Positions 1 through 64,000 of a stretch of 64,000 bases of DNA are shown here, one piece after another. The stretch spans positions 1,184,001-1,248,000 of the forward strand of contig CP000070.1 of assembly GCA_000002445.1 (NCBI GenBank), written 5' to 3'. Numbering within the stretch: the stretch's first letter is position 1; each line of letters begins with the position of its first letter. The notes below the pieces were generated by a model, which saw only the letters and a list, made by a program, of their open reading frames with translations, did not search any database and was not told where the DNA came from. The position numbers and the translations under genes were made by a program. The DNA comes from Trypanosoma brucei. Taxonomy: Eukaryota.

Positions 1-269
1 TGCAAACGTTTCTCTTCGGTGCAATACATCAACACGGCATTAAGCAGAAGCCATGCCCCCACACGATCGTCCAGTTCAGTCTTTTCCGTGTCTACAACAC
101 GCCACACTAGTGCCCGAGTAATCTCCTTGGGATGTGCCTGAGCATGTTCATTCACGAAACGAAGTGTATGCTGTATTTCCGACGCCAGTACTGTCTCATT
201 GCTAAGATCAGACGATATTTGCACACAGCAGCGGTGGAGAAAGTTGTCTCTGGCATCTTGGCTGAGCAT
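1..269 (-). CDS. partial CDS: N-terminal ~89 codons of a hypothetical protein that runs off the window start
   Basis: Manual translation of the minus strand: ATG at 267-269 (cat on the plus strand), then an open frame with no stop down to position 1 (MLSQDARDNFLHRCCVQISSDLSNETVLASEIQHTLRFVNEHAQAHPKEITRALVWRVVDTEKTELDDRVGAWLLLNAVLMYCTEEKRL...). It is absent from the ORF track because no stop lies inside the window. Same strand as all neighbouring genes. Confidence 0.3.
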   Translation of the reverse strand, partial: MLSQDARDNFLHRCCVQISSDLSNETVLASEIQHTLRFVNEHAQAHPKEITRALVWRVVDTEKTELDDRVGAWLLLNAVLMYCTEEKRL

Positions 270-1461
270 ATTCAGCTGCCCAATAAGGTCTATGTGTGCG
301 GCCAAATAAGAAGAAAGGAATGTGGAGTTGTGATAGTGAGGAAAGCTGCAACAACAATAGAGTGTAGTCCTCCTTTGTTATTTCCTCTTTGTCCCATTTA
401 CCCCCTTTTCTGCCCACCCTGATGACACCACAGAACCCTCCTCCCCGCTGGACAACATACACGCAAAAACTTATGACGATACTTCAAACAAAGTCAAACC
501 TTTAGCGATGGATGTGGATAACTTTAATACCACTCCATACATCTTTCCTTAACTCCTCTTCACTGACACTAGGAGCTTATGAAATAAAAAATAAAAACGT
601 ATTCCACCCTCCGTGCTGAGAGATCATGGTGACAATTTCGTATGTTGTATCGGGTGTGGAAAGAGCAGCCAGAAGGGCGGGAAAATGAAAGTACTTAGTA
701 GAGAAGGTATAACAATTCCTAAATGACCTTCCTATGGAAATTTCGATGACAAAAGCACAACACATGTACTACAGTTGTCTCCATGGTAGAATGTGCTAGC
801 CCACTGTCTCCTCTTGGCTGCTGTGGCAAGACACTTTGTATCGTCAGCGAATTTAACTTAGGATGGATTGCGACATCCGCTAAACACTTAATGAATCCGT
901 CTGCGATTACAATTGTGGCAAAAGAACAGTTAAACTTGGACGAGGTATCCTCCGTTTTTTCCCTATGTACAGATTAAAAAGGTGGGCAGATGGATGAATA
1001 TGTACACACAAAAATATATACACATATGATGTCCGAAGGGGTGGAAGAAAACAGTTATCGCAGAATCAACAACCGCACTCCAGTGTCTTAACTGAACCAC
1101 GCAGCGAGTACGTGCCACAGAACTCTTCTTTTATACACCATTTGTACATAATGTTCAGAAGCTGTAGTAGCTCCAAAAGGAGGGCGGGGAGAAATGAATA
1201 AAGGAGGTCGACAAGTAAAACCGTAAGAGTAACAAAAACAAAATACGGAAACCCCAATGCGAGCATCTACGCATTTCCTCAACAAATTCTTCACTCTTCT
1301 TCAGTCCGCCAGCCCCCCTCCTCTTCGTACCACAGCGATTGACCCTTTGCTTTTCAACTCCTGCCATTGCTCCTTTGCCCCACCAAGCAGACCTATATTT
1401 CATAACTGGGGACGGGATGTTCACCTCTCACTCCCTCTCTAAAACCACAAACCGACATGCG

Positions 1462-3990
1462 CTACACGCCGGCAAAGACCTCCCTTGCACGATTTATGAA
1501 CCCACCTTTTGGATCATTATTCTCAATAAAAGACATTGCTTTCCGGTAAGCGAGTGTTACGATGCCACTTGGTTGCTTCTCAATAGAAACGACCACCAGG
1601 GACGTCGCCCATAGTCGCTCCTTGTCTTTGCATACGTCCTGTGCTTCACAGTGCTCCTCACCCGCGTTGTCCTCTACAATTAATGAGTCTAACTTCATTC
1701 TATCACACGGAAGACCCACACAAACGGCTAACCTGGAGTCAAGGGAAAACGAACCATCCGGTGCCTGTAAGGCCGCAATGCGCCGCACGCAAAGACTTGT
1801 GGCAAGAACCGAATCGACTATATCCATCAAAATGTGGCGGATGAATTCCTTGGTGGTTCGTGGTTTTCCGAGAGTAGAAGCACTGGAGTGCTGTTGAACA
1901 ATTGGTGCGTCGCCGTTGGTGGTGGCGCCTTCCAGTTGCCTGATCTTCTGCCTCAGTTGCTGCGGACGGCAGTCGATGAGGCCCTCCGCGAGACGACGAC
2001 ATGAGAGTCTCTGCAAGAACTGAGCATAAAGCCAATGGCGCGGCACATACCGCGCGGCTGCAACAATAGGCGTATCTGCTGCTCCCGGAATTGTTTGCGA
2101 GCGTGCGCCTCCACCCACGGAGGGTCGTATCTGCTTCATTTCCGTGAACGGCGATGGTAGCATGTACGTCTCGGAGTACCGCCCAACCTCTTGCACCTCG
2201 CTTTTATTCAAGGTAAAAGAACTGCGCCCTTCAACGAGATAACGTATCCTAGAGGCCGCAGCCGAAAGGTGGAGCATCCCGACTGAGAAAGCATTCTGTG
2301 GTTCAGAACATGCAGTTAAAAACACCTCAGTCAAACTTCCCTGGCCCGTATACTCCACAGACGCGGAACCAATACGACCAATTACAACAACGTGGAAGTT
2401 TTCGAGTGAAGCAGGTACAAAACACTGCACAAATTGCTGCAAACCCTGCGGTATAGCCCGTAGTTGTTTGCTTTCTACGCGAACTTCAGGTTCTCTGAAA
2501 CGGAGTTCGACGTCCGTCACCGTCGGGACAGCCACGAGCGACACCACTTGCGCGAGAACCGCTTGCAACTCTTCAGCGTCCGTTGCGTCGTAATACACCC
2601 CACCACCTTCCTGTGCGAGTAATTGTAATGCGGCTGCATTGGCTCCGCCAGCGGTAATTAAGCCAACAGCGCTGAAACGCATGTTGTGTTGATGGTGTGC
2701 AGCCAACGAAATAGCCTCCACAGCATGGGATTTTGTACCCTCATCTGACAGAACAATAATGTGCCGAACAAACCCTCGTGGTACGGGGCCACATGGGCCG
2801 GTGGACTCCGAGTTTACCAGCGAGCGCATCACTCTGTTTAAATGTGAGACACCCACACTTGGTCGTTGTGGCCGTGTTTGAGCAACAAACGCGGCTAACC
2901 CATCAATATCAAGTTGATTTACTTGAGTCGAGCCGCCTGGACACAAGCATATATCATTCTCCTCCGTAATTAGAATAATATTCACAGGTGCTTTGTCCGG
3001 AGCGCCATAAAGGGCAACCCGGAGAGCCTGGGACATGCACGCCGATGCATAGTTGCTGTGAGAATCAACAACAAAGATCAACTCGGCATTGACGGTAGCG
3101 CTAAGCTGCTCAGCTACTACTGGTGTGAGCACGAGTGTTAAGGCGTATCTGTCGTCGTCACAGACCTCCCTTCCGTTGTCAACCTCCACAAAGAAGCGTA
3201 GTGGCTCGATGGTTCGGAAAAGAGGGCAAAAAAGTTCAAAACCACCCCGTACACGCGCAGCAAGCGGTCCTTCATAATGCAATCTGAAACCACTATCACC
3301 GACGATTTCCACTTGCGCCGGAACCGGATCACAAACATTACCCCCTGTTGGGCGCAACTCCACAGTTCCCGCGAGCGGGGTGAATGTTTTACATTTGACA
3401 TCGATGGTTAGCCCTTTGGGAAGTTTGGATGGCCACTTCATAGCGAACAAAGACTCATACTCCATCGTTGATGGTGGTGGTGGTGGTGCGTCAGGAAATA
3501 ATTCCATTGGAAGAACCATACGGAACTCACCAGCCTTGCACAGCGCATTCAGAGGCACTGCATACGTAGCCCCAATGAGCACGCTGCTACCCAAGCCAAT
3601 CATCCATGGCAACCGCTGCGCTGCAACAATGGCCACAACACCGTCTGGTTTCGGTCCCGGAAGTATGGGAAATGAAGTTGCTGCCGCATCCGAAACCTCT
3701 ACATTTAGTGGTATGGTGACGCAGTGGACACCAACGACGGAGTCCTTTGCATAGTCAGCTCTGCAACTCATAAGATCCCACCACATGGGAAGCGGATATG
3801 CGGCAATAACTCGTTGGTCCTTCCCCGTGTAGTTGTTGTATTCGTAGCGTACATTAAGGCGGGCGCTGTTGCCGTGCACCTCTACCTCTACGGAGCAGGC
3901 GACGAGTGTAAGTGGTGTAAATGTGTTGGCGGTGAGAACACCGCATCCATTACTAGCACATGTAGTGTACGCAACGTGTTCGCAGTTCAT
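1462..3990 (-). CDS. von Willebrand factor A (vWA) domain protein, possibly VIT-vWA architecture
   Basis: 846-codon ORF. The ORF-track start at 4002 is TTG; the first ATG is at 3988-3990 (MNCEHV...). The segment ELIFVVDSHSNY...VNIILITEEND...HIIVLSDEGT...AEELQAVLAQV has the alternating beta-strand/helix pattern and DxSxS-like start of a vWA/integrin-I fold. An A/G-rich plus-strand tract at 4003-4060 gives a polyY-AG on the coding strand upstream. Confidence 0.75.
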   Translation of the reverse strand: MNCEHVAYTTCASNGCGVLTANTFTPLTLVACSVEVEVHGNSARLNVRYEYNNYTGKDQRVIAAYPLPMWWDLMSCRADYAKDSVVGVHCVTIPLNVEVSDAAATSFPILPGPKPDGVVAIVAAQRLPWMIGLGSSVLIGATYAVPLNALCKAGEFRMVLPMELFPDAPPPPPSTMEYESLFAMKWPSKLPKGLTIDVKCKTFTPLAGTVELRPTGGNVCDPVPAQVEIVGDSGFRLHYEGPLAARVRGGFELFCPLFRTIEPLRFFVEVDNGREVCDDDRYALTLVLTPVVAEQLSATVNAELIFVVDSHSNYASACMSQALRVALYGAPDKAPVNIILITEENDICLCPGGSTQVNQLDIDGLAAFVAQTRPQRPSVGVSHLNRVMRSLVNSESTGPCGPVPRGFVRHIIVLSDEGTKSHAVEAISLAAHHQHNMRFSAVGLITAGGANAAALQLLAQEGGGVYYDATDAEELQAVLAQVVSLVAVPTVTDVELRFREPEVRVESKQLRAIPQGLQQFVQCFVPASLENFHVVVIGRIGSASVEYTGQGSLTEVFLTACSEPQNAFSVGMLHLSAAASRIRYLVEGRSSFTLNKSEVQEVGRYSETYMLPSPFTEMKQIRPSVGGGARSQTIPGAADTPIVAAARYVPRHWLYAQFLQRLSCRRLAEGLIDCRPQQLRQKIRQLEGATTNGDAPIVQQHSSASTLGKPRTTKEFIRHILMDIVDSVLATSLCVRRIAALQAPDGSFSLDSRLAVCVGLPCDRMKLDSLIVEDNAGEEHCEAQDVCKDKERLWATSLVVVSIEKQPSGIVTLAYRKAMSFIENNDPKGGFINRAREVFAGV

Positions 3991-4002
3991 GGAGAGTGCC
4001 AA

Positions 4003-4070
4003 AAGTCCCAGCTACAAGGGATAAGGAAAAAAAAAAGACCGTAAGTTCTAAGTCCAAAATAATTCTTTTC
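4003..4070 (-). promoter_or_regulatory. polypyrimidine tract plus AG (putative spliced-leader acceptor region) upstream of the vWA gene
   Basis: Plus strand reads ggaaaaaaaaaagaccg..., so the minus strand reads tcttttttttttccttatccc followed by AG just 5' of the ATG at 3990. This is the typical trypanosomatid trans-splicing signal. Confidence 0.4.
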
Positions 4071-4273
4071 CGTACTTCCTTCTTCTAAGTTTCGGGAAAT
4101 CTTCTTGTTATATCCACGCAATTTGTTTCCTTCTCCCTAAAAGCCTGCTGCTCGGTAGGGGAGATGGCAGCGCAATCGTTGGTAAGCACACCCACGCAAA
4201 CGTTGAGACAAAACACCTCCTTCCTTTTCTACTGATGTGTGTGTCCGAACCTTTGACAATTATACCTTTGGCA

Positions 4274-4292
4274 ACACACACACACACACACA
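4274..4292. repeat. (AC)n microsatellite
   Basis: acacacacacacacacaca seen directly. Similar (CA)n runs occur at about 14711-14730 and 28612-28627. Confidence 0.9.
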
Positions 4293-4879
4293 AAGGGATC
4301 CAAATGGTGGTTCAAAGTTTTCCTCTTTTAGTCTGATGTTGAAGCGCGATGGCGGGAGTGCATCAACGCAAACAGCGAAATATATTTTTAATAAAAAAAA
4401 ATGGAACGCGAGAAAAGGAGAGGAAGAAAAAAGATTATGAATAAGGTAGGAAAAAAAAACATCTCCACAAACTGAAATTATAGCAGTTGAGTCAAAAAAT
4501 ACACGAACGAGTTCGCACATGCATCGCTTTGCGACACCGGTAGGTCATATGTACCAAATGCATAATCAAATGGTACAACACATTTCTTCAGGTGCATGGA
4601 TGAGAGGTCAGTTAGGGATTTAAGAAAGAGAGGTACAAGAATAATAATAATAATAATAACGGAAAAAAAAAGAGCACAAAAGTGGGGAAACAAACAAAAG
4701 AGGATTAGGATTATAGCAAGGGGTGGGATCACGGCATCGAACAATAAATAAAAGAAGAACAAAACAAGTCTAAATAAAACTTCCAACAATGACCGGCAGA
4801 CTCCAACGCGTGCACCGGTCCGAATTCTCGCAAAACCACGAAAATTATGTTGCTGAAGAAGTTGATTTACTTCAATTCA

Positions 4880-6118
4880 CCAAATCACCGCCTTCCCCCC
4901 TTCCGTGCCTCCCTTTAATTTTTATTTTCCACCTCTCCCTCTCTCTTTCTCTTCTTCACATGATTGCATTCATACGCTTCTTTTTATTTGTTTCACGCCA
5001 TCGCAGTTGTCACACGTCACCTCCAGTTAAACAATAAACTTCTCCTCGTGTGTGTCACTCGCCACATCCAATCATCTGTTTTCTCCCTTTTCTTCTAAAA
5101 ATTTTATTTTTTCGTGGAAGTAACATATGAAAGGTGGGAAGGGGGAAATATATATATATATATATATATACGCATAAAAACAGAAGATGCGATACGAAGG
5201 GAAGAAAAATTGGGAGGCAAGCTCGCGCATGTGGGCACATTGGAAAGAAACCAGAAAAGAAGGGAATGTCAACACAATTGACGTTTCGCCCCCCTTTTTA
5301 AAAAAAAGAGAAAAAAGACAAACACTTTTTATTGCAACTGTACCACTCACATCTTTGCCGTTTCAACACTACGCACTGTTACAACCCACCTCGCACATCT
5401 CCAAAAATATTCCGTGACCTTCTCATTCCGCTTTCTGGTTTTGTTTCTTATTTGTTTACCCGTTTAACATCAACTAACTCTCCCTTATTTCATCCTCCTT
5501 AGCGGCCACAACTTCCTTCTTTGTCAATTTCGATTCCAATTTCTTTTTCTTTTCTTCTGCCTCCTGTTCTTTCGACGGGTCACATCAGTGAGGCGGAAAG
5601 AGATGAAAGAGATAAAAGAGATAAAAGAGAAAGAAGAGGAGGAGTTTATCAAATATTATTCAGTACCTTTTTTTGGTCCCTCCTTTCCCTGTATCTGCAA
5701 AGTTTTTTTAAATTTTACCCCATATTAAATACGGGAACATATATATATATATATATGCAACCTTCCCTCTTTGTCACGTTACCCCCCCCCCCGTCCCCGC
5801 CCTCTTCTTTTCTTATACTTTTTGTTCTGTCCTCCTTTTCTTATCCTTTGTCCTTCACCTTCCTTCATTCCTTCACTCATCCGTTCCTCCATTCCTTTTT
5901 TTTTAAATACCTTCCGTCTTAGACCTTCGGTTAGCAAATATATATATATATATTAAAAGGGAGGGTACCCCCACGGCACTCTGATATGACCACACATCTC
6001 AGCTCTTCTCATCCCTCATTCCTTCTTTTCTTTTCTCTTTTTTCTTTTTTTCCTCTCTCTCTTCCTTCCCCCCACCATCCAACTATTCAACTTTTCATTT
6101 ATCTTTTTTCTTTCCGTC
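4880..6118. repeat. about 1.2 kb CT-rich (plus strand) low-complexity intergenic block with embedded (AT)n at 5148-5171, 5739-5756 and 5938-5954
   Basis: Runs of ctctctc / ttcctt / ccctt seen directly. The plus-strand ORFs listed here (5521..5922, 5771..5956, 5986..6213) encode only S/L/P/F low-complexity peptides. The block lies between the stop of the 6119..6700 gene and the acceptor region of the vWA gene. Confidence 0.6.
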
Positions 6119-6700
6119 TTATTTGTGCCTCGCCATGCGGCGCTGACGGCTCTCTTCATTCTTTTGTGCCACCAACCATAAAAGCGCAGCTGTTAAAGTG
6201 GGTGATAACATGAAGCTCACACGGGGATCCGAGTGACGCAATATGTAAACATGTAGCAACGTGCATAATAGGGAAAAGACGCTGTTGACAAAAAATAACG
6301 TGTACCCAACAGCAACTTGCAGGCGGTATTTGTGTAAAAGTTTTTCATCTCCTTTAGATACTTCACTGTAATGCCGTTGCTGACGCCAGAATTCACTCTC
6401 AACCATAACGGTATATGCCTGTGAAAGCATGTATGCAGTGAAGGTTGCAATTACAAGGTATAAAAAGGCGTTGATGGGGTTAATCCAGTCAAGTCCATTT
6501 ACTGCATGTGAAAGATATACGGGTTGAAAAGATGCAATGGCGGCAACGATGATGAGCGCTTGTTTTGGATACACAAGTGTGTTTGCATTAATGCGGTCAT
6601 CAAGCATCCTTTCATCTTCTTTGCTCAATTTCACGCCTGTGTGCATTCGAGTCGTGTCCTGCTCAACATCCCTCAGTGTATCGTTTTGTCCTCGTGTCAT
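6119..6700 (-). CDS. small polytopic membrane protein (about 4 predicted TM helices), hypothetical
   Basis: 193 codons with ATG confirmed at 6698-6700. Four hydrophobic segments (LIIVAAIASFQPVYL, INAFLYLVIATFTAYML, VGYTLFFVNSVFSLLCTLLHVYIL, LSPTLTAALLWLVA) with a charged N-terminus and a basic C-terminus. Confidence 0.6.
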   Translation of the reverse strand: MTRGQNDTLRDVEQDTTRMHTGVKLSKEDERMLDDRINANTLVYPKQALIIVAAIASFQPVYLSHAVNGLDWINPINAFLYLVIATFTAYMLSQAYTVMVESEFWRQQRHYSEVSKGDEKLLHKYRLQVAVGYTLFFVNSVFSLLCTLLHVYILRHSDPRVSFMLSPTLTAALLWLVAQKNEESRQRRMARHK

Positions 6701-7557
6701 GTGTTACCGTAAACGTTCTCTCTTCTTATATCTCCTCCACTTACACACTTATCCTCTCTTCTATACAAATGAAAAACAAACAAACGAAAACAAACAAAAA
6801 AATCTTCTTAAGAAATAAGAAGAAGATTTTTTTTCTTAAAAAAAAAAAGAAGAAACAAAACCGATTAAAATAAGTGGAATTATTATAGTTAATGACCTTT
6901 TACCTTCTTTAATGCAGGTACAGTTAATTTGAGATACTGCTATTCGTATTTACTTGACACCTAGAACCATTAAAAGATTATGAAAAAAAAATGGGGGTAG
7001 TGGAAAAATGAAAAGTAAAGTAAAGAATAGAAAAGAAAAGATGACAAACATTCAGCCACGCATCGCGAGGCAGGCGCGCAAAAGAGGAGGAGGAGGAGGA
7101 GGAGGGAAAACAAAAAAAAACAAAAAAACAAAAAGAAAACACACCCACAAATACAAACACAAACACATATAATCCCCTTCCCTGTGATAACACCCAACTA
7201 CTTCAACCCTCCACTCCCTATATAAATTCCTAAAGCCCTTCCTCTTCCCAGCCCTTCTTACAAATGACTTGAAGCGTTTTGTTTGTTGTTAATTTTTTTT
7301 TTTCTCGTTTGCATGTTTGTTTGTAACTGCCGCAAAAGGTGAGGAAAGAAGCGGCACAAGAAAAATCATAGTAATAATAATAAAAACAACTATAACGAGT
7401 AAAAATAATAATAATAGTAATAGAAATAATAGGAGAAGAGAAGTAAAATTAACGGCGACCACCACTTTCTTGGTGTTGAGCAAATCAAACAAACAAACAA
7501 ACATGCAAAGGAGTGGTTTTTTTTCTTGTTTAAAAAAGGGGAGGGGATCACATGACG

Positions 7558-7983
7558 TCACAACTTCTCGAGAGCCTCACGATATTTTGCCGCATCCTCA
7601 GCAAAGGCGGTATGGTCAGTAGGTAATGTCTTCCAATTCATACTTAAGCCCTCTTGAGTAGAGCGGCGCGGTATGATATGAAAGTGTACATGTGGCACCT
7701 CCTGATGCGCCAAGCTGCCATTGTTTTGTAACACATTGTATTGTGTTTTTACTTCACCGTCTCCAGCAACTGCACGGGCAACTTTTGCCATCGTACTGCC
7801 GAGTTCAGCCGCCGTATCCGGCTCCACTTCGTGCAGAAACTCCGCATGAGCCTTCGGTATAACAAGCAGATGTCCACGCGAGAGGGGGTTGATATCCATG
7901 AAGGCAAGAACTTTGGCCGTTTCCACAACTTTATGGCATGGAATCGCTCCCTCCACAATCTTACAGAAAATGCAGTTGGACAT
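7558..7983 (-). CDS. HIT-family (histidine triad) nucleotide-binding protein / hydrolase
   Basis: The canonical HIT N-terminus MSNCIFCKIV starts at the ATG at 7981-7983. The histidine-triad motif HVHFHIIP is near the C-terminus. The 34 codons the ORF track adds upstream (KE-rich, from a GA-rich leader) are probably 5'UTR. Confidence 0.85.
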   Translation of the reverse strand: MSNCIFCKIVEGAIPCHKVVETAKVLAFMDINPLSRGHLLVIPKAHAEFLHEVEPDTAAELGSTMAKVARAVAGDGEVKTQYNVLQNNGSLAHQEVPHVHFHIIPRRSTQEGLSMNWKTLPTDHTAFAEDAAKYREALEKL

Positions 7984-8648
7984 ATCGATGTTGATTAAAG
8001 TAAGGATATCTCTGTTGTTGCTGGTTCTCTTTTCTTTTTCCTCCTTCGTTCCTTCCTTCCTTTCTTCTTTGGTTTCTGCGATCACTTATAATAACGATAA
8101 CAGAAATAATAAAGGTTAGGATACTATGGAAGGTGTTCGCTAGTCCTTGTAACAGTGCTTATTCTTCTCGTTTTGTGATGTATCGAATCCTTCTAAGGAA
8201 GACAAGGACGGAAGGATGGAGGGAATGAATTCATTTCTTTTCCAGAAATATAGAACGTGATGTAAACGACACAGGCCATAAAAAAGATTGCAGAAATAAA
8301 GAAAAAAAAACAGCGCAGAAATTTTGGTGGGAATGACGGCAACAGACTCAAGCATATACGCACACAAACAGGGGTAGACACAAACATAAAAGTCGCTTGT
8401 GTACAACGATACTGGGAAGCCAACACTGGTATGAACAGCAACATTAATGATTTTTTTTAAAAAAGGAACTAAAAAGGAAACAATAATCTACTTTTTGGGA
8501 GGGTTAGGGAAGGATAGCAAAATATCACCACGTACTCACCCCCTCCTCATTTTTTTTTGGAATAAGCGGCACCTAAGGGACATCAGCGTAAAAGCAAACA
8601 AAAATAAACCAACAGGGCAAAACCAAAGCCACGAGCTGAAACAATCAC

Positions 8649-11600
8649 TCAATGTAGTATTGATCTCTTGAAAGCACGGGTAGATGTTTTACCACCACCA
8701 AATGGGGTAGTGGCAGCAGCTGATGGCAAAAAAGTGTCCCCGTCCGCTATCGAAGAACTTAAAACATGTCGCCGCTTTTGACTGTTGCGGGCCTTCACAG
8801 AGCTTAGTGAACGCTCATGTCCTCTATCAAGTGAATCATCCTGCCTTGATTGGGAGTCTGTTTGCTTGGATTGCGTAGCTGTTGCCTCAGTTTCTGCAGC
8901 CCGGCGCTCCTCCTGCACTACTGCGTACCGTAAAACACTCAACCGCTTCGTTATTGGTTGGTCTCTGATAGTTCCCTCTAACGGATCGTCCGCTGCAGAC
9001 GTCTTACTATCGTCTAATATCCTGCTCGTCTTCCTACGCGACGACACCTTCACTGCTGATGCCGCCACCGCCTCGTGAGGCGCTTCCTCCACTGAGCGTT
9101 CTTTTTCTCCAACGAACCTTACATCCTTCTCTTTTTGCTTCTGAGGGCCTTTGGTCCGGTGGTAGCCCTCCTTTCGCTTCGCCAAGCGCTCCGCTACGAT
9201 TTCAGCAACGCTACTCCCAAGTGGTGCAAATGCCATCGCATGATATCGACCACCTTGGCTACTTTCTTTAACGTGAGTTAGCATCGCCTCCACAATAAAT
9301 CTCGAATTCTGAAGGGCACTTTCCACCATCGCTTCGCACCGCTCCGCGCGCTGGGAAGACATCAACATACTCCCCTGCATTGTGTTGAGAAGTGGTCCCT
9401 GGCTACTCCGCAGAGCCTCCGCTTCCTCTAACGACTTATATGCCGCAAACCCTCGCTCTGCCAAGGCGGCTACAGTGCTCTGTAACACTTCATAGGCTGA
9501 GGTGAGCTCGGGTAGTACGCTCCCGGCACATGGATTCTCGGTAACACTTTGTATGATGGCTTTCGTTACATTGAGGATTGTGCGCCCCTCAGCCTCGATT
9601 AGAAGAAGCCCATAGGTAAGGAAGCTAGTGCTGCAGTCCAGTGATATCTCGAACACATTTCCATTGGGTGTTGTTGCCGCCACGAACACCATCGCAAGAT
9701 GTGCAACGAGTCGTTGCGTTATGGCGGCTGCGAGCATCGGCTGCCGAAGCCAGTGTATTTGTTCGTGTGCACGAGCAATGAGAGCGAAGCTCCTACCAAC
9801 GTACGGACGAACTGCACCTGCTGTCAGGGGGGAAACTCGCTGCCAATCCATCATTGGATGAATGAACCCAGCATCCTGGACGACACGTGTGATGCGCTGC
9901 TGTGGCGCCGAGGCAAGCATGCCGAGCAGAGCATCAACAAGAAGTTGGCAATGCTCTTCCACAAGCGCAAGGTGAACCTTCCGGAAGTCCGCAGTCTTCT
10001 GCTTGATCATGAGCACGGAACCACGAGAGGTTTTTGGGTCAGAGTTTAACCGCACAACAACATCCAACAAACACGGAACAATGAGTTCGTTAGTAATGAT
10101 GGGCGTCACCGCCATAGACAGGCACAAAGCGTCTGCAAGACTCTCCATGATTGCGCATTCGCATGTCTCAGGAGCGGCCTCAACGTCTAGTGAAACACGT
10201 TGGCATTTGTGGTGAAGCGCGTCAACAAACACGAGCAAAATGTCCGCAATTAAGGCCAGAAGCATGTCCTCATGCTCCGCCACGTGTTTAAGCACTAACT
10301 TGCTGTTGCTTTCTGCCATAAAAGTGCTGGTCGCGTCAAGCTGCTGATCTGTATCATCCAGCCGCTGCTTGTTCGCTCCGGAAACCTTAGACTTATCGCC
10401 TGGGTTGTTGTACTCTCCCTGTGCTTTCCTTCTTCGTCGGCGGTAGTTCCCTTCCCCTTCAAGCCGTTCAGCTTTCTCAACAAAGAGATCGATCCCACCA
10501 TGTACTTCATCAAACCTCTGTAAAAATGGTGCTGTGCGATCCACAACAAAAGAAATGAGGTTCAGAAACTTATTCGTTAACACTGACGAAACAAACTCCC
10601 TACTTACTCGTGCGCAAACGGAACTATGTGCGCCCGCGTTCTTACCGCCGTTGGCACTATGAATATCATTATACTCATTAATGCTTGCCTCATTTACCTC
10701 CGCTGGCTTCGATGCCTTCGCGATTGACGGTTGTAACGATGGCAGCAGCGTCACGTATGCTTTGACAAGCATACCCACTCCGTGTGTATAGCATCGAAAC
10801 AGGTTAGAGCGCAGCTCCTCAAGTTCCTGCATCAGTTCACCTACCTGATGCGCTTGCGTGCCTCCCTGCACCAAGGATGACGTACAACTTTCACCAATTA
10901 CCACCTTCATTCGGCGGACAGCGCCGCTCACGTGCAACATCGCCTTTTCCCACTGGGCAACAATTACTTCTACTAGCAGGGCTGCATGAAGCTCAGCGTG
11001 CTCATCCTCAACGGAGTCGTAAGCATCCCTGTCAACTTCGCAGTTGGAATCATCACCGACCAAATCTCGGGGACGATAAGAGGACATTGTACGTACAAAG
11101 CACTGTAGTACGGTACGATTCACATTGGTGAGCAACAGGGCTTGCAAAATGTCGCTTGTCAGGCGCACAACCTGTCTCACAGCGCTTACTGATAACTCCC
11201 GCAGTGACGGGCCCTTGTCATGCACCACGGGAACATACCGAAGAGATGGTAGCTCCTCCTCGCAAGAATTCCCACCGCCTCCTCCCCCTCGTACTCTTGT
11301 CATGGGCACATTCACTTTTTCATGCAGCGCCGGTCCATTGAGCATTCGGTACAACATACTACTTGGGTCCGGAGAGAAGTCAAACATACCCGCATGAACT
11401 TCCTCCGCTATACCACCCCAATACGATACTAAAATAACCTCTAGCTGATCAACGCAGGCAGTGAAGAGGCGATCAGCAAACGTGCTTGCGGCACCCGCTG
11501 CAGTGTGTGCTTGTACGTTTGCCTCCATCCCAGCACGGTCCTCCAGCTGAGTTAGTAAAGCCGCACTATACATGCGCAACTGCGTTGCTGAGCACTCCAG

Positions 11601-13580
11601 CACGTTGCTCATATCTACCCTGCCAATACTAAAAGTTGTAAAACGCTCGAAATCCCTTTCAGGAGTACGGAATGCTTCGAGAATTGCCTCAGCACGCTGG
11701 ACCGCATCGGACTCACCCATGTCCACATCAAAACCACCCACTTTAATACGGTCAGACACCGTGCCCTCGCTAAGGGCCGCCAACATGTTGCGACTGTTGA
11801 ACATCGTGGCTGTATCCTTTAGGTTGCATATGCTCCCATCCATATCCAACGGCGAGTCTAGCCAGTCACAGCTGGCCACTCGCTTCAATGTGCTAGAGAA
11901 ATCCATGTCCGGATTAGCACACATTCGAGCGCACGACGCGGCAAAGTCCGCATCCCCGCAATTGCCTGCGGCACCGTTCTCGCTGCTATCAGTCGGCATA
12001 AACTTTTGCATCCACTCATCGGCTTCTTGGCAGAGGCGACGTGCGGTGCTTTCCATTGTTCGTACGTGTTGATTTCGTATGACCCTCAAGTAATACTCCA
12101 GTGGGTGCTCCACTTTGGTCTCACCTCTGCTATTGTTATTGGAAATGGCTGGCAAGGTATTTCCGCTACCGTCAACACGTAGAAGTACTGCTTCTTCCCC
12201 ATCGCATTTTGTCCCCCAAATTTCTTCACCTTGATTGACGTTAACGTTCCTCAAGGCTGGCTCCGCCGGTATATCATCATCCGAGTTGCCGTCTTCTTTC
12301 CCCTCATCATCGGAGCAACGGCTTTCGTTCTCAATCACTTGGAGTTCTTGCCGAAGCCCCAAAATAGCTTCATTGTGCTTGGCACTGGAGGGTAATTTCC
12401 CCCTAGCAACCCAGCAGAAGTGGCGCAGTTTCACAGCTGCGATCGACACATCCATCATTCCGGATAGCATGTCTTCAATGAGGACAGTATCGGTCGCACT
12501 TACGTGCTGCAATTCTAGTGCCATCCGATCGTTAAGGTAAAGAGCAGCACGAAGAAGTGCCAATGCATACCGATAAGTAATGGTGATGCTCCCCCGTTGC
12601 TGCTGCTCAGAAAGACCAGTGCTACCACTGGTGTTGTTTTCATCCCCCTCTTCTAAACCTAGCATAACCGCATCTTCCAAGTTACAGTTCTCCTCTAGGT
12701 AAACCATCGCACGCCGCAAATTCAGCACAGCGGCCTCGAAATTACTACGGCCATCGCTTGTGTCACCATCGCGGCGACGGGCCAACGGTGTGCCGTACCA
12801 ATTCTCAAGCTCCTCGTTGTCAAGTAGAACGTATTCACTACTTTCACCACCATCAAACGCAATGTCTTCCAGTGCTCCCCTCGAAATACGCTGCCTCGCT
12901 TGCTTCTCGTCGTCATCAATACACCTAACGGACGAATTGTCATCCCTCGTGCTTGCTGTTGCTGCTGGTGGAAATGCGGAACCAGTGGCGGAGTACACCT
13001 CATCCCTCGTGTCATCCTCCGTCTCACAAAAGCTTTGTCCCTTTGAAAATCGTGTCGCCCTCGAAGACGCCATTTGATCCTCTTGAAGGTCCTGCAGCCG
13101 CTGGTGGTCGTGTTGCAATTCGGACCGTCGCCTTGGCACACGAGCCCCGCAGTGTTCATATATGACACCGGGTACCTTCCACACGGTTATAAACTTCGCA
13201 AGTCGTTCCCTAGTTACTTTGCATGCACAGAGGGATTGAAACAACTCCATCGTCGGGGCAACAATAGCTTCCCCATCTTCAACCGCTTTACGAAAGGAAT
13301 TAGCTAGCGAACCAACCGCATCACCAGTGAAAAGATCCGCGTCGTTATTGTACATGGTGTCGAGGGTCTCCTTCGAGACAACAAATGTGCTCACGCTATC
13401 ACGCAAGAGTTGCTGCAGCGCAGTGGCGGCGGCCTCCGCCTCAGAATCGACGGAGACAAGTAACTCCTGCTGAAGGTCATCGTGTGATGCATTGGCATAC
13501 ATGCGGCTAATGTATGTTTTGGGGTCAAAGGCGCAGCTCGTTAGGTCGACGTAAACATCGTGCCCCTTCTCGTCTCCCAT
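8649..13580 (-). CDS. large (1643 aa) conserved hypothetical protein
   Basis: Uninterrupted 4.9 kb ORF with ATG confirmed at 13578-13580. Amino-acid composition is protein-like throughout, and the antisense ORFs are short and low quality. I recognise no diagnostic motif. Confidence 0.8.
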   Translation of the reverse strand: MGDEKGHDVYVDLTSCAFDPKTYISRMYANASHDDLQQELLVSVDSEAEAAATALQQLLRDSVSTFVVSKETLDTMYNNDADLFTGDAVGSLANSFRKAVEDGEAIVAPTMELFQSLCACKVTRERLAKFITVWKVPGVIYEHCGARVPRRRSELQHDHQRLQDLQEDQMASSRATRFSKGQSFCETEDDTRDEVYSATGSAFPPAATASTRDDNSSVRCIDDDEKQARQRISRGALEDIAFDGGESSEYVLLDNEELENWYGTPLARRRDGDTSDGRSNFEAAVLNLRRAMVYLEENCNLEDAVMLGLEEGDENNTSGSTGLSEQQQRGSITITYRYALALLRAALYLNDRMALELQHVSATDTVLIEDMLSGMMDVSIAAVKLRHFCWVARGKLPSSAKHNEAILGLRQELQVIENESRCSDDEGKEDGNSDDDIPAEPALRNVNVNQGEEIWGTKCDGEEAVLLRVDGSGNTLPAISNNNSRGETKVEHPLEYYLRVIRNQHVRTMESTARRLCQEADEWMQKFMPTDSSENGAAGNCGDADFAASCARMCANPDMDFSSTLKRVASCDWLDSPLDMDGSICNLKDTATMFNSRNMLAALSEGTVSDRIKVGGFDVDMGESDAVQRAEAILEAFRTPERDFERFTTFSIGRVDMSNVLECSATQLRMYSAALLTQLEDRAGMEANVQAHTAAGAASTFADRLFTACVDQLEVILVSYWGGIAEEVHAGMFDFSPDPSSMLYRMLNGPALHEKVNVPMTRVRGGGGGGNSCEEELPSLRYVPVVHDKGPSLRELSVSAVRQVVRLTSDILQALLLTNVNRTVLQCFVRTMSSYRPRDLVGDDSNCEVDRDAYDSVEDEHAELHAALLVEVIVAQWEKAMLHVSGAVRRMKVVIGESCTSSLVQGGTQAHQVGELMQELEELRSNLFRCYTHGVGMLVKAYVTLLPSLQPSIAKASKPAEVNEASINEYNDIHSANGGKNAGAHSSVCARVSREFVSSVLTNKFLNLISFVVDRTAPFLQRFDEVHGGIDLFVEKAERLEGEGNYRRRRRKAQGEYNNPGDKSKVSGANKQRLDDTDQQLDATSTFMAESNSKLVLKHVAEHEDMLLALIADILLVFVDALHHKCQRVSLDVEAAPETCECAIMESLADALCLSMAVTPIITNELIVPCLLDVVVRLNSDPKTSRGSVLMIKQKTADFRKVHLALVEEHCQLLVDALLGMLASAPQQRITRVVQDAGFIHPMMDWQRVSPLTAGAVRPYVGRSFALIARAHEQIHWLRQPMLAAAITQRLVAHLAMVFVAATTPNGNVFEISLDCSTSFLTYGLLLIEAEGRTILNVTKAIIQSVTENPCAGSVLPELTSAYEVLQSTVAALAERGFAAYKSLEEAEALRSSQGPLLNTMQGSMLMSSQRAERCEAMVESALQNSRFIVEAMLTHVKESSQGGRYHAMAFAPLGSSVAEIVAERLAKRKEGYHRTKGPQKQKEKDVRFVGEKERSVEEAPHEAVAASAVKVSSRRKTSRILDDSKTSAADDPLEGTIRDQPITKRLSVLRYAVVQEERRAAETEATATQSKQTDSQSRQDDSLDRGHERSLSSVKARNSQKRRHVLSSSIADGDTFLPSAAATTPFGGGKTSTRAFKRSILH

Positions 13581-13800
13581 CGAATTACTCCCTTCCTTGC
13601 AAGAAAAAAAACAAACAAACTAAAAGCACACAGAAGAACACGCACCTCAAGCGCTGCCCGCTACTATGCCTTGGCGGGCTGTGATAGTATCAACCACAAC
13701 GAATCCCTAGCACCCTAAAACAACAACTATTCGTAACAAAAAAAACAATTAAAAAGAGACAGTGCGACCCCGCTAAACGCGCAAGTGGAGCAGGGCTGAT

Positions 13801-13804
<4 letters not shown>

Positions 13805-13832
<28 letters not shown>
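13805..13832. repeat. (AT)n microsatellite
   Basis: atatatatatatatatatatatata seen directly. Other (AT)n runs are at 21148-21167, 28626-28642, 29089-29107, 30300-30317 and 34991-35008, all intergenic. Confidence 0.9.
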
Positions 13833-13837
<5 letters not shown>

Positions 13838-15212
13838 TTTCACAGGTTGACCAAACCACATTAAAGGCACCCCTAAAATGAATTGGGGAACAGTGGACAG
13901 AACAGGTGCAGTTGTGGCAGTGGTTAGCAATGATGAAAGGACAACAGCAACACGCACGGAATCTCATAATTTTCCGTGCACATTTCCCTTTCCCCCCCCC
14001 TTCCATCGGGTACATCTCTTCCACCTTAAATGCAGCAACAACAAAAATGATGTCAAATATCACAAAAAAATTTAAAAAGCAGTAGCAGTATGACAACGTA
14101 TACAAAGCAACAGTAACCTGCAGACGTCACAGTAGAAAAAAAAACCCATTTTAAGATGACCAACCTTCACTTTATTATCTTCTTGTTCGACACACTATTT
14201 TTTTTCTTTGGAAAGTGGCGGCAGGACTAAAAGAGCATCCAACGACTTTGGAAATTGCATTGGAAGGGCGGTGATGGCGGTGATCATAGCAAACAACAAG
14301 GGATGAGAGGAAGGGAAGGTAACAGAAGGTTAGGGGCGCCGAGAGCATATTCCCCTCCTCCGTAGAATTTTACAATGTCTTCTTTTCTTTTCTTTATGAT
14401 AGCGAAGGGAAATTAGGGGATCACACACCCTCCCGTTTCCGCGTTTTCACTCAACTTCCCTTCCCTTCCCTAATTCTCCCCCCTCCACACACCCTTTTCA
14501 TAAAACACAAACAGTTTTCTGCAGTATTCTCCGCCTACGGGATTTTAAATCTCATCCAACTTTTTTTTTTCCCCATCCCCTTACTTGTTTATTCACTTCC
14601 CCTTTTCTCTTTTTCTTTCCTTCTCCTCGTTTTTCCTTATGTTTCCCTTCTTTCGCTACCTCCTCACAGACCCGATGAAGAACCATGGTAGTTTGTTGCA
14701 CGTGTAGGGGCACACACACACACGCACACATATCTCCTTTTTTCCCCCTTTCTCCTCTAAATCCAAACTTCCGCACCCTTTCCTAATCTTCCACACGCTC
14801 TTATTTTATTTTTTCTCACCCTAGTTTTTCACTTCTTCCAGCAATCTCCCGTCACCACGCTTCGGCGTCATGTATGCGCTTTCTCCTCCCATTCACGTGT
14901 TTGATACACTGCATGCAAACACAAAGCGAGAGGAAATGAAGAACGGACTAAAGGGGGAAAAAACGAAAGGATCATGCGAGTAGAGTTTGGGTGAATCGAA
15001 TGTATACCTGTTGACATGCACAAAACATGGAGTTCTCATGTACTGACTCATATATTTGATTTTCCTTTCACTATTTCTGTTTTCTCGCCCACTATCACAC
15101 ACGTTCTACCGCCCTCACCGTATACGTACCACCTTCCTAAATACAAGTAACGCAGGTAAAAAGTAAAATAAAGGGAGGGAAATACCCGAGAAAGCACAGT
15201 ACTTTAACCAGC

Positions 15213-16799
15213 TCACTCATCAGCGGTGTATGCCAAGTACTTCGGGTCTTGGGTGGTCCTCAAGAAAGCACTTTGGACCATGCAACTTTCCATTTCTTGG
15301 GCGTATTGCTGACCGTAGCTGGCCATGCGCCCCATGACGTTCACCATGCGCAGCCTGAAATTAGTTAGAAACCTTTCCTCATAGTAAGCATGAAGTCTAT
15401 CACTCACATCCTTCGCGTACGCCGTGAAGGCATTGTCAGATCCCCCACCAACTTCGTTGCTGTGTATCCATAGGCATTGGACGTAGTCCACCGCCTCAAT
15501 AGCCGCGTCGAGATAAGTCACTTCAAATAGAATCCTCTCGTAAACCTCGCGCTTGTTACGCGACTGTTGCTTTTCAATTGCAAGTGCCGTGTTGGAACAC
15601 AACTCTGATGATTGATCTGCCGCACATGAAAGTTCACCACCCGCGGGAGAGGCGTGGAGAACGTCCGAGTACGCTTTAAGTGCATCGGCAACATCCTTTA
15701 GCGCCGTGATGTTATCCATTGAATTCTTCATGTAGGTAAAATACGGAGGCGCAGCCGCCGACAGGGCATCACGGTAGGTAGTAAGGTAGTGACTCACATC
15801 ACCCCAATACGCCAAATATCCCACAACGTTCGCGGTATCTCCAGAAGACTTGGGGTATTCACTGGGCGAACCATTAGCGAATGGCACTGCTTTCGGGAGT
15901 TCAGCTGTTTTCTTGGGAGCTGGTTCCGGCGGCGGTGCTTCTGCTTGTGAGCCCTTTCCACCCTTTACCCACGATCCGAACATCTTCACGATACTACGCA
16001 CGGCCTTCGTGGATGATCCTGTTATTGTCGACACACGCTCGGACCCCAGTATGCCTCCCTTACGCTTGCTGTGGGCAACGATAGGAGCATTGCGTACACG
16101 GAAATCCTCGAGGAGTACACGCATTTTCTCGACCCAGTCCTCAAAGGCCTCGCGTGGAAGCTGGAAGAAGTTGGGGGTGTACGTTGAGAAGTACACGACC
16201 TCGGGTAAAATGGCAATCTCACGCAGGAAACGTGCAATAGTGTGTTGCTGGGCCAGAAGAATATTCTCCTTTGTGATGAACGTTCCAAAGTCATCAAACT
16301 TGGACTTGGGAGGAAGCGGCGGGATGATCATTGTGGGGAACTGATAGGCCAACAAGGTGCGAAACTCCACCAATTCGCTGTAACGTCGATCGAGCTGTGC
16401 GGTAGACGAGGGCTCCCACGTGTTCCGTCCGATGCCGATGTCGGTACCACCCATGTGAGGCGCGACCGGCACGTCCGGCACGGAGTACGCCGACGAGTCC
16501 CCAGGTCTAACTGTAGTGACAATAGGAAAGAAGGTAATGGGTCGAATCATACCAGCACCAAGAACGGCGGACTCAACAGTAAACTTTGCCAGTGTGGGAA
16601 TGTTGAGCTTCGGCGCCGGGGGCGGGGTACTATCAACCACTGCAACAGGTTGCGGCTGCTCTTTTGCCTGTTGTGGTGCCTCCGGTTGTGACAACGGATG
16701 CTGAGGTTGGTGTACCAACTGTTCATGCATCTGCTGCGACTCCTGGAAGGGGTCGTCGATTTCCGTCCCAGGAAAGCTGCCGTCACCTGAAGGCATCAT
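15213..16799 (-). CDS. PX (phox-homology) domain protein, sorting-nexin-like
   Basis: 528 codons with ATG at 16797-16799. The PX signature is RRYSELVEFRTLLAYQFPTMIIPPLPPK (RR[YF]S[DE]F ... PxxPxK phosphoinositide-binding motif). The N-terminus is Pro/Gln-rich. The C-terminal half is helical and could be BAR-like. Confidence 0.8.
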   Translation of the reverse strand: MMPSGDGSFPGTEIDDPFQESQQMHEQLVHQPQHPLSQPEAPQQAKEQPQPVAVVDSTPPPAPKLNIPTLAKFTVESAVLGAGMIRPITFFPIVTTVRPGDSSAYSVPDVPVAPHMGGTDIGIGRNTWEPSSTAQLDRRYSELVEFRTLLAYQFPTMIIPPLPPKSKFDDFGTFITKENILLAQQHTIARFLREIAILPEVVYFSTYTPNFFQLPREAFEDWVEKMRVLLEDFRVRNAPIVAHSKRKGGILGSERVSTITGSSTKAVRSIVKMFGSWVKGGKGSQAEAPPPEPAPKKTAELPKAVPFANGSPSEYPKSSGDTANVVGYLAYWGDVSHYLTTYRDALSAAAPPYFTYMKNSMDNITALKDVADALKAYSDVLHASPAGGELSCAADQSSELCSNTALAIEKQQSRNKREVYERILFEVTYLDAAIEAVDYVQCLWIHSNEVGGGSDNAFTAYAKDVSDRLHAYYEERFLTNFRLRMVNVMGRMASYGQQYAQEMESCMVQSAFLRTTQDPKYLAYTADE

Positions 16800-17437
16800 T
16801 CTTTTCCCTCTTTTCTTTGTATTTTATTACCTTCCTCCTTTCGTGATGTTTCGCGTCACCACTAAAATTTCAGCGTGTCACACACAAGCTAAACGGATTG
16901 GTGATCTACAGCTTGTGGAGATCTGTTAAACTAGTTGTCCTGCTTTCCTTCGTTTCTTAAGTACGTTTGATGAAGGGTGTTTTCAAGTTCAGTAAGAAAA
17001 GCAGGACATGTCGGTGCAACAAACCATGAAAGTAAATCCAAACACAAACCCGCCACGCACAAAGGTGACACTTCCCCCATATGTCATAGGATTGCACCCA
17101 GAGAAAAGGAGATTACATGGTGCGCAAGGCGATGATAAGTTAAAACACGAACAGAAAATGAGGGTAGGGAAAGTTAGCATATAAATATAAAATAAAAAAA
17201 AAGCGGACAAGCACAGGGCGACCTACCGAAGCTTGTCAGTAAACATAGCTCACCTCTACACCTTGCTAAATTTGCGGACATCATCATTCTGATACCAGTT
17301 TTTCACACGCTCCATACTCCTCTACATCCCCTTTTCTCCGCCCATCCCCAACAGGACGTGACAGTTTTGTGTAATGTCACCGCAGCAACGCGTGACCGTC
17401 CACTGTATCCCAAGTCAAAAAAAAAAAACAGTGGGCC

Positions 17438-18661
17438 TTAACTTGCCAGAGACTCTTTTGCTTTTCTGGTCACATGCGTTTCCGGTTCCATTCCCAGCAC
17501 AAGTGCTTTTTGAAGATCAACCAGTGTTCCTTGCTTCATATCCATGTCACTCAGCAATGTCCGATGCCGTGCAGCGCTACCCAGTACATCGTCGCGCATC
17601 GTATTGCAGGCCGCCTTACGTCTCTCGTAATCAAGCAACAACTTCTTTGATCCTACCATAGGCATTTTTTCGCGTATTCTAAGATTACTGGCAGTGAAGT
17701 GGTCACGCTGACGCTTCGTTTGTGCTAACTTATCACGCAGGCCGTTCAGCTCTTCCTCCGTCGACGCTACCTGCCGCCGAAGTTGGCCGTTTTCAATCTT
17801 CATAAACTCTAGTTTTTCCTTTACATGTGTTAGAACATGAATTGTGGTGGTTACTTTACGTCGCAACCTCACAATGTCTTCGTTCCGCTCCTCAATCTTC
17901 TCATTCAGATTTGTGTTCTCAATTTTCAGTTGCTCAAAATCAATGAGGCTCATTCCATCCTGCTGCTGATCACGTTGAGCCATAGCTCTTTGCAACTCCT
18001 CCATTTCGTACCGCAACAAATTATACCGTATGCGCGCCCGCTGAATTAAGCGACGCTGAAGGGCATCCCTGTTGAGGAATTCGTCAATTTCCTCTTTGGT
18101 CAGTCGCTTGTTCGTGCGCACAAACTGCACACGCTCTGCAAGTTCTCTAATGTACTGACGAAACATCTCCTCGTGTTTTTGAGAAGAGTCAATAGTGCCC
18201 TGGTGTCGTGACTGCATTTCTGTAAAGGCCGCCTCTGCCGCCTCACAACGGGAACGTTGCTGTTGCCATTCTTCCCTCATCTGCCATATGGATATCCAGT
18301 ATTGTTGTTCTGCCTCGACTGTCATAGCCTGGTGTTGGTTCAGGTCTTCACCCTTCCGCTGCCGCTGGGCTGTGAAGTGTTGCGTCAGCAGTCGCTGAAG
18401 TGCTACACTGCGCTCGACAACACTGTTGTAGCGGTTGACAAGTTCCCTGTACTCCTCCTTGAAGGTGACGCGTGGCTCCGCTTCCACACCCTCAGCAGCC
18501 GCAGCAGAAGCTGCGGCTGCAACTGCAACGGTGGTGGTGAAGTTAGCCCGTTTCTCTGCCTCCCGTTGAGCACAGAACTCCTTCCAGCGCTGCTGGATGA
18601 CGGTGGCCGCCTTCATTTGCTGCTCCTCCTCCCTCACCTGCTGGTCATCATACTCGTACAT
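17438..18661 (-). CDS. coiled-coil protein, hypothetical
   Basis: 407 codons with ATG at 18659-18661. E/Q/R/K-rich heptad-like sequence throughout (EEQQMKAATVIQQRWKEF, LQRAMAQRDQQQDGM, KIENTNLNEKIEERNEDIVRLRRK). Confidence 0.7.
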   Translation of the reverse strand: MYEYDDQQVREEEQQMKAATVIQQRWKEFCAQREAEKRANFTTTVAVAAAASAAAAEGVEAEPRVTFKEEYRELVNRYNSVVERSVALQRLLTQHFTAQRQRKGEDLNQHQAMTVEAEQQYWISIWQMREEWQQQRSRCEAAEAAFTEMQSRHQGTIDSSQKHEEMFRQYIRELAERVQFVRTNKRLTKEEIDEFLNRDALQRRLIQRARIRYNLLRYEMEELQRAMAQRDQQQDGMSLIDFEQLKIENTNLNEKIEERNEDIVRLRRKVTTTIHVLTHVKEKLEFMKIENGQLRRQVASTEEELNGLRDKLAQTKRQRDHFTASNLRIREKMPMVGSKKLLLDYERRKAACNTMRDDVLGSAARHRTLLSDMDMKQGTLVDLQKALVLGMEPETHVTRKAKESLAS

Positions 18662-20117
18662 GGTTACTATACAAATTGAAGGGAGGTGAATGTGTACAAA
18701 ATAACTAACTGTGCTGGACGCACACTGTCGTGTCTAAAATGTTGCCTCCTCCTTTGCTCTGGCTAATTATGATGGTTGTGTTTCTGGATCGTAAAGACTC
18801 AATGAGGAGAATATGTATACAAAGTTATATACTGTCAGAGACACGTGGGTGATCAAGTGATGTGCAACAAATAATAATAATAATAATTGTGTGAAATCAC
18901 ACTGGAAAGAAAATTTGGAACCCTTCAATCACAGAGGATGTGCCTACAGTAGTTGTGATATGAGTACGGATTCTACCTTCTTTTTTGTTTCCTCCCAACA
19001 GTTCGCCCACTATGAACGAGGGGTCTATGGTTGAACGGGTTTTGGCAAAGGAGGCCGTAAGTTCGTGGGGGATGTGTTCCACTGAGGCGTTGCTTTTTGC
19101 TGCTGTCGCTCCTGCCGTTTCGCCTTCGTCTCGTCCGCCATACGCTTTTCTAAATGTTCTAGACGCTCCAGCGCGAAAGATTTTATTGGAAGCAACTTTG
19201 GGGGACAAAGAAGTCCCTTTGGCTCTTCCGATTCGTGGAAAACGAAGCCGGTCGTCGGAAGAACTTCCGCGGGGAGCGTCTCATCGCTCCCTGCACGTTG
19301 CTGCGGCTGTTCCATGACTCCACCTTCCCTATTTGCCCACACTACCTTGGCGTACAAGAAACGGGAAGTGAAATACAGGTCGCACGTAAAGATAACTTCA
19401 CAAACGCTTCACAAAACAAAAAAAAAAGAAGAACGGGCAGGCACACGGATGTATTTTTTTCAAGTTGAGTTATCCACTTAAGACCATCGGAGGGAGATTG
19501 TCGAAGTTGAGATACGCCACTTCCACAGGATCATAAATTTTTCTTTTTTTTTTTCGTCTTTCATTAGTCTCAAAGATATCCACGATCCTCTGGCGCACCC
19601 GTACCCCTTCACATCACTTGATTTTTCTTTGCCTTACCCTCCATTTTGTGGACCTGTGAACGCAGAATGAGAAATAACAAAGACGTCTGGAAGGCGGGAA
19701 TTAGATCAAATAATAATGAAAAGGTTAGTTGGCGGCAATACGCAGCACCTCGCACTCATATCTCCACTTGTCCCTCTTGTTGCTGTATTCCACCTCCTTC
19801 ACTAACGACACGAGAAAGATCAACCGTGTACTTCTCATGAGATCATCGTTACAATCCCACACCCCTTCCCTCTTATACCCCTTCCCTCATAATTTGCCTT
19901 CACATTTTCATTTCCCCTGACATGCCACAGCTTTTTCTCTTCGACCACTTCCACAAATAGATGAAAATATAATGTAATATAAATATATGTATCCTTGCGA
20001 GGGGTCTTACGAGCTTCATATATCTTGTTTTGTCCCATGCGCATGTATTTAACTGCCCTCCACCTCTCCTCCAGTCGTGTTTAGTCGCCTTGAATTTTCG
20101 TCTGTCCCCGCAACCAC

Positions 20118-20723
20118 TTAAAATAGCGACATTTCAGCGTCCACCTCGGCCTCTTCTTCCTCCACTTGCACGACGGGGCGGGGGCCGTTGCTTTCAAGCG
20201 CCTCCCCTGCAAGCACGTGCTGGAGTTGGGCCTCGAAGTTGGACTGAGTAATGGTGAAGCTCTGCAAGAACTGCTGGCGCCACACAATTTTCCCATCAGC
20301 CGCAACAATGAATGCCATAGGGCACGACATCACGCTGAGGTTGGCCACATCGGCGTATGTCTTCCCCGTTGCTTTCTTGTCATCAAAGAGAATGTGCGGA
20401 GGCGCAAGCCGGAGGGGCTTCTTCGTGTTCTCGTCCACGATTTCCTTGCCGAGATATTTTTCGGTCTTCGCTTTGTCTGCGTCATTGCTGATCGCCACGA
20501 AGACGACACCCTTCGGGCCGTACTTCTCGGACAAAACAGTGAATTCCTCGTTGACAACATCAGCACCACGGTAAAAGGTATTAAAGAAGTAGAGGACATA
20601 CACCTTTCCATTCTCCAATTCCACCTTATCACCACGTATGGGCTCAAGGGCGGAGAGTGCAGGGGCAACTTGACCGAAGGACTTATCGTCGCAGTATGTC
20701 GTCACGTCAATTGTATCGGTCAT
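20118..20723 (-). CDS. thioredoxin-fold protein lacking the CxxC active site (tryparedoxin/TlpA-like, probably redox-inactive)
   Basis: 201 codons with ATG at 20721-20723. GKVYVLYFFNTFYRG...VVFVAISNDADKAKTEKYL...AFIVAADGKIVWRQ matches the layout of tryparedoxin/TlpA (GKxVxxYFxAxWCxPC...VVxVSxD...). NTFY replaces WCPPC. Acidic C-terminal tail. Confidence 0.72.
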   Translation of the reverse strand: MTDTIDVTTYCDDKSFGQVAPALSALEPIRGDKVELENGKVYVLYFFNTFYRGADVVNEEFTVLSEKYGPKGVVFVAISNDADKAKTEKYLGKEIVDENTKKPLRLAPPHILFDDKKATGKTYADVANLSVMSCPMAFIVAADGKIVWRQQFLQSFTITQSNFEAQLQHVLAGEALESNGPRPVVQVEEEEAEVDAEMSLF

Positions 20724-21574
20724 GATTACTTACTGCCGATGATATTTCAGTTATGTATAACAATTAAACCTCCTCTGTTTTCCTTCCTCTTGTATTTCCT
20801 GCCTATTAAAGGGTCTATCCAATAAGTTGTTACAGGTCGTGTAATATCCACCCAGGTTGTACGCGAGAAAACTGCAAAAAAAAGCGAGAAGAAGTAGCTT
20901 CGCTGGCAAGACAAATAAGATCACAGATATAAACCGACAGCATAGTTAGCAATACAATAAGAAGAATTTTGGGAGGACGCACATATAAGGTGTACTGAGG
21001 CACCGAAGAGTTTCCATACCGATCGAGCTTACCACATAAAGCACAAAAAAAGATAGCATTTCTTCCCGTATCAAAAAAAAATAATAATAAAACCCATGAT
21101 AATCCAAAAGTCAGTCTGCGTGTGTGTATAAGGGAAAGGTTTAATGAATATATATATATATATATATGTGCAGTGGCGTAAAGGTGATGTCGGCCGTGCT
21201 TAGTATTAATAATAATAGCCGTAACTACTGAAGCGTTCCTTGCTTCCTAAGGTGAAATAGTCTAACATTTTTCGAAATACAATTCTGGACACTGGCTTGC
21301 ATTTATCATTCTGTTACTTCTTTCTCTGTGTTTGATCGCGCCGTGTAAAGTAAAGCGCTTCACCAGGACCTCTATAGACCCACAAGGTGAATACAGGTGC
21401 AAATTTAATACAAATGAAATTTAACACTCCAAACCAGCGGCCTGAGTTACTTCTCCCGGGCGCGTGGGAAGACAAAAAAATAAACGAACGAAAAAAACTT
21501 TTTTTTAAAAAAAGATCATTTCCCTCCTTCTCTCTGTCGCCCTCTACTATCTGTAGATGTGTTGATTCCGTTTT

Positions 21575-23665
21575 TCATCCATTCTTCTCGTTCGTTTTAC
21601 CACCCAATGTGCGAACCCGCCTGAGGAGTGCCCCTGTGCGGGCGAACTGCTGGTCAAAAGCTGCGCTATTGGCCACGTCTCGGACAACACCACAGCACAA
21701 CTCCACTGTGTTGGAACATCTCTCACTGCACGCTAAGATGGCTGTCGGACTCTCAAGGGACGACAGAAGTTCAGACAACACCCGCGCACCACCCTGATGC
21801 AACCCGCTACCTTCATCTACCATGGACTCCAAACACGCGAGTAGAGAGGCAGGAACATCCCTCTCCTCACACTTGCTATTACAAAGCCACAAAAACAGCT
21901 CACCTGCGATAAGAGTGATGCCGTTCTGCACTTTATTATTCTCTGGAGTAAAAAGAGAGAGCTCCATGGCCGCTAGAGCAGCTGTATAAACACCTAAAGA
22001 GATCTGCCTCGAACAGGCATCGCTGTCCTTATCACACACATTCGAATTAGTGGAAGCGATATTCTCTTCTTTGAGGAGTCGCAGCAACCGTCTGCATAAC
22101 CTCAGCGCCTCCACAAACAATGGGCGGCTCACGGTCTTGTCCATTAGTACCGTTGCAAAGCACCGGTGGCGCAGGAGGCGTAATTTGAGGATATACTTCG
22201 AGAACTGTAAGCCCACCGAAGTATCCTGGGGCAACTTGTCCACCTCCTTTCCCAAGACCACCGCAATATCGACACATTTCCGAAGTGATGCGAGCTCGTC
22301 ACTCTTCTTGCACCTCGACAGTCGACATTGCACAGCCACATTCAAGTGTGCTCCGCAGAGCAGCTCCCTCAAACTTGCGGACACGAGCGTGGTGACCATC
22401 TTCACACTCTTTCCGACGCTCTCTTTGCCGGTTTCTCTTAGCCATCCTTTGGCAAGGGATAAAATACCATCTTCATTGTTTACGTAACCGACCTCAACTC
22501 TTAGTTCGCCAAGGCGTTGCCTCCACTCGCGGAGCACAAGAACCTTCGGTCCCGCAACACGAGCCGTATCGGTTGGTTGCTCTGACCTCATTAAAACTTC
22601 AGCGTATGTCGGTTTCCGCTTTCCTGACCTCTGTGGTGCCACCAAACCCGCACTCATAGTGCCATCGGTGCCCTTTCCTCCACGCAGCTCCCCTACCGCC
22701 CCCTTCGCATCCATTTCTTGTGCAAGAGCAAACTCAACTGTGAGGTTCCTCGGAGAAGAGGGATCGGACTCCCCTTCCCGCTGGCGTTTCAACTTCGGTT
22801 GCAACGTTGGTGGCTCTGCGTCGGCAGAAATAACGTGAGCCGCAGGGGTAAACCGTGGAATGTCCGCATCAGCAGCTTTTGCCGCGGGCTCTCGTTTGTT
22901 ACTTCCAGACTCCGCTCTCGGCGATGCTGCGGCCGTCTTTCTACATTCTTCCTTTCTCCGTGCACCTGCTATGGCAACTTGAAGTGTACCTCCGCCACGC
23001 GATACAGCGTCCTCCACGAGACCCTTTAGGGGTAGTTCTTCAACTACGCGCCAAGCAAGCGTGGAACCAGCCCTCAAATCGCTTACACCTTCGACTTCGG
23101 CAGCTTCAACCACGCCCCACTGCAATCGCCACACCCGCGCGGCATTAAAAGATGTGCGACCTTTGATTTGCTCTCCGCGGAGCAGTGATACCACATCCAC
23201 CCATGTTGCCTCCGCCGCTGCAGCGAAGGCGATGCCGGTGCCAGAAGGGGTACGGGCTCCAGGACAAATACACTGAAAGCTTATGACATCCACTTCGTCC
23301 GCGGAACGCACATTTGTAGTTAAAAGGAAACTGCACAAAAACCTACTACTGGTAGATATCAGTTGAAGTCGTTGTGGGCTGACGAAACGAGGAACGAGCT
23401 GAGCACAAGGCTGTGGTCCTCGGGGGTTTGTTAGGCCGCAATCATAGGATTCCACAACGAACGGACAGATGCCTGATGCACCAGTCAACCCGGTGTGCTT
23501 CACCAAAATCTCATGCCCTCCATTTCTCCCCTTCTTTGCGATTACTCGTGGTGACTGCTCGGCATTTGAGGGGAGCGTGCACTGCCACATGCCTGATGAA
23601 GGCGCTTTAATAAAACCGTCGCCGCTAGAGCACCCGCAGTTCTCGAATATGTGGATCCGGGGCAT
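21575..23665 (-). CDS. hypothetical protein (about 696 aa from the first ATG)
   Basis: Long minus-strand ORF. The track start at 23707 is TTG; the first ATG is at 23663-23665 (MPRIHIF...). No recognisable domain. Confidence 0.65.
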   Translation of the reverse strand: MPRIHIFENCGCSSGDGFIKAPSSGMWQCTLPSNAEQSPRVIAKKGRNGGHEILVKHTGLTGASGICPFVVESYDCGLTNPRGPQPCAQLVPRFVSPQRLQLISTSSRFLCSFLLTTNVRSADEVDVISFQCICPGARTPSGTGIAFAAAAEATWVDVVSLLRGEQIKGRTSFNAARVWRLQWGVVEAAEVEGVSDLRAGSTLAWRVVEELPLKGLVEDAVSRGGGTLQVAIAGARRKEECRKTAAASPRAESGSNKREPAAKAADADIPRFTPAAHVISADAEPPTLQPKLKRQREGESDPSSPRNLTVEFALAQEMDAKGAVGELRGGKGTDGTMSAGLVAPQRSGKRKPTYAEVLMRSEQPTDTARVAGPKVLVLREWRQRLGELRVEVGYVNNEDGILSLAKGWLRETGKESVGKSVKMVTTLVSASLRELLCGAHLNVAVQCRLSRCKKSDELASLRKCVDIAVVLGKEVDKLPQDTSVGLQFSKYILKLRLLRHRCFATVLMDKTVSRPLFVEALRLCRRLLRLLKEENIASTNSNVCDKDSDACSRQISLGVYTAALAAMELSLFTPENNKVQNGITLIAGELFLWLCNSKCEERDVPASLLACLESMVDEGSGLHQGGARVLSELLSSLESPTAILACSERCSNTVELCCGVVRDVANSAAFDQQFARTGALLRRVRTLGGKTNEKNG

Positions 23666-23967
23666 TGTCAAATAAGGGGCGTTCCAAATATGCCTGCAAA
23701 GTGTCAATGTTCCTTTAAATCACCTCTTCTGCGTGGAGGTAGATCTGAGTCTTAAGGTATTATTGGAGTTGAATAAGTAACAAAGGGAGAAGAAAGTGTG
23801 TAAATTCGGAAAGACACAAATGGGCAAAAAGAAAATAATAAATGGGGTCCGCGGAACCATCACATTCGCCGCTGGTCACACCTCTCCCCTAACAACCTGT
23901 GTCTCCCACACACACTTTTTGGCTGCATCGCCACGTTCGGCGGCACACAATACTGCAACAACCCACG

Positions 23968-24903
23968 CTAGGATGACTCCATAACGACGGAGTGTTGGAG
24001 CAAGAAATCCAGAAGTAACTGCGGGTAGTGGTACCGGAAAACAGAAAGCGGCATACTGTACAGACCTCGTCCACAGGCTCCACCCCTGGTGTCGTTGCTT
24101 GATTTCCCGCTTTCTGCCTCTGACCCATCGGGAATAAAATACTGCACAACCAAATGCTCGGCAAAGTTTTGAGTGCCTTCATGTTCAGAAGCAACCCCAC
24201 GGTTCTTCTTTCTCTCCTGCTCTGTGGGTGGCTCACAAGCCGTAACACTCCTGGTTTTCTCTGCTGCAACCACCGAGGCTGCAGGGGTAATGCTGTGAAT
24301 CTCGACACTCGAGGCATCGCGGCATAAGTCTTTGGCACAGCCCAGCTCAAAGTTTTGTGCGGCTGGAGTAGGATGTGCCCCTTTCATACACGAATGTTTA
24401 AGACTGACCGCGTGGCGTTCGCTCCACTGACGTTCCAGAAGTAAAGCGGACTCATACGAGTCCTTACACCTAAGTTGGCGATGACATTTCTTTTTCTTAG
24501 CAGAGTTAAGGTACTGAGAGGAAGATTCCTGAAGTGACCACTCTCCCAAGCCTACAAGAAACGCCTCATCATCCCCATCGTCTGCATCGGAGCGCTTTCC
24601 ATTGGCAGCACCGCTGCTCACAAGTACACCGAGCTGCGACCTCAATATGTCCCCCTGACGTTCATAGTTTCTACATCTCTTTCTCGTCCATTCTGCAAGT
24701 TCGCGCTGTGTGGTCTCGCTCTCAGATAAATCTGTATCCAATACGGCCGCAAATGCGTGAGGAAACAGTTTACTGCGGAACTCCCATGTGCTTGTGGTCC
24801 TGTTCACCGGACTCTGCGCTTCTACGCAATACTCGAGTGCACTATCATCAGGGTTGGACAACGGTTCATTTACGCTACAGACTTTTGTTTGGTGGATGGA
24901 CAT
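23968..24903 (-). CDS. hypothetical protein (about 311 aa from the first ATG)
   Basis: The ORF-track start at 24984 is TTG; the first ATG is at 24901-24903 (MSIHQTKV...). Acidic, serine-rich, protein-like composition. The overlapping same-strand ORF 23889..24350 is rich in Cys/Trp and looks spurious. Confidence 0.55.
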   Translation of the reverse strand: MSIHQTKVCSVNEPLSNPDDSALEYCVEAQSPVNRTTSTWEFRSKLFPHAFAAVLDTDLSESETTQRELAEWTRKRCRNYERQGDILRSQLGVLVSSGAANGKRSDADDGDDEAFLVGLGEWSLQESSSQYLNSAKKKKCHRQLRCKDSYESALLLERQWSERHAVSLKHSCMKGAHPTPAAQNFELGCAKDLCRDASSVEIHSITPAASVVAAEKTRSVTACEPPTEQERKKNRGVASEHEGTQNFAEHLVVQYFIPDGSEAESGKSSNDTRGGACGRGLYSMPLSVFRYHYPQLLLDFLLQHSVVMESS

Positions 24904-25560
24904 GAGTTCCGGTTGCAACTGATTGTTGTTGATGCGATTGAATTTGTAACTCTCCAGCTGGTCCTGCTCGCGACTTCTTCGCAACCTCTGCTCAGACCAC
25001 TTTTTTTTTTTTCCAGATCAATCCCAACTAATCAAGAAGGTGCAGGGGAAAAGATCCTCCTACTTTCTTATTAGCGGCCTCACTAACGCTGTACGGGATA
25101 TAAATACACTCCACTTGCGGAACCCCTTTTTATGTGTGCTACAACAACCTAAGAAGAGCAAGGTTAGCCACTGTGTATATAATCAACATTTCAAAAGAAG
25201 AGAGCACGATGTAGTTGTCGTAACGAAAAAGAAGTCTCACAGTACGAGGACTTCCTCACAGTTAAGGTTACCTCGAAAAATGACCTGGAGGTTATCCACC
25301 CACCCCCTTTTCATACCCTTCTGCGCCATACATCGCATTAAATGTGACTACAAGCACCGTGGTGCATAAACAAAACCTCTGAAGTCCACAGCCCCATGCC
25401 CCGTTTGGTAATACTCCCCCCCTCTGACATTTTGCCGAGCCACTCATCAGCGAAATGTCAAAAACGTATCAAAAAATAAGATTTGGACCTCCTCCAACGG
25501 TACGAAAAACATAAACGTTGACATGCAAAACTAGTAAACTGATGGAACGAAGAAATCACC

Positions 25561-26112
25561 CTACAACAGCTGGACGGTGGCGCCAAGTTTTTCAAACAGC
25601 CCCTTCAGTTTCTCGGCATCCTCTTTGCGCATATTCGTCTGTACTAATCCCGGACACTTCTCGATTGCGTTCTTTGCATCAGCAATGGAAAGGTTTGTTA
25701 CCGACCGAAGTTCCTTTATCAACTTTACCTTAATATCGGGAGCATACTTCTCAAGTTTGACGTCAAAAGAGGTTTTTTCGACTTTCTTCTTTTCAGTCTT
25801 TGGTGGTTCAGCCTCAGTAGCAGACGCCCCACTGGGGGCCGCTCCCGCTGCTGCAGCAACCGGGAATGCCACTGCAGCGCCACCACCGCCTCCACCCCCA
25901 AGTCCACGAAGTAATGCCTTTTCATAGAAGTCGTCGCTATGGCCAAGTTTCTTGAAAACAAGTCGCTGCAGGTCCGACAATTCCTTGAGGGTGAGTTGTG
26001 AGTATGTTGCAGCCAACTCTTCCAGTTTCGGCTTATCAGCCTTGCCACCACTACAGAATCGAGATGAAAGCGCGCCACAGCGCACAGAAACACCACACAG
26101 TACCCGCCGCAT
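25561..26112 (-). CDS. mitochondrial ribosomal protein bL12 (L7/L12 family)
   Basis: The C-terminal domain FDVKLEKYAPDIKVKLIKELRSVTNLSIADAKNAIEKCPGLVQTNMRKEDAEKLKGLFEKLGATVQL matches the conserved bL12 CTD (FDVxL...KIxVIKxVRxxTGLGLKEAKxLVE...AExxKxxLEEAGAxVE). A Gly/Ala-rich hinge precedes it, and the N-terminus is basic with a presequence-like MRRVLCGVSVRCGALSSRF. ATG at 26110-26112. Confidence 0.9.
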   Translation of the reverse strand: MRRVLCGVSVRCGALSSRFCSGGKADKPKLEELAATYSQLTLKELSDLQRLVFKKLGHSDDFYEKALLRGLGGGGGGGAAVAFPVAAAAGAAPSGASATEAEPPKTEKKKVEKTSFDVKLEKYAPDIKVKLIKELRSVTNLSIADAKNAIEKCPGLVQTNMRKEDAEKLKGLFEKLGATVQLL

Positions 26113-26747
26113 CTTACCAACGTTGTCGTTATATCACAGCTATTTCTAAACTCCTTCTCCTTTGTTATTCAAGTTTTCCCCTGGTTCGCCACTAACCACT
26201 CGCTACATGAATAAAAAATGATGCGAAAAATAGTAGTAACAGATGAGTTCACGCAGCTCGCCGCCCAAAAGTAAGTAATGATGCAATGTTGCACAGTATC
26301 CAGTTTTCTTTCAATCATGCATCTCTCCACCCTCCGGCCTCCCTTATTTCCAAACCACGTCACCCTTTCATCCACCACAATAACCACACACTCCAACATA
26401 TTTCCGGCAATTGGTGGTGGTTGAAAAATCGCAATCAAACAAAGACTATATCCATTCACAACTACATCCAACACTCTTCCCCCCCCGTCCTCTCCACTAC
26501 TCAGACAAATGTGTACATACACACATCGCAGAGAAGTGACACTACGCAGTCACGAGCAGAGGAAAGGAACTTCTTACCTGCCAAATGAACCCTTTCCTTC
26601 ACTACCTCTCCACATATACAGCAACCAACGAAACACACTCACACGCACACGCACACACTCACCCACTTTATGATAATAAAAGACAGAACGCAACCACCAA
26701 AACGGGCCCACAGACTTACCCTTCCCATCCATATGAAATAAATTCGG

Positions 26748-28148
26748 TTATACTTTCTCAGCTCTACGCAAGTCATAAACTGGAGGAGCCACATCCTGCT
26801 CCACTACCTCATTGTACATGTGTGGACTCCAGCTAAGCAAGTGTGGATAAAAGATATAATTTTGTCCACTGCGCTCGCGCTGCACGCGTTTCGAAAGACA
26901 TCTTTCGATACTCTCTTCCGAAACTACAATTTGAGTACCATCGATTAACTTCAAGTATTGTAGCGTTCGCATGACATCCGCTTCCGACATGAACGTTGCT
27001 TGCACAAGATAGTCCAGTGTGACGCAGTGACTTTCCTCAATCGCGCGAGCAAGGGTTGAAACGATCGTGTCGCCCCAGTATCCCAGGTAAAGCTTCTCCC
27101 CCAGGTCGCTCAGCGGCTTCTCAGGTGAGCCTATTTTCCCCTCGCGACGAGACAGTTCATAGCTAAGTTCAATGAGAAACCGCCCTATCCCACGACTCTG
27201 GAACTGTGGCAGTACGAGTATGCAAGAGAGATTGTACATCTCCGGTGTCGTCTTCTCTTTGCTGAAGTAGCCAAGCACTTCCAAACCATGTGGTTGTATA
27301 CTGCAGAGCACGTAAAACAGAAAGGGCGTCATGTCATGATCAAGAGCTTTATGGTCAAGGAACAGTTTGGATAGAAGGGCCAAGTGCTCGCAAAATGTGG
27401 GCTCAGCTACTCCATCAATCTCTACCACGGTGAGATTCCGTATGGGATCGCGATATATTTCATTTCCCGGTGGAAAGCGGGAGCAAACTAGACGGACGTG
27501 GCGCAACACATCTTCATGTTCCGAAAAGGGCTGTAAGCAAAAGGGACATATATGAAGCACAAAAGATGTAAAAGCAACGGAAGAACGCAGAGCATTATCG
27601 CGACTATCTTGGCGCAGTTGTAGCTCCATGTCACCTGTGAAGTATTCTGCGTTCTGCTTGAAGCCTTGCTGCACCTGCGGTCGCGCAAGATGGTACGGCG
27701 AGAAGTACCACGTCTCCACTTCATATGGGCCCATGCAAATACGTTGAACATTCTTCGGTCGATAAAAAAACGAACTCTCCTTCCGCGTTCTGGTAGTTGT
27801 TACCTTATCACAATTTGGTGTCGCACCTCGCTTTGCTGCGGAACCTGCCGTAGCGCCGTTGGATCCACTCTCCTCCTGCTCTGCCACCAAACGGCTTTGC
27901 CCACGCGTGGTGATGCCGCAGCCTGTTGGCTTACTCACCTGCTGTTTGTCCGCCTGCCGGCCTTGTCTCCGCTCCCTCAATGCGCTACCGGGGAGCCAAC
28001 GGTCCATGCGACTGTCCTGTTCCACGTAGTGAACGTAGTACAGAAGCTGCCCCGTGTGCGCATCATGTGCAACCTCTTGTATAATAGCGGCATGAAATGT
28101 TTCGTGGAGTGTCGCATAAACCTTCTGCCGCACCTCAAACATTACCAT
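26748..28148 (-). CDS. HAT1: MYST-family histone acetyltransferase with N-terminal chromo-barrel and C2HC zinc finger
   Basis: MYST catalytic core: LSCILVLPQFQSRGIGRFLIELSYELSRREGKIGSPEKPLSDLG (acetyl-CoA binding R/QxxGxG/A plus the catalytic Glu region). C2HC finger: CPFCLQPF...HVRLVC. Chromo-barrel: LLYYVHYVEQDSRMDRWL. The track start at 28232 is GTG; the first ATG is at 28146-28148. The HAT1 symbol rests on remembered T. brucei synteny (HAT1 adjacent to IG-NH) and was not searched. Confidence 0.9.
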   Translation of the reverse strand: MVMFEVRQKVYATLHETFHAAIIQEVAHDAHTGQLLYYVHYVEQDSRMDRWLPGSALRERRQGRQADKQQVSKPTGCGITTRGQSRLVAEQEESGSNGATAGSAAKRGATPNCDKVTTTRTRKESSFFYRPKNVQRICMGPYEVETWYFSPYHLARPQVQQGFKQNAEYFTGDMELQLRQDSRDNALRSSVAFTSFVLHICPFCLQPFSEHEDVLRHVRLVCSRFPPGNEIYRDPIRNLTVVEIDGVAEPTFCEHLALLSKLFLDHKALDHDMTPFLFYVLCSIQPHGLEVLGYFSKEKTTPEMYNLSCILVLPQFQSRGIGRFLIELSYELSRREGKIGSPEKPLSDLGEKLYLGYWGDTIVSTLARAIEESHCVTLDYLVQATFMSEADVMRTLQYLKLIDGTQIVVSEESIERCLSKRVQRERSGQNYIFYPHLLSWSPHMYNEVVEQDVAPPVYDLRRAEKV

Positions 28149-29076
28149 GTCCAAAGGTGTGACACCTGGTTCTTTCTTCCTGTAGGTTCCCCTCTTCACT
28201 CTGTGGTCCGATAACTTTGGTTTCCTCGCCACCTATTTGTCACCCATAAAAAAACAACAGACGATGTTAGCGCGCACGACCACGTGGAGTTGTAAATTTT
28301 AACCAGATAGGGTGGAGAAGAAAGAACGTTTTTTTTTTTTAAGTCCTAACGTCGCAGGAACAAGGCGAGGTAACAGTGACGGTTGATAGGACTGCATCAC
28401 AACACCAGAGGTAGTACATCATCTATGTATGCACGATGCACCGCCCCAAGGTAGTGATGGGGTCCAAAATTTAATATTTCTCCTATTTGTTTATTGATTA
28501 TTTATACCAATGCCGACCTTTAATAGCCTGAGCTCCCCAACCTTCACACATCCAATCGGGTAACGTTGTGTTTAACTCATATTCTGTTTAATTCCCCTCC
28601 ACATACAGACATACACACACACACACATATATATATATATATTACACCATTTCCACCCACCTCACATCGCGCTTTTAATAGTTCATACGATTATTTTCCT
28701 TCAAATTTCTCTATAAAGAAATCCCTCTCCCATTTACCCACGCGATCTTTCGCGAGGAATAAAGGGAGATACAATATGTGTATTTCTGTACCCGAGTGTG
28801 CGCATATGTTTGAGTTCAACTTTTAACTTCTCTTTAATTTATTTGTATTCGACATACATATTGTTTTTGTGCACATCACTTCGCAGAAGCAAGGAGAATG
28901 TACTTTCCGAGGCATTGTTTTTCTATTTAGAAGTCATACACGTGGCAGAGAAGCCAAATAAAGTAAAAAAAAGAAGTAAACAAAGGACCCAATTGTAATA
29001 TTAACTCACGCCCACACTATTAATGATAATGAAATGACAAATAAGATAAGATAAAGAGCGTGAAAATAAGAAGGTT

Positions 29077-29109
<33 letters not shown>

Positions 29110-30650
29110 TTACAAGGATTTTTCCCCATCCTTTTCCTTCGCCAATATTAAATCATTACAAAAGACAAGTAAACGTTTCTGCTTTATGTCCTTACCAGTA
29201 TTTAAATTCTCGGACTCGTTCAATTTCTCGTTGCATTCCCTTCGCTTCTGTCAGTTCACCTTCTGCTTTCTTTTCCTTTCCTCCCCCTTTCTCTCCCTCT
29301 TACTCATCCTTTTCACAAAACATAACATAACAAAACCATAAAACCGTTGTGTGAACCGAAATGAATAAACACCCGCGGATACCTTACAGTACCAAACGGC
29401 ATTCCGTACAAAAACAGCAAATACTGCGAAATGTCACCATCAAACGAACACACGACAAAAGGAAAAAAAGAAAAAAGGAGAGTCAAGGAAGGAAGAAAAG
29501 GAATGGGACAGATTCTACAGAAAGGAAACAGCACAATATAAAATGAAAAAAAGAAAAAACAAGCCCCACACCCGGTTAGTCCGAGATAATCTTTGTTCGA
29601 AGAGTAAAACCGCGATTGTGACATGCGCAAGGGAAAGGAACGGGGTTGAATGGTCTACATACATTGTAACATTAAATGGGGAGAGTAGTCGGCGAAAAAT
29701 GAAAAAAAAACAAATGAAGCAACAGCAAAAACAGTAGCCGTAGCGACGGAAGTGCTCTTGAGAAAAATATAGTTCAGTTGATCATGGGGGAAGGGATGTA
29801 TGCAAACTTGAAGGCACGCGTGGATATACGCACACGAAACTTACAAACAAATACAAAAATCATGCATACACATACATCGCGACAAAGGTGAAGTAACCTC
29901 CCGCACCCTTTTTCTTTCTTTTTTTCTTCTTTGTTGAATTCATTACCGGTTCTACTTCATTCTCCCACGCGAACAGAACCTCACCTTCCGCCTCCTCGCT
30001 TCGCCTTAAAAACCTAAAACTTTCCTACGAATTACCCATTTATGTGTGCACTGCAGCGCTTTGACCCTCATTCTTATATTCATATGTATACATATATTTT
30101 TAAATTCTGCTCCTTCCGTTTTTCAAGACAAAAGCAGAGCCTCAGAACTTATGTACCTCTCATCCGTGCCTACAACCATTTCATCTTTTTTAAAACTTAG
30201 TTTTATTTTCCCTTTTCCACGCTCGACCACCAGCCTGCACTACCAGGAGCCGCTGCGCTCTCTCAACCAAAAAAAAAATAATAATAATAATAAATAAAAT
30301 TATATATATATATATATCTTTTTTTCATTTTAAGAAGGAAACTCGATATCGACCTTCCAAAACAAAAACAAAAACAAAAGAAACACACAAATAAACGTTT
30401 GCGACTTCCTCCTCCCTCAACCACACACATACCCGCACCTTTCCCTTACCTCGTCACCAATACTTAGCTACATAAGCTGTTCACACGTTACCTGCGGTAA
30501 CCTCGGCCCCACGCACAGAACCACGCAGGTCCAAATGACAGATATATTTTGATGTGTTTCTTTTTTAAAAAAGAAGGATTCTCGTCGAATACCGGAGACA
30601 TGCGATTTGTCGCTGGAAAGAGGGCGGTGAAACGCCCTTTCTCGTCCTCC

Positions 30651-31724
30651 TTACGCGACATATTCTACGATATCCCGTAGCGCCTTGAGGAACATTTCAT
30701 TGTCCACTTTAGTGATAACATTGCAGTTGCGCCAGCGACCCTTTTTCGCCATGGACTGTTCCGTGCCATACCAATCGATGCATGTCGCCCCCCTTGTTTC
30801 CCTTCCATGCAATTCGACAGTTACGTATGTGAGGAAGCTGTCGAGTACACTTTCGGGGCGGATGGCAACCAGCACAGCTACAGCGTCCGGAACAACGCAC
30901 GTAACATCTTGCGTTGCCTCAGCGTCACCGGTGTCTGCTCTTGTGCCATCATCGTGAATACGAGTGAATGCCTCCAAACGCTGAAACAGTTTTTCAATAA
31001 ACTCCTGCCATTTGTTTTGATTTACCGCCACGCGGCCATTGGGAGTCAATTCTCTGTTCACCAACTTATCATAAAACCCCCACGTCATGGGGGAGTTAAC
31101 AGTTACCTCCCAATTAACCAACTGTACCGGACACTTCCACCCCTTGTGCTGCAGCACCACGACCCCCGCTTCCGGATCGCAGTGGCTGTTAAACTCAGCC
31201 GCCATGTTGGAGTTGCCCTTGCTTTCACTGGTGCCGTTCATGATGACAATGCCAGGTATCGTATCTGTCCCAAGTTTGGAAAACAAATCGGGGTTCAAAC
31301 GAAGGGCCAATGCCACATTTGTAAGGGGGCCCAACGCAACCAACTGGTACACCACATCATCTGACGGCTCTGCCTCCTCAAGTATTTTCAGTATCTCCAG
31401 TGCGGCATGTCTTTTAGGTTGAAGAGCCACACGCTTAGATGGTGGAAATCCCGCATCACCAAAGCCGTCCGAGCCGAAGCCGCCCCACTGCACAGTCTCC
31501 CGCTCCCCCACGAGGGGTCCCTCTGCCCCACGAAAAAACGGTATATCTGCGTCATACAAATCCAGAAGTTTGCCGATATTTTCCATACCTTGGTTAACCT
31601 CCACATTTCCCCACACAACAGTGATGGCAATGACTTCCACATCAGGCTGTGTCATAGCCAACATGATGGCTATGGCATCGTCACCGCCACAATCGGTGTC
31701 GATGATAAGTTTTCGATGAACCAT
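30651..31724 (-). CDS. inosine-uridine preferring type nucleoside hydrolase (IU-NH family; likely the inosine-guanosine NH of T. brucei)
   Basis: N-terminal fingerprint IIDTDCGGDDAIAI (the DXDXXXDD Ca2+/ribose-binding motif of nucleoside hydrolases). 357 codons with ATG at 31722-31724. Length and layout fit IU-NH/IG-NH enzymes. Confidence 0.92.
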   Translation of the reverse strand: MVHRKLIIDTDCGGDDAIAIMLAMTQPDVEVIAITVVWGNVEVNQGMENIGKLLDLYDADIPFFRGAEGPLVGERETVQWGGFGSDGFGDAGFPPSKRVALQPKRHAALEILKILEEAEPSDDVVYQLVALGPLTNVALALRLNPDLFSKLGTDTIPGIVIMNGTSESKGNSNMAAEFNSHCDPEAGVVVLQHKGWKCPVQLVNWEVTVNSPMTWGFYDKLVNRELTPNGRVAVNQNKWQEFIEKLFQRLEAFTRIHDDGTRADTGDAEATQDVTCVVPDAVAVLVAIRPESVLDSFLTYVTVELHGRETRGATCIDWYGTEQSMAKKGRWRNCNVITKVDNEMFLKALRDIVEYVA

Positions 31725-33201
31725 TATTTAATGTATCGTCCAAACAAAAATGTCAACTCTAACGATGAATATCAAGCAGTACAAAACAAAAAAGAGAAGA
31801 GAAGAGGAAAGAAATCATATGGAAGCTCCTTGTCTTTCCTCTTCTGTCCCTCTTGACCCGTCTACTTCCCAGTTTCTCCGCTTACGTTAGGCAGAAGTAT
31901 CGTTCACCGAAGGGTCTTAATCAAGCTGAAGTTCCTTTACGCTGATTAGCCAATCTTTACAAATACGGTAACATCCACCTGGAAAACAAAAATAATGTAT
32001 ACACACTCACATATGTACTGGCGCGCGGTACAATTATTTATGGCATAGCAAAACTTTTGTGCCACATGCGATGATCAATAGGTCGAACATTAAAATTTAA
32101 AAAATCGCTACATGTGCGACAAGACAACAAAGATGGCAAAGCTTTCCTTACAAACCAAATTCACGCGCGCGCAATCACCTCCGTCATCGGCACGACAGGC
32201 CCCTTCGACCCCCCCCCAAAAAAAAAAAAATGCGCCCTCAGCTCCAACACAATCACCTCATCACTCAGGTGACGCGGCGGATGACCCAACGACTTACCAA
32301 CACACATTTTCATCAGCTCTGACTATTTGATTTTTTTCCCCTTCACACACAACTCCTCAATTGTCTCGATATGTTCCCTTTTTCCCCTCCAGACCACCTC
32401 CATGCGTTATTAACCCAGCAGGCACTCAACGCCTCCACGTAACAAATGCTGAAGGCAGTGTTAAAACTGTAAGACATCTTCACAAATACCTGAAACAGTT
32501 GATGATGGCCTCCGAATGGCACACAACTTTGACGGTGGTGGTGGGATGGTACTTGGAGGCGAAGACACAAAATATATGGTAACACAAAAGCGCCACTACG
32601 TGCAGCTTCGGTGGGGAAGTGGTGGGTGAGTACTGCAACTCAAGCAACCAACGAAGGGAGCGCTCAAAGGGATACAAAAAGTTGTGCTCAAACTTTTTGC
32701 GGATGCTCAGACTCCTAGCGGAAAGAAACCCAAAAGTAACACGCAGACGTGCACGTGCCACCGAAGTGGATACCATAACCTGAGGCGCCCTCCACAGCCC
32801 CTCTAACGCTGCAGCACAGAACACATATTTACGTATCACCTCATTGGAATGCTTTCAATGCACATGACCCAATCAACAGACGCCACTGATGAAACTCACT
32901 TTTATTACCAACGAATTAACGGTCACCTATTGCGTGGAGCACAAGAAATTCTCTTCAAAAAGTAAAACCGGTAAATAAGGGAGGAAATGCACTTCATAAA
33001 AGGGAAATAGCACGTTACGCATCGCTACTCTGCAAAACAAATCTAATCAAAACATACATATATGAAATTCTTGAGGTCTATGAGGCCAATGGCAAGAGGA
33101 GAGCAAAAAAAGTATGGGGTGTATAGTGCCTCTATAGAACCGACTTCTGCACCAGCACTAAGCACGTTATCGGTAACGATGGTGGACATATTCGACGTAT
33201 T

Positions 33202-34926
33202 CTAGTGCTGACGCCCTCTCATTCCACGCAAACGGTAGTTCTCGTACAAACACTCCTGCGGATACTTCCCGCCGTACCGCCAAAGAAGATAACCGCCGTC
33301 CGCCGACGATGGGCGCCTTTGGCCTTTGCGTGAAGCAGAAGCACCTCTCTTCTCATGCCTTGAAGTCCTTCTCTGCTCTTGAAGTACCTCCTGTATTTGT
33401 TCATACGTTGACTTTGGGAAATCTCTTGCCGCTATAGATGTTGACCTCTTTGTTGATTTTGGGGGATTCGGGGACCGGCGCTCCTCCACGTTAGATGGCG
33501 TACCAGCACGCGCAGCACGTAAAAACCTCTCCCTAGAGCGACAATCCGATCGATTAATTCTTTCCTTCGCATCCTCGACTGCACGCCGGTGCCTTGAGGG
33601 GTGCTGCAGTCCCTCAGCAAAGTTGTCTGTGCCGTAGTGCGGGGACTGGATAAACGTAAAAGTCGTTCCGTCCTCATTGGCAAGTAGTCCCACATCGTGA
33701 CGCCCAAGAGACTGCACGGAAGTCGCAACATTCGTCAACATTGTAGCCACGTCGCATCGGCTTAAGAAAAACAAACGACCCGCAAGCGTCTTCACCACCT
33801 CCTCAGGTTCTCGATTGTGGTCTCCTGAAGCACTGGCGAGTTCTCGAAGCGCGGCCCGCTCCAACTCCCGCTTCTGCTCCTCTGACAACTCAGGAGGCCG
33901 GGCCGCGCCCCCAGCAGGATGAAAACCGGACGGCAGGTACTGCGAAGGAAGCAAGCAAACCTTTGGTAATGGTACGCCCTGATGAAACAGGGGAGATGTT
34001 GCCTGAACAGTTCCCGCCGCCATTGGTGGTTGCGGGACTGCTGCCATTGGTGGTTGCGGGACTGCTGCCATTGGTGGTTGCGGGACTGCTGCCATTGGTG
34101 GTTGCGGGACTGCTGCCATTGGTGGTTGCGGGACTGCTGCCATTGGAGGTTGCGGGACTGCTGCCTTTGGTGGTTGTGGGACTGTTGCCATTGGAGGTTG
34201 CGGGACTGCTGCCATTGGTGGTTGTGGGACTGCTGCCATTGGTGGTTGCGGGACTGCTGCCATTGGTGGTTGCGGGACTGCTGCCATTGGAGGTTGCGGG
34301 ACTGCCGCCATTGGAGGTTGCGGGACTGCTGCCATTGGTGGTTGCGGGACTGTTGCCATTGGAGGTTGCGGGACTGCTGCCATTGGTGGTTGCGGGACTG
34401 TTGCCATTGGTGGTTGCGGGACTGCCGCCATTGGAGGTTGCGGGACTGCTGCCATTGGTGGTTGCGGGACTGCTGCCATTGGTGGTTGCGGGACTGTTGC
34501 CATTGGTGGTTGCGGGACTGCTGCCATTGGTGGTTGTGGGACTGCCGCCATTGGAGGTTGCGGGACTGCTGCCATTGGTGGTTGCGGGACTGCTGCCATT
34601 GGAGGTTGCGGGACTGCTGCCATTGGAGGTTGCGGGACTGCTGCCATTGGAGGTTGCGGGACTGCTGCCTTTGGTGGTTGTGGGACTGCTGCCATTGGTG
34701 GTTGTGGGACTGCTGCCATTGGAGGTTGCGGGACTGCTGCCTTTGGTGGTTGTGGAACTGCTGCCATTGGTGGTTGTGGGACTGCCGCCATTGGAGGTTG
34801 CGGGACTGCTGCCATTGGTGGTTGCGGGACTGTTGCCATTGGAGGTTGTGGAACTGCTGCCTTTGGTGGTTGTGGAACTGCTGCCATTGGTGGTTGTGGG
34901 ACTGCTGCCAACGGAGGGTCCGGCAT
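33202..34926 (-). CDS. proline-rich tandem-repeat protein (about 37 copies of the octapeptide MAAVPQPP) with a unique C-terminal domain
   Basis: The track start at 34950 is GTG; the first ATG is at 34924-34926 ([13 protein letters not shown]...). The N-terminal ~300 aa are near-perfect MAAVPQPP repeats with K (KAAVPQPP) and T (MATVPQPP) variants. The C-terminal ~270 aa are non-repetitive and charged. Confidence 0.8.
34020..34907. repeat. tandem array of 37 x 24 bp (ccattggtggttgcgggactgctg and point variants) encoding the MAAVPQPP repeats
   Basis: Counted directly: 888 bp = 37 units. Variant units are ccattggaggttgcgg..., cctttggtggttgtgg... and ...ggactgccg. The plus-strand ORFs 33963..35024 and 33982..34944 are antisense artefacts of this array. 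Confidence 0.95.
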
Positions 34927-35175
34927 TGTCACAAAAAATCTTAAGGACACTCTATGACCCCTATGACGTACACAAGTATCAAGGTTGGAGTATATATATA
35001 TATATATTTACGGGAAGAAAGTAAATAAGAAGCCTCAGTAAATTCAACACGACAAAAAAGTGGGTACAAGGTCGATCAGATGGAAACAATACCGAGTACA
35101 AGCTGCGCAAGTAATTAAGCATATCGATATTGTGTGTTGTTAGCGCAAACGAATCCTGCTACGCGTGCTATAGGG

Positions 35176-36816
35176 TTATCCTCCTTCATCGTACTGGATA
35201 CTAGTCAGTTTCCCCGAGTCATACGCCTTTTTAGTGATGGGATCGCGAAGGATCTTATACGCAAGAATTATCTTTTGCATTCTACTCCTACTTATTTCAT
35301 CATTTTCACCTGTGTTAGACACATCCGGGTGGTGCCGCCTGGCCGCTTCGCGGAAAGCCACAGCTACGTCCTTTGAAGTTGCAGAAAACTCCCGACCACT
35401 CAAACCAAGTAACTTGTAGTATCCTAGTGGGTCAACATTCTCCAAATCAGTACGCCGCCTCTCCTTTGGGTTGACGTGTCGTCCACGGCGAGCTTCGTCA
35501 CGAGCAGCTTCTTCCTTCACCCTTTGCTCAAAACTCTCTTTTTTACGAGCTTGGCGCCGCAGTTCCTCCCGATACTCGTATTCCTCACGCTCCTCATCTT
35601 CAGGCGACCAACGGTAGCCTTGCTGATCAGAGGTGAAGTGCAACATCCCCGCCGTTTTCAACTCCGCCATCTGGTTTGTCTGCTCCCGAAGGAAACACAT
35701 CACCATCAAAAACTGTTGGACACGTAGTGATAGTGCAGCTGCGAAAATAGAGGCTGTAGTTGCAACACCAGGTTCGACCACTGTGGCGGAGGCTATTAGC
35801 GTAACAGCGCTAAAGAGCAGTGCTACGCCCGATTTTCCACGTTTTGTGAGGTGTAAGACGGGACCAGCAACTTTACCAGTAGCACCACACACAAAAGTGG
35901 GACACTGTGTAGATGAGTTTCCCGTTGTAACCGTAAACCGCAACATTGGGAGAAAAACAGGACGAATGGAAATACTTTCCTTGTAAATACCGGTAAGGGT
36001 TACATTGCTTCTTACGAATGAGCCGTGGAACTTGACCAGTTCCTGATCGATACGCCGAAGAACGGTATCTCTTGTCAGACGGGAGTCCAAAATGGTGAGC
36101 GCTGTGGCCGTCGACATCGCAAAGGGTATGATTTTGGGATGCACCTCCATTTCCTCTAGCTCTTTTAGCAACTCGAAACGTGAGATAAGCATGGAGGGAA
36201 CATGTGTTCCAACAACACAACGCTCCACCAGCGACAGTGGGTGAACGTACGACGCAGATACTTGATTGGATGGGTGGTGCTCACCAAACGGGTAGCTGAA
36301 CTGGTAATTCGGTCCCTCAACCCAAACAAGGCAATGCTGCTGCGTTAAGTACGCAGGATCCCTCTGTAGAATTTCAGCACGGAAACTCCCACCGGCTGCC
36401 GTCGCTGCGAGCCAGAAAGGCATCATGTACCGTTCGACACTGTGAACACGCACCGTAGCGCCATGGTGACGACATACAGCATCCAGAGCCTCTGCCTCGC
36501 CAATGTGAAACGGGATGCCACACGCCTTTTTAACGATGCGGGTGTTTTTTGCTTCTAATTGGTCCAGTGACCGAGCAAAAGTAGAAACTTTGTTTTCACC
36601 GGATCCAGGGGGGGCCTGCTCTTCAAAGAGCCCCATCATCGTGCGCCGTTGGTTCACCTGCACATAACAAAGGGAGTATGAAACACACGACCGTAGTTGA
36701 AACATCCTAGTTTCAAAATGCCGCTCCCCTAACACAGTCCATGCACGCCCTATTCTATGATTGATGGGTTGAAAAGAAACGGCAGAATGAATTACAATAC
36801 ATACATCTGCGTGCAT
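35176..36816 (-). CDS. J-domain (DnaJ/Hsp40) protein with the J domain at the C-terminus
   Basis: C-terminal J domain: DPLGYYKLLGLSGREFSATSKDVAVAFREAARRHHPDVSNTGENDEISRSRMQKIILAYKILRDPITKKAYDSG, with the invariant HPD. The track start at 36900 is GTG. In-frame ATGs lie at 36816, 36705 and 36639. The sequence upstream of MMGLFEEQ (36639) is Cys-rich and hydrophobic, so the true start may be 36639. Confidence 0.75.
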   Translation of the reverse strand: MHADVCIVIHSAVSFQPINHRIGRAWTVLGERHFETRMFQLRSCVSYSLCYVQVNQRRTMMGLFEEQAPPGSGENKVSTFARSLDQLEAKNTRIVKKACGIPFHIGEAEALDAVCRHHGATVRVHSVERYMMPFWLAATAAGGSFRAEILQRDPAYLTQQHCLVWVEGPNYQFSYPFGEHHPSNQVSASYVHPLSLVERCVVGTHVPSMLISRFELLKELEEMEVHPKIIPFAMSTATALTILDSRLTRDTVLRRIDQELVKFHGSFVRSNVTLTGIYKESISIRPVFLPMLRFTVTTGNSSTQCPTFVCGATGKVAGPVLHLTKRGKSGVALLFSAVTLIASATVVEPGVATTASIFAAALSLRVQQFLMVMCFLREQTNQMAELKTAGMLHFTSDQQGYRWSPEDEEREEYEYREELRRQARKKESFEQRVKEEAARDEARRGRHVNPKERRRTDLENVDPLGYYKLLGLSGREFSATSKDVAVAFREAARRHHPDVSNTGENDEISRSRMQKIILAYKILRDPITKKAYDSGKLTSIQYDEGG

Positions 36817-37081
36817 GAACCCAACGAGATTGAGCAACTGGAAAGAGGCAACATGGGAGAGCAACAAAACTGACACCACTTTACGGTATCGTGCAGACAC
36901 CTTCCTAACGCACTTGAAAGTCGTCGCGACCCACTAAGGGGAGGGTGCACGGTGGTTCGTATTCACTAGTCTTCCGTGCAGTTAACGCGGTAACAAAAGG
37001 TTAGATCACTTTAGCTAATACAAGTGTGTAAAACATTAATAAACAGTGTAAATATACAATGACATTTGGGGGAAGTGTCCG

Positions 37082-39913
37082 TTACGGAACACAACCAGCG
37101 TCCCCTTTCTCGACTGTGGGTGGTGGCAGTTCCCTTAGTATCAATGCGCTGCGCGAGTGCAATGTGCGCAACCTTTCTATCATATCAGTCAGAAAACAAG
37201 CGAGCTTCCGTGGGAAACTCACTTTGGGGTCCGGGCACCAGTACTGGCAGGCAATACCAAAAGATTCCAAGAACAGTGAGAAGCATAACTCCCCCTCTGG
37301 AAGCAGCAGAACGCGTTCGTGAAGCGCATTAAAGGTTTCTGTAATCTCCTCGACATCTGTGAACTTCACCTTCCGACAGTACCGATGCGGTTCGGTGCTC
37401 CCCCTCCGGGAGTTATTCTCTTTCTCCTTGTTGTCTGCGACAAAACCACAATCTGAGAACATACGAAGATAGGCATCAAAGCTAATTCGACCCACGAAGC
37501 GACCCGATGGTTGTTTTAACCCTTTCGATGACTTCCTTTGGTTTTCACTCTGCTGTTTTACGTAGAAGAAAAAAACACGCGCCAGGTCTTCCTGTAAATG
37601 ACGTATAACGCGCTGCGATTCCGGTCGATAGAAGTCCACTGTTGTTGGAGTCACCCCACAGAGTGTTGGGACACTCAAACCAGTGAGAAACCGCCCCGCC
37701 GCATCCAACAACGAGTCTCGAAAGCGCACAGCACCCATATGTAAAAGTATTTCCGTAAACTGCGCCGGCTTGACTCTGCGTATATTCATTTCTTCCTCCG
37801 CCGCCTCTAGCAAAGCAGCCTGCTTCTCCACACTTTTAGCTTGAAGCATTGCCATAAGCTTAGGAGAGATAACTGTGTCGAAAATTCGGGCTATGGTTTG
37901 TCTCGAAAGTGGTTCCACCATTAATCGGGAATCCTCTACGAACCGCCAAAACTGAACTTCGTCCATCTCGTGTGCATTCTCTCCGGCATAGTGATAAAAA
38001 ATTGAAGTAATCGTGTTTACATGTTTCCACAGCACCCTCTTAAGAGACTGCACAACGGACCTCCACACCTGGGGGGTACACGAACCGAACTTCTCGCGGA
38101 GGTCGTTCATTTTCCTCGCATTAAGACTCACAAAGTGGCGGGAGGCGTCGGCTGTCACTACATATCTCGGATGGCCTCTGCCTCGTTCCCATGTCAAACG
38201 TGCGGCTTCACGGGAGATGCACATGCCACTCTTTTGCAAGTCCATCTCACACCATACACCCAAGCGAAAGTTTTCCACCTGCTTGCTGAGCTCCTTATTC
38301 CATATCGACAGTTGCTTCTTTACATCCTCTTCAGTGGTCAGAAGGCTGACATCTTCCGAATCGGTAGCGATGCTGCTGTCAACTTGAAGGGGATCCTGTT
38401 CAACAACCAACCGGAAAGACTCGCTGACAGCGTCTGCCCTCTTCTTTTCCACGTAGTAAGCGAATATTTCAGCTACTGCTACTATGATCCTGTCCTCCCG
38501 TTTCATGTTGAAGTCTTCAACAGTTAGCGAAACGGCTAGGGGTATGTTTGTAGTGAAGTCGCACACCAGTCGAAGTCGGTCTGCCACAGACGAGTCCACG
38601 GATGTCGCAAACTCTTTTTTTTCAGGAAAAACGTAACGAATAATGCCGTGAAACACCTCCCCATCGGCGAAGTCGTCTGCAAAATTTCGCACTCGCCGCA
38701 ACACCCCGACCTCTCCACTGCGAAGGATGTGGTTACACCACCGGAGAAGGAATGAATGTCCCTGCAACGCCTCGTTCTCACCATGTTCAGGTTCTCTTTC
38801 CTGGTAGTCACCATCTTCTTTGTGGAGCCAGCCTGCAACTACTTCCTTAGCATCAAACTGAGTACCGACAATCTTCTTCAGCAGGATGTTTTGATGCTGA
38901 GCTAGGGTTAATATCTCAAGTAAACGAGCCCTAAGATTCGCCTCATGATTCCTCTCTTGGATCTTTAGTTGCTCTTTCAGCCTTTCCACCTCTAGTTGCA
39001 GCTCGTCTCGCTCGCACATTACCGCCTTTAGCTCTGAGTCCTTCTCCTCATTGCTTAGTTGTAACTTATCGGCCCTGAAGCATTCCATATGGAATTGATT
39101 CTTTGCGCTCTCCAATTGAAATGCCGCATCGTGCAACCTCTCGGTGAGAAACTGCACGCGAGACATTGCTGTGGCACTCTTCCAACGAAGGAACCCTAGT
39201 GCAACACACAAAAAGCGGCTATCGGCACCGTGCCGCGACACGACGTTGCGCCTAAGCTTATTAACGACGCGCTCCTTTTTCACATTATCCCGCCATGCAA
39301 TAAAAGCCCTCCTTTTTCTTTCACTTTGTACGTAAACAACAAGCATGTGTGCAATTCGCTTCCACTCGCTGCCTGTGAACGAGACCCGTTTGAGTTCCCC
39401 CGAAATGTTTTTCAGCTTTAATAGGCTGGCATCGTATTCATGCATATACGTAGAGTGGGAAAAAAAAGGGTTGTCGCGATGCAGGGCACGGTCGCACAAC
39501 AGCGCCTGTATCGCAGCTGGCGCGTAGTCTAACCGTTTTGCATCGTAATTGCAAAAAATAGCTGGTAGTAGGGCTTCGGTGATGTGCACCATGAACTGCT
39601 TAAAGGGTGAGTGGCAGCTCAAAAGTTTCATGGACCACACTGCAGCCATTGCTCTCGACTGGTTCGTAACGCCTTCACGGCCCGCAAGCTCTCGCAGCAT
39701 CGTCTCAACAAAGAAGCTTACAGAAGAGAATTCTCGGTAGCGTTCGGCATACTCCAAGAGTAACTTCGCATAGCGATGCCTTTCGATCTTATTGCGTGCG
39801 TCTAATGCGGCATCTTCCTTTTGGGAGAAAGCAGCATACGTGGCGCTCGGTCCCGAAGGAAAAACTATTGGAGGAAGTGATGAGGAGCAGGGATGCTTTG
39901 CTCGCGACACCAT
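37082..39913 (-). CDS. calponin-homology (CH) domain plus coiled-coil protein, hypothetical
   Basis: 943 codons with ATG at 39911-39913. LLRWCNHILRSGEVGVLRRVRNFADDFADGEVFHGIIRYVFP resembles the CH-domain core (LLxWCN...V.NF...F.DG.....L). Long coiled-coil stretches flank it (LKAVMCERDELQLEVERLKEQLKIQERNHEANLRARLLEIL). Confidence 0.7.
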   Translation of the reverse strand: MVSRAKHPCSSSLPPIVFPSGPSATYAAFSQKEDAALDARNKIERHRYAKLLLEYAERYREFSSVSFFVETMLRELAGREGVTNQSRAMAAVWSMKLLSCHSPFKQFMVHITEALLPAIFCNYDAKRLDYAPAAIQALLCDRALHRDNPFFSHSTYMHEYDASLLKLKNISGELKRVSFTGSEWKRIAHMLVVYVQSERKRRAFIAWRDNVKKERVVNKLRRNVVSRHGADSRFLCVALGFLRWKSATAMSRVQFLTERLHDAAFQLESAKNQFHMECFRADKLQLSNEEKDSELKAVMCERDELQLEVERLKEQLKIQERNHEANLRARLLEILTLAQHQNILLKKIVGTQFDAKEVVAGWLHKEDGDYQEREPEHGENEALQGHSFLLRWCNHILRSGEVGVLRRVRNFADDFADGEVFHGIIRYVFPEKKEFATSVDSSVADRLRLVCDFTTNIPLAVSLTVEDFNMKREDRIIVAVAEIFAYYVEKKRADAVSESFRLVVEQDPLQVDSSIATDSEDVSLLTTEEDVKKQLSIWNKELSKQVENFRLGVWCEMDLQKSGMCISREAARLTWERGRGHPRYVVTADASRHFVSLNARKMNDLREKFGSCTPQVWRSVVQSLKRVLWKHVNTITSIFYHYAGENAHEMDEVQFWRFVEDSRLMVEPLSRQTIARIFDTVISPKLMAMLQAKSVEKQAALLEAAEEEMNIRRVKPAQFTEILLHMGAVRFRDSLLDAAGRFLTGLSVPTLCGVTPTTVDFYRPESQRVIRHLQEDLARVFFFYVKQQSENQRKSSKGLKQPSGRFVGRISFDAYLRMFSDCGFVADNKEKENNSRRGSTEPHRYCRKVKFTDVEEITETFNALHERVLLLPEGELCFSLFLESFGIACQYWCPDPKVSFPRKLACFLTDMIERLRTLHSRSALILRELPPPTVEKGDAGCVP

Positions 39914-40230
39914 ACCTAAGACACTCTAAACTCCTACAGAATCTGCCAAATTTTGTGTGACTTTTCGTGCAGGAGGGATAAAATCTGAAGTGATTGAAAG
40001 ACACACAAACGGATATAATTCAAAACATTGTGCTAACTGCAACGAAAACTACACAATAGATGAGATGCAAGGAAGAACGAGAAATGGTGCTCCTTCATTG
40101 CTGGAGCAAGAACCCTGTCATAGGATAATAAAAAGTAAAAAGTTCCCGCAGAGAATACACCGGTACATGTAACATGAAAGTTATGGTGCTCTGGTAAGTA
40201 ACTGACATACCTAGAAGGTTGCCGAAATAT

Positions 40231-41598
40231 TCACGTTTCGTCGTTGCTTTGCACAGATGCCTCATTCACTTCCTTCTGTTTGTCGCGTGTATACGTGGCA
40301 AAGCTCAGGTCACAGTTTAACCGAATCGGATCCCTATTAATTTTCTTTTGAATGCCATCAAACAACTCTCTTATACCGAGCTTTGCTAACTCAACCAATG
40401 GTACATCTTCGTTAAAAGTCGTGGAATGCAATCCCTCCGACGAAGACGTATCACACGTTGAGTTTTGATTGCTCTGCTGAGTGAACTCTCCTGTACATGT
40501 CCCCTCTAACCTATCCACATGTTTTCCCCGCCGACGCGGCAGAGCATCCGGGTTCTGAATTCCCTTCGCAGGACCCTGGACCGAATCATCCGCCTCAAGA
40601 CTCACGCGCGATCCGTTGTCCACCTCTCCAACGTTTCTGTTGGTCGCATATTGCTGCATATGACCGCCAGCAGTTGGTAGTCCCAGTGGTTCCTCAGTGT
40701 TTTCCCCTTCTAAACCTTTACCACCCCTCACAACCTCATTTTGCTGAGGTGTTAACTCCGATAAGACATACGGGGCATCTGTCGCCCCCTCCGATGATCG
40801 CAACTGGGCTTCAATAGTTTGAGAGAGCCCCGGTTCACAAGCTGTATCCGCAGTACAACTTCGTGGCGAGGTTGGGATCGACTCGTCAAGAGAGGCCGAG
40901 CCGCCCTCCTGAGTTTCGGGCGTTGGAACACTGCCCTTCGTGTTGTTTGAATGATCTACACCGCCACGAGAACGCGCTCCTCCACCCGGGCGAAGAAACG
41001 CACTGAGAGGAGGTAGCTCGCTGTCATCTACATTCTTTCGCTTAAGTGACTTGAGGGTTACCTGCACCTTTTTCAATTCATATAGCGACATATCAATTTC
41101 GTCACCCAGTTGCGAGTGCTGATTGCTCTGGTTTGCCCTGTTGGCGGACCCATGACGTTTCGTGCACCTCTGGCGGTTTCTTACATTCCCTCGGCAACTC
41201 GATTTCGAGTTTACCCCACCCGCGTTGGGGGGACCTTCATCAACCGTCCCCATGGCGGCCGCCTTGAATGCAACCAAGCGGTTAAACGCGTCAGCTGCTT
41301 TAGGGTACGGATTCTTGTCGGGATGAACCAGAAGCGTCCACCCCTGGAATGCCTTCCGCACTACCGAGGGCGGTGCGTCGGTTCCAAATAAGGTTTGGTA
41401 TGTGACACACGGGTCCAGCAACGCCTCGACAACGTCAGCGTAGCGGTAGGGTAAAGGAACATCCAACGGGTTGGACAGTACCCTGCACATCCGCGCCATT
41501 TTGGTGTACTGAGGATACAGCACCATTAGGTTTGCGTAGAGGCACGCCGCACCCTTCAGGTCCCCCTCTTGAAAGCAGCGCTCGGCAGCAGCTTCCAT
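40231..41598 (-). CDS. J-domain protein with N-terminal TPR-like helix pair, J domain and long S/G/N-rich disordered tail
   Basis: 455 codons with ATG at 41596-41598. J-like domain: YQTLFGTDAPPSVVRKAFQGWTLLVHPDKNPYPKAADAFNRLVAFKAA, with HPD. It is preceded by the amphipathic CFQEGDLKGAACLYANLMVLYPQYTKMARM. Confidence 0.72.
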   Translation of the reverse strand: MEAAAERCFQEGDLKGAACLYANLMVLYPQYTKMARMCRVLSNPLDVPLPYRYADVVEALLDPCVTYQTLFGTDAPPSVVRKAFQGWTLLVHPDKNPYPKAADAFNRLVAFKAAAMGTVDEGPPNAGGVNSKSSCRGNVRNRQRCTKRHGSANRANQSNQHSQLGDEIDMSLYELKKVQVTLKSLKRKNVDDSELPPLSAFLRPGGGARSRGGVDHSNNTKGSVPTPETQEGGSASLDESIPTSPRSCTADTACEPGLSQTIEAQLRSSEGATDAPYVLSELTPQQNEVVRGGKGLEGENTEEPLGLPTAGGHMQQYATNRNVGEVDNGSRVSLEADDSVQGPAKGIQNPDALPRRRGKHVDRLEGTCTGEFTQQSNQNSTCDTSSSEGLHSTTFNEDVPLVELAKLGIRELFDGIQKKINRDPIRLNCDLSFATYTRDKQKEVNEASVQSNDET

Positions 41599-42039
41599 TT
41601 ATAACCCCGCCCACTACGGAGGGGTATAAGCGATGTTGTACAGAGGGGCACACAAGAAAGTGGAGAAAAACATGCACGCAACAAACCGCTCCCAAACCAA
41701 AGATTAGGTAGTGTATGTGGAGAAGGGAAATTCTCTCTTTTTCTTAGTAAGGTTACAAAAAAAAACACAAGAAAATAGATGCCCCACCCACAGTCGTAAC
41801 CCTGAACCTCGTGTAGCTGCTGTCAAACGCCAGATAGAATCCAAACACAATGTGCAAGACCGAAGGAGCGCCCCATGTGTATAACATTCCTTCGAAGCGA
41901 AACTGTATCAGGTTATATGCGTCCTTCAGTCTTTTCTTTGTCACACAGAGCGAACCTTCCCGCTTACAAGCTGAGTGGAAAAAGGAAGATACACCATTCG
42001 GTAAAAATCATGGTCCGCCTGTGGACAGTGAGCACTGTC

Positions 42040-42867
42040 TCAGAACCATTTCCTGGATCGGTCAAACTGTTTGCGCAAACTGGCAGCATCCTGTGCATCC
42101 TTTCCATAGCGGGTGCCGTCCTTTCTCATAATACCTACAATGATAAAATGGTGTGTGTTCGGCGACTGCACCCCGTCACCCAGTCGCACCTCGAAAACCG
42201 GGTATTCGCACACACTCTGCCATTCTTCATTATCACCCTTTCTCTCGCGAAACTCGCATTTGTACGTTATCTGCAACCAGTCCTCTTTGGACATTTGTCC
42301 CATGTAGCAATTCACGAGCTGAAACGAATCCAATTCAATCTGATAGGTGTTGCTGACCTCTTGCATCTTCAGAGACTTCCAACTCTTTTTGGCAAACTCG
42401 TCGTTCATCCTAGTTTTTATCTCTTTAGAGATCCGACTAGCTTCTCCGTGTGTTGTTAGACGTTGCAGCACCTTCAGATCTTCCAAGCTCCTGGAGTGAG
42501 AAATGGTTTTAAGTTGAATGAACAACTTCTTCAGGTCGTCCGTCTTGAAGTCGGGACGGCGGTCGATAAGCTTTCGCATTGTCATGAAGCGCCTGAGTAC
42601 CTTTTTCAGTCCCGTCACTGATGTGTACTTAATAGGTGTAATGTCTGGGTCCATTACGCAATCCATGGAGGCGAAACGCATCTGCTTGGACCACTGTTCC
42701 TTGTCGAAGTCGTAGTCCGTACGCTTCTGCGAGGCTACCTGATTATCCGACTCCCAACGAGTTTGCACGCTGCGATTCATGTTGAGATTCCGCACTTGTG
42801 TTAGTATTCGGCAGCAAGGTAAGCTTCCAGCAGGAGCGAAGGCGTCTAAACGCAGTCGGTACCTCAT
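42040..42867 (-). CDS. hypothetical protein (about 275 aa)
   Basis: The track start at 42897 is GTG; the first ATG is at 42865-42867 (MRYRLRLDAF...). K/E-rich, protein-like composition. No motif recognised. Confidence 0.55.
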   Translation of the reverse strand: MRYRLRLDAFAPAGSLPCCRILTQVRNLNMNRSVQTRWESDNQVASQKRTDYDFDKEQWSKQMRFASMDCVMDPDITPIKYTSVTGLKKVLRRFMTMRKLIDRRPDFKTDDLKKLFIQLKTISHSRSLEDLKVLQRLTTHGEASRISKEIKTRMNDEFAKKSWKSLKMQEVSNTYQIELDSFQLVNCYMGQMSKEDWLQITYKCEFRERKGDNEEWQSVCEYPVFEVRLGDGVQSPNTHHFIIVGIMRKDGTRYGKDAQDAASLRKQFDRSRKWF

Positions 42868-43273
42868 CGCCTGCTTAAGAAATGCACAATTACACACATT
42901 GTTATTTTTTAAAGTGCGGAAAGTAAGTAATGAACAAAAACACAGAAGGGAAAGAATGTGTTTTAGAGAAAATAATAAAGTGATGTGAACGTGCCCGTTC
43001 TAAGTCGGACAAGACAATAACAGTATACGCACCCGTATCTGCACGTCCACGTATAACATGGTATTGGGCGCTGAAACTGAAGGTGCCAACAGCGCTTTCG
43101 TACAGCAGTACAACTTTCGTCTCACGTATAATCAAATATATGTACGAAGCAAAAAAATGCCCCCGCTGAACCAGGGGGGGAAACATGGAGAAGACCATTC
43201 ACACACCGCTTTCTTGCCGGCGAGGAGAGTAAAAGAAAAGATCGAGGCACCAACACGCCGTACCGTATACCCC

Positions 43274-43846
43274 CTACGGCGGGAACGCAAAGCTTCGTAG
43301 CCACGTCATGACATCCATAAGACCCAGCCCATTCCAAGAATCAATAGCGAGGTATTTTATTCCCTCTATGGGAATCGCTGAAAGAAAAAACATTGCCTCC
43401 TTCGTTGTCACGGCGTTTCTGCCAGCAGCCTTGTTCAATAAAACAGCCACCGGCCAGTCTCTGCATAACCCTTCGCTTCCCTTTAACTTTGCGATGGTAA
43501 CTTGGGCCAATGGTAACAAGTGAGGGGCTAGTGAGTCGACAACCAACATCAGCCCAAACCGGTTGTTCATCTCCCTCCCCGTCGAGTTTAAACGTGCTTC
43601 AATAAACTTCTCCCACATTGGGGCCATGTCCCCGCCCAGTTCCCGCAACTCTACTGTGCGAGAGGTGTCTTTGCCCTTCGGTGATTCCACAATAATGGTA
43701 CGGAGCTCCTGGCCCTTCGTTGGAACCTGATGAGTACACTGTGTCAGCAGTGCGCCGGCCTCACTCATCGAAACAAGTTGTTGCACCAAACTTGTCTTCC
43801 CTGAAGAAGTAGGACCGAGCACATAAATGATAAGTCGCCCTGACAT
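43274..43846 (-). CDS. divergent ARF/ARL-like small GTPase
   Basis: ATG at 43844-43846. P-loop GPTSSGKTS (GxxxxGK[ST]). Switch-II-like RELGGDMAPMWEKFI (compare ARF WDVGGQxxxRxLWxHYF). NKxD-like LLNKAAG. About 190 aa, the typical size. The catalytic Gln after DxGG is replaced by Asp. Confidence 0.72.
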   Translation of the reverse strand: MSGRLIIYVLGPTSSGKTSLVQQLVSMSEAGALLTQCTHQVPTKGQELRTIIVESPKGKDTSRTVELRELGGDMAPMWEKFIEARLNSTGREMNNRFGLMLVVDSLAPHLLPLAQVTIAKLKGSEGLCRDWPVAVLLNKAAGRNAVTTKEAMFFLSAIPIEGIKYLAIDSWNGLGLMDVMTWLRSFAFPP

Positions 43847-44172
43847 TTGCTACACGCACGAACGCATTGGTCTTGATACGGGGCCTTCCCCATGAGGTGG
43901 GGCGAGGAGGCGCACCAACAGCAAAGAAAAAAGGAAGAAAAGGGAAAATTTTTCATACGTACGATAAAATCGGAGAGACCACAACACATCAGGACATAAC
44001 ACTACTGCGAGGGTGATAGAGCTTATAATCACACATGTTGCACAGATGGGTGGACAACGAGTTAAGATGTCATCCATGCGAACGCGAACAACGGTCTAAA
44101 GCAACGCAAAGATAATCCAGAGGTCTAATGCCGTTCAAACTGTGCGTTCCCTACACCCTATGCGAGGCGATC

Positions 44173-46377
44173 TTACATGGCGCGATGCACGGTTGGACGC
44201 AACTTGGTCATCGGCAGTACACAATTGATCGGAAGGACAGATACGTTGTCAACTTTGTCCCCCAATATGTTCATCTCGCGTCTCAGCGCTAACACCCTAT
44301 GGGACGCCGGGCACTGACCAACAACGGCAGCCAGACCACTGGGGGGAGGGCACCGCAGCGCCACCGTGGAAGGACTCTGCTTTACATGTCTTGGTGGCCC
44401 ATTTCTCACCGCCTCATAAATTGCCAACGTCACCTCGGCGGGTGTGCAGCCCTTCGCAGCCACCTTCTTAACACCGCTCGTTGGTTGGGCACTTGGTTTT
44501 GTTTCTTTCTGGACAGCGCCGTCGCTGCTGAACTTAACGCAACCCTTTTCATCGACGGTGAAACACGACTTTGCACGGTAGTTTCCCTTCTGCTCGCCAT
44601 ACCGTGGGTTTCGAAAAACCAAATGCGAAGCGAGGTCATACTCTGAATGACTAACTTCGTGACCCCGAGTACTGGGGTTCAAATCACTCAACCGTACGAA
44701 AAGTGTTGAGAGTATCTTAGTATTCTGTTGCACCACCTGGTCAACATCAATATCCGACGTACAGCTGTCGAGCTCGGCAACTTTTGATTGACTTACCGAC
44801 CAGTTCACCTCGCTAGAACTAACTTCCCCGCGGTAGAGTAGCGGGTCCCGCGCTGCTCTTCTGCTTAGTGGTGTACCAGACTGATCACACGAACTACATG
44901 GTGTTCGTTGCACTACCCTAGATGTGCATCGTTTGAGAAACTTATCCTTGTCTTGCAGCGCCTCCAGTATGAGGTTACGTTCTAAGCAGAGGACTACAGA
45001 GTTAACCGCGGCACAAAGTCCATGCCTGAGCTTATTCCCCGTGATACATTCTTCAAACCCCACACTATGACCCTGGGTCACAGTTTTCACTCCTTTATCC
45101 CCAGCAAGTGGTCGATCATCGGACTCACAACTGGTGAAAGAGCATGCACCGGAAACAATGATAATGCCCTCTGATGGAACTTTTCCACCTACTAATATAT
45201 GCTCCTTCCGGCAAACGGCCCGCAACCCCAGATACTTTGCAAGTTGATCAAGCGTACTGTCGTCGAATTCCGAAAATGCGGAAATCCTCTTTAGCACTTC
45301 AGAACTTATTGTACGGCGCATTAGTTGGTAGGCTGTCTTCATGCACGCTTTCCATTCGCTCACACTCACTATCTGTAGTAGTATCTTCAGTGGAATACTC
45401 CACAGCAGTGAGACCTTCACCGCAACGGCGGGGTGCTTTTCCTGCAGTGAAGAAGCTAACTCTGTCGGCGTGAAACCGTGCAAACCAATAGAATTCCCAC
45501 AGTTTGTGACATACTTAGGAGAACTTAAAATATTGCGGGCAATCTTGACACACCCTGACTGAAGAATATAAACTGTTTCAGAGTTAAAGATGTCGTCACA
45601 TAGATACTCTCCGGCACAAACTACGACAGGGGATAATGCCATCCATATGACGTTAAGTGTCGCACTTTCCAAACTAGCCAACACCGCATTTGCACTCAAA
45701 ACACGTTGAATTGTGGGTTTTTCATTTCCCTCGAGCATCCTTTCTTGTTCGTTTTCTTTGGCAGCACTAACGGTAGCCTCCAGAGGAGCGCCAAACTCCC
45801 TTTGAATAAACATTATCTCCCTGAACGGGACCCGGAATGCCAAGACACTGCTCTCGCAACGGACTGTTCTTCGATAGTTGGAATCCAGAAACAGATAATC
45901 CGCAGGCACAAACTTACCAGTCCTAAAGAAAACAAAACTATTTTCCGCACCATTTCCAAATTGCTCACGCACATAGCCTTTTGATGAAGACCTCGCTGTC
46001 CCACACGCCACCAAAGGGGCTCCATACGTCCCCGCCCCGCGCAGTTCATGTTTTGGAGGAACTTCAGATATTCTCCCCGACACAATCCAAAAAAGAGACG
46101 AAATCGCTCTCGGTTCTTCACCGTACGCAAGAACCTCACCCTTTTGATACGCCTCTAACACCATCTTGTTGCATATTTCTACAAGAGCCGCTGTTGGCCA
46201 CCGACTAAAAAGGTTTGATAGGCGCAGCCGCTCAATATCTAAGTGCACATCTGTTGCCCGAACATTCCGTCTGAACAAACGCCTTCGTGCCTGGCGAAGT
46301 TTGTAGCGCAGCCGGTCTTCAATCATAGGAATAGGGGTCTTCACCTCAGATTCATTCTGTTGAATCCCCAATCGCAT
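44173..46377 (-). CDS. protein with multiple cyclic-nucleotide-binding-like (cNMP/CAP-family) domains and no kinase domain
   Basis: 734 codons with ATG at 46375-46377. There are three segments with the cNMP beta-barrel pattern (G-E-hydrophobic ... spaced Gly ... hydrophobic run): YQKGEVLAYGEEPRAISSLFWIVSGRISEV, VVCAGEYLCDDIFNSETVYILQSGCVKIA and HILVGGKVPSEGIIIVSGACSFT. None has an intact phosphate-binding cassette Arg. No kinase motifs. Confidence 0.6.
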   Translation of the reverse strand: MRLGIQQNESEVKTPIPMIEDRLRYKLRQARRRLFRRNVRATDVHLDIERLRLSNLFSRWPTAALVEICNKMVLEAYQKGEVLAYGEEPRAISSLFWIVSGRISEVPPKHELRGAGTYGAPLVACGTARSSSKGYVREQFGNGAENSFVFFRTGKFVPADYLFLDSNYRRTVRCESSVLAFRVPFREIMFIQREFGAPLEATVSAAKENEQERMLEGNEKPTIQRVLSANAVLASLESATLNVIWMALSPVVVCAGEYLCDDIFNSETVYILQSGCVKIARNILSSPKYVTNCGNSIGLHGFTPTELASSLQEKHPAVAVKVSLLWSIPLKILLQIVSVSEWKACMKTAYQLMRRTISSEVLKRISAFSEFDDSTLDQLAKYLGLRAVCRKEHILVGGKVPSEGIIIVSGACSFTSCESDDRPLAGDKGVKTVTQGHSVGFEECITGNKLRHGLCAAVNSVVLCLERNLILEALQDKDKFLKRCTSRVVQRTPCSSCDQSGTPLSRRAARDPLLYRGEVSSSEVNWSVSQSKVAELDSCTSDIDVDQVVQQNTKILSTLFVRLSDLNPSTRGHEVSHSEYDLASHLVFRNPRYGEQKGNYRAKSCFTVDEKGCVKFSSDGAVQKETKPSAQPTSGVKKVAAKGCTPAEVTLAIYEAVRNGPPRHVKQSPSTVALRCPPPSGLAAVVGQCPASHRVLALRREMNILGDKVDNVSVLPINCVLPMTKLRPTVHRAM

Positions 46378-47909
46378 TCCTTCACAAACAGGTGGCGCCG
46401 GGGTCCTACTAAATCACTCGCCGCGCGCTCCACATTGGGGAGGAAAGCAAAAACAAGGGGGAAAGATAAAGAAAATTTAGCAAGTGTAAAAACCGGTTCA
46501 AGGGCATTTGCAAGCAGGGGGAAAAAACGACGTCCGTGGAGGTAAGTTTGGAATTAAAGGAAACGAAAGTCCCTAGCGGGTGCCTGAATATGCATAATGC
46601 TAGGAGTTCTTTCTCCTTAGAAATCTTGATTCGGTATTACACACGGCTATGGGGTCATTTGCATCGAAGCTCCTCTTGTTGGAGCTCCATTAACGCCTCT
46701 AGGTCATAACAGGTTCCTCCCAGTAACCAACAGCACCACCTTACCTCCTCACAACGGTTCACTGATACAAAGCTCCTCAATGATACATTGCCATCAAGAA
46801 AATTGACGAATACCGTTTCGGCGGTCCTATGGCATTGGGACGGTGCGGCTCTTTTCATTCTATACGTTGGCTACACGACACTATTAGGGTCATTTCCACC
46901 ATTTAACAGGCAGGAGCAAAAGAAAACAAGAGGAAAGAAGCGACACCTTTACCACTTCCGTAGGTAATGAATAAATTCAACCCAACACCCTGCGCATAAT
47001 TCCACACCCTAAAAATACGATGTTCCGAGCCACGTCAACCCACTGAACATCAACAGATTAATAATTTTTACAATAAAAACGAGCAAACAACAGGAAAGAG
47101 GACGGATATGCATGCAACAAACCTACATATAAAACCATACACTCACGTAATACATCCTAAACTACCCCGAAAGCCCCGCAGTCTACACCGACTGCCAGCG
47201 ACTCTACCCCGGAGCGTTTGTTCGGAGTGTCTTGGATATTGTGGTAAACGCTCCGTGTCACGGCCCAGCAATTTACGCAAGCAAACGAGCAAGGCCAATC
47301 AAAGCTGAACATCGAAAAAAAACAACAAAGACGCCCCAGGACCCACCTCAAGCACCGCACATGTTTCTCTCATTTGCGCTACCCGCAAATAGCGCTCAAA
47401 TATGCTCAAGGGAGAAGGAACTACACGTAGGATCGAGTACAGTTGCGTAGTCTGGGCAAGCTAGCGGAGCAAGTTAAAAAAAAAAAACATACACAAACAC
47501 GAACACAAACACACAAAATGGGTCCGCCAACACATACACAGTCGGACAAGATTCGTACGAGAGAGGAAAGACGTTGGCAATAAGAACAGCCATAACCCAA
47601 GAAGATAACAAAGTGTAGGGGATCCGAAACAACAAATCAAGGAACAACACTTACGGAAAAGCGCACAGAATAGTACTTACTTCAGATTTCCACAGACAAC
47701 TCAGCCCAATATCAAAATTATCAATACCACGGCAGTTGTACGAGAAATATAAGAGAAATAAAACACATTTGATCTGCACAGCTGTAGGGGTGATCACATG
47801 GAACAAATATTAAAAAATGAAAGGGTATAGGCGCAACAATAGCGTTATGTCACTAGAAGTGGAATTGACAAAAAAGTGTTATACTGTTTGACGGACGAGG
47901 CGGTGTACT

Positions 47910-50900
47910 TTATATCCACCGCTCGCTCTTTACAGTATCAATATTGCGAATGATCTTTGTTACAGCAGGTTTTCCCCCCTCAAGGGTACACGTTTTTAAG
48001 GTCTCCCATAGATGACGCCTATCATCATCTTCTTCGCTGCTTGTGTAGTCAACCAAATCGTGCCCAGGAACCACCTGTGAGGTTTCCTCGTTTATGAGGC
48101 ACTTGAACAGTGCCCTTTTTCTTGCTTGGGCTTTTAAAACTGTGGCGTCTTCGAATCCCGATGCTAATTTATAGGCAATAACAGCCTTTGACTGATTTTG
48201 TCTGTAGCACCGCGCAATTGCCTGTGACTCAACCTGAGGATTCCACCACGTGTCCCACAGAATAACGTGATTCGCCGCAGTTAAATCAAGACCGTACGCG
48301 CCAATCTGAGTGGACACAACCAAGCAGAGTACGTTCTTATCATCCCTGAACATCTCAACAACCCTTCGTCGACGTTGCTGGCAATCTTTTCCACGAATTG
48401 TAACTACACTAATCTTATAAGCCGTCAAGGTTCTTGCAATGAAGTCTTGCGACCCAATGTATTGTGAAAATATCACAGCCTTTTCCATCTTCTCGAAAAT
48501 GCTGTGTAAAATCGAAATGAGGGCTGTTAGCTTACCACTGAGCGCAACAAAGTCGGCCAGTTTCCCGTTTTCAAGCAAACTTGAACAATCCTTCGCTAAA
48601 GCGTCATCATCACGGCTAAGCCTGTACGTTCCCAACTCTTCGAACTCCCCTGGTTCTTCTTCGATATCAACTTGACCTGTTCTCCATATACCGGTCAAAA
48701 AACCCAAGAAACACAGTGGATGTGTTGAAAGGTGGTATGGCCGATGTTCGGACGCCTTCAGACACAATAGGTTATCTGTTGCATCGACTTTAATGCGCTC
48801 CTCGAACATTTTCTGCTGCACAGCGGAAAAGTTGCATATAATAATGTAGTCGTGCAGCGGTGGAAGATCAACCTTCATAACGGTAAAGACATAGGGGCTC
48901 ATCCACTCGTGGATATATCGTTGTGCGAAGAGAGCATCACAAAAAGCACTATCATCACCGTTAACATAGCGGTTGATAGAGTTTGAAAACTCGTTAAAAT
49001 CGCGTTGCGGCAATGTGGAATGAACCTTGTCATCCACCCACCCAACAAGACGGTAGAGTTCCTCAGCGTTATTCTGCACCGGCGTCCCAGTGAGTACTAC
49101 CCTTGCCGAGCAATACAAACTATCCAGTACCTCCCTCAGTTTACTTTCCTTCGACGATATGCAATGGCCTTCATCAACGACTATGAGAGCGGGGCGGAAC
49201 CCCTTTACCCTCGAAAGAAATGATTTGATGTAGCCAGGATTGATGACAAAGACGTAACTCTTCTTAGGGTTAGTAGTTGTGCCTTGTTGTTCATAGTTAC
49301 TGAGATCATCCTCGAAGGAGCTGGAGTCCACGTTGTTTAGTACAATAAACCCCGGGAATACGAGACCATAGTCCTTCCACTTTTTCGCCTCCTGCATCCA
49401 GTGTTGAAGCAGTGTCTTCGGCGCAACGATCAGAATGTCACACGGCCCATTGTTGTAAATATAAGAATAGCAGATCGTCAGTGAAACCAGTGTCTTCCCA
49501 AGTCCCATTGTTAACGCCAGCACACAACCGTCTCCTTCCTTGATACGACGTGAAACAAATCTAAGGGCCGCATGCTGAGTTAAGCTCAGGGTCTTTGCTA
49601 TTTTGAAAGGAATACACAAAGGTGGAAGGTGGCCGGTGACTCCGTTCAAATTGACCACGCTGTCTGCGCTGTCAGCATGCAGACGATCGCTCATGATCTG
49701 GTTCCGGAGTCTCATGCTCCGCTCCGTTTCACATGTGTGGGACATCAACCCACACCGCAGATAGCATACAATGCTGATTCGTCTCCAACTTCCTTCACGA
49801 TTGTGTACTTCCGTGTTTCCGTGTTCCAGAGAACTGTCGAAAAATAAGACATCACCAACCTGAAGACAGAAGGCCTTGCGCGCACTTTTTAAGGCTAGGT
49901 AGCACCCCTCGTAATTACCGTCAAGTACGCAGAGTGCAGTAAGACCACCGCGAAAGTCACCTTTGTCTCGATGAACGGCGGTTCGAAAGTTCTTGTTCAC
50001 ACTTACAGTACTGAAAACGGTGTTGAATAGCATGTACTCAGGCGGTATGACCCTGCGCTGAAGTTCGTAATGGTCTGGGGCGTTTTCCTTGTATAGTTGA
50101 TCTAACAACTGCAGTAACTCACCACACGGTCCGATAATCTTACCCCAGTTCCTGCGTGTGAACTCAGTCATGCGGCACTTACGCTTCGTTGGATTGTTGA
50201 GATAGTCGTAATAGCCAAGGATACCCGTGTCCGGATTTCTCACACCACCATTTGTCAATCTCCGCATATTTTGTTTGGTAGCCACTCCCTCCACATCAGC
50301 TGCGGCACGTCGACAGATATCTTTATCAATGCCACCACGTATAAAGATGGCCTGCACACGCTTTCCGGTTGGGTCCAGCAAAACACTATCCTCGGTCACC
50401 AGCTCAAAATCCTTTTCAGAGAGGTACTCTGAAACCTTGCCTGTAGGGATGTCAACCACCTCGGTACCGGTAACGTCAAAGCCTTCATAAATATCATCCA
50501 CTGCATCCAGAGCAACAGGCGCAATGTTTACAGCTGCTTCAGCAGCATTGCGAGGGAATGGATCCATCGAACCGTCTAGATGGACCACAGTCCTCTTGAA
50601 TTGAACGTCCACGCGCTGTCCGAGAGGAAGCCTCTGTGTGAGAGCACCAGCTCGGAACTGACGGCGAAGTTCTTCACATACATTTTGCACAGGTCTGATG
50701 TGCAGAAGCGGAACAATATCGTACGCTTTTTGATATTCCTCATCAGAAGCGGTAACCAGTTCCGCACAGAGGTGGACAATTCGACATATGTAATCGCGAG
50801 GGTGGTAAAGAAGGCGGCACGGTAAGGATACACCTGGAGCCGTCGGGAATGTCTCCTCCAGGTTGCTGAACAGGGCCAAACGCTCTGCATCAGTCTTTAA

Positions 50901-51143
50901 CCCGTAGTAGTCTTTGCATAGCCTGGTAAGAGAAGATTCTGACATCGGTATTGGTGGTAGAATCGTGATGCCACCTTTCGGGATACTCACTAACTTCATT
51001 CCATGATTTTTAGCCTCGTCAACGATAACATCAAGTTCACCCAAGAAGGAACCGGGTATAACGATCGCTGGCTCACTCGTTACTAAGACAGTTTGTAGCA
51101 CCTGCTGCAGCACTTGAGACGCCCCATCCATAAACATAGGCAT
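47910..51143 (-). CDS. JBP2: J-binding protein 2: JBP-type Fe(II)/2-oxoglutarate thymidine hydroxylase domain fused to SWI2/SNF2 ATPase
   Basis: The N-terminal half carries the TET/JBP dioxygenase signature TAVHRDKGDFRGG (HxD) ... LEHGNTEV (distal His) ... SWRRISIVCY (2OG-binding Arg). The C-terminal half carries SNF2 motifs: LALTMGLGKTLVSL (I), LIVVDEGHCISS (II, DEGH), VLTGTPVQNNAEELYRL (III) and the helicase-C block CLVVSTQIGAYGLDLTAANHVILWDTWWNPQVESQAIARCYRQNQSK (V-VI). The track start at 51290 is GTG and is followed by a hydrophobic junk peptide. The first ATG is at 51141-51143 (MPMFMDGAS), giving 1077 aa. That is the length I recall for T. brucei JBP2. Confidence 0.93.
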   Translation of the reverse strand: MPMFMDGASQVLQQVLQTVLVTSEPAIVIPGSFLGELDVIVDEAKNHGMKLVSIPKGGITILPPIPMSESSLTRLCKDYYGLKTDAERLALFSNLEETFPTAPGVSLPCRLLYHPRDYICRIVHLCAELVTASDEEYQKAYDIVPLLHIRPVQNVCEELRRQFRAGALTQRLPLGQRVDVQFKRTVVHLDGSMDPFPRNAAEAAVNIAPVALDAVDDIYEGFDVTGTEVVDIPTGKVSEYLSEKDFELVTEDSVLLDPTGKRVQAIFIRGGIDKDICRRAAADVEGVATKQNMRRLTNGGVRNPDTGILGYYDYLNNPTKRKCRMTEFTRRNWGKIIGPCGELLQLLDQLYKENAPDHYELQRRVIPPEYMLFNTVFSTVSVNKNFRTAVHRDKGDFRGGLTALCVLDGNYEGCYLALKSARKAFCLQVGDVLFFDSSLEHGNTEVHNREGSWRRISIVCYLRCGLMSHTCETERSMRLRNQIMSDRLHADSADSVVNLNGVTGHLPPLCIPFKIAKTLSLTQHAALRFVSRRIKEGDGCVLALTMGLGKTLVSLTICYSYIYNNGPCDILIVAPKTLLQHWMQEAKKWKDYGLVFPGFIVLNNVDSSSFEDDLSNYEQQGTTTNPKKSYVFVINPGYIKSFLSRVKGFRPALIVVDEGHCISSKESKLREVLDSLYCSARVVLTGTPVQNNAEELYRLVGWVDDKVHSTLPQRDFNEFSNSINRYVNGDDSAFCDALFAQRYIHEWMSPYVFTVMKVDLPPLHDYIIICNFSAVQQKMFEERIKVDATDNLLCLKASEHRPYHLSTHPLCFLGFLTGIWRTGQVDIEEEPGEFEELGTYRLSRDDDALAKDCSSLLENGKLADFVALSGKLTALISILHSIFEKMEKAVIFSQYIGSQDFIARTLTAYKISVVTIRGKDCQQRRRRVVEMFRDDKNVLCLVVSTQIGAYGLDLTAANHVILWDTWWNPQVESQAIARCYRQNQSKAVIAYKLASGFEDATVLKAQARKRALFKCLINEETSQVVPGHDLVDYTSSEEDDDRRHLWETLKTCTLEGGKPAVTKIIRNIDTVKSERWI

Positions 51144-52304
51144 TGCCGTAACTGGTAGCGTAAAGAGGGGGTAAATAATGTAGTGAACAAAGAGGAGGAA
51201 GGAAAGAGTGAACGTCAGTGGTCTCGAGAATGACCGCAGGAATCTGCGTACTGAAAAGGTGCGAAAATGGAGTAACCGGGTAGCAAACACAACCCAAATG
51301 CAACATTCACAACTGCATATGCAAAGTAAACTACCTCCTTCACTACCTTCCGCAACACTTGTTGTGGTATTCAGTAGCAGAAAATTTGTCCCAAAACAAC
51401 ACTCCTACAACCCAAAACATGGAGGTAACAAGCCAGTTTAAGTCTACGCTAGTTTGCGGAATTTATCAGCATTGAGCCCTACACACGTGGATGGAAGACG
51501 CTTTCCTCTGTATTGCTTCACATATTCTCATCTCTGTTCGACAAAGAGTGAGCGCCCTGTACTGGCTTCATGTAAATAAGGGAAACATCATTTGTCTTCA
51601 TTCGCGTAGGTATTTTATCCAACAAAATCGGTTTCGTGTGTGTCCTATGGAAAAGGGTATAACTTTTCGCACAGATATTTTGAAATTATGCTTACCAAGG
51701 ATTCTAATGTGTATCTACATGAAAACAAGGAAAGAAAATCAAGCAGAACCAGGGGTACTTATTGTCCCATGAGCAACGCGGCTGCGGCCCAGGCACATCA
51801 TAAGAAATACACGATATGGTACACTCCCTCGTTTCTTTTGGGTAAGGGGGAGGTTTAATTTTTCGACATGTACACTTGTTGTGCAAATTACGCCACCCTT
51901 TAGCCCGCAACACCTGACATTATTTCCCCTTTGTCATAGAAGGATCCTCGCCACCTCTTACTGCGTGTGCTCATGGCGGCGTAGTAGGTGAGCCACCTTT
52001 GTGCCGTGTACACTGATACCCATTTCAAAGTACCCGTACCTACTGCTCCGACACCTCCTGTGCTCATCAGCGGCGCCGTACCAACGCCAGAAAGTAACTG
52101 GGAAGAGAAACGCTTACGAACAGTGGAGATGAAACGGGACGTAACAAACTCTAGCTCGATATAATTAGTTAAATCTTTGTCGCCAACTCGTATATTCGCA
52201 CACGTTGCCTTGGAAAAATAAATTAAAAAGTATCAACCCCCAAAGTCCGAGGGCGTGGATACGTCACGAATGAAATCCATTCCAACACACCAAACAAGGA
52301 ATGT

Positions 52305-53234
52305 TTACTTCCATGGAACACGCCGAGTGTCAATAAGTTCTGGCCCGCAGTGTTGTAAAAGCTGGCGAAGAGGGGGGCAGCTTACTAAATACGGTGGCAC
52401 TCGAAAATACGGATTGCGCTTAGACCTTGTTCTTCTTCCTGCATCACAGAGGTACATATCTTTAGATACAGAAGACAAAGCATTCTCATCGGTATAAGGC
52501 TTTGCCACCTGATAAGGCTGAAGATCTTCCACAAAAGGTTCAGCATCAGCGAAATCAAGTCCGACATAAGTGAATTTGTCAGCTGGAAAGCGTATTGCTT
52601 CTCTGTGGTACATTGTGAACCGCTCTGCCTTGTGCTTCCACCCAACAACAACAACCGATCCCGGAAAATGGCCTGTTACTTCATAGAACCGCGCAATACT
52701 AAATAAAAGGTTTTCGTATGAGTCTCTCGCAAACTCTTCGGTAAAAATTCTCCCATTCATAATATCCTTTGCCACATACTCAGGTTCAAATATGCCAAAG
52801 AGCTTTGACTCTTTTGCAACAATATAGTAACCCAAAGCTTCACTCCTCGGTCCCGCAATACCACACGTTTGACCACCTGAAAAAATTAGAATAGAAGTGT
52901 TTATTTGATCTCTAAGAATTTCCAATCCGCGTCGTATATGGGAGGCGAAACATAAAGGTAGAACAACGCCTGCTCGCAGTTGATGGGGTTCTAGGCACCA
53001 TTCGCTTTCGTTCTTCCATTCAGATGCATTTGGTGCATTCAGCACTCCGTGTCCAGGAACAATAATGAGTGTGTCCGTAGAAAGGTATTTAGGGTTAGCT
53101 TCCCTTTCTGCTGCACCACCCGGCGTGTCCGCTTGCAACAACAGTTTGGCACGTAGCAACGAAAACATTAAAACAATGAAGACAATTGCAATTAGTGGCC
53201 ACGTGCGACGCTTGTTTCTAAATCGTGTTCGCAT
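52305..53234 (-). CDS. DUF218 / YdcF-SanA-like domain protein with N-terminal signal anchor
   Basis: ATG at 53232-53234. One N-terminal TM helix (WPLIAIVFIVLMFSLL). The DUF218 pattern is LIIVPGHG ... ILIFSGG ... ARDSYENLLFS (conserved GG plus DSxEN). Confidence 0.68.
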   Translation of the reverse strand: MRTRFRNKRRTWPLIAIVFIVLMFSLLRAKLLLQADTPGGAAEREANPKYLSTDTLIIVPGHGVLNAPNASEWKNESEWCLEPHQLRAGVVLPLCFASHIRRGLEILRDQINTSILIFSGGQTCGIAGPRSEALGYYIVAKESKLFGIFEPEYVAKDIMNGRIFTEEFARDSYENLLFSIARFYEVTGHFPGSVVVVGWKHKAERFTMYHREAIRFPADKFTYVGLDFADAEPFVEDLQPYQVAKPYTDENALSSVSKDMYLCDAGRRTRSKRNPYFRVPPYLVSCPPLRQLLQHCGPELIDTRRVPWK

Positions 53235-53467
53235 TACCTATTAGTCGTACAGTTGTTTGTGTATGCAGATGTTAACCACATCAAACCTTCGTATCTTCAC
53301 CATAGTTAGGAGGAATTAAAGGAAAGAGGGGTAGCGAAACCAATATGACACTGACAACGACATCATGCACATGCACAAATGGAATCTTATAGTGACTCTG
53401 TACGTCGCATTGTCACTTCACAAATATCATTACGTAGCACAACTCGCTGGCAGCATAAGTGTATTAT

Positions 53468-54373
53468 TCAATAAATTGTACGCTTACGGGTGTTTATAGT
53501 GTCCAGCACCGTGGTCGTTATCAAATTCTGATTTCCGGGATATAAAATTTCGAATGGGCCTAGAACAAAATCAATAGACGCCTTGACCGCTGCTTCGATA
53601 GACTTATCAAACACCGGGAAACGAGCATTCCCCATTACCCGGATGCAGTTTGCAACACGTGTAACAGCGCGCCTAATGTCTGCGTCAAACCTATCGTATG
53701 CAGATTTGGCCGACTCGGTAGCGGTAGTTGCTGTTGCTGGACTGACCCATATAGCACCATTTGTGCCAAGAACCAGATTTACGTGTATGAACTCCAAACA
53801 CATAAAGTGGTGCTTGACACGTTTAACAAGAGCTGGTGAAATTAGTACCAGTAAACCAAAGTCGGATAGCTTCCCATACTTCTCTCCTGATCGGGTGTGT
53901 AAGGATATCAGGCCATCTTGAGAAACGCGCTGCACCTCGGCAACGACCAACTCCCCTTCGTCAAATATGTTCCTCATAGTAAGTTCATCACTTCGGCCCC
54001 TCCTCCTCAGGATGCCACCGGGTTCAGTGACATTAGCCAAAGGCATCACTGCATCCTGAAAGGCCCCAACATCAACACGCCATCGGTTACCACATACTTC
54101 CTTAACGCGCCCGACCACAATATCACCAACCTCTGCGACGTACCGGGAAGACATACCTTTAACTGAGACAACTCTGTCTGTTACTTCAACCATCCCATTG
54201 ATTGAGGCAATAATTTCTCCACCACCCTCTTGTGCTGCAGCTGCACCGTTCGGGTTGTTGCCTTCGTAAGTGTTGTATCCTCGGAGGAAAACATGATCTT
54301 CAACGTAATCGAGTTTTGAGGGGCCCGCAGACCCACAAATGGTGTCACCTGTTATGCACGTCGGGACACTCAT
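53468..54373 (-). CDS. RRP4: exosome complex subunit RRP4 (N-terminal domain + S1 + KH)
   Basis: Rrp4 layout: N-terminal VxPGDxI-like MSVPTCITGDTICG; S1 domain YVAEVGDIVVGRVKEVCGNRWRVDV...DELTMRNIFDEGELVVAEVQRV; KH-like C-terminal GAIWVS...IRRAVTRVANCIRVM. The track start at 54451 is GTG. In-frame ATGs lie at 54442 and 54373. The 26 residues between them are hydrophobic junk, so 54373 is the probable start. Confidence 0.85.
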   Translation of the reverse strand: MSVPTCITGDTICGSAGPSKLDYVEDHVFLRGYNTYEGNNPNGAAAAQEGGGEIIASINGMVEVTDRVVSVKGMSSRYVAEVGDIVVGRVKEVCGNRWRVDVGAFQDAVMPLANVTEPGGILRRRGRSDELTMRNIFDEGELVVAEVQRVSQDGLISLHTRSGEKYGKLSDFGLLVLISPALVKRVKHHFMCLEFIHVNLVLGTNGAIWVSPATATTATESAKSAYDRFDADIRRAVTRVANCIRVMGNARFPVFDKSIEAAVKASIDFVLGPFEILYPGNQNLITTTVLDTINTRKRTIY

Positions 54374-54700
54374 CACTACGAAGAGAGTAAACAAACAGTA
54401 GAGAAAACGATAGTAAAACAGAGGGGTTCGACAATGATGCATGATTTTCACAACAACGAATTAGCCGAACAACAGATTTGCGTGACAAAAAGGAAAAAAT
54501 ACGAACCACAGGCAAGTTAGAGGTCTAGGGGCTGTAAAGGGATGCAGGAAAATACAATTACGTGGCTGGATACGAAGCAGAGAGAAGAGTAGTGACCCAA
54601 AGTCGAAAGCAAAGTCAGAGAATACAGTATTTGCTAATGTTAATAACAAGGGAAAGAACGGCAGGAACGGACAAATTAAGTCGCGTTACTTCTTAAAGAA
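54374..54700 (-). promoter_or_regulatory. purine-rich (plus strand), i.e. pyrimidine-rich on the transcribed minus strand, leader and putative SL-acceptor region of RRP4
   Basis: The plus strand at 54374-54700 is dominated by A/G runs (gagaaaacgatagtaaaacagagggg, aaaaggaaaaaatacgaacc, gggaaagaacggcaggaacgg), giving polyY-AG elements on the minus strand upstream of the RRP4 ATG. Confidence 0.4.
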
Positions 54701-57700
54701 AAATGAGCTAAACCGACAACTTCAAGCATCTCCCCTGTGAACGCAACCCAGTTGCCGCAGTCAGACCCCAACCTCCAGTGGACAATGACAAGAAATACTT
54801 CTGCAAAAGAAGCTGTACAGACGGCAAAGGGGTACATTGGGGGTGTAGACGGAGAGAGAGACTTTTTACCCGCATGATCCTACTTGACAACGTGTCACAC
54901 CGTCAAGGGAACGCTTAAAAAATGCAGCGTATGCTATTTCAGTCGTGATTTACAATATCTATTTCCCCCTCCTTTCCAGCTCCTGCAGCAACGGACAATG
55001 AGTAAATATTACAAGGGCAGCCATCTTTGTCGAGATCGCACAGAACCCTTTAACGTCGGTGGTGCATAACACCCCACCCCTTCCTTCCCCACGAACTAGC
55101 GGATGCACACGTACCTCATTATACTGAACAGTTCAAGATCCACCACCTAAGAAGCGCTAAAACAAAAAGAAATGGGTGTGGGACCGCACCAATCGAAACG
55201 ATCTTTTCAAACTGAGAAAGGTGATTGAAAGGCCCCAATACATTACGAGTGCGGTTATCTGCACCAAGCTGCGTTGACGGGAACCGCTGGCGGCAAACGA
55301 CGAGGAAAGAAAGTGGCCAAAAGCACTAATGCATCGGGCATGAATAGGGAGGGGGTGATCCCACGAACCGATCACCAAAAAAGGGAACGACGTCACTTCG
55401 ACGTCGTTCTCTTTCGCCACACACGCCCACGCGCATCCCCGGATAAAAAATAAGATTGAACAAAAATGAAAGGGAAGGAGGGAAAAGGAGAAGGGCAACG
55501 ACGAGCCGCAGCGCATAGCAAAAGTGAGCCTCCATAAGACAGATGTGTGAAAAGGGGAGACCACCCAGTGGCCAATACTACCGTCCCCAAAACGAGGGCT
55601 GTACTGCCAGCACCACGCCACACTAGTGGGAGCTGACGGCACTCGGACACACCGCCATGCGCAGGTCCCGGGGCTAAGCCGGTTTTTAGGCCGCTTTCTG
55701 CAAAACCTGAACGAGTAGTGGGGGCTTAAGTCCACCCCTACCAGCAAAGGGCGGCGCTTTTGGTCACTTCGAGGCACCGGGAACCACCATTGGACATGTT
55801 ATTTCCGGCCCCCCGTCCATTAGCCTTCTGGGGCCTCAAAAATAGACAACAGCCGCCACCCCGGACGCGCGTTTTGGAATCTAAGCGCAAAGGGGCTGCC
55901 GCAGAAACCGGGTTGACATCGGTATTGGGGTCACAACGGTGGTTTAAAAGAGTGATCCCTCAGCGGGCCCTTGCCTAAATAAAAAGAAAACCGAATCGCG
56001 CCGGCGCTCGTCGAGCAAAGCTTCGCCTTTGCGGAGAGGCACCCGGCTGAACGAGTTGTTGTTGGGTTATATTCCGAGAATTTTGCAGGGGGTGGCTTCT
56101 TCGGGTCATAACATATGTACCCCACTTCCTCCTAGGATGGGTGTGTAATTTGACTGGAGAGTCGGGGAACATGAGCAGGGTGTTTTGTGTTCCACCGGTC
56201 AGGGGGCCGGGTTCTTTTTTTCATAAACGTCTATAGGTACGGGGTGTCTATTTTTGGGAGGAGTGCGTAGCCTGTTCCCTTATAGGCGTCCACGCAACTT
56301 CAGGCGAAAAATGCGGAAGAGAAAAAAAGAGGGTTGAACGACAGCGGCTTTTTACCTTTCGCTGAATATCGTTTCGTGAACTGTGTATAGTAGAGTTTCT
56401 GAATTTTTGGTCTCGCTACACTGTGTCATTTTAGCGAAATGAACTACGCAACGGTGTGGGCTTTGTTTTACATGCAGACGACAGCCGTGCCACCCGGCAT
56501 GTACCTGACGCACTTGACGGACCGCTGTCTCCTGGCCATTCCCTCATGTTACGGTGGCAACGTGTGGGGGAAAAGGTGGCGCTAGCCGTCGCGGCTCGCA
56601 CGGAGTTGAGATGTTGTGCAACTCGAAAACCAGCCACTTCCGTTTGTACAGCGTGGTTCTTGTAGGGGGACAAATGGTTGTTTATTTATACATTTAAGTG
56701 GCACATCAAAAGGATATGCGCGGCAGGGTTGTTCAGCCTCTTTGACAAGTACCCACAGCGGGAAACGCTTTTCGTTCCCCCTTTAAATGCGGTGCCTCCC
56801 AAAAACTGAGACGAAGGTCACTCGTGTGTGTGCATCCCTTCTCAATTTTCAAATGGTTAGCGGAAGTACGTCGCAGTCGAAAATGAGAACTGCTTCTGCC
56901 AACAAGAAACCCAACCGGGACACAAAATCGTACCACGAGTGAACGCTCAGTGGCCCGGGTAGTACTCAGCTTCTACCTTTTTATTTATGCGGGAAGGTTT
57001 AACGGCTGTGCTCCGTCTTTGCACCGCTGTTATTTCGTTGGGGGGAAAGTTTAAGGGGGGAAACTACAAAGTCTTTCAGAGAATAGGATGCTTTGGAACA
57101 CTTTCCTACCTTTGAACTATCTGTAATGGTAAGGATGTTGGGAAGAGGACTTGGGAGGGAATTTCGACCGTTTTGTTTGGAGAGCGCAGTGACGCTAAGA
57201 CAAAGGAGCCGTTGCAAAGGACGCGCCAAATAGCATTTAAATCCTGGGTGTAAAACGCGGGGTCATGTGCTTGCTCTGCTAAGTTTAATTTAATTTGTGC
57301 ACACACGCTCATGTGCATGACAATCCAATGGGTTTGAACCTTTCGGTTGATGTGAGAAGACAGAACAGAAAGTGCCGGGTGGAACCACCAATTTTTATAA
57401 CCAACGGCGCGCCACTGGGTCTACGGATGTGCCTGCAAGTTAGCAATCTGTAGAGTGTCCGTGGTGAAGTAGCAGCTGTCGTTTCAAAACTTTAAAATTC
57501 TCTGCTGAATATGTTGTACGATAGCGATGTGGAAACGTGTCATGTTATCTTGTGCCGTTTATCACACTGACAATGCAATAAGGTTCGCCAACAATTCACT
57601 GCGAAACTAAACTAGCACAACGTCATCAAAGGTGAAGCGCTAGGGGTACGTACGTGTTTTTCGTGGGAAACCATGTTTGCGTGAATTTCAGCAACACAAT

Positions 57701-59930
57701 TGGTGTGTTCGATGAAACAATTCCATTGAAGTTAGTAACTGTTGCCTCTTACAGATTTGTTGAGGGACACAAGACACGTCGTACCGTCCGAAATTACTAT
57801 GCCTTCAGCTGAGCTAAAGGGGACTTATGCGACGCTCCCTATATTATTGGTGATTTTTTCTTTAAAGTTTATGAAAGGTAAAATCTGTTACCTTTTGTTA
57901 ATTGGGGAGCTGGGGACAGAAATTTTGTGTGGGTTATACAAGTCGTTTTGACGGAGATGTTAAGCATTACTACAGCTTTGATATACGCACACTGCTGTTT
58001 TCGATTGACGTGTGAAAACAGAGTGGCATGGCGTTGGGCAGTATAGCAAGCAGTAACACATCAGTTCTCGTCGTGAAGCGGTTACTCGTCGCCGTTACTT
58101 GACATCCACCCACTGTATACACAACAGTCTACCCGTTATCCTTACAAGAGCAGTTGTTCTGACCTTATCATGTGACTGTGATAGGGGCATTCTGTTATTC
58201 ATCTTGCAAAATTTTCGGACCGCCGCCAAGTGACTTCTCCAAGAAATAATTGGAACACACCTCCACAGAAGTTGATGATCATTTATTTATTTATTTAAAA
58301 TCACGTCACAATCAGAGGAGATGTGCAGATGCGGCAGTAGGGTAGTTGAGTTTTATTTCATGTTGACACCGAGGCACTTCAACTGCGCGAGAAGAAAATA
58401 CTTAAGATGTAGTCTCGTGCTCCAAACTAGTTTGCATAATCAGTGAGAAGTATTGTGCAGATTGTGGTAGCGTTTTTTTTCTAATAAAAAAACCGCTGGG
58501 GTGCCCACTACTTGTGTGTACTTGATTTGATTTGGCAACTGCCAACACTGTTTGTGAAGATGGTGGCAGTTAGGAGTTGTTCGTGTACGATCAGCTCACT
58601 GAATTTTTAACGCGATACCCGTTGTGCACACCGATTCAAGTAGAAAATGGGTGACGGCAACACCAACACGTTGCGGAACCGACGTTTGTCGGTGATGGAC
58701 GATGGTTTTGCGATTCCACATGCCGTTAAACGTTACTACTCAATGCTTTGATAACAGAGGCATTGTCTTTGCTTGAAAGGTACCGCTACTGTTCTTAACC
58801 TTACATAACTAATTATCGGCCGTCTGTTTGTATTTGTTTTCAGCTTGTCCAAATCGGTTTTTGTGAGGGTGTCGTGCGATGTTGCACTCTAACACACTTG
58901 ATCTAACAACGGCTGCTGTTGTCGTTTCCGTTTTGGTGCCGATCCTGCACCTCTTCGAAAAATATGTTGAGGGGCAGACAACAGCGTAGACAAAGGCGTG
59001 GTTATGCCTGATATGTGCTTATATTTTAAAAAATGCCAGCAACTGTCGTCACCCCTTTAACTTGGTGGGCCGCCGGCGCCAAGTGGTTTAATACTCGTCT
59101 TGGCGTAGGTAATGCATATTGGTATTTGCTGCTCAATGTAAACGAGCACGTTGCTGTAAGCCGTTGTTACGACCAGCATCAGGGCATGACGACTAAATTC
59201 TGAATCCCCTCTCGCTGTGTAATTGATTTCCGTGCATTTGAGAGCCGGCGCAGCTTACCGTTAACAAACGTTCACATACTCAGCCTTCTTACAGCTGTAG
59301 AATAAGTCTAGTAACGAACACTAAAGTAACACGAAAGCACAAAAAAATGCTGGTGATATCTTTTCTTTTCGGTGCCGCGAGCAACTGACCTTAAGCCGCC
59401 AGTCGAGCTTTGAGTAAAGAAGGGCAGTCGCATGAACATTACAATTTGTCCGAATTTGTTTCCTTTGTTACCACAAGTTATTTGTTGCAGTGGTCACTTG
59501 GTGAGCGGTATTCGTTTTATGATGAATGCTGTTGTTGTTTTTTTTTTGTTACTTCTCTCGAAGCCTTTGCTCACGAAGAAAATACCCAAGCTTACTCGAA
59601 TTTTGTTTTGCCATTGGCGGTTACCGGGGCCACAAAGCTCGAAAGGCACAACGTGAAGGATATAGGGGGGGGGGCATATTTATGTCCGTGATGGAGTCCA
59701 TCAACGAACCAAGACCCGTTTGCATCCCTATTTTACTCAGCCTTCGGATTTGTTCGAGGTGCAGACTCAATGCGCCAGTTTATTTATTTATGCTTATTTA
59801 CTAGATTTCTTCTAAGACGTTGGGAGGGTGCCACTCCCGGAATGATACCTTTCAATATCTCCTGGCAATGGCATTGCATACAAGAACGAAGCTAACGCTA
59901 CTCTATACCCCACTTCTCTCTCATCAACTT
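54700..59930. other. about 5.2 kb stretch with no convincing CDS and atypical composition (balanced GC, few polyY or microsatellite tracts); candidate transcription-unit boundary or degenerate retroelement
   Basis: The only ORFs here are short, W/C/R-rich and mutually overlapping (for example 55157..55777). There is no listed ORF of 60 aa or more between 57951 and 59410. The GT-rich plus-strand segment at about 58400-58900 differs from all other spacers in the window, which are CT- or A-rich. Confidence 0.5.
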
Positions 59931-59974
59931 TATTGTGTTCCACGTCTTGCGCAATTGCTGTTTGTAGGTGCAAG

Positions 59975-60241
59975 ATGGGAAAGCAAAAGAAGCGGCTTCC
60001 AAAGCAAAAGCGGAAAGTCCCTATGGCAGAGCGCTCCCGTAAGCTAACAAAAAAGGGAAAACTTAAACGCCGACGCGGTGACCTGAAAATGGTCCACAAT
60101 CTCGATGTCAGTTTCCCCGTGAAGCAAAAGAAAGGTGGAAAGTGGGTGAGAACGGGTGAGCGCCGCTGCAACGTACACACGGTTTGCAATTGTGTTAACC
60201 GCACGGATCCCACCAAAATGGCACGAGTGACGAATCGTTGA
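59975..60241 (+). CDS. candidate small basic protein (88 aa) on the plus strand, hypothetical
   Basis: ATG at 59975-59977 (MGKQKKRLPKQKRKVPMAERSRKLTKKGKLKRRRGDLKMVHNLDVSFPVKQKKGGKWVRTGERRCNVHTVCNCVNRTDPTKMARVTNR). The track start at 59933 is TTG. A plus-strand polypyrimidine tract (ctctataccccacttctctctcatcaactttattgtgttcc) followed by AG lies immediately upstream. This is the only gene-like element on the plus strand in the window. It could be spurious. Confidence 0.3.
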   Translation: MGKQKKRLPKQKRKVPMAERSRKLTKKGKLKRRRGDLKMVHNLDVSFPVKQKKGGKWVRTGERRCNVHTVCNCVNRTDPTKMARVTNR

Positions 60242-61992
60242 GGACCCACCCAACACACCTGGAGATAGCAGTAAAGTGTGTTTTCCCTGCAGTGTCAGAC
60301 GTGCGCCTTCCACCGCTCACGGAAAGCGTTATGTTCCCCACGTAAGGGAAGAGGCCGCGTACGCGTACGTGGCTCAGGTGCCGTCACCTCGTCGGCCATA
60401 CGCACAAAGCACCCGCAGTCACAACTCTGCGGTCAACCGTGCACCCCCGTACTAACCCATTGGCCAACCATCTCACCGCGTACCTTTTTACTTATTCAGT
60501 CCTTTTTTTTTTCTTGGTTTTAGAGTTCACTATGTAAAGGCGGTGCGCAAGCCAGTGTAGTATTCGGCGGGGATTCGAATGCGGGGAGGCTCCAAGACAG
60601 CAACCCAGCAGCAGCGGCTCGGCTGGAGGAGAACTGGAGAGGGGAAGGGAAGGGGGCGGCGCGGAAGCATCGCGGCAGCGTGGGTCTCCAAGGCTGACGT
60701 TTAGGAGGTCCGCCACGAACCCGGCACCTGTTCCCGACACACACGCGGGATTTAGAGGCAACACCCCCGCCCCGTGGATTTAGGAAGTATTGGGGAATAT
60801 GCTCTAACTGGTAAAATAAAAGGGGAGCAAGGAGGTAACCTCTGGAAAGGCGATGGAAACTGTTTTCCGGGTGGCATAACCGACGTTTGGACAGAAGGGG
60901 CGCCCAAAGAGGAAGGCGATACGGGACGAAGGAACGAAGAGATAAACCGCCCACGCGGCCACCCAGGGGAAAGGGAAACCTAACTCACTGAAAATTTATT
61001 TCAAGAAGCCAGCAGCCACGCGAGCACGGGCCCTCTGGACACATAAGTTTCTCGCTTTTAGAAACTGGCAACTGAGAAAACATTTCAACTCGCATGGAGA
61101 GTTTGTCTTTCCAAAGAGGCGCGAAATTTGGGGACTGTATATGGGGGAGGAGGGCTTGGGCGCAAGGCACCGGTGTAATAGAAGGTAGGAAAGCACAACC
61201 CGGACCGTGAGCAAGATTCGCCAAGCGCGGTTCAACTCCTCCGTTGTTTCCGCACTGAAAGCGGTCGGTCACAAGCTCTCGCCCCGGCGCGCGCCGGTGG
61301 CGGTTTGTGGCTGCTCTTGTGATCCGTCGGTGGTTTAGGTGATGCGTTTTACTTCTCAAACGCGCCGTCGCCCACATTTGAATCTACCTGCCTAAACAAT
61401 TGAAAGAACAGAAGGAAACGCGCAGATGGCAGCGAAGAGACCACCGGCTTAGCGCCTCGCAGTCCGCGCATCACCCCACTTCCGACCGCATTCAAAGTGG
61501 AATTTAGCAATTCTTCTTTCACACCCCTGCCGACACACAAAAAGAAAATAATAGTAATATTGACAATAATGATAATGATGAACAACCCGGGAATATAGTC
61601 AACGTGTGGCTAAAAAATAAATAAATAAAAGGGACCCTCGCACGAACACACAAGACAGCGCGTCCGAAGATTTTCGGCGACGGTTTGTGCGTCTGCGACC
61701 GAATATTCAATCCACTGTTAATCATCCTCCACACCCTCCTACTTTAACCACATCGTTTCTGTTTCAAAAGTCAACCCCTTTTTCGTTTCACATTTTTATC
61801 CATTACATGTTTCCCCCTTAATGCGCGGACCCTCACCTCGTAGCTCGGTTTACTTTAATTCATTTTACCCCCACGCACCTATTTTCCCCAGACGATCCCG
61901 TTTTCTTTCCTTCTTTTTATCCCCCCTCTTCCCGTTCCCCGCTCGCTCGTTAACGCTCGCTCCGTCGATAACATTAATTTTTCGCACGAGAC

Positions 61993-62244
61993 TCACTTTG
62001 TCGCTTCGTTTCGGACTTCCTTGACGGCCTTAAGGACGTTCTTCGGTAGTTTGGCGGTGGCAAATATGAGGTTGGTGCGGCGGTCCAACTCCGACTTCAA
62101 CTCATCCACCCTCCCCGATTCCTCCTTCTCGTCCCGCCTTCCACCGGCGCCTCCCGCTTGCGGTTTCGGAGCGCGACCCGCGTCCTGCGCATCTCCCCTG
62201 CTGCCGCCGGCTTGGGGCTTTGCTGCTCCGCCTCGTCCCTTCAT
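61993..62244 (-). CDS. candidate small protein (83 aa) with G/A/P/Q-rich N-terminus and conserved-looking C-terminal helix
   Basis: ATG at 62242-62244 (MKGRGGAAKPQAGG...VDELKSELDRRTNLIFATAKLPKNVLKAVKEVRNEATK). A same-sized plus-strand ORF (62021..62320) overlaps it. I prefer the minus strand from composition and local strand context. Confidence 0.3.
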   Translation of the reverse strand: MKGRGGAAKPQAGGSRGDAQDAGRAPKPQAGGAGGRRDEKEESGRVDELKSELDRRTNLIFATAKLPKNVLKAVKEVRNEATK

Positions 62245-63230
62245 TTCTCCTTTGAATTGTAAATGGCACGCGGTTATTCAATTGATGTGTTTGGATAATG
62301 TGTCCGATACGCCCAATTAATTAATATTATAAGCTAGACGGTGTGAATTGCCGCGTATAACCAACTGGGCAGATGAAACTGCGCGCTTGCTTCCTTTTTC
62401 GGATGCGTGTATGTCTTAACTGACGCTTTTGCCTTCTCGATATAAAGATGATGGGCTCATGGTACAGCGCACGGGCGACAGGGAGGCCATGACAGTGTGA
62501 ACGGCCATGGATGGGTGTCAGCGGCGACACAAAAACAAAACAACAACAAGTGATTGGCAAAGAGGAAGGGGAGGGGACGGAAAGAAATACGGAATAAATT
62601 GTGAAAATCGTGAAGGCCCGCCGCTTTCACATCCATAATCCCAACGCATTTCCACAAAAAAGACCACAGTACTCGGTAACGCAGGGAACGTTCAGGCTTC
62701 AGCCGATGCAAGCAATACGAATTTAAAAACACAGAGAACCTCTTTCAGCAAGGTGAAAACGCGACGAGTCCACGTGAAGACAAAAAAAAGGGCAATAAAC
62801 CACACAACAAAGTGCAAGGGATGGTTTCGCACACGGTGAATCACCTTATCATTCGACTAGGGCGCAAAAATTAACAACAATACCAACTTTCCCCCCTTTA
62901 AAGAATGAGGGGGAAAAAAAAAGAAACACCCCTCCTCCCTCTTTTCCGCGCCTCTTTATTATGGGGCCAAAAAACACATATACCTCACCTCCGGTGTTGG
63001 TCAAAGCTTTTAAGACCCCCTGACGGGAGCAACAACGACTGCAAAGAGACGGTAAACACACAAGAAGAGTGAAGAAGAAATGACAAAAGGGGAAAGGGAG
63101 GAACAAAACGCACTAAACATGGGCATGTATGCCCCAAAATCTCCTCCCGCCCAGCCACCCGGAAAAGCACAGAAACTCGGGTGACGGCATGCACGTCGCG
63201 CGGAAGAAGAGGGAAGAAAAAGAGTCCTGT

Positions 63231-63983
63231 TCAAGAGTCCGCGAAAGCTTGAAGCTCCCGCTCACTGAAACCCGATGCAATACGTTTGTGGTAGCATATT
63301 GTCCTACAAAACTGCCTCAACGCCATTGACCCCAGAACAAACAACACAATGACCATCAACACTATGGAACTTAAGAGAATAATGTAGAAGGGTTTCTCAT
63401 TCCTTTCCGGTGGGACCGGGGGCGGTGGTGGCGTAGGGCCGGGTTCTGGTCCTGGTTTTGGCCCAGGTGGAGGTTGTAACCCCGAAATGGCAACCTTAGC
63501 CGCTTCATTTCCCGCCGCCACTGCCATCGGTACCTGCTGCGCTGCTCCCTGGCGGGCCTCACTCGCGGCGCCGACAATACCCTCCAACTCCCGTAATAAT
63601 TTCTCAGTCTCGGTGAGGTTCGCCCGTATGGTCGGGTCTTTCACAAACGGTAGCGCCCGTTGCATGGCGTCATTCAGCGAGTCTGCTGTGACGTTCTTTC
63701 TCTCCCTCTTGTTACATTTGTCAGTGACGTGCTGCCTAAACGAAACCTCCGCATCATCCACTAAGTGCTTGAGATACCCGTTCGCCACCTCAGCGCACTG
63801 CACAACACGCACTGCGGCATCCTTGAACTGCGACCACAGTCCTCGGACCCTTTGGATTTCTTCGTTACACAGAACGATTGCAGTTCTTACTTTGTTAAAC
63901 GCGGCCAAAACAACTTCAATAGCTTCAGCTGACTGTGAGGAAGCCGCCCGCAGCACGGCGGCGTAGGCCTTTCGTACTTCCAT
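63231..63983 (-). CDS. single-pass membrane protein, possibly N-terminally truncated by the window end (proline-rich stalk + TM + short cytoplasmic tail)
   Basis: ATG at 63981-63983, but the frame stays open to the window edge at 64000. PPPGPKPGPEPGPTPPPPPVPPE stalk, TM helix FYIILLSSIVLMVIVLFVLGSMAL, then a basic tail RQFCRTICYHKRIASGFSERELQAFADS. The antisense ORF 63487..63966 is low quality. Confidence 0.45.
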   Translation of the reverse strand: MEVRKAYAAVLRAASSQSAEAIEVVLAAFNKVRTAIVLCNEEIQRVRGLWSQFKDAAVRVVQCAEVANGYLKHLVDDAEVSFRQHVTDKCNKRERKNVTADSLNDAMQRALPFVKDPTIRANLTETEKLLRELEGIVGAASEARQGAAQQVPMAVAAGNEAAKVAISGLQPPPGPKPGPEPGPTPPPPPVPPERNEKPFYIILLSSIVLMVIVLFVLGSMALRQFCRTICYHKRIASGFSERELQAFADS

Positions 63984-64000
63984 CTCCGCTATTGCCCCGC

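Follow-up and report, generated by a model that had tools for sequence, protein, structure and literature searches.

A proline-motif repeat array and an unnamed C-terminal module in a Trypanosoma brucei protein: a candidate docking arm

The gene on the minus strand at 33202-34926 of the window (the whole 64-kb stretch of DNA analysed here, from T. brucei chromosome 7) encodes an array of near-identical proline-rich octapeptides that is joined to a conserved C-terminal module. It is a genuine, expressed-type T. brucei protein-coding gene and, by position, presumably Tb927.7.4580. Our best explanation of the array, favoured tentatively and unproven, is that it forms a multivalent proline-motif docking arm. 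A disordered, PPII-like arm would act as a multivalent docking platform, to whose many identical short proline motifs several copies of a proline-recognition protein would be recruited. A conserved, older function, either targeting or partner binding, would be supplied by the C-terminal module. An older function is proposed because the module exists alone in free-living relatives.

Read from 34926 to 33202 on the minus strand, the gene is a single open reading frame of 574 codons, in which a five-residue cap (MPDPP) is followed by 37 octapeptides, a degenerate 38th unit and a unique tail. According to Pfam, the flanking genes are Tb927.7.4570 (nucleoside hydrolase) and Tb927.7.4590 (DnaJ), and the TrypTag primers for the latter match the window exactly at 35096-35175 and 35179-35258. 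The array is open in all six frames, and the plus strand reading frames that overlap it (33963-35024 and 33982-34944) are therefore by-products. The strand and frame of the gene are fixed by its tail, since the tail has homologues. The minus frame is also backed by the repeat units, because four of their seven variable sites are then third codon positions at which the variation is synonymous, and because the VPQPP core is invariant (37 of 37 units). The product is basic, with a mass of about 60 kDa, and inspection of the translation revealed no signal peptide and no hydrophobic or membrane segment.

Upstream of the start codon lie, in this order, a pyrimidine-rich tract (35012-35032), a (TA)n run and AG dinucleotides at 34962/61, 34953/52, 34951/50 and 34941/40. 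The ATG at 34926 is the first one past these dinucleotides, and there is an in-frame stop upstream. Judging by general trypanosome biology, the region probably contains the splice acceptor (Table 1). The tRNA and Rfam scans gave no match anywhere in the 64-kb window. Literature searches across 8 million papers with Tb927.7.4580, guessed older or strain-specific identifiers, guessed Leishmania identifiers and the octapeptides found no mention of any of them. The Tb927.7.4580 identifier is also absent from those parts of the TrypTag tables and of the supplements to the structure-based annotation paper that were covered, and a Leishmania profilin preprint contains no match for 'proline-rich', 'hypothetical protein' or guessed chromosome-18 gene identifiers.

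Table 1. Features of the gene, in window coordinates
Feature	Position	Strand	Basis
Complete coding sequence, 574 codons and stop	33202..34926	-	Translation and ORF list
Probable trans-splicing signal	34940..35032	-	Sequence inspection and script
Cap MPDPP, including start codon	34912..34926	-	Translation; M-x-x-P-P(-P-P) kept before the first unit in orthologues
37 in-register 24-bp units, 888 bp	34024..34911	-	TRF and unit-by-unit parse
Degenerate 38th unit MAAGTVQA, opening the unique region	34000..34023	-	Unit parse
Pro/Ser/Gly-rich linker from array to module, poorly conserved	33895..33999	-	No conserved alignment columns
Helix-helix-beta-hairpin domain, 61 residues	33625..33807	-	AlphaFold2, conservation and translation check
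Long predicted helix, residues 98-131 of the 230-aa query, AK-RI-R-D-RS-RF pattern	33502..33603	-	Alignment and AlphaFold2
Second predicted helix, residues 163-182 of the 230-aa query, motif YEQIQE	33349..33408	-	Alignment and AlphaFold2
C-terminal aromatic/basic motif, 24 residues	33223..33294	-	Near-invariant alignment columns and translation check

Tandem Repeats Finder (TRF) reports one array at 34019-34910, with a period of 24, 37.2 copies, 92% matches, 0% indels and a score of 1511. This is far beyond chance; the second-best score within the 64-kb window is 65. The original prediction of 37 near-identical 24-bp repeats over 888 bp is thus borne out by TRF, and also by an in-register parse (34911-34024). 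The same holds for the prediction of a unique and charged C-terminal region of about 270 residues, which comprises 273 residues including the degenerate unit and is net basic (K+R 44, D+E 31, pI 9.9). The claim that the first ATG falls exactly at the repeat start has to be corrected, as the first in-register unit begins 15 nt downstream of the ATG at 34926. Three point-variant classes had also been proposed. They describe the peptide well (M to K in four units, M to L in one, A to T in five), but not the DNA, where there are seven variable positions and 12 distinct unit haplotypes.

The peptide consensus is [M/K/L]A[A/T]VPQPP, represented by MAAVPQPP (27 units), MATVPQPP (five), KAAVPQPP (four) and LAAVPQPP (one). 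At the DNA level, the mean pairwise identity of the units is 92.8%, and the haplotypes follow each other in non-periodic order (ABCDEFBGHHGEEIEFIDIEJDEDEKIIHELGIIIII). Differences from the unit consensus are synonymous in 30 cases and non-synonymous in 10. The array is coding and constrained. Pro accounts for 38% of the encoded arm and Ala for most of the remainder; its 301 residues include only four K+R and one D+E. The arm has no predicted fold, and an extended PPII-type conformation is plausible. The cap has counterparts in T. cruzi (MSIPPPP), T. grayi (MSVPPPP), T. theileri (MSFPPAPP) and Phytomonas (MSIPIPP).

Fragility of the array in assemblies, which had been anticipated, is evident in several genomes. 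The array is 28.2 units long in T. b. gambiense DAL972, whose 'LOW QUALITY PROTEIN' model hops between frames, and about 20 units long, with 1-nt deletions, in T. b. equiperdum IVM-t1. In T. equiperdum OVI, the contig stops one unit into the array, and a truncated T. equiperdum model (P0001) begins at the Met of the degenerate 38th unit. N-gaps lie within or adjoin the arrays of T. grayi and T. cruzi CL, and the T. vivax model is shortened to 209 residues, downstream of an array of about 30 units. The array has truncated or frame-shifted at least five public gene models among the orthologues, which makes comparative and proteomic analyses of Tb927.7.4580 currently unreliable. Units are gained and lost through unequal recombination or replication slippage, and as a result copy number varies between strains and assemblies break. 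The variable 24-bp array could serve for strain typing.

The figure of 37 units may itself be the product of collapse or expansion in the assembly, with a different number in the real allele. The lower counts in DAL972 and IVM-t1 and the break inside the OVI array are compatible with such an error, but we consider it unlikely. The array in the window is in frame throughout and free of indels, and its 12 haplotypes in non-periodic order make it unlike a collapsed consensus. The strains also differ in the haplotype composition of their units, which makes true polymorphism at least as likely as artefact. Units of T. b. gambiense differ from those of the window mainly synonymously (GTT CCA versus GTC CCG) and encode the same peptide.

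Orthology across the trypanosomatids is supported by synteny. The gene order of CH-domain protein, DnaJ, Tb927.7.4580 orthologue, nucleoside hydrolase and MYST acetyltransferase is found in T. grayi, T. theileri and Leishmania. In T. vivax the DnaJ gene is uncalled, but a 523-residue DnaJ-like open reading frame occupies the same position. The repeat units of the orthologues are TAAVPAPP in T. cruzi, ASVPPPPP in T. vivax and TSVVPPPP in Phytomonas; the syntenic orthologues of T. theileri and T. grayi also carry their own homogenised arrays, and the Leishmania form is degenerate. Unit length (8-9 residues), flanking residues and copy number all vary, with 37 [VI]PxPP motifs in T. brucei, about 29 in T. 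vivax, 21 in T. theileri, 16 in Phytomonas, 7-12 in T. cruzi and four in L. tarentolae. The Angomonas and Strigomonas orthologues have a long proline-rich low-complexity arm without this motif and without tandem repeats. The proline array is ancestral, and the T. brucei arm is one version of an ancestral [VI]-P-x-P-P array. Each trypanosomatid lineage has re-homogenised its own array around the common [VI]PxPP core. The family is a clean natural case of a short proline motif that stays constant in the protein while the DNA array turns over.

The C-terminal module predates the arm: the more distant homologues, from free-living kinetoplastid-like relatives, are 190-270 residues long and lack the proline arm. 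The module gene lies directly downstream of a Tb927.7.4590-type DnaJ gene in the window, in T. grayi, Leishmania and T. theileri, and on a metagenome contig (L009). The DnaJ protein beside the distant homologue on the metagenome contig is 47% identical to Tb927.7.4590, and the metagenome homologues are found on one-strand, intron-less, DnaJ-syntenic contigs. A homologue attributed to 'Colponema vietnamica' is doubtful as a sign of spread beyond the kinetoplastids, as it may derive from kinetoplastid prey in the culture.

The comparison defines an unnamed, kinetoplastid-only protein module of 230 residues. It is made up of a small helix-helix-hairpin domain, two long predicted helices and a Tyr/Gly/Arg-rich C-terminal motif. 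The first of these domains is the best-conserved and best-predicted part of the module, and contains near-invariant G-R-x-D and Q-S motifs. AlphaFold2 models were poor with seven sequences (pLDDT 54), and with 30 sequences they were usable only for residues 30-90 of the 230-residue query, where pLDDT reached 84-94. In an 18-sequence alignment, G64, R65, D67 and Q83 are invariant; in the 30-sequence alignment, Q83 is invariant and the other three nearly so. The C-terminal motif at 33223-33294 carries the family signature Y-[LI]-L-x-R-Y-G-G ... Y-x-x-Y-R-x-x-G, which is kept in the distant homologues.

The module matches nothing in Pfam or the PDB and resembles no known fold significantly; among known folds, the winged helix was considered as a possible candidate. 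Two family profiles searched against PDB sequences found nothing better than E = 0.14, and Pfam searches with the full protein, its orthologues and the distant homologues gave nothing besides the cornifin artefact discussed below. The module profile weakly matches KLC-type TPR proteins through the string DV-T-L-N-A--L--LGR-D. The TPR_10/TPR_12 assignment was rejected, because Tb927.7.4580 has no Pfam TPR and a beta-hairpin is predicted where helix B would be. A WH2 domain, suggested by the ...HGLKK end of most orthologues, was dismissed in view of the wrong spacing, the absence of a Pfam WH2 match and the lack of LKK in T. brucei. An MKT1-binding HNPY motif, suggested by H-N-x-P-x-G in the distant homologues, was likewise discarded, since the pattern differs and is absent from trypanosomatids.

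In the databases the protein is named 'Cornifin (SPRR) family, putative', which would make it a transglutaminase-cross-linked envelope precursor. In favour of the name is a match of residues 106-204 to Pfam PF02389, with 41.6 bits against a gathering cut-off of 34.8 bits. The repeats contain the entire match. It drops below the cut-off (18.9 bits) for the 20-unit T. b. equiperdum protein, and it is absent from the T. cruzi, T. theileri, T. vivax and Phytomonas orthologues, despite their homologous arrays. Cornifin/SPRR proteins have Gln/Lys-rich head and tail domains and Cys-containing repeats. Here, the protein starts with MPDPP, Cys is missing from the units, there is no Gln/Lys-rich head or tail, and the conserved part of the protein, within the unrelated 273-residue tail, is an unrelated kinetoplastid module. 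The match is compositional and copy-number dependent, not homologous. Cornifin identity is refuted in practice and retains next to no probability, and the public name is a low-complexity artefact. The original prediction had likened the array to repeat proteins of the cytoskeleton or flagellum and to immunodominant antigens. The array is indeed long and highly regular, and trypanosomatid tandem-repeat proteins are often strong B-cell antigens. However, the family profiles match no PDB chain, although the chains searched include models of the axonemal doublets of T. brucei and L. tarentolae (9e5c, 9y6s), the octapeptide was not found in the literature searched, and the protein has neither a signal peptide nor an anchor. 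Homologous arms are also present in monoxenous insect parasites and in plant parasites. Neither link is supported; Angomonas, Strigomonas and Phytomonas have proline-rich arms where antibody pressure is absent. We consider a cytoskeletal or antigenic role quite improbable; antigenicity of the arm would be a consequence, not its function.

The main rival to the docking arm is a passive spacer or entropic bristle, a stiff PPII segment that would hold the module away or exclude volume, with no reader. Fully extended, a PPII arm of this size could span up to about 90 nm. The Pro- and Ala-rich composition and the lack of a predicted fold are in line with a spacer, and so is the arm of Angomonas and Strigomonas, which suggests that composition, not motif, may be conserved, and that the precise motif may not be required. 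Yet arm length is not conserved (20-37 units in the T. brucei group, 16 in Phytomonas and four degenerate motifs in Leishmania), while the V-P-x-P-P core has been kept despite DNA turnover; a spacer defined by its length would predict the reverse. Free-living relatives manage without an arm. We regard the spacer as somewhat doubtful. That the [VI]PxPP motif is conserved and length is not speaks for a function in which the motif is read, rather than for a spacer of fixed length; the units could also be kept alike across species by concerted evolution of a shared ancestral unit alone.

For the docking arm, profilin would be the leading candidate reader, given the resemblance of the [AS]VPPPPP units of T. 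vivax, T. grayi and Phytomonas to formin FH1 tracks, which are of the [IVM]PPPPP type. An FH1-type arm would be expected to have multiple tracks of at least five consecutive Pro after a small or hydrophobic residue. The tracks of T. vivax (SVPPPPP), T. grayi (AVPPPPPP) and Phytomonas (VVPPPP) were counted as such, that of T. brucei (VPQPP) was not. With at most two consecutive Pro, the T. brucei unit would be a poor classical profilin ligand, and an SH3 or WW reader is an equally compatible candidate for this unit. Leishmania profilin binds polyproline through a conserved site, and this binding matters in vivo (PMC10907219). Pfam found no FH2, WH2 or other actin-related domains in the protein or its homologues. 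Discovery of a motif reader would extend the trypanosomatid proline-recognition and actin networks, which are poorly understood, by a lineage-specific node.

In a bolder version, which we think very improbable, the family would be a kinetoplastid-specific actin-regulatory or cargo adaptor. The ancestor of the trypanosomatids would have added an FH1-like arm, with up to about 37 tracks that bind profilin, to the older, DnaJ-paired module. The adjacent DnaJ is described as mitochondrial-type in this version. If true, the family would represent multivalent profilin(-actin) recruiters of a new class, operating with neither FH2 nor WH2 domains, and could help to explain why trypanosomatid profilin is reported to be incompatible with formins (PMC10907219).

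Among known systems, formin FH1 and other polyproline arms share with Tb927.7.4580 tandem proline tracks with a hydrophobic residue before each, and a disordered arm beside a folded effector. Unlike FH1 proteins, Tb927.7.4580 has no FH2 or WH2 domain, its VPQPP and the VPAPP of T. cruzi contain only two consecutive Pro, and its units are far more regular. The SAPA/B13-type antigens of T. cruzi and the T. brucei MARP/GM6 proteins are similar in having long near-identical arrays of strain-variable copy number that are hard to assemble. However, there is no sequence relationship, and the motif of Tb927.7.4580 is Trypanosomatidae-wide, including parasites of non-vertebrates, and is joined to a kinetoplastid module. 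With cornifin/SPRR proteins (PF02389) it shares a Pro/Gln-rich octapeptide periodicity and the formal Pfam match, but not the Cys or the transglutaminase head and tail domains. The (Glu-Pro)n/(Lys-Pro)n stretches of TonB and the EP repeats of T. brucei procyclin are also repetitive, proline-rich and expected to form PPII-like rods. They are, however, charged dipeptide repeats of periplasmic or surface proteins, whereas the arm of Tb927.7.4580 is uncharged, appears intracellular by inspection, and is conserved in its motif rather than in its length.

The target gene occupies an open reading frame of 574 codons plus stop on the minus strand (34926 to 33202). Tandem Repeats Finder reports one strong array in the 64-kb window (34019-34910, period 24, 37.2 copies, 92% matches, 0 indels, score 1511), the remaining five rows all scoring 65 or less. 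Together with the unit-by-unit parse, this confirms the original prediction of a 24-bp array with 37 units. The further claim that the units fall into three point-variant classes is true of the peptide only, because in the DNA 7 positions vary and the units form 12 haplotypes. The target is a coding gene under purifying selection. MAAVPQPP accounts for 27 of the 37 unit peptides, followed by MATVPQPP (5), KAAVPQPP (4) and LAAVPQPP (1), and VPQPP is unchanged throughout. Four of the seven variable sites are synonymous third positions, the three non-synonymous sites are confined to unit residues 1 and 3, and the differences from the consensus are 30 synonymous versus 10 non-synonymous. All six frames of the array are free of stop codons, and two plus-strand ORFs (33963-35024, 353 aa; 33982-34944, 320 aa) are therefore spurious by-products. 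In other assemblies, the stop-free unit also allows gene prediction to continue across arrays with frameshifts.

Elements of the target, neighbouring genes and orthologous arms
Feature	Position	Strand	Description
N-terminal cap		minus	MPDPP; unit-by-unit parse
Octapeptide array	34911-34024 (888 bp)	minus	37 in-register units; unit-by-unit parse
Degenerate 38th unit		minus	MAAGTVQA; after array, ahead of unique tail
MYST acetyltransferase	26748-28232	minus	neighbour of target
Inosine-uridine nucleoside hydrolase	30651-31724	minus	neighbour of target
DnaJ protein	35176-36900	minus	neighbour of target
Calponin-homology protein	37082-39913	minus	neighbour of target
JBP2	47910-51290	minus	neighbour of target
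T. cruzi array			TAAVPAPP, TAAVPVPP, TAAVPPPP
T. theileri array			TAA[IV]PAPP, TAGVPPPPP
T. vivax array			ASVPPPPP(A), about 30 copies
T. grayi array			AAVPPPPPP
Phytomonas array			TSVVPPPP x14
L. tarentolae array			degenerate version
Angomonas, Strigomonas arm			long, proline-rich, non-repetitive; without [VI]-P-x-P-P motif

The target and its five neighbours all share one strand, as genes of a trypanosome polycistronic unit should. TrypTag tagging primers for Tb927.7.4590 match exactly at 35096-35175 and 35179-35258. This id denotes DnaJ (PMC3738533) and JBP2 is Tb927.7.4650 (PMC9566855); the window therefore belongs to T. brucei chromosome 7. From its position between.4570 and.4590, the target is presumably Tb927.7.4580. 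A literature search found no mention of this id, of guessed alternatives, or of the octapeptide. TrypTag lists Tb927.7.4590 as mitochondrial.

Directly upstream of the target, a pyrimidine-rich tract (35012-35032) gives way to a (TA)n run (34991-35008) and this to four AG dinucleotides, after which the next ATG is the one at 34926; an in-frame stop lies farther upstream. The arrangement would fit a trans-splice acceptor with a short 5' UTR. Other (TA)n microsatellites are found at 13801-13830 and 29079-29107. The DnaJ stop codon and the target ATG are just 250 bp apart, implying a very short DnaJ 3' UTR. Elsewhere in the window, about 7.4 kb (55800-63200) are devoid of ORFs of at least 150 aa and of tRNA or Rfam matches. 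GC skew is positive at 56-60 kb, unlike in the remaining window. In three short minus-strand ORFs (59812-61377) Pfam finds nothing, and the ORF at 63231-63983 has a sub-threshold GARP-family hit (23.8 versus 27.4 bits).

The tail comprises 273 aa including the degenerate unit (pI 9.9; K+R 44, D+E 31). Pfam has no match in the tail or in any homologue, and no PDB chain was matched by two family profiles. AlphaFold2, run with 30 sequences, predicts a confident small helix-helix-beta-hairpin domain (33625-33807, pLDDT 84-94), followed by a long helix, a second helix and, at moderate confidence, a C-terminal aromatic/basic motif (33223-33294), with disordered stretches between the elements. The family profile weakly matches KLC-type TPR proteins via one helix-turn string. 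A 20-residue string within 33625-33760 is close enough to the helix-A consensus of KLC-type TPR_10/TPR_12 repeats that the profile also recruits TPR-kinase proteins of bacteria, with E-values as low as 3.5e-9 when 7 repeats are summed. TPR membership was rejected, as Pfam finds no TPR in the target protein and the model shows a hairpin in place of the second TPR helix. The string may be left over from a TPR ancestor or may have arisen by convergence. Identity as a cornifin is in practice refuted: PF02389 scores 41.6 bits (cut-off 34.8) with a match confined to the array, falls to 18.9 bits on a 20-unit allele, and gives no score for any orthologue. The label reflects an eight-residue Pro/Gln periodicity and not homology.

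A search with the tail retrieved orthologues across Trypanosoma, and a profile search run exhaustively over 1.84 billion representatives added T. theileri, Leishmania tarentolae, Angomonas, Strigomonas and Phytomonas. The module is kinetoplastid-specific and fused to a proline motif array that is ancestral and conserved across Trypanosomatidae. According to motif counts, the common core of the arrays is [VI]-P-x-P-P. Unit length, flanking residues and copy number vary across species, and units are nearly identical within them, which is the hallmark of concerted evolution on a motif that is conserved in the protein. The gene order DnaJ-target-hydrolase-acetyltransferase is common to T. grayi, T. 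theileri and Leishmania; in T. vivax, DnaJ is uncalled and a DnaJ-like ORF of 523 aa occupies its place. T. grayi (L002 4999-6084) and T. theileri (L008 6674-7810) have an extra gene of 361-378 aa between target and nucleoside hydrolase. It has no Pfam hit and is untraceable by tblastn in the T. brucei window, whose interval 31725-33201 lacks ORFs.

Distant homologues of 190-270 aa from metagenomes, Logan assemblies and one 'Colponema' transcriptome have the same two conserved blocks and an extra G-R-G-A...H-N-x-P-x-G tail, without the proline arm. One lies on a densely packed contig with genes all on one strand, and another directly downstream of a DnaJ 47% identical to Tb927.7.4590 (metagenome contig L009). 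We therefore read them as orthologues from free-living kinetoplastids, which would make the module older than the arm. The DnaJ-then-target pair (33202-36900 in the window; 8365-11014 in L009) is kept in a very distant kinetoplastid-like contig, with DnaJ at 47% identity versus only about 20% for the target module (30-sequence alignment A5); the gene next upstream of the pair is unrelated. A functional link between DnaJ and target is possible.

The array is unstable in length, and the warning that it is an assembly hazard was well founded. In T. equiperdum OVI, the contig ends one unit into the array, and the gene model begins at the degenerate-unit Met. T. grayi has an N-gap within the array, and T. 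cruzi CL 12.6 units with an N-gap directly upstream. T. b. equiperdum IVM-t1 has about 20 units and three 1-nt deletions. In T. b. gambiense DAL972 the array counts 28.2 units and is immediately followed by a 2-nt deletion (ACCATCCAAAGG versus ACCATTACCAAAGG in the window), which reflects either an error of sequencing or true pseudogenisation in gambiense. Annotators crossed it by a frame hop inside the array: the 502-aa public model (L006 3001-4507, FN554970.1), flagged 'LOW QUALITY PROTEIN', shifts to the WQQFHNHQ frame there. The annotated T. vivax model is a 209-aa truncation with a frameshift in the array. At this locus (L003 4061-5630, SOPI01000326.1), ATG 4061 opens into the units, the frameshift that splits them lies near 4497, and an intact protein would be about 520 aa long. 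The window array is in frame and indel-free, with its 12 haplotypes ordered non-periodically, which argues for a faithfully sequenced allele.

We tentatively suggest that the arm would act as an extended, multivalent platform where a proline-recognition protein docks, with the module supplying an older function. This is preferred to a passive spacer because the motif is conserved and arm length is not. The argument is weakened by Angomonas and Strigomonas, whose arms lack the motif; a passive spacer is only somewhat less likely than a docking arm. The flagellar, cytoskeletal or antigen role of the original prediction finds no support in these data and is unlikely. For a docking arm, profilin is the most concrete candidate reader, since the T. 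vivax, T. grayi and Phytomonas units resemble formin FH1 tracks and Leishmania profilin binds polyproline via a conserved site (PMC10907219). Against it count the absence of an actin-handling domain from the target and the T. brucei unit, which is a weak classical profilin ligand.

The target is a real, correctly located feature, an annotated yet uncharacterised gene, of use for correcting the annotation and possibly for telling strains apart. It belongs to the familiar kind of proline-rich tandem-repeat proteins, with an unnamed lineage-specific domain in addition.

What the first reader, a model, noticed from the sequence alone, without database searches (positions are those of the whole stretch)
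47910..51143. JBP2: thymidine hydroxylase fused to SNF2 ATPase, with a GTG-initiated ORF extension that should be trimmed
Both halves are diagnosable from sequence: HxD...H...R dioxygenase residues plus SNF2 motifs I-VI. This two-domain fusion is specific to kinetoplastid base J (beta-D-glucosyl-hydroxymethyluracil) synthesis. It places the window in a kinetoplastid. The ORF track adds 49 hydrophobic codons from a GTG. The first ATG at 51143 gives 1077 aa, the length I recall for T. brucei JBP2. The match is recalled, not looked up.
Basis: partly seen in the sequence, partly recalled or inferred. Interest (0 to 1): 0.55.

Follow-up and report, generated by a model that had tools for sequence, protein, structure and literature searches.

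The report
Trypanosoma brucei JBP2 gene, already known

Summary
The finding is correct and the feature is already known. The minus-strand ORF 47910-51290 exists. Read from the first ATG (51143), it encodes 1077 aa that match T. brucei brucei TREU927 JBP2 exactly (XP_846088.1, UniProt JBP2_TRYB2, Tb927.7.4650). The window is chromosome 7, v4 coordinates 1,184,001-1,248,000.

Pfam finds Tet_JBP (aa 308-464, E 3e-58), SNF2-rel_dom (523-788) and Helicase_C (871-982). The HRD-X47-H-X13-R motif gives H391, D393, H441 and R455, which fits the residues mutated by Cliffe et al. 2009. These residues are invariant in 14 orthologues and align with the same motif of human TET2. An AlphaFold model of the N-terminal half matches NgTET1, CcTet and TET2 best.

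The 49-codon GTG extension is not coding. Published spliced-leader mapping (Kolev 2010) puts the 5'-most mRNA end at window 51151. That is right after the first AG below a 20-nt polypyrimidine tract and 8 nt before the ATG. The upstream gene's poly(A) site (51274) also lies inside the extension. Orthologue N-termini align at M1.

One loose end: Kolev's Table S1 lists this gene among ORFs with misannotated starts, for a reason I could not establish.

Novelty: already known. Interest: low.

The parts
47910..51143 (-). JBP2 (Tb927.7.4650) coding sequence, 1077 aa plus TAA stop
   Evidence: Exact match to XP_846088.1 / JBP2_TRYB2. The GeneDB v4 ORF 1235143..1231910 equals the window coordinates plus 1,184,000.
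51144..51290 (-). Spurious 49-codon GTG-initiated ORF extension (not coding)
   Evidence: GTG start and 69% pyrimidine content. It contains the upstream gene's poly(A) site, the polypyrimidine tract and the SL acceptor. No orthologue has an equivalent extension. The 1126-aa form is absent from the protein collection.
51144..51151 (-). Genomic 5'UTR (8 nt, TTACGGCA) downstream of the 5'-most mapped spliced-leader addition site
   Evidence: Kolev 2010 Tables S1 and S3 give the transcript 5' end as 1235151, which is window 51151. The sequence was checked.
51152..51153 (-). AG trans-splice acceptor dinucleotide
   Evidence: It is the first AG downstream of the polypyrimidine tract and lies immediately 5' of the mapped SAS. 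All 4 published SAS tested in this window fall directly after an AG.
51162..51208 (-). Polypyrimidine tract for trans-splicing (uninterrupted runs 51208-51189, 20 nt, and 51171-51162, 10 nt)
   Evidence: Translation of this tract produces the Phe/Leu/Ser/Pro-rich 'hydrophobic' extension.
51274..51274 (-). 3'-most poly(A) site of the upstream gene Tb927.7.4660, lying inside the ORF extension
   Evidence: Kolev 2010 Table S3 gives the transcript 3' end as 1235274. It lies 122 nt upstream of the JBP2 SAS.
46550..47909 (-). JBP2 3'UTR up to the 3'-most poly(A) site (1360 nt); flagged 'alt 3UTR'
   Evidence: Kolev 2010 Table S3 gives the transcript 3' end as 1230550.
50649..51128 (-). JBP2-specific N-terminal alpha/beta domain (aa 6-165), function unknown
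50442..50627 (-). Predicted disordered linker (aa 173-234)
   Evidence: pLDDT below 50 in the AF2 model. Conservation here is low.
49752..50222 (-). Tet_JBP 2OG/Fe(II) dioxygenase core (aa 308-464), with codons for H391 (49971-49973), D393 (49965-49967), H441 (49821-49823) and R455 (49779-49781)
   Evidence: Pfam PF12851, E 2.8e-58, covering the full profile. Residue positions are, invariance. The residues align with TET2. The fold matches NgTET1, CcTet and TET2.
48780..49577 (-). SNF2 ATPase N-lobe (aa 523-788): motifs I (GLGKT, K550), Ia, II (DEGH 657-660) and III
   Evidence: Pfam PF00176, E 3.3e-31. PDB sequence hits are Rad54, INO80 and DDM1.
48198..48533 (-). SNF2 ATPase C-lobe (Helicase_C, aa 871-982): motifs IV, V and VI (QAIARCYRQNQ 974-984)
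   Evidence: Pfam PF00271, E 1.1e-18.

Best explanation
The feature is the protein-coding gene JBP2 (Tb927.7.4650) of Trypanosoma brucei brucei TREU927, chromosome 7. It is the third gene of a minus-strand RNA polymerase II polycistronic unit.

The mature mRNA is made by trans-splicing the spliced leader onto the AG at 51153-51152 and by polyadenylation up to 46550. Translation starts at the ATG at 51143.

The 1077-aa product has four parts: a JBP2-specific N-terminal domain, a TET/JBP-type Fe(II)/2-oxoglutarate dioxygenase domain, and a two-lobed SWI2/SNF2 ATPase. The dioxygenase domain hydroxylates thymine in DNA to 5-hydroxymethyluracil. That product is then glucosylated by a separate glucosyltransferase to give base J.

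The ATPase is thought to give the hydroxylase access to chromatin, preferentially at telomeric and subtelomeric repeats. This allows de novo J synthesis and stabilises the J maintained by JBP1.

Shown here: identity, domain architecture, catalytic residues, fold, and transcript ends by mapping to published coordinates. Taken from the literature: the in vivo requirement for the TH residues and the ATPase motifs, and the telomeric preference. Inferred: that ATP-driven remodelling is what gives the hydroxylase access.
For: - Exact sequence identity to XP_846088.1 / JBP2_TRYB2; four neighbouring proteins are also exact TREU927 matches on the same 2.2-Mb contig.
- The gene ID Tb927.7.4650 is JBP2 (PMC9566855).
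- Pfam finds Tet_JBP, SNF2-rel_dom and Helicase_C.
- The 35 best homologues all share this architecture, and many are named JBP2.
- HRD-X47-H-X13-R lies at H391/D393/H441/R455. Alanine substitutions H391A and H441A and the arginine substitution abolish de novo J synthesis in vivo, and D393A reduces it (PMC2655668).
- Mutations in the ATPase motifs kill de novo J synthesis (PMC2655668 citing DiPaolo 2005).
- The catalytic residues are invariant across orthologues and across the family.
- A profile of the TH core has human TET2 as its best PDB hit, with the ligand motifs aligned.
- The AF2 model has NgTET1 (E 8e-11), CcTet, TET2 and CMD1 as its best fold matches.
- The SAS is at 51151 and the PAS at 46550 (PMC2936537). 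The coordinate offset was validated by 4/4 SAS falling after an AG and by matching ORF ends for five genes.
- JBP2 prefers telomeric J, and JBP1-dependent J needs JBP2 for maintenance (PMC2896530).
- The mRNA is higher in bloodstream forms (PMC2771046; PMC2916883 supplement).
Against: - Nothing argues against the identity.
- On mechanism, ChIP-seq of YFP-JBP2 found no specific chromatin association, and JBP2 is largely cytoplasmic in procyclic cells (PMC9566855). How and where the SNF2 domain engages chromatin therefore remains unresolved.
- Cliffe 2009 states that in vitro hydroxylation had not yet been shown at that time.
- Kolev 2010 lists the gene in its table of ORFs with misannotated starts, although the listed 5'-most SAS lies upstream of the ATG.
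Confidence: 0.98

Rival explanations
1. The full 1126-aa GTG-initiated ORF is the real product, so JBP2 carries a hydrophobic N-terminal signal or membrane-anchor extension.
For: The reading frame is open from 51290, and the extra 49 residues are hydrophobic.
Against: - The 5'-most mapped SL site is 51151, so 139 of the 147 extension bases are not in the mRNA.
- The upstream gene's poly(A) site (51274) lies inside the extension.
- The extension is a translated polypyrimidine tract.
- It contains no ATG, and GTG is not a normal eukaryotic initiator (general knowledge).
- No orthologue has such an extension; T. cruzi, T. grayi and T. melophagium start 'MPV' aligned to 'MPM'.
- The 1126-aa sequence is absent from a collection of 15 billion proteins, whereas the 1077-aa form is present.
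Confidence: 0.005
2. The true start is downstream at M49, because the dominant trans-splice site lies inside the annotated ORF, as the gene's listing in Kolev 2010 Table S1 might imply. The protein would then be about 1029 aa.
For: [quoted passage not shown] SAS mapped within the ORF'.
- AG dinucleotides occur from 29 nt into the CDS.
- An 8-nt genomic 5'UTR is unusually short.
Against: - The same table row gives the 5'-most SAS 8 nt upstream of the ATG, so mRNAs containing M1 exist.
- The spliced leader itself adds about 39 nt of 5' leader (general knowledge).
- Residues 10-48 are conserved across 13 named orthologues and belong to a confidently folded N-terminal domain.
- Orthologue starts align at M1.
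Confidence: 0.03
3. It is a generic SNF2-family DNA-repair or remodelling ATPase, as the GenBank name 'SNF2 DNA repair protein, putative' suggests, with no thymine hydroxylase function.
For: - The NCBI product name says so.
- The strongest PDB sequence hits are Rad54, INO80 and DDM1.
Against: - There is a full-length Tet_JBP match, E 2.8e-58.
- The HxD/H/R residues are invariant.
- The N-terminal half has a TET-like fold.
- Mutating those residues abolishes de novo J synthesis in vivo (PMC2655668).
- UniProt names the protein thymine dioxygenase JBP2.
Confidence: 0.005

Closest known systems
T. brucei JBP2 (Tb927.7.4650; UniProt Q57X81 / JBP2_TRYB2; XP_846088.1)
   Same: Everything: 1077/1077 residues are identical, the chromosomal coordinates match, and the catalytic residues fit those mutated in the literature.
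   Different: Nothing. The only discrepancy is the mechanical ORF call, which starts 49 codons too early at a GTG.
JBP2 orthologues of other kinetoplastids (T. cruzi, T. vivax, Leishmania spp., Leptomonas, Phytomonas; more distantly Perkinsela and Papus)
   Same: They share the three-part architecture of N-terminal domain, Tet_JBP and SNF2/Helicase_C. All catalytic and ATPase residues are invariant, and the N-termini align.
   Different: Overall identity is 55-58% within Trypanosoma, 42-45% to Leishmaniinae and about 30% to prokinetoplastids. The N-terminal domain and the linkers diverge most.
JBP1 (J-binding protein 1), the paralogous thymidine hydroxylase
   Same: It has a homologous TH domain with the same HxD...H...R motif. 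Representative JBP1-like proteins of about 740-980 aa align to JBP2 aa ~240-480 at 33-40% identity.
   Different: JBP1 has a J-DNA-binding domain and no SNF2 ATPase. It also lacks the JBP2 N-terminal domain (aa 1-170). Per PMC2896530, JBP1 mainly makes chromosome-internal J and JBP2 mainly telomeric J.
TET / NgTET1 / CcTet / CMD1 5-methylpyrimidine dioxygenases
   Same: They share the double-stranded beta-helix fold (Foldseek E 8e-11 to 1e-7) and aligned Fe(II) and 2OG ligands. They belong to the same Pfam family, PF12851.
   Different: Per the literature, the substrate is thymine in DNA rather than 5-methylcytosine. Sequence identity is only about 15%. TET proteins are not fused to an SNF2 ATPase.
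SNF2-family ATPases (Rad54, INO80, DDM1/HELLS, ATRX)
   Same: All seven helicase-like motifs are present, and both RecA-like lobes match at E 1e-32 to 1e-36.
   Different: None of these carries a dioxygenase domain. JBP2's remodelling activity has not been shown biochemically in the papers read here.

Membership tests
JBP2 (bifunctional helicase and thymine dioxygenase) | Sequence orthology to the experimentally characterised T. brucei JBP2 | tested here: met
   100% identity over 1077 aa to XP_846088.1 / JBP2_TRYB2. The gene ID Tb927.7.4650 is JBP2.
JBP2 (bifunctional helicase and thymine dioxygenase) | N-terminal TET/JBP dioxygenase domain fused to a C-terminal SWI2/SNF2 ATPase in one polypeptide | tested here: met
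   Pfam finds PF12851 at 308-464, PF00176 at 523-788 and PF00271 at 871-982. All 35 best homologues have the same architecture.
JBP2 (bifunctional helicase and thymine dioxygenase) | Stimulates de novo base J synthesis in vivo, dependent on the TH residues and the ATPase motifs | not testable with these tools
   Literature only: PMC2655668 and PMC2896530.
TET/JBP Fe(II)/2-oxoglutarate dioxygenases (PF12851) | HxD...H iron-binding triad and the 2OG-binding Arg | tested here: met
   H391, D393, H441 and R455. They are invariant in 14 orthologues and in 148-151 of 152 aligned family domains. They align with TET2 'HAHRD', 'ELHATTP' and 'TRISLVFY'.
TET/JBP Fe(II)/2-oxoglutarate dioxygenases (PF12851) | Double-stranded beta-helix fold closest to TET-type enzymes | tested here: met
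   In the AF2 model of aa 1-520 the core has pLDDT of mostly 75-97. The top 26 Foldseek PDB hits are NgTET1, CcTet, TET2 and CMD1, at E 8e-11 to 4e-7.
TET/JBP Fe(II)/2-oxoglutarate dioxygenases (PF12851) | Fe(II)/2OG-dependent oxidation of a 5-methylpyrimidine in DNA (here T to hmU) | not testable with these tools
   This needs a biochemical assay. Cliffe 2009 notes that in vitro activity had not yet been detected at that date.
SNF2 family ATPases | Helicase-like motifs I, Ia, II (DExH), III, IV, V and VI in two RecA-like lobes | tested here: met
   Motif positions are given. K550, T551, D657, E658, H660, Q974 and R978 are invariant in 14 orthologues. PDB hits are Rad54 at 2e-36 and INO80 at 3e-32.
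SNF2 family ATPases | DNA-dependent ATPase or chromatin-remodelling activity | not testable with these tools
   It is inferred from the motifs and from the published loss of function of ATPase-motif mutants.
Kinetoplastid trans-spliced, polyadenylated mRNA gene | Polypyrimidine tract followed by an AG acceptor upstream of the ATG; experimentally mapped SL site; upstream poly(A) site about 100-200 nt away | tested here: met
   A 20-nt polyY run lies at 51208-51189, and the first AG after it is at 51153-51152. The mapped SAS is 51151, and the upstream PAS at 51274 is 122 nt away. The SL mapping itself comes from PMC2936537.

The most novel reading that the evidence does not exclude
Two modest leads remain open.

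(a) The JBP2-specific N-terminal domain (aa 6-165) folds confidently but has no convincing relative in the PDB. Its weak best matches include small nucleic-acid-binding modules (R3H, Smr, KhpB/Jag). It could be an uncharacterised DNA- or chromatin-targeting module that sets JBP2's preference for telomeric substrate.

(b) The gene's listing in Kolev's table of ORFs with the SAS inside the ORF might reflect internal trans-splicing in procyclic forms. That would yield N-terminally truncated or non-productive mRNAs and could contribute to the stage-specific silencing of JBP2 function.
Probability: 0.12. Interest if true: 0.3.

Novelty: already known. Interest (0 to 1): 0.06.

Why it matters
This adds nothing to biology. 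JBP2 has been characterised since 2005, and this locus is the reference copy.

Its value is as a calibration point. The first-stage reader identified a two-domain enzyme, its catalytic residues, its organism group and its exact length from raw sequence, and it saw that a bacterial-style ORF caller over-extends the gene.

The case also shows a general artefact in trypanosomatid DNA. The polypyrimidine tract that directs trans-splicing is open in frame upstream of the ATG and translates into a false hydrophobic leader. The same effect appears in the old annotation of the neighbouring RRP4 gene.

Tried and rejected
- The search for homologous proteins timed out twice. With the N-terminal 231 aa alone it returned nothing, not even the query's own protein; I treat that as a limitation of the tool's word index, not as biology. 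The full-length query later worked.
- phmmer of the TH half (aa 1-520) against PDB sequences found nothing at E up to 10. A 30-sequence profile was needed to reach TET2.
- One of the two Nilsson 2010 qPCR primers for Tb927.7.4650 matches the CDS exactly at 50520-50539. The other was not found within one mismatch; this was not pursued and may reflect a strain difference or a typo.
- Nilsson 2010 supplements give expression values but no splice coordinates. No Siegel 2010 supplements are held. Kolev Tables S4 and S12, which hold per-site SL counts, are cut in the held copy, so why JBP2 is in Table S1 could not be settled.
- Rfam and tRNA scans of the whole window found nothing.
- The 104-aa ORF 50576-50890, in another frame inside the CDS, was treated as a chance ORF.
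- The rivals considered and rejected (full 1126-aa product, generic SNF2 repair protein) are covered under the rival explanations.
Full report
**Observation**

The minus strand of the window has an ORF at 47910-51290, 1126 aa from a GTG. The first in-frame ATG is at 51143, which leaves 1077 aa. The stop is TAA at 47912-47910. The 49 extra codons come from DNA that is 69% pyrimidine and read VFATRLLHFRTFSVRRFLRSFSRPLTFTLSFLLFVHYIIYPLFTLPVTA. Every coordinate and count in the finding is correct.

**Identity**

The 1077-aa product is an exact match to a protein in the public collection: XP_846088.1 / AAZ12529.1, 'SNF2 DNA repair protein, putative [T. brucei brucei TREU927]'. UniRef names it 'Thymine dioxygenase JBP2 ... 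JBP2_TRYB2', and it sits on a 2,205,233-bp contig. The 1126-aa form is not in the collection.

Four neighbouring products are also exact TREU927 proteins on the same contig: XP_846077, XP_846079, XP_846087 and XP_846089. Staneva et al. 2022 give JBP2 as Tb927.7.4650 (PMC9566855).

Kolev et al. 2010 list Tb927.7.4650 on Tb927_07_v4, minus strand, with the ORF at 1235143..1231910 (PMC2936537 Tables S1 and S3). That is exactly the window coordinates plus 1,184,000. The same offset reproduces the ORF ends of Tb927.7.4580, 4590, 4660 and 4670. It also places all four published spliced-leader sites that I tested immediately after an AG dinucleotide. The window is therefore T. brucei chromosome 7, v4 positions 1,184,001-1,248,000, in the same orientation.

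**Domain architecture and catalytic residues**

Pfam gives three domains:
- Tet_JBP (PF12851), aa 308-464, E 2.8e-58, covering profile positions 2-164 of 164.
- SNF2-rel_dom (PF00176), aa 523-788, E 3.3e-31.
- Helicase_C (PF00271), aa 871-982, E 1.1e-18.

The published motif HRD-X47-H-X13-R occurs once, at H391, D393, H441 and R455, and V459 follows it. Cliffe et al. 2009 made H391A, D393A, H441A, an Arg-to-Ala substitution and a V459A control in T. brucei JBP2. The figure legend prints the arginine mutant as 'R445A'. Since the paper's own motif has X13 between the His and the Arg, and residue 445 is Glu here, this is most likely R455. The His and Arg mutants abolished de novo J synthesis, and D393A reduced it (PMC2655668).

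The SNF2 motifs are all present:
- I, LTMGLGKT, 544-551.
- Ia, 571-582.
- II, VVDEGH, 655-660.
- III, LTGTPVQN, 684-691.
- IV, 889-895.
- V, 944-954.
- VI, QAIARCYRQNQ, 974-984.

The C-terminal half matches Rad54, INO80, DDM1 and ATRX chains at E 1e-31 to 2e-36.

**Homologues**

A full-length search returned 35 proteins with E of 1e-30 or better. Every one carries PF12851 with SNF2-type ATPase domains (PF00271 in all; PF00176 in all but one T. vivax entry that covers only half the query). The named ones are JBP2, 'j-binding protein' or 'bifunctional helicase and thymine dioxygenase' from these genera and species:
- T. grayi, T. melophagium, T. cruzi, T. conorhini, T. rangeli and T. vivax.
- Phytomonas, Leishmania spp. 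and Porcisia.
- Lotmaria, Novymonas, Leptomonas and Strigomonas.
- Papus.

An exhaustive HMMER search with aa 1-520 found 1073 representatives at E of 1e-3 or better. Among the best 150, only about 18 clusters also have an SNF2 half. The rest fall into two groups:
- JBP1-like proteins of 740-1150 aa that align from about aa 240.
- Short proteins of about 300 aa, probably the phage or bacterial T-dioxygenases recently described (PMC13229309).

The most distant named fusion proteins come from Perkinsela and Papus, both Prokinetoplastina within Kinetoplastea. Several fusion proteins come from unnamed metagenome assemblies.

**Alignment to JBP orthologues, JBP1-like proteins and TET2**

In 14 named orthologues, these residues are all invariant: H391, D393, H441, R455, K550, T551, D657, E658, H660, Q974 and R978. 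Across 152 aligned domains from the 150 best representatives, H391 is kept in 151, D393 in 150, H441 in 149 and R455 in 148. The remainder are gaps, apart from one Gly at position 393.

A 30-sequence profile of the core has human TET2 as its best PDB hit (4NM6, 5D9Y; E 2e-6). The alignment places 'avHkDkGD' on 'HAHRDLHN', 'evHgnte' on 'ELHATTP' and 'eRlsvVlY' on 'TRISLVFY'. From my own knowledge of the TET2 structure, these are H1382/D1384, H1881 and R1896.

An AlphaFold2 model of aa 1-520 has mean pLDDT 77, and the catalytic core is mostly 75-97. Its top Foldseek hits in the PDB are NgTET1 (E 8e-11), CcTet, TET2 and CMD1. Generic 2OG oxygenases appear only below these.

**The 5' end**

On the coding strand upstream of the ATG there is a 20-nt uninterrupted pyrimidine run (51208-51189) and a second run of 10 nt (51171-51162). 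The first AG after them is at 51153-51152.

Kolev et al. mapped the 5'-most spliced-leader addition site of Tb927.7.4650 to 1235151, which is window 51151. That is the base right after this AG and 8 nt before the ATG. They also mapped the 3'-most poly(A) site of the upstream gene Tb927.7.4660 to 1235274, which is window 51274.

The '49-codon extension' is therefore a composite of four pieces:
- The tail of the neighbour's 3'UTR.
- A 122-nt processed-out spacer.
- The polypyrimidine tract.
- An 8-nt 5'UTR.

No ATG in any frame lies between 51305 and 51144. Orthologue N-termini align at M1: T. grayi, T. cruzi and T. melophagium begin 'MPV' against 'MPM'. Residues 10-48 are conserved, which also argues against the next distant Met, M49. 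Trimming to 51143 is correct.

The 3'-most poly(A) site is 1230550, window 46550. This gives a 3'UTR of up to 1360 nt, flagged as alternatively processed.

**Loose end**

[quoted passage not shown] Yet the row itself shows the 5'-most SAS upstream of the ATG. Several other rows are similar. The selection rule is not stated, and the per-site tables are cut in the held copy. Most likely some SL tags in procyclic cells map to AGs just inside the ORF. I give a genuinely downstream start about 3%.

**Mechanism**

The following comes from the literature. Base J is made in two steps: hydroxylation of thymine in DNA to hydroxymethyluracil, then glucosylation. JBP1 and JBP2 are the hydroxylases (PMC2655668, PMC10057400).

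JBP2 expressed in procyclic cells induces de novo J, and this needs both the TH residues and the ATPase motifs. In a J-null background JBP2 acts mainly at telomeric and subtelomeric repeats, while JBP1 makes most chromosome-internal J. JBP1-dependent J is nevertheless lost without functional JBP2 (PMC2896530).

JBP2 mRNA is higher in bloodstream forms. JBP2 co-purifies with the promoter complex SPARC in bloodstream forms, but it gave no ChIP signal (PMC9566855). That the ATPase acts by remodelling chromatin to expose thymines is an inference from family membership and mutant phenotypes, not a demonstrated activity.

**Extras**

- Residues 173-234 are predicted to be disordered.
- According to Kolev Table S14, the minus-strand transcription unit starts at Tb927.7.4670, so JBP2 is its third gene. 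A divergent strand-switch region lies at about 54.5-59.9 kb of the window.

**Verdict**

The feature is the reference copy of a well-characterised gene. Novelty: already known. Interest: about 0.06.

Noticed in passing
window 53468-54442 (-), Tb927.7.4670 RRP4: This neighbour shows the same artefact class as the JBP2 extension. The GeneDB v4 start (ATG 54442) gives 23 N-terminal residues, MHHCRTPLFYYRFLYCLFTLFVV, which are a translated polypyrimidine tract. Kolev 2010 maps the SL site to 1238375, window 54375, right after the AG at 54377-54376 and 2 nt before the ATG at 54373 (M24). The real RRP4 start is probably M24.
   Followed up: partly
window ~54500-63200: This stretch is poor in ORFs, and its GC skew turns positive at 56-60 kb. 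Kolev Table S14 marks a divergent Pol II start between Tb927.7.4670 (-) and the single-gene plus-strand unit Tb927.7.4680. That gene's ORF ends at about 60241 and its PAS is at window 60416. Next come the abundant novel transcript Tb7.NT.52 (PAS at window 61493) and the end of the 4960-to-4690 minus-strand unit. JBP2 therefore lies about 3-4 kb downstream of a transcription start region, the kind of site where base J and SPARC are reported.
   Followed up: partly
window 23968-24903 (-) and 26748-28148 (-): Two more chromatin genes share the polycistron with JBP2. One is a MYST histone acetyltransferase with a Tudor-knot domain (XP_846079). The other is XP_846077 (311 aa), which by accession and gene numbering is 11 genes before JBP2. 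That makes it Tb927.7.4540, CRD1, the SPARC chromodomain protein that co-purifies with JBP2. Pfam found no chromo domain in it at E<1e-3. The linkage is probably coincidental.
   Followed up: partly
window 33202-34926 (-), Tb927.7.4580: A 24-nt unit repeated about 37 times at 92% identity lies at 34019-34910. It encodes a long (M/K)A(A/T)VPQPP repeat at the N-terminus of a conserved hypothetical protein. It accounts for the local GC-skew inversion and for a spurious Pfam 'Cornifin' hit.
   Followed up: no
[not shown]
   Followed up: partly
window 35176-36816 (-), Tb927.7.4590 DnaJ protein: Kolev Table S1 puts the 5'-most SL site at 1220754, window 36754. That is 62 nt inside the annotated ORF and right after the AG at 36756-36755, so the annotated start ATG 36816 is probably too far upstream.
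   Followed up: no
PMC2655668 Figure 2 legend (literature, not the window): The legend names the arginine mutant 'R445A'. Residue 445 of JBP2 is Glu, and the paper's own motif (H-X13-R after H441) points to R455, so this is probably a typo.
   Followed up: yes

What the first reader, a model, noticed from the sequence alone, without database searches (positions are those of the whole stretch)
54700..61990. 7.5 kb gene-poor, compositionally atypical island interrupting a minus-strand polycistronic array
From 1.4 to 54.4 kb every spacer between minus-strand CDSs is 0.3-2.5 kb and made of CT- or A-rich low complexity, (TA)n and polyY-AG tracts. From 54.7 to 62.0 kb there is no convincing minus-strand CDS and GC content is balanced. 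Inside it are a GT-rich plus-strand segment (about 58.4-58.9 kb), a GC-rich block (60.55-60.79 kb) and one plus-strand candidate gene with its own polyY-AG (59975..60241). In trypanosomatids such islands are usually polycistronic-unit boundaries or degenerate ingi/DIRE-type retroelements. Boundaries include divergent start regions, head-to-tail termination/re-initiation sites, convergent sites and sites of Pol III genes. GT-rich elements have been reported to drive Pol II initiation in T. brucei. By that rule this plus-strand GT-rich element would fire toward the plus-strand ORF. The island would then be a divergent start region near 55-58 kb, a one-gene plus-strand unit, and a convergent stop near 60.3-62 kb. 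The base-J enzyme JBP2 sits 3.5 kb away, and base J marks exactly such boundaries.
Basis: partly seen in the sequence, partly recalled or inferred. Interest (0 to 1): 0.7.

Follow-up and report, generated by a model that had tools for sequence, protein, structure and literature searches.

The report
Known T. brucei transcription-unit boundary around lepp12
The gene-poor island is a real boundary between transcription units on Trypanosoma brucei chromosome 7: a two-way start region, a tiny plus-strand unit carrying the conserved gene lepp12, and a head-on stop region, all already listed in a 2010 transcriptome map, so it is correct but not new.

Summary
The window is T. brucei TREU927 chromosome 7, v4 positions 1,184,001-1,248,000. 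No minus-strand gene lies between RRP4 (ends 54,442) and an 83-aa gene at 61,993-62,244. Strand composition flips sharply at about 56,019. The block 60,550-60,790 is 63.5% GC. The plus-strand ORF 59,975-60,241 is the conserved gene "phosphoprotein lepp12" (Tb927.7.4680).

Kolev et al. 2010, Table S14, lists a minus unit starting at Tb927.7.4670 (RRP4), a single-ORF plus unit Tb927.7.4680, and a minus unit ending at Tb927.7.4690. The two units that start at this island are typed "Divergent".

No tRNA, Rfam RNA, retroelement domain, terminal repeat or telomere relic was found.

- The GT-rich domain spans 56.0-59.8 kb, not only 58.4-58.9 kb.
- The plus unit also yields a second processed RNA, Tb7.NT.51.
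- The right edge of the island is the poly(A) site of Tb7.NT.52, at about 61,488.
- JBP2's closeness is conserved gene order, not a functional link.

Added here: the island sits where conserved gene order breaks. RRP4 is next to the telomere in Leishmania. lepp12 has left its ancestral neighbours in the two salivarian (African) trypanosome lineages examined.

Verdict: already known, low interest.

The parts
53468..54442 (-). RRP4 (Tb927.7.4670), the first annotated gene of the minus-strand unit Tb927.7.4670 to 4250. The mapped splice acceptor site at 54,375 lies inside the annotated ORF, so the true start is probably the ATG at 54,373.
   Evidence: Pfam S1_RRP4 and KH_6 on the T. b. gambiense copy. 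It is 99% identical to TREU927 RRP4. Kolev Table S1 gives the coordinates 1,237,468-1,238,442 and the splice site 1,238,375. An AG sits immediately before 54,375. Table S14 names it the first ORF of the unit.
54519..55156 (-). Tb7.NT.50, a low-abundance processed minus-strand transcript (0.17 RNA per cell). It is the first processed RNA of the minus unit.
   Evidence: Kolev Table S7 gives 1,239,156 to 1,238,519. An AG lies directly upstream of 55,156 on the minus strand.
55157..56019 (-). Minus-strand half of the divergent start region. It is AC-rich on the plus strand, meaning 55-59% G+T on the minus (coding) strand, and about 55% GC.
   Evidence: Plus-strand G+T is 0.41-0.45 in windows from 54,751 to 56,000. 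GC over 55,250-56,250 is 0.548. No processed transcript is listed here.
56020..59283 (+). Plus-strand half of the divergent start region. It is a GT-rich coding-strand domain with G-runs and T-runs, densest at 56.0-56.5 kb. No processed transcript is listed in it.
   Evidence: The minimum of cumulative G+T excess is at 56,019, with a rise of 343 to 59,830, and 0 of 2000 shuffles reach that. G+T is 0.52-0.58. There are ten G/T-only 10-mers in 56,001-56,500, against a window mean of 1.6. Wedel et al. 2017 show that GT-rich sequence on the coding strand of start regions drives directional transcription.
59284..59856 (+). Tb7.NT.51, a 572-nt processed plus-strand transcript (1.05 RNA per cell) just upstream of lepp12. 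Whether it codes for protein is unknown.
   Evidence: Kolev Table S7 gives 1,243,284 to 1,243,856. An AG lies directly before 59,284.
59975..60241 (+). lepp12 coding sequence (Tb927.7.4680, 88 aa), the only annotated ORF of the plus-strand unit. Its mRNA runs to the main poly(A) site at 60,416.
   Evidence: It is 100% identical to 'phosphoprotein lepp12' of T. b. gambiense and TREU927, and 75% identical to the T. cruzi protein. Kolev Table S13 gives the main poly(A) site as 1,244,416 with a 175-nt 3' UTR. Table S14 lists it as a single-ORF plus unit.
60472..60525 (+). T-rich polypyrimidine tract followed by AG, about 60-110 nt past the lepp12 poly(A) site. I infer that it is the signal that positions lepp12 polyadenylation and yields a terminal spliced RNA with no poly(A) tail.
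   Evidence: The sequence is read directly. Kolev et al. describe coupling of polyadenylation to downstream trans-splicing, and spliced-leader-bearing RNAs without poly(A) at unit ends. The function at this site is inferred.
60417..61487 (.). Convergent stop region between the lepp12 poly(A) site and the Tb7.NT.52 poly(A) site. It includes the GC-rich block 60,550-60,790.
   Evidence: The poly(A) site coordinates come. The block is 63.5% GC. There are eight G-runs of at least 4 in 60,501-61,000. No tRNA or Rfam match. The ORFs annotated here in T. b. gambiense are labelled 'hypothetical, unlikely' or are absent from the collection.
61488..62455 (-). Tb7.NT.52, an abundant minus-strand mRNA (29 copies per cell). 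It carries an 83-aa ORF (61,993-62,244) and is the last processed RNA of the minus unit that starts at Tb927.7.4960.
   Evidence: Kolev Table S7 gives the coordinates and Table S6 the abundance. An AG lies before 62,455 on the minus strand. The protein is annotated in T. equiperdum and is 65% identical to part of a T. congolense protein.
63231..64000 (-). Tb927.7.4690, a T. brucei-specific gene resembling the BARP/GARP surface proteins. It runs off the window and is the last annotated ORF of the incoming minus unit.
   Evidence: Its cluster includes 'hypothetical protein Tb927.7.4690', 'BarP protein' and 'T. brucei spp.-specific protein'. It has a weak Pfam GARP match. Table S14 names it the last ORF of that unit.

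Best explanation
The island holds two adjacent boundaries between RNA polymerase II transcription units on T. brucei chromosome 7.

Shown:
- A bidirectional (divergent) start region is centred near 56.0 kb.
- Leftward, it launches the long minus-strand unit whose first products are Tb7.NT.50 and RRP4.
- Rightward, it launches a very short plus-strand unit. After about 3.2 kb with no listed processed transcript, this unit yields two processed RNAs, Tb7.NT.51 and the lepp12 mRNA.
- Each half of the start region is GT-rich on its own coding strand. That is the sequence property shown experimentally to give directional initiation in this organism.
- The plus unit ends about 1 kb before the poly(A) site of the last mRNA (Tb7.NT.52) of the minus unit arriving from the right. 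Positions 60.4-61.5 kb are therefore a convergent stop region.

Inferred:
- H2A.Z, H2B.V and H4K10ac chromatin over 55.2-59.3 kb.
- H3.V, H4.V and base J over 60.4-61.5 kb.
- The role of the polypyrimidine tract at 60.47-60.52 kb.

In evolutionary terms, the island sits at a break in conserved gene order. In Leishmania, RRP4 is the first gene next to a telomere. lepp12 lies inside an ordinary unit in T. cruzi and two other kinetoplastids. In T. brucei it stands alone here, and it is missing from that ancestral site in both T. equiperdum and T. vivax.
For: Mapping of the window:
- The window maps to Tb927_07_v4 with an offset of 1,184,000.
- Four published splice acceptor sites fall exactly after an AG on the stated strand.

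Published transcript map:
- Table S14 of Kolev et al. 2010 lists the three units with these first and last ORFs.
- That table rests on 5'-triphosphate RNA enrichment at every divergent unit.
- The transcript coordinates leave 55,157-59,283 and 60,417-61,487 free of listed processed RNAs.

Composition:
- The strand flips at 56,019, and 0 of 2000 shuffles match the rise.
- Each coding strand is GT-rich, in line with Wedel et al. 2017.

The gene:
- lepp12 is a conserved gene.

Gene order in relatives:
- RRP4 lies 2.4 kb from (CCCTAA)n telomere repeats in L. braziliensis and is the first gene on the contig in L. tarentolae.
- In T. cruzi it lies next to an opposite-strand trans-sialidase gene.
- None of the genes to the right of the T. 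brucei island appear upstream of RRP4 in T. vivax, T. cruzi or L. tarentolae.
- lepp12 sits between a protein of about 600 aa and a DCN1-like gene in T. cruzi and two other kinetoplastids.
- It is absent from that site in T. equiperdum and T. vivax.
Against: - I did not see raw start-site, histone-variant or base J tracks for this locus. The chromatin part is extrapolated from genome-wide statements in the literature.
- Base J was found at only 5 of 10 divergent and 7 of 10 convergent regions on chromosome 10, so its presence here is uncertain.
- The exact start positions within 55.2-59.3 kb are not known.
- Some read-through of the minus unit across lepp12 cannot be excluded from sequence alone.
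Confidence: 0.9

Rival explanations
1. Embedded antisense gene. The minus-strand unit runs continuously through the island, and lepp12 is transcribed from a weak local or antisense promoter without a true stop and restart of the minus unit.
For: The incoming and outgoing long units are on the same strand, so read-through is geometrically possible. Kolev et al. report internal initiation sites within units.
Against: Table S14 types the RRP4 unit as 'Divergent', not 'Internal', and ends the incoming unit at Tb927.7.4690. About 4 kb has the opposite strand composition. No processed minus-strand RNA is listed between 61,488 and 55,156. RRP4 is also the first gene of its unit in Leishmania and T. 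cruzi.
Confidence: 0.05
2. The island is a degenerate retroelement of the ingi, RIME, DIRE or SIDER type, inserted in plus orientation, and the skew and lack of genes are just its relic.
For: In trypanosomatids, breaks in conserved gene order are often linked to retroelements (from my own knowledge of El-Sayed et al. 2005, not looked up here). The reversed composition could come from an inserted element.
Against: No Pfam domain (reverse transcriptase, endonuclease, RNase H or any other) appears in any of the six frames of 54,452-62,000 at E up to 1. There are no flanking direct repeats, A-tails or long repeats. There is no similarity to any fetched locus apart from the lepp12 coding sequence. 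Even if such a relic existed, the published unit map would still hold.
Confidence: 0.03
3. The island is a long untranslated region, or an unannotated non-coding RNA or snoRNA cluster belonging to a neighbouring gene.
For: Trypanosome UTRs can be several kilobases long, and snoRNA clusters sit in gene-poor stretches.
Against: The RRP4 splice site is at 54,375 and the lepp12 3' UTR is only 175 nt. Tb7.NT.50, NT.51 and NT.52 are short. No Rfam family reaches its threshold, and there are only two chance-level matches at E up to 5. There are no tandem repeats in the island.
Confidence: 0.02

Closest known systems
Divergent strand-switch regions (Pol II transcription start regions) of T. brucei, as mapped by Siegel et al. 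2009, Kolev et al. 2010 and Wedel et al. 2017
   Same: Two units leave in opposite directions from a region of about 4 kb with no listed processed transcript. Each half is GT-rich on its coding strand. The locus is listed as 'Divergent' in the published unit table.
   Different: Nothing essential. One arm is unusually short. The plus arm has a long distance (3.2 kb) from the switch point to the first splice site, against 0.9 kb on the minus arm.
Single-ORF Pol II units of T. brucei in Kolev Table S14 (for example Tb927.1.2040, Tb927.4.3750, Tb927.7.6860, Tb927.8.1380)
   Same: One annotated ORF lies between a divergent start and a convergent stop.
   Different: This one carries a gene conserved across kinetoplastids that sits inside an ordinary long unit in T. 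cruzi and other kinetoplastids. It also produces a second processed RNA, Tb7.NT.51.
Convergent strand-switch regions (transcription termination sites) marked by H3.V, H4.V and base J
   Same: The poly(A) sites of two facing units lie 1.07 kb apart, with no Pol III gene between them.
   Different: The marks were not checked at this locus. The region is GC-rich and rich in G-runs rather than obviously T-rich.
Gene-order breakpoints between trypanosomatid genomes (El-Sayed et al. 2005, from my own knowledge)
   Same: Conserved gene order stops exactly at RRP4. The neighbours are lineage-specific genes: a BARP-like gene in T. brucei and a trans-sialidase in T. cruzi. In Leishmania the corresponding point is a telomere.
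   Different: No retroelement, structural RNA or telomere-repeat relic is detectable at the T. brucei junction.

Membership tests
T. brucei divergent Pol II start region | The first genes of two units point away from each other across the region | tested here: met
   RRP4 and Tb7.NT.50 are on the minus strand to the left. Tb7.NT.51 and lepp12 are on the plus strand to the right.
T. brucei divergent Pol II start region | Experimental evidence of initiation (5'-triphosphate RNA) assigning the flanking genes to separate units | tested here: met
   This was looked up, not measured by me. Kolev et al. 2010, Table S14, lists Tb927.7.4670 to 4250 (minus) and Tb927.7.4680 (plus) as 'Divergent' units. 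The raw read track for the locus was not seen.
T. brucei divergent Pol II start region | G+T excess on the coding strand of each half | tested here: met
   The switch is at 56,019. Plus-strand G+T is 0.41-0.45 to the left and 0.52-0.58 to the right. 0 of 2000 shuffles match the rise. G/T-only 10-mers are enriched at 56.0-56.5 kb.
T. brucei divergent Pol II start region | Enrichment of H2A.Z, H2B.V, H4K10ac and BDF3 | not testable with these tools
   No ChIP-seq tracks are available here. The feature is inferred only from the statement that all such sites carry these marks.
T. brucei convergent termination region | The last processed RNAs of two units face each other | tested here: met
   The lepp12 poly(A) site is at 60,416 (plus). 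The Tb7.NT.52 3' end is at 61,488 (minus).
T. brucei convergent termination region | Enrichment of H3.V, H4.V and base J | not testable with these tools
   No locus-level data were found. The gene identifiers are absent from the supplements of PMC4721609. Base J is present at only 7 of 10 convergent regions on chromosome 10.
ingi, RIME, DIRE or SIDER retroelement | Remnants of reverse transcriptase or endonuclease coding sequence | tested here: not met
   A six-frame Pfam scan of 54,452-62,000 found 0 families at E up to 1.
ingi, RIME, DIRE or SIDER retroelement | Terminal A-tract and flanking target-site duplication, or multiple copies | tested here: not met
   Only short chance-level repeats were found.
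ingi, RIME, DIRE or SIDER retroelement | Nucleotide similarity to the element consensus, including the shared 5' signature | not testable with these tools
   No trypanosomatid repeat library or T. brucei genome database was available.
Unit boundary associated with a Pol III gene | A tRNA, snRNA or 5S gene at the boundary | tested here: not met
   ARAGORN found 0 genes in the window. Rfam found 0 matches at gathering threshold, and only two chance-level matches at E up to 5 in 54-63 kb.

The most novel reading that the evidence does not exclude
lepp12 is a small gene conserved across kinetoplastids. In T. cruzi and two other kinetoplastids it lies inside a long unit, between a gene of about 600 aa and a DCN1-like gene. 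In the salivarian (African) trypanosome lineage it was moved, on its own, to an ancestral chromosome-end or unit-start junction upstream of RRP4. There it gained a private bidirectional start region and a private stop region. That would make it a natural minimal Pol II unit, about 4.4 kb from the switch point to the poly(A) site. Its output could be set at the level of transcription, for example by base J or H3.V, or by collision with the incoming minus unit, rather than only after transcription.
Probability: 0.2. Interest if true: 0.45.

Novelty: already known. Interest (0 to 1): 0.2.

Why it matters
The finding shows that raw sequence alone can correctly locate a trypanosome transcription-unit boundary, using gene-strand gaps and the flip in coding-strand G+T content. 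The boundary itself has been in the literature since 2010, so it adds no new biology.

Two smaller points have some value. First, the locus is a compact natural example of start, one conserved gene and stop within about 5.5 kb, which could serve as a test bed for initiation and termination studies. Second, comparison with relatives links the boundary to a Leishmania telomere and to a single-gene relocation of lepp12.

Tried and rejected
- **Ancestral neighbours as pseudogenes.** I ran tblastn of the T. cruzi and other kinetoplastid neighbours of lepp12 (TruD, the proteins of about 600 aa, DCN1-like and others) against the window. Only the lepp12 coding sequence matched, so the island does not hold decayed copies of the ancestral neighbours.
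- **Retroelement remnants.** A six-frame Pfam scan of the island found nothing. Two earlier attempts with raw DNA references failed because of stop codons.
- **Retroposition of lepp12 mRNA.** The best spliced-leader-like match is at 59,891-59,935, including the 9-mer CTAACGCTA. 95% of island shuffles score as well. Locally p is about 0.04, and 1 of 21 control upstream regions scores the same. No A-tail follows the 3' UTR. This is not significant.
- **Telomere-repeat relic at the gene-order break.** There were 0 matches to (CCCTAA)3 with up to 3 mismatches.
- **G-quadruplex motifs.** The classical motif (four runs of at least three G, with loops of 1-7) does not occur on either strand in the island.
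- **Conserved non-coding DNA.** Comparison with the T. vivax, T. cruzi and Leishmania RRP4 upstream regions found none.
- **Protein identity.** PDB and Pfam searches for lepp12 and the 83-aa protein gave no significant match.
- **Locus-level chromatin data.** I found none in PMC4721609 or PMC2896530. Cordon-Obras et al. 2022 is not held in the library.
- **Exact look-ups that returned nothing.** Look-ups of the window's 309-aa protein and of TREU927 RRP4 found no record.

Full report
**Identity of the window.** The 14 kb at the right end of the window is 98.8% identical to T. brucei gambiense DAL972 chromosome 7. Kolev et al. 2010 (PMC2936537), Table S1, gives the RRP4 ORF (Tb927.7.4670) as Tb927_07_v4 1,237,468-1,238,442 on the minus strand. 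In the window the 324-aa RRP4 ORF is 53,468-54,442. The window is therefore T. b. brucei TREU927 chromosome 7, v4 positions 1,184,001-1,248,000. As a check, I converted four published splice acceptor coordinates with this offset (RRP4, Tb7.NT.50, NT.51, NT.52). Each falls immediately after an AG on the reported strand.

**The observation.**
- Minus-strand ORFs of at least 150 aa tile 1.4-54.4 kb with gaps of at most about 2.4 kb.
- After RRP4, the next supported minus-strand coding sequence is an 83-aa ORF at 61,993-62,244.
- The only long ORF inside the island (55,157-55,777, minus strand) has no Pfam match and no database record. It lies upstream of the 5' end of the nearest mapped transcript.
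- GC skew is negative almost everywhere, but positive over 56-61 kb.
- Cumulative G+T excess on the plus strand reaches the minimum of the entire window at 56,019 and climbs by 343 to 59,830. This is the largest such rise in the window, and 0 of 2000 block shuffles reached it.
It is part of a 3.8-kb domain that peaks at 56.0-56.5 kb (0.582).
- The block 60,550-60,790 is 63.5% GC, against 47.8% for the window.

**The plus-strand gene.** The ORF 59,975-60,241 encodes an 88-aa protein. It is identical to "phosphoprotein lepp12" of T. b. gambiense and TREU927, and 75% identical to the T. cruzi protein. Further relatives at 50-69% identity were found. Kolev Table S13 gives Tb927.7.4680 a main poly(A) site at 1,244,416 with a 175-nt 3' UTR. 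That places its stop codon at window position 60,241. Its accession, AAZ12532.1, directly precedes that of Tb927.7.4690, AAZ12533.1. The ORF is therefore Tb927.7.4680.

**What the literature already says.** Kolev et al. sequenced RNA enriched for 5'-triphosphate ends. They report enrichment "at every divergent transcription unit", on both strands. Their Table S14 lists three consecutive units on chromosome 7:
- Tb927.7.4670 to Tb927.7.4250 (minus strand, Divergent);
- Tb927.7.4680 to Tb927.7.4680 (plus strand, Divergent);
- Tb927.7.4960 to Tb927.7.4690 (minus strand).

Their Table S7 adds processed RNAs that were not in the annotation:
- Tb7.NT.50: window 55,156 to 54,519, minus strand, 0.17 copies per cell;
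- Tb7.NT.51: window 59,284 to 59,856, plus strand, 1.05 copies per cell;
- Tb7.NT.52: window 62,455 to 61,488, minus strand, 29 copies per cell.

The zone free of listed processed transcripts between the diverging units is therefore 55,157-59,283. The zone between the converging poly(A) sites is 60,417-61,487.

**How it most likely works.**
- The switch in strand composition at about 56.02 kb marks the centre of a bidirectional start region.
- Left of it, the minus strand is the GT-rich strand. Right of it, the plus strand is.
- Wedel et al. 2017 showed that GT-rich sequence on the coding strand of T. brucei start regions drives directional Pol II transcription and H2A.Z deposition.
- Rightward transcription crosses about 3.2 kb before the first splice acceptor at 59,284. 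It then produces Tb7.NT.51 and the lepp12 mRNA.
- A T-rich polypyrimidine tract followed by AG lies at 60,472-60,525, just past the lepp12 poly(A) site. It is the likely signal that sets that site, because polyadenylation is coupled to downstream trans-splicing. Kolev et al. describe low-abundance RNAs bearing the spliced leader but no poly(A) tail at unit ends. This step is inferred.
- The plus unit and the incoming minus unit then meet within about 1 kb that contains the GC-rich block.
- Chromatin marks at this locus (H2A.Z, H2B.V and H4K10ac at the start; H3.V, H4.V and base J at the stop) are inferred, not shown. Base J was found at only 7 of 10 convergent regions on chromosome 10.

**Alternatives.**
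- No tRNA or tmRNA was found. No Rfam family reached threshold, and only two chance-level matches appeared at E up to 5.
- No Pfam domain appears in any of the six frames of 54,452-62,000, which argues against an ingi- or DIRE-type coding relic.
- There are no terminal or dispersed repeats beyond low complexity and no telomere-repeat relic.
- The short UTRs and short mapped transcripts rule out a long UTR.
- I could not compare the island with retroelement consensus sequences or with the rest of the T. brucei genome.

**Evolutionary context (added here).** Orthologues of RRP4 were traced in several species.
- In L. braziliensis M2904, RRP4 starts 2.4 kb from (CCCTAA)n repeats at the end of chromosome 14.
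- It is also the first gene in two other L. braziliensis assemblies and in L. tarentolae.
- In T. cruzi the nearest upstream gene is an opposite-strand trans-sialidase.
- In T. vivax, RRP4 follows a 3.2-kb gap that is GT-rich on its coding strand.
- In all of these species JBP2 lies a few genes downstream of RRP4. Its closeness to the island is therefore conserved gene order, not a functional clue.
- None of the genes to the right of the T. brucei island appear upstream of RRP4 in the other species. The nearest of them, Tb927.7.4690, is a T. brucei-specific BARP-like gene.

The island therefore lies at a break in conserved gene order that corresponds to a chromosome end in Leishmania.

lepp12 itself has moved.
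- In T. cruzi (four assemblies) and two unidentified kinetoplastids, it sits co-directionally between a protein of about 600 aa and a DCN1-like gene.
- In T. equiperdum, that site holds a BT1 transporter gene instead.
- In T. vivax, the two neighbours are only about 500 nt apart.
- tblastn finds no lepp12 at either site.
- No trace of the ancestral neighbours exists in the island.
- A spliced-leader-like match just upstream of lepp12 is not significant, so the mechanism of the move is unknown.

**Verdict.** The feature is an ordinary member of a well-described class, and this very locus is in a published table. Novelty: already known. Interest is low (0.2). The relocation of lepp12 and the correspondence to a Leishmania telomere are modest additions.

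Noticed in passing
window 61,488-62,455 (minus strand); ORF 61,993-62,244: An abundant mRNA (Tb7.NT.52, about 29 copies per cell) carries an 83-aa ORF that GeneDB v4 did not annotate. The protein is annotated in T. equiperdum. Its only other relative among 1.84 billion representative proteins is a T. congolense protein, 65% identical. It has no Pfam or PDB match. T. b. gambiense instead annotates an overlapping plus-strand 166-aa 'hypothetical, unlikely' ORF.
   Followed up: partly
window 59,975-60,241; loci L002-L010, L015-L017: lepp12 has left its ancestral site between a protein of about 600 aa and a DCN1-like gene in the two salivarian lineages examined. T. equiperdum has a BT1 transporter gene at that site, and T. 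vivax has a gap of only about 500 nt. Where lepp12 lies in T. vivax and T. congolense was not determined.
   Followed up: partly
loci L014, L018-L020 (Leishmania chromosome 14 end): RRP4 is the telomere-proximal first gene of Leishmania chromosome 14, 2.4 kb from (CCCTAA)n repeats in L. braziliensis M2904. The T. brucei island therefore corresponds to a chromosome end in Leishmania.
   Followed up: yes
window 54,371-54,451 (minus strand): The annotated 324-aa RRP4 start at 54,442 lies upstream of the mapped splice acceptor at 54,375. The first ATG after that site, at 54,373, would give a protein of about 301 aa. That matches the 296-302 aa of most orthologues and leaves a 5' UTR of only 2 nt after the spliced leader.
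   Followed up: partly
window 33,896-35,000 (inside the minus-strand ORF 33,202-34,950): A tandem array of more than 36 copies of a 24-nt unit (8-aa repeats) lies inside a 582-aa ORF. It gives the strongest local GC and GT skew in the window.
   Followed up: no
window 63,231-64,000 (minus strand): Tb927.7.4690 is a T. brucei-specific protein labelled 'BarP protein' in T. equiperdum, with a weak Pfam GARP match and a faint match to the haptoglobin-haemoglobin receptor. This is a lineage-specific surface-type gene sitting right at the break in gene order.
   Followed up: partly
window 59,891-59,935 (plus strand): A stretch 40-85 nt upstream of the lepp12 ATG aligns loosely with the 39-nt spliced leader, including the exact 9-mer CTAACGCTA. 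It is not significant by shuffling, but its position would fit a retroposed mRNA.
   Followed up: yes
window 60,568-60,660 (plus strand): A G-run-rich stretch just past the lepp12 unit includes GGATTCGAATGC, which resembles a tRNA B-box (my own reading of the sequence). Neither ARAGORN nor Rfam calls a tRNA there.
   Followed up: partly

What the first reader, a model, noticed from the sequence alone, without database searches (positions are those of the whole stretch)
58400..58900. GT-rich plus-strand segment unlike any other spacer in the window
Across about 500 bp the plus strand is dominated by G and T (tttgtatttgttttcagcttgtcc, ggtttttgtgagggtgtcgtgcgatgttg, gattgtggtagcgtttttttt). All other intergenic regions are CT-rich or A-rich on the plus strand. 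Strand-asymmetric GT-rich tracts have been described as sufficient Pol II promoter elements in T. brucei. This one points toward the plus-strand ORF at 59975.
Basis: partly seen in the sequence, partly recalled or inferred. Interest (0 to 1): 0.5.

Follow-up and report, generated by a model that had tools for sequence, protein, structure and literature searches.

The report
Known trypanosome divergent transcription start region
The flagged G/T-rich stretch is an unexceptional slice of an already-mapped region on Trypanosoma brucei chromosome 7 where RNA polymerase II starts transcribing in two opposite directions, so its base bias mainly records which strand is transcribed there.

Summary
The window is T. 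brucei TREU927 chromosome 7, 1,184,001-1,248,000. The flagged 500 bp is real but only mildly G/T-rich (56.5% against a window mean of 47.5%). It is not a discrete element. It lies inside a 3.8 kb plus-strand G/T-skew domain (56,020-59,830) that begins at the global minimum of the window's cumulative skew curve. That point is the divergent strand switch between RRP4 (Tb927.7.4670, minus) and lepp12 (Tb927.7.4680, plus). Kolev et al. 2010 (Table S14) already list both as starts of Pol II units, with lepp12 as a single-gene unit. They also map a plus-strand spliced transcript (Tb7.NT.51, 59,284-59,856) just downstream of the flagged tract.

Measured on the transcribed strand, the flagged tract is ordinary: 42% of windows in internal spacers are at least as G/T-rich. 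It carries one published "GT-promoter" 10-mer on each strand, no dense G/T tract, and shows no constraint against T. b. gambiense. The motif-rich stretch, including the only plus-strand G10 run, is at 59,455-59,674.

Verdict: the locus-level reading is right and already known; the claim for this specific segment is unsupported. In passing: lepp12 appears to have been relocated into an ancestral unit boundary in the T. brucei lineage.

The parts
53468..54442 (-). RRP4 (Tb927.7.4670), first annotated gene of the minus-strand Pol II unit Tb927.7.4670->4250
   Evidence: Pfam RRP4_S1 + KH_6. Exact match to T. brucei TREU927 RRP4. Published CDS 1238442-1237468 fixes the window offset at 1,184,000. 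Table S14.
54519..55156 (-). Published novel transcript Tb7.NT.50 (minus strand, low abundance), upstream of RRP4
   Evidence: Kolev 2010 supplementary file 23: 1239156->1238519 (-). The 'ct' at 55157-58 reads as an AG splice acceptor on the minus strand.
54452..56019 (-). Minus-strand half of the divergent strand-switch spacer (A/C-rich on plus, so G/T-rich on its own sense strand)
   Evidence: Plus-strand G+T is 0.43. 200-bp profile.
56019..56020 (.). Skew switch point: global minimum of the cumulative (G+T)-(A+C) curve of the 64 kb window
   Evidence: The G-C curve alone has its global minimum at 55,862.
56020..59830 (+). Plus-strand G/T-skew domain: the plus half of the divergent Pol II start region. 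This is the real unit that contains the finding.
   Evidence: G+T 0.545, excess +343, the largest of any 3.8 kb stretch; slope +90 per kb against -59 and -71 per kb on either side. Binomial P 1e-17. No ORF longer than 93 aa, no Pfam domain in six frames, no Rfam or tRNA hit, no repeats.
58400..58900 (+). The flagged segment (chr7 1,242,400-1,242,900): an unexceptional slice of the domain, 400-900 bp upstream of the first mapped plus-strand splice acceptor
   Evidence: G+T 0.565. One published 10-mer per strand. No dense G/T 30-mer. 1.8% divergence from T. b. gambiense.
59282..59283 (+). AG splice acceptor of Tb7.NT.51: the first mapped plus-strand RNA-processing site, so plus-strand transcription must start upstream of it
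   Evidence: Sequence 'tcag|c' at 59280-59284 matches the published 5' end 1243284.
59284..59856 (+). Published novel transcript Tb7.NT.51 (572 nt, plus strand)
   Evidence: Kolev 2010 supplementary file 23.
59455..59674 (+). Cluster of published coding-strand 10-mers, including a T/G-dense tract (59520-59556) and the only plus-strand G10 run in the window (59665-59674)
   Evidence: GGGGGGGGGG is the top-ranked 10-mer in Wedel 2017 Dataset EV1 (132 coding vs 17 non-coding). The run is G8 in T. b. gambiense.
59975..60241 (+). lepp12 (Tb927.7.4680) CDS, the sole annotated gene of the plus-strand unit
   Evidence: Exact match to XP_846091 'phosphoprotein lepp12'. 75% identical to the T. cruzi orthologue. 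Table S14.
60242..60416 (+). lepp12 3' UTR up to the major poly(A) site
   Evidence: Kolev 2010 poly(A) table: 1244416, 3' UTR 175 nt.
60417..61487 (.). Convergent gap of about 1.07 kb between the lepp12 poly(A) site and the poly(A) end of Tb7.NT.52, the last transcript of the minus unit Tb927.7.4960->4690
   Evidence: The cumulative skew turns negative again after 59,830.
61488..62455 (-). Published novel transcript Tb7.NT.52 (967 nt, abundant), carrying an 83-aa ORF at 61993-62244

Best explanation
The flagged tract is part of the plus-strand half of a known divergent RNA polymerase II transcription start region on T. brucei chromosome 7, between RRP4 (Tb927.7.4670, minus) and lepp12 (Tb927.7.4680, plus). 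Strand composition flips at about 56,020. To the left, the minus strand is the G/T-rich sense strand. From 56,020 to about 59,830, the plus strand is. Most likely mechanism: Pol II initiates in a dispersed fashion on the plus strand somewhere between about 56.0 and 59.28 kb, inside a broad open-chromatin promoter of the kind described for this parasite. The primary transcript is trans-spliced at 59,283 to give Tb7.NT.51, spliced again just upstream of the lepp12 ATG, and polyadenylated at 60,416. It then meets the converging minus-strand unit. The coding-strand G/T bias of the whole domain favours sense over antisense initiation. The flagged 500 bp contributes only as one ordinary piece of that domain. 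What is shown: the polarity flip and its extent, the gene identities, the published unit boundaries, and the published transcripts with matching AG acceptors. What is inferred: the exact initiation positions, any causal role of G/T composition at this locus, and chromatin marks.
For: Organism and coordinates. Both published 5' ends sit next to AG dinucleotides in the sequence. Divergent arrangement: all long ORFs from 1 to 55.8 kb are on the minus strand, and lepp12 is on the plus strand. Published initiation mapping: Table S14 lists 4670->4250 (-), 4680->4680 (+) and 4960->4690 (-), all 'Divergent'. It was derived from 5'-triphosphate-end RNA-seq and agrees with histone-mark sites. Plus-strand transcription through 59,284: Tb7.NT.51. 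Skew domain. Its direction agrees with the published 10-mers, 11 on plus against 1 on minus in 56,020-59,974. The 5.5 kb spacer fits the published description of 5-10 kb dispersed promoters containing GT-rich tracts (PMC12227686; PMC5579346). Nothing else is in the spacer: no domains, RNAs, repeats or relics.
Against: Table S14 gives units, not base coordinates, so initiation inside 58,400-58,900 is neither shown nor excluded. No H2A.Z, H4K10ac or Pol II ChIP tracks could be read. The strongest motif signature (G10 and T/G tracts at 59,455-59,674) lies downstream of the first splice acceptor, so part of the lepp12 initiation could occur there, downstream of the flagged tract. The G/T level of the domain equals that of ordinary transcribed spacers, so composition alone cannot separate promoter from transcribed leader.
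Confidence: 0.72

Rival explanations
1. The flagged 500 bp is itself a discrete, sufficient GT-rich Pol II promoter element in the sense of Wedel 2017, and it drives lepp12.
For: It lies upstream of the first plus-strand splice acceptor, in the correct orientation, within a mapped start region. It holds three short G/T-rich strings with 75-86% G+T. Wedel 2017 found that all TSR fragments tested gave some reporter activity.
Against: It holds one published coding-strand 10-mer on plus and one on minus, so there is no asymmetry. Its density (2 per kb) is below that of ordinary internal spacers (7.55 per kb). It has no 30-mer with at least 26 G/T. G+T of 0.565 is the median value for any spacer on its sense strand. 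It is not the richest part of its own domain. It is the most diverged of the regions compared with T. b. gambiense.
Confidence: 0.12
2. The G/T bias is purely a passive by-product. Transcription-associated mutational asymmetry, plus the usual U-rich and polypyrimidine content of trypanosome non-coding RNA, makes any transcribed strand G/T-rich. The domain is then just the transcribed leader of the lepp12 unit, and the composition plays no causal role in initiation.
For: The bias has the same magnitude as in internal spacers that are not start regions (0.545-0.565 against a mean of 0.558). The published 'promoter' 10-mers are commoner in internal spacers than here. G/C and T/A skews that follow transcription direction are long known in L. 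major and T. brucei (cited in PMC5579346). The skew flips within 0.5-1.5 kb upstream of RRP4 in T. cruzi and T. melophagium too.
Against: Synthetic G/T-rich sequences drive orientation-dependent transcription and H2A.Z deposition in T. brucei (PMC5579346), so a causal contribution is established in principle. This rival also agrees with the best explanation on the locus being a start region. The two differ only on cause versus consequence.
Confidence: 0.35
3. The domain hides an unannotated plus-strand gene, a non-coding RNA gene, or the decayed remains of a gene or retroelement. In that case its composition is coding or relic composition, not promoter composition.
For: The 5.5 kb spacer is long for a single 267-nt gene. 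lepp12 was relocated in this lineage. Synteny breaks in trypanosomes often carry retroelement debris (general knowledge).
Against: No ORF exceeds 93 aa. Pfam finds nothing at E<=0.1 in all six frames of 55,800-59,974. There is no tblastn trace of the T. cruzi neighbours of lepp12. No tRNA. No Rfam hit even at E<=1. No repeats inside the spacer or shared with the rest of the window. The only published transcript in the domain is Tb7.NT.51, which lies outside the flagged tract.
Confidence: 0.04
4. It is a chance fluctuation of base composition.
For: The excess is modest, about 2 sd for a 500-bp window.
Against: Binomial P is 3e-5 for the segment and 1e-17 for the domain. The domain has the largest excess in the window and begins at the global minimum of the cumulative curve, exactly in the divergent spacer.
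Confidence: 0.01

Closest known systems
Divergent strand-switch-region Pol II transcription start regions (dispersed promoters) of T. brucei (Siegel 2009; Kolev 2010; Wedel 2017)
   Same: It lies between divergent gene arrays and is listed in Kolev's Table S14. The promoter-bearing spacer is several kb long. The coding-strand G/T skew flips at the switch point. There is a G-run on the coding strand near the first gene, and low-abundance spliced non-coding transcripts flank the switch.
   Different: Nothing essential. The plus-strand unit holds a single gene, one of about 16 single-gene units in the part of Table S14 read here. The density of published 10-mers upstream of the first splice site is low, at 1.5 per kb.
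Synthetic GT-rich promoters GT_210_nt and GT_416_nt (Wedel et al. 2017, PMC5579346)
   Same: The same strand logic applies: G/T-rich on the strand to be transcribed.
   Different: The synthetic elements are concatenated strand-biased 10-mers and are nearly pure G/T runs. The flagged tract is 56.5% G+T, has one such 10-mer on each strand, and has no dense tract. The closest natural match in the window is 59,455-59,674, not the flagged segment.
Transcription-direction-linked strand compositional asymmetry in trypanosomatids (McDonagh 2000; Siegel 2009; both as cited in PMC5579346)
   Same: G>C and T>A on the sense strand across entire units. The cumulative skew extremes coincide with the strand switches at 56,019 and 59,830.
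   Different: This is a genome-wide property and not an element. It explains the observation without invoking a promoter.
Mammalian CpG-island-type dispersed, bidirectional promoters
   Same: Broad initiation zones, divergent transcription, and definition by chromatin rather than by motifs. Kolev 2010 draw this analogy.
   Different: There is no CpG-island composition here (GC 0.39-0.56). The output is polycistronic or trans-spliced, and directionality is linked to G/T skew.

Membership tests
T. brucei divergent-SSR Pol II transcription start region | Lies between two gene arrays transcribed away from each other | tested here: met
   RRP4 and all upstream genes are on the minus strand; lepp12 is on the plus strand.
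T. brucei divergent-SSR Pol II transcription start region | Experimental initiation signal (5'-triphosphate RNA ends) assigning unit starts to the flanking genes | tested here: met
   This was a literature look-up, not a new experiment. Kolev 2010 Table S14 lists 4670->4250 (-) and 4680->4680 (+) as 'Divergent'. Resolution is at unit level only.
T. brucei divergent-SSR Pol II transcription start region | Coding-strand G/T skew that reverses at the switch point | tested here: met
   The cumulative skew has its global minimum at 56,019. Slopes are -59 per kb to the left and +90 per kb across the domain.
T. brucei divergent-SSR Pol II transcription start region | Enrichment of H2A.Z/H2B.V and H4K10ac over 5-10 kb | not testable with these tools
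   No ChIP tracks were accessible. Kolev 2010 state that their sites coincide with the histone-mark sites of Siegel 2009.
GT-rich promoter element sensu Wedel 2017 (applied to 58,400-58,900) | Excess of the strand-biased 10-mers on the coding strand over the non-coding strand | tested here: not met
   One on plus and one on minus. Density is 2 per kb, against 7.55 per kb on the sense strand of ordinary internal spacers. The feature is met instead at 59,284-59,974 (6 on plus, 0 on minus).
GT-rich promoter element sensu Wedel 2017 (applied to 58,400-58,900) | Long stretches of G or T (dense G/T tracts, G-runs) | tested here: not met
   No 30-mer with at least 26 G/T, and no G-run of 7 or more, in the segment.
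GT-rich promoter element sensu Wedel 2017 (applied to 58,400-58,900) | Orientation-dependent reporter activity and H2A.Z deposition when placed ectopically | not testable with these tools
   This requires transfection and ChIP.
Sequence-specific focused Pol II core promoter (Cordon-Obras et al. 2022) | Presence of the functional motifs of the 75-bp promoter under a Pol II ChIP-seq peak | not tested
   The paper is not held and I do not know the motif sequences. Citing papers give no motif.

The most novel reading that the evidence does not exclude
lepp12 sits inside a co-directional array in T. cruzi and in two unnamed trypanosomatid assemblies (TruD ... 598-643-aa protein -> lepp12 -> Cullin_binding, with a 165-438 bp upstream spacer). 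In T. brucei it has been moved, alone and in opposite orientation, into the ancestral boundary upstream of RRP4. There it became a single-gene Pol II unit with a 3.8 kb G/T-skewed upstream domain that has no detectable homology to anything. If that domain, or a focused element within it that might overlap 58,400-58,900, arose de novo after the relocation, the locus would be a natural case of promoter birth in an organism whose Pol II promoters are still poorly defined. It would also be a compact one-gene system for dissecting them.
Probability: 0.15. Interest if true: 0.45.

Novelty: already known. Interest (0 to 1): 0.12.

Why it matters
It matters little as a discovery. The locus is already catalogued as a divergent Pol II start region, and G/T strand skew at such regions has been described since 2000-2017. 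The useful lesson is methodological. In trypanosomes, a plus-strand G/T-rich spacer among A/C-rich ones signals a change of transcription polarity. It should be judged on the transcribed strand before being called a promoter element. The side observation has modest value for anyone wanting a minimal natural Pol II unit to dissect: lepp12 is a relocated single-gene unit parked in an ancestral unit boundary.

Tried and rejected
- Rfam at gathering threshold on the whole window and at E<=1 on 54,452-63,230: nothing. ARAGORN: no tRNA.
- Six-frame Pfam on 55,800-59,974 for retroelement or pseudogene relics: nothing at E<=0.1.
- tblastn of ten T. cruzi genes surrounding lepp12 against the window: only lepp12 itself matched.
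- Self-blastn of the spacer against the window, the repeat finder and TRF: only short two-copy chance matches.
- Cordon-Obras 2022 promoter motifs: the paper is not held under its DOI or PMID, and citing papers give no motif.
- Chromatin-based start-region coordinates: the Staneva 2021 supplements have no chr7 entries for these genes. Full-text search for Tb927.7.4680 found nothing. The 'lepp12' literature is only Leishmania serodiagnostics.
- Species identity of the unnamed lepp12 loci L005-L008: the neighbouring proteins occur only in unnamed Logan assemblies. The relocation therefore cannot be dated to Trypanozoon versus all African trypanosomes. A T. congolense RRP4 exists in the database but with no contig.
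- Constraint test against T. b. gambiense: overall divergence is only 1.2%, so power is low. The flagged piece shows 9 substitutions in 501 bp, no lower than background.
- The bacterial-type promoter and terminator scanner was not used, because it does not apply to trypanosome Pol II.
Full report
**What the window is.** Pfam finds a Tet_JBP + SNF2 fusion (JBP2) at 47910-51290(-), RRP4 at 53468-54451(-) and a GARP-like protein at 63231-63983(-). These mark a trypanosome. Exact-sequence look-up identifies the DUF218 protein at 52305-53234 as T. brucei brucei TREU927 XP_846089. It identifies the 88-aa plus-strand ORF at 59975-60241 as XP_846091, 'phosphoprotein lepp12'. Published CDS coordinates for Tb927.7.4650 (1235143-1231910) and Tb927.7.4670 (1238442-1237468) match window positions 51143-47910 and 54442-53468. 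The window is therefore Tb927_07_v4 1,184,001-1,248,000 in chromosome orientation, and the flagged segment is chr7 1,242,400-1,242,900. The offset is confirmed independently. The published 5' ends of Tb7.NT.51 (1243284, +) and Tb7.NT.50 (1239156, -) fall immediately after an 'ag' at 59282-83 and a 'ct' at 55157-58.

**Checking the observation.** The three quoted strings are present at 58460-58480, 58827-58850 and 58856-58884. The segment is A 0.240, C 0.196, G 0.238, T 0.327, so G+T = 0.565. The window-wide mean for 500-bp windows is 0.475 with sd 0.046. The segment is in the top 2.3% of plus-strand windows, with binomial P = 3e-5. The bias is real but mild.

The coordinates, however, do not bound anything. 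A 200-bp profile shows G+T of 0.39-0.475 from 54,400 to 56,000, and 0.48-0.60 (mostly 0.51-0.60) from 56,001 to 59,800. The cumulative (G+T)-(A+C) curve falls steadily at -59 per kb from position 1 to its global minimum at 56,019. It then rises at +90 per kb to a local maximum at 59,830 and falls again at -71 per kb. The domain 56,020-59,830 has the largest plus-strand excess of any 3.8 kb stretch: +343, against +247 for the runner-up. That runner-up is a Pro-rich coding repeat of a minus-strand gene at 33202-34950.

**What the domain is.** All long ORFs from 1 to 55.8 kb are on the minus strand, and lepp12 is on the plus strand. In T. b. gambiense, lepp12 is a lone conserved plus-strand gene with minus-strand arrays on both sides; two small unconfirmed ORF calls lie nearby, one on each strand. 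Kolev et al. 2010 sequenced 5'-triphosphate-end-enriched RNA and summarised the putative Pol II start sites in Table S14. They state that these coincide with the histone-mark sites of Siegel et al. 2009. The table lists three units here, all of type 'Divergent':
- Tb927.7.4670 -> Tb927.7.4250 (-)
- Tb927.7.4680 -> Tb927.7.4680 (+)
- Tb927.7.4960 -> Tb927.7.4690 (-)

The same paper maps the following transcripts:
- Tb7.NT.50, window 55156->54519, minus strand
- Tb7.NT.51, window 59284->59856, plus strand
- the lepp12 major poly(A) site, window 60416
- Tb7.NT.52, window 62455->61488, minus strand, abundant

The RRP4-lepp12 spacer is therefore an already catalogued divergent Pol II start region, and lepp12 is a single-gene unit. 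About sixteen such single-gene units appear in the part of the table read. Plus-strand transcription must begin upstream of 59,283. The flagged tract lies 400-900 bp upstream of that first processing site.

**Is the flagged tract special?** Four tests say no.

1. Normalising to the transcribed strand: 500-bp windows in 13 internal spacers of the minus unit have sense-strand G+T of 0.558 +/- 0.045, and 42.5% reach 0.565 or more. The flagged value is simply what T. brucei non-coding sequence looks like on its sense strand.
2. Published motifs: Wedel et al. 2017 defined GT-rich promoters from 10-mers that are at least 6-fold enriched on the coding strand of 199 start regions (Dataset EV1; text). 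I scanned for all 157 unambiguous ones:

| Region | Plus-strand hits | Minus-strand hits |
|---|---|---|
| Flagged 500 bp | 1 (2.0 per kb) | 1 (2.0 per kb) |
| 56,020-59,283 | 1.5 per kb | 0.3 per kb |
| 59,284-59,974 | 8.7 per kb | 0 |
| Internal spacers of the minus unit | 2.09 per kb (antisense) | 7.55 per kb (sense) |

The motif-rich stretch is 59,455-59,674. It contains a T/G-dense tract (59,520-59,556) and the only plus-strand G run of 8 or more in the window (G10 at 59,665-59,674). GGGGGGGGGG is the top-ranked 10-mer in Dataset EV1.
3. Dense tracts: 30-mers with at least 26 G/T occur twice on the plus strand (7273-7324 and 59520-59556) and 27 times on the minus strand. None lies in the flagged segment.
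4. Constraint: against T. b. gambiense (98.8% identity over 14 kb) the flagged segment has 9 substitutions in 501 bp (1.8%). That is the highest of all regions compared. The domain as a whole shows 1.2%, and coding sequences show 0.2-1.3%.

**Is anything else hidden there?** No. There is no ORF above 93 aa, no Pfam domain in six frames, no tRNA and no Rfam match even at E<=1. There are no tandem, direct or inverted repeats beyond short chance pairs, no similarity to the rest of the window, and no relic of the genes that flank lepp12 in T. cruzi.

**Mechanism.** The best-supported account is that this is the plus-strand half of a dispersed, divergent Pol II promoter region. Current descriptions are of 5-10 kb regions that contain GT-rich tracts and are marked by H2A.Z/H2B.V and acetylated H4 (PMC12227686). 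Synthetic G/T-rich sequences can drive orientation-dependent transcription and H2A.Z deposition (PMC5579346). I infer dispersed plus-strand initiation between about 56.0 and 59.28 kb, then trans-splicing at 59,283 (Tb7.NT.51) and again just upstream of the lepp12 ATG, polyadenylation at 60,416, and termination in the 1.07 kb convergent gap before Tb7.NT.52. The main rival is not a different object but a different causal arrow. The skew may be only the passive signature of transcription direction, given that its magnitude equals that of non-promoter spacers. The two cannot be separated from sequence alone.

**Evolutionary context, found in passing.** lepp12 is well conserved, 75% identical to T. 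cruzi. In three T. cruzi assemblies and in two unnamed trypanosomatid assemblies it lies inside a co-directional array: TruD (where the contig reaches that far) ... 598-643-aa protein -> lepp12 -> Cullin_binding protein. The upstream spacer there is only 165-438 bp. RRP4, conversely, is the first gene of its array in several species. In T. cruzi an opposite-strand trans-sialidase lies 2.3 kb upstream. In T. melophagium an opposite-strand gene fragment lies near a contig end. In L. tarentolae RRP4 is 2.7 kb from a contig end. lepp12 is absent from the RRP4 neighbourhood in T. vivax, T. cruzi, T. melophagium and L. tarentolae. The unit boundary upstream of RRP4 therefore looks ancestral, and lepp12 appears to have been moved into it, alone and inverted, in the T. 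brucei lineage. The timing could not be resolved.

**Verdict.** Novelty: already known. Interest: low.

Noticed in passing
window 59975-60241 (+); loci L001-L012: lepp12 is a relocated gene. In T. cruzi and two unnamed trypanosomatid assemblies it sits inside a co-directional array between a 598-643-aa protein and a Cullin_binding protein, with a 165-438 bp upstream spacer. In T. brucei and T. b. gambiense it is a lone opposite-strand gene next to RRP4. RRP4 is the first gene of its array in T. cruzi, T. melophagium and L. tarentolae, so lepp12 seems to have landed in an ancestral unit boundary.
   Followed up: partly
window 61488-62455 (-), ORF 61993-62244: The published transcript Tb7.NT.52 is abundant (value 29.45 in Kolev 2010, listed among the highly expressed transcripts). 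It carries an 83-aa Gly/Ala/Lys-rich ORF that is annotated only in T. equiperdum and T. b. equiperdum as a hypothetical protein. It has no Pfam hit.
   Followed up: no
window 33202-34950 (-), strongest at 34001-35000: This is the most G/T-rich plus-strand block in the window (0.66-0.70). It is not a spacer but a Pro-rich repeat region of a minus-strand gene (Pfam Cornifin hit), with TGGTGGTTGC recurring at multiples of 24 nt on the plus strand.
   Followed up: no
window 5782-5792, 13992-14000, 26479-26486, 32209-32217: These are C9-C11 runs on the plus strand, so G-runs on the sense strand of the minus unit, sitting in internal spacers. G10 is the top-ranked start-region 10-mer in Wedel 2017, yet Kolev's Table S14 lists no internal start inside Tb927.7.4670->4250.
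   Followed up: no
window 59665-59674 (+); L001 9693-9700: The plus-strand G-run upstream of lepp12 is length-polymorphic: G10 in TREU927 and G8 in T. b. gambiense.
   Followed up: partly
window 58468-58499 (+): Inside the flagged segment there is an imperfect A/T-rich inverted repeat (agcgtttttttt ctaat aaaaaaaccgct). Three of the eleven sites in the flagged segment that differ from T. b. gambiense (58472, 58485, 58497) fall in it. No RNA gene was detected next to the T8 run.
   Followed up: no
window 55157-55777 (-); L001 5178-5537: A 119-aa gene is called here in the T. b. gambiense annotation, corresponding to a 206-aa GTG ORF in the window. It has no Pfam hit and no exact match in the protein collection. 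It lies just upstream of the Tb7.NT.50 splice acceptor, inside the minus half of the start region, and is probably a spurious call.
   Followed up: no
window 60417-61487: The convergent gap between the lepp12 poly(A) site and the end of Tb7.NT.52 is only about 1.07 kb and is relatively GC-rich (0.52-0.64). It is presumably a termination zone for two converging Pol II units.
   Followed up: no
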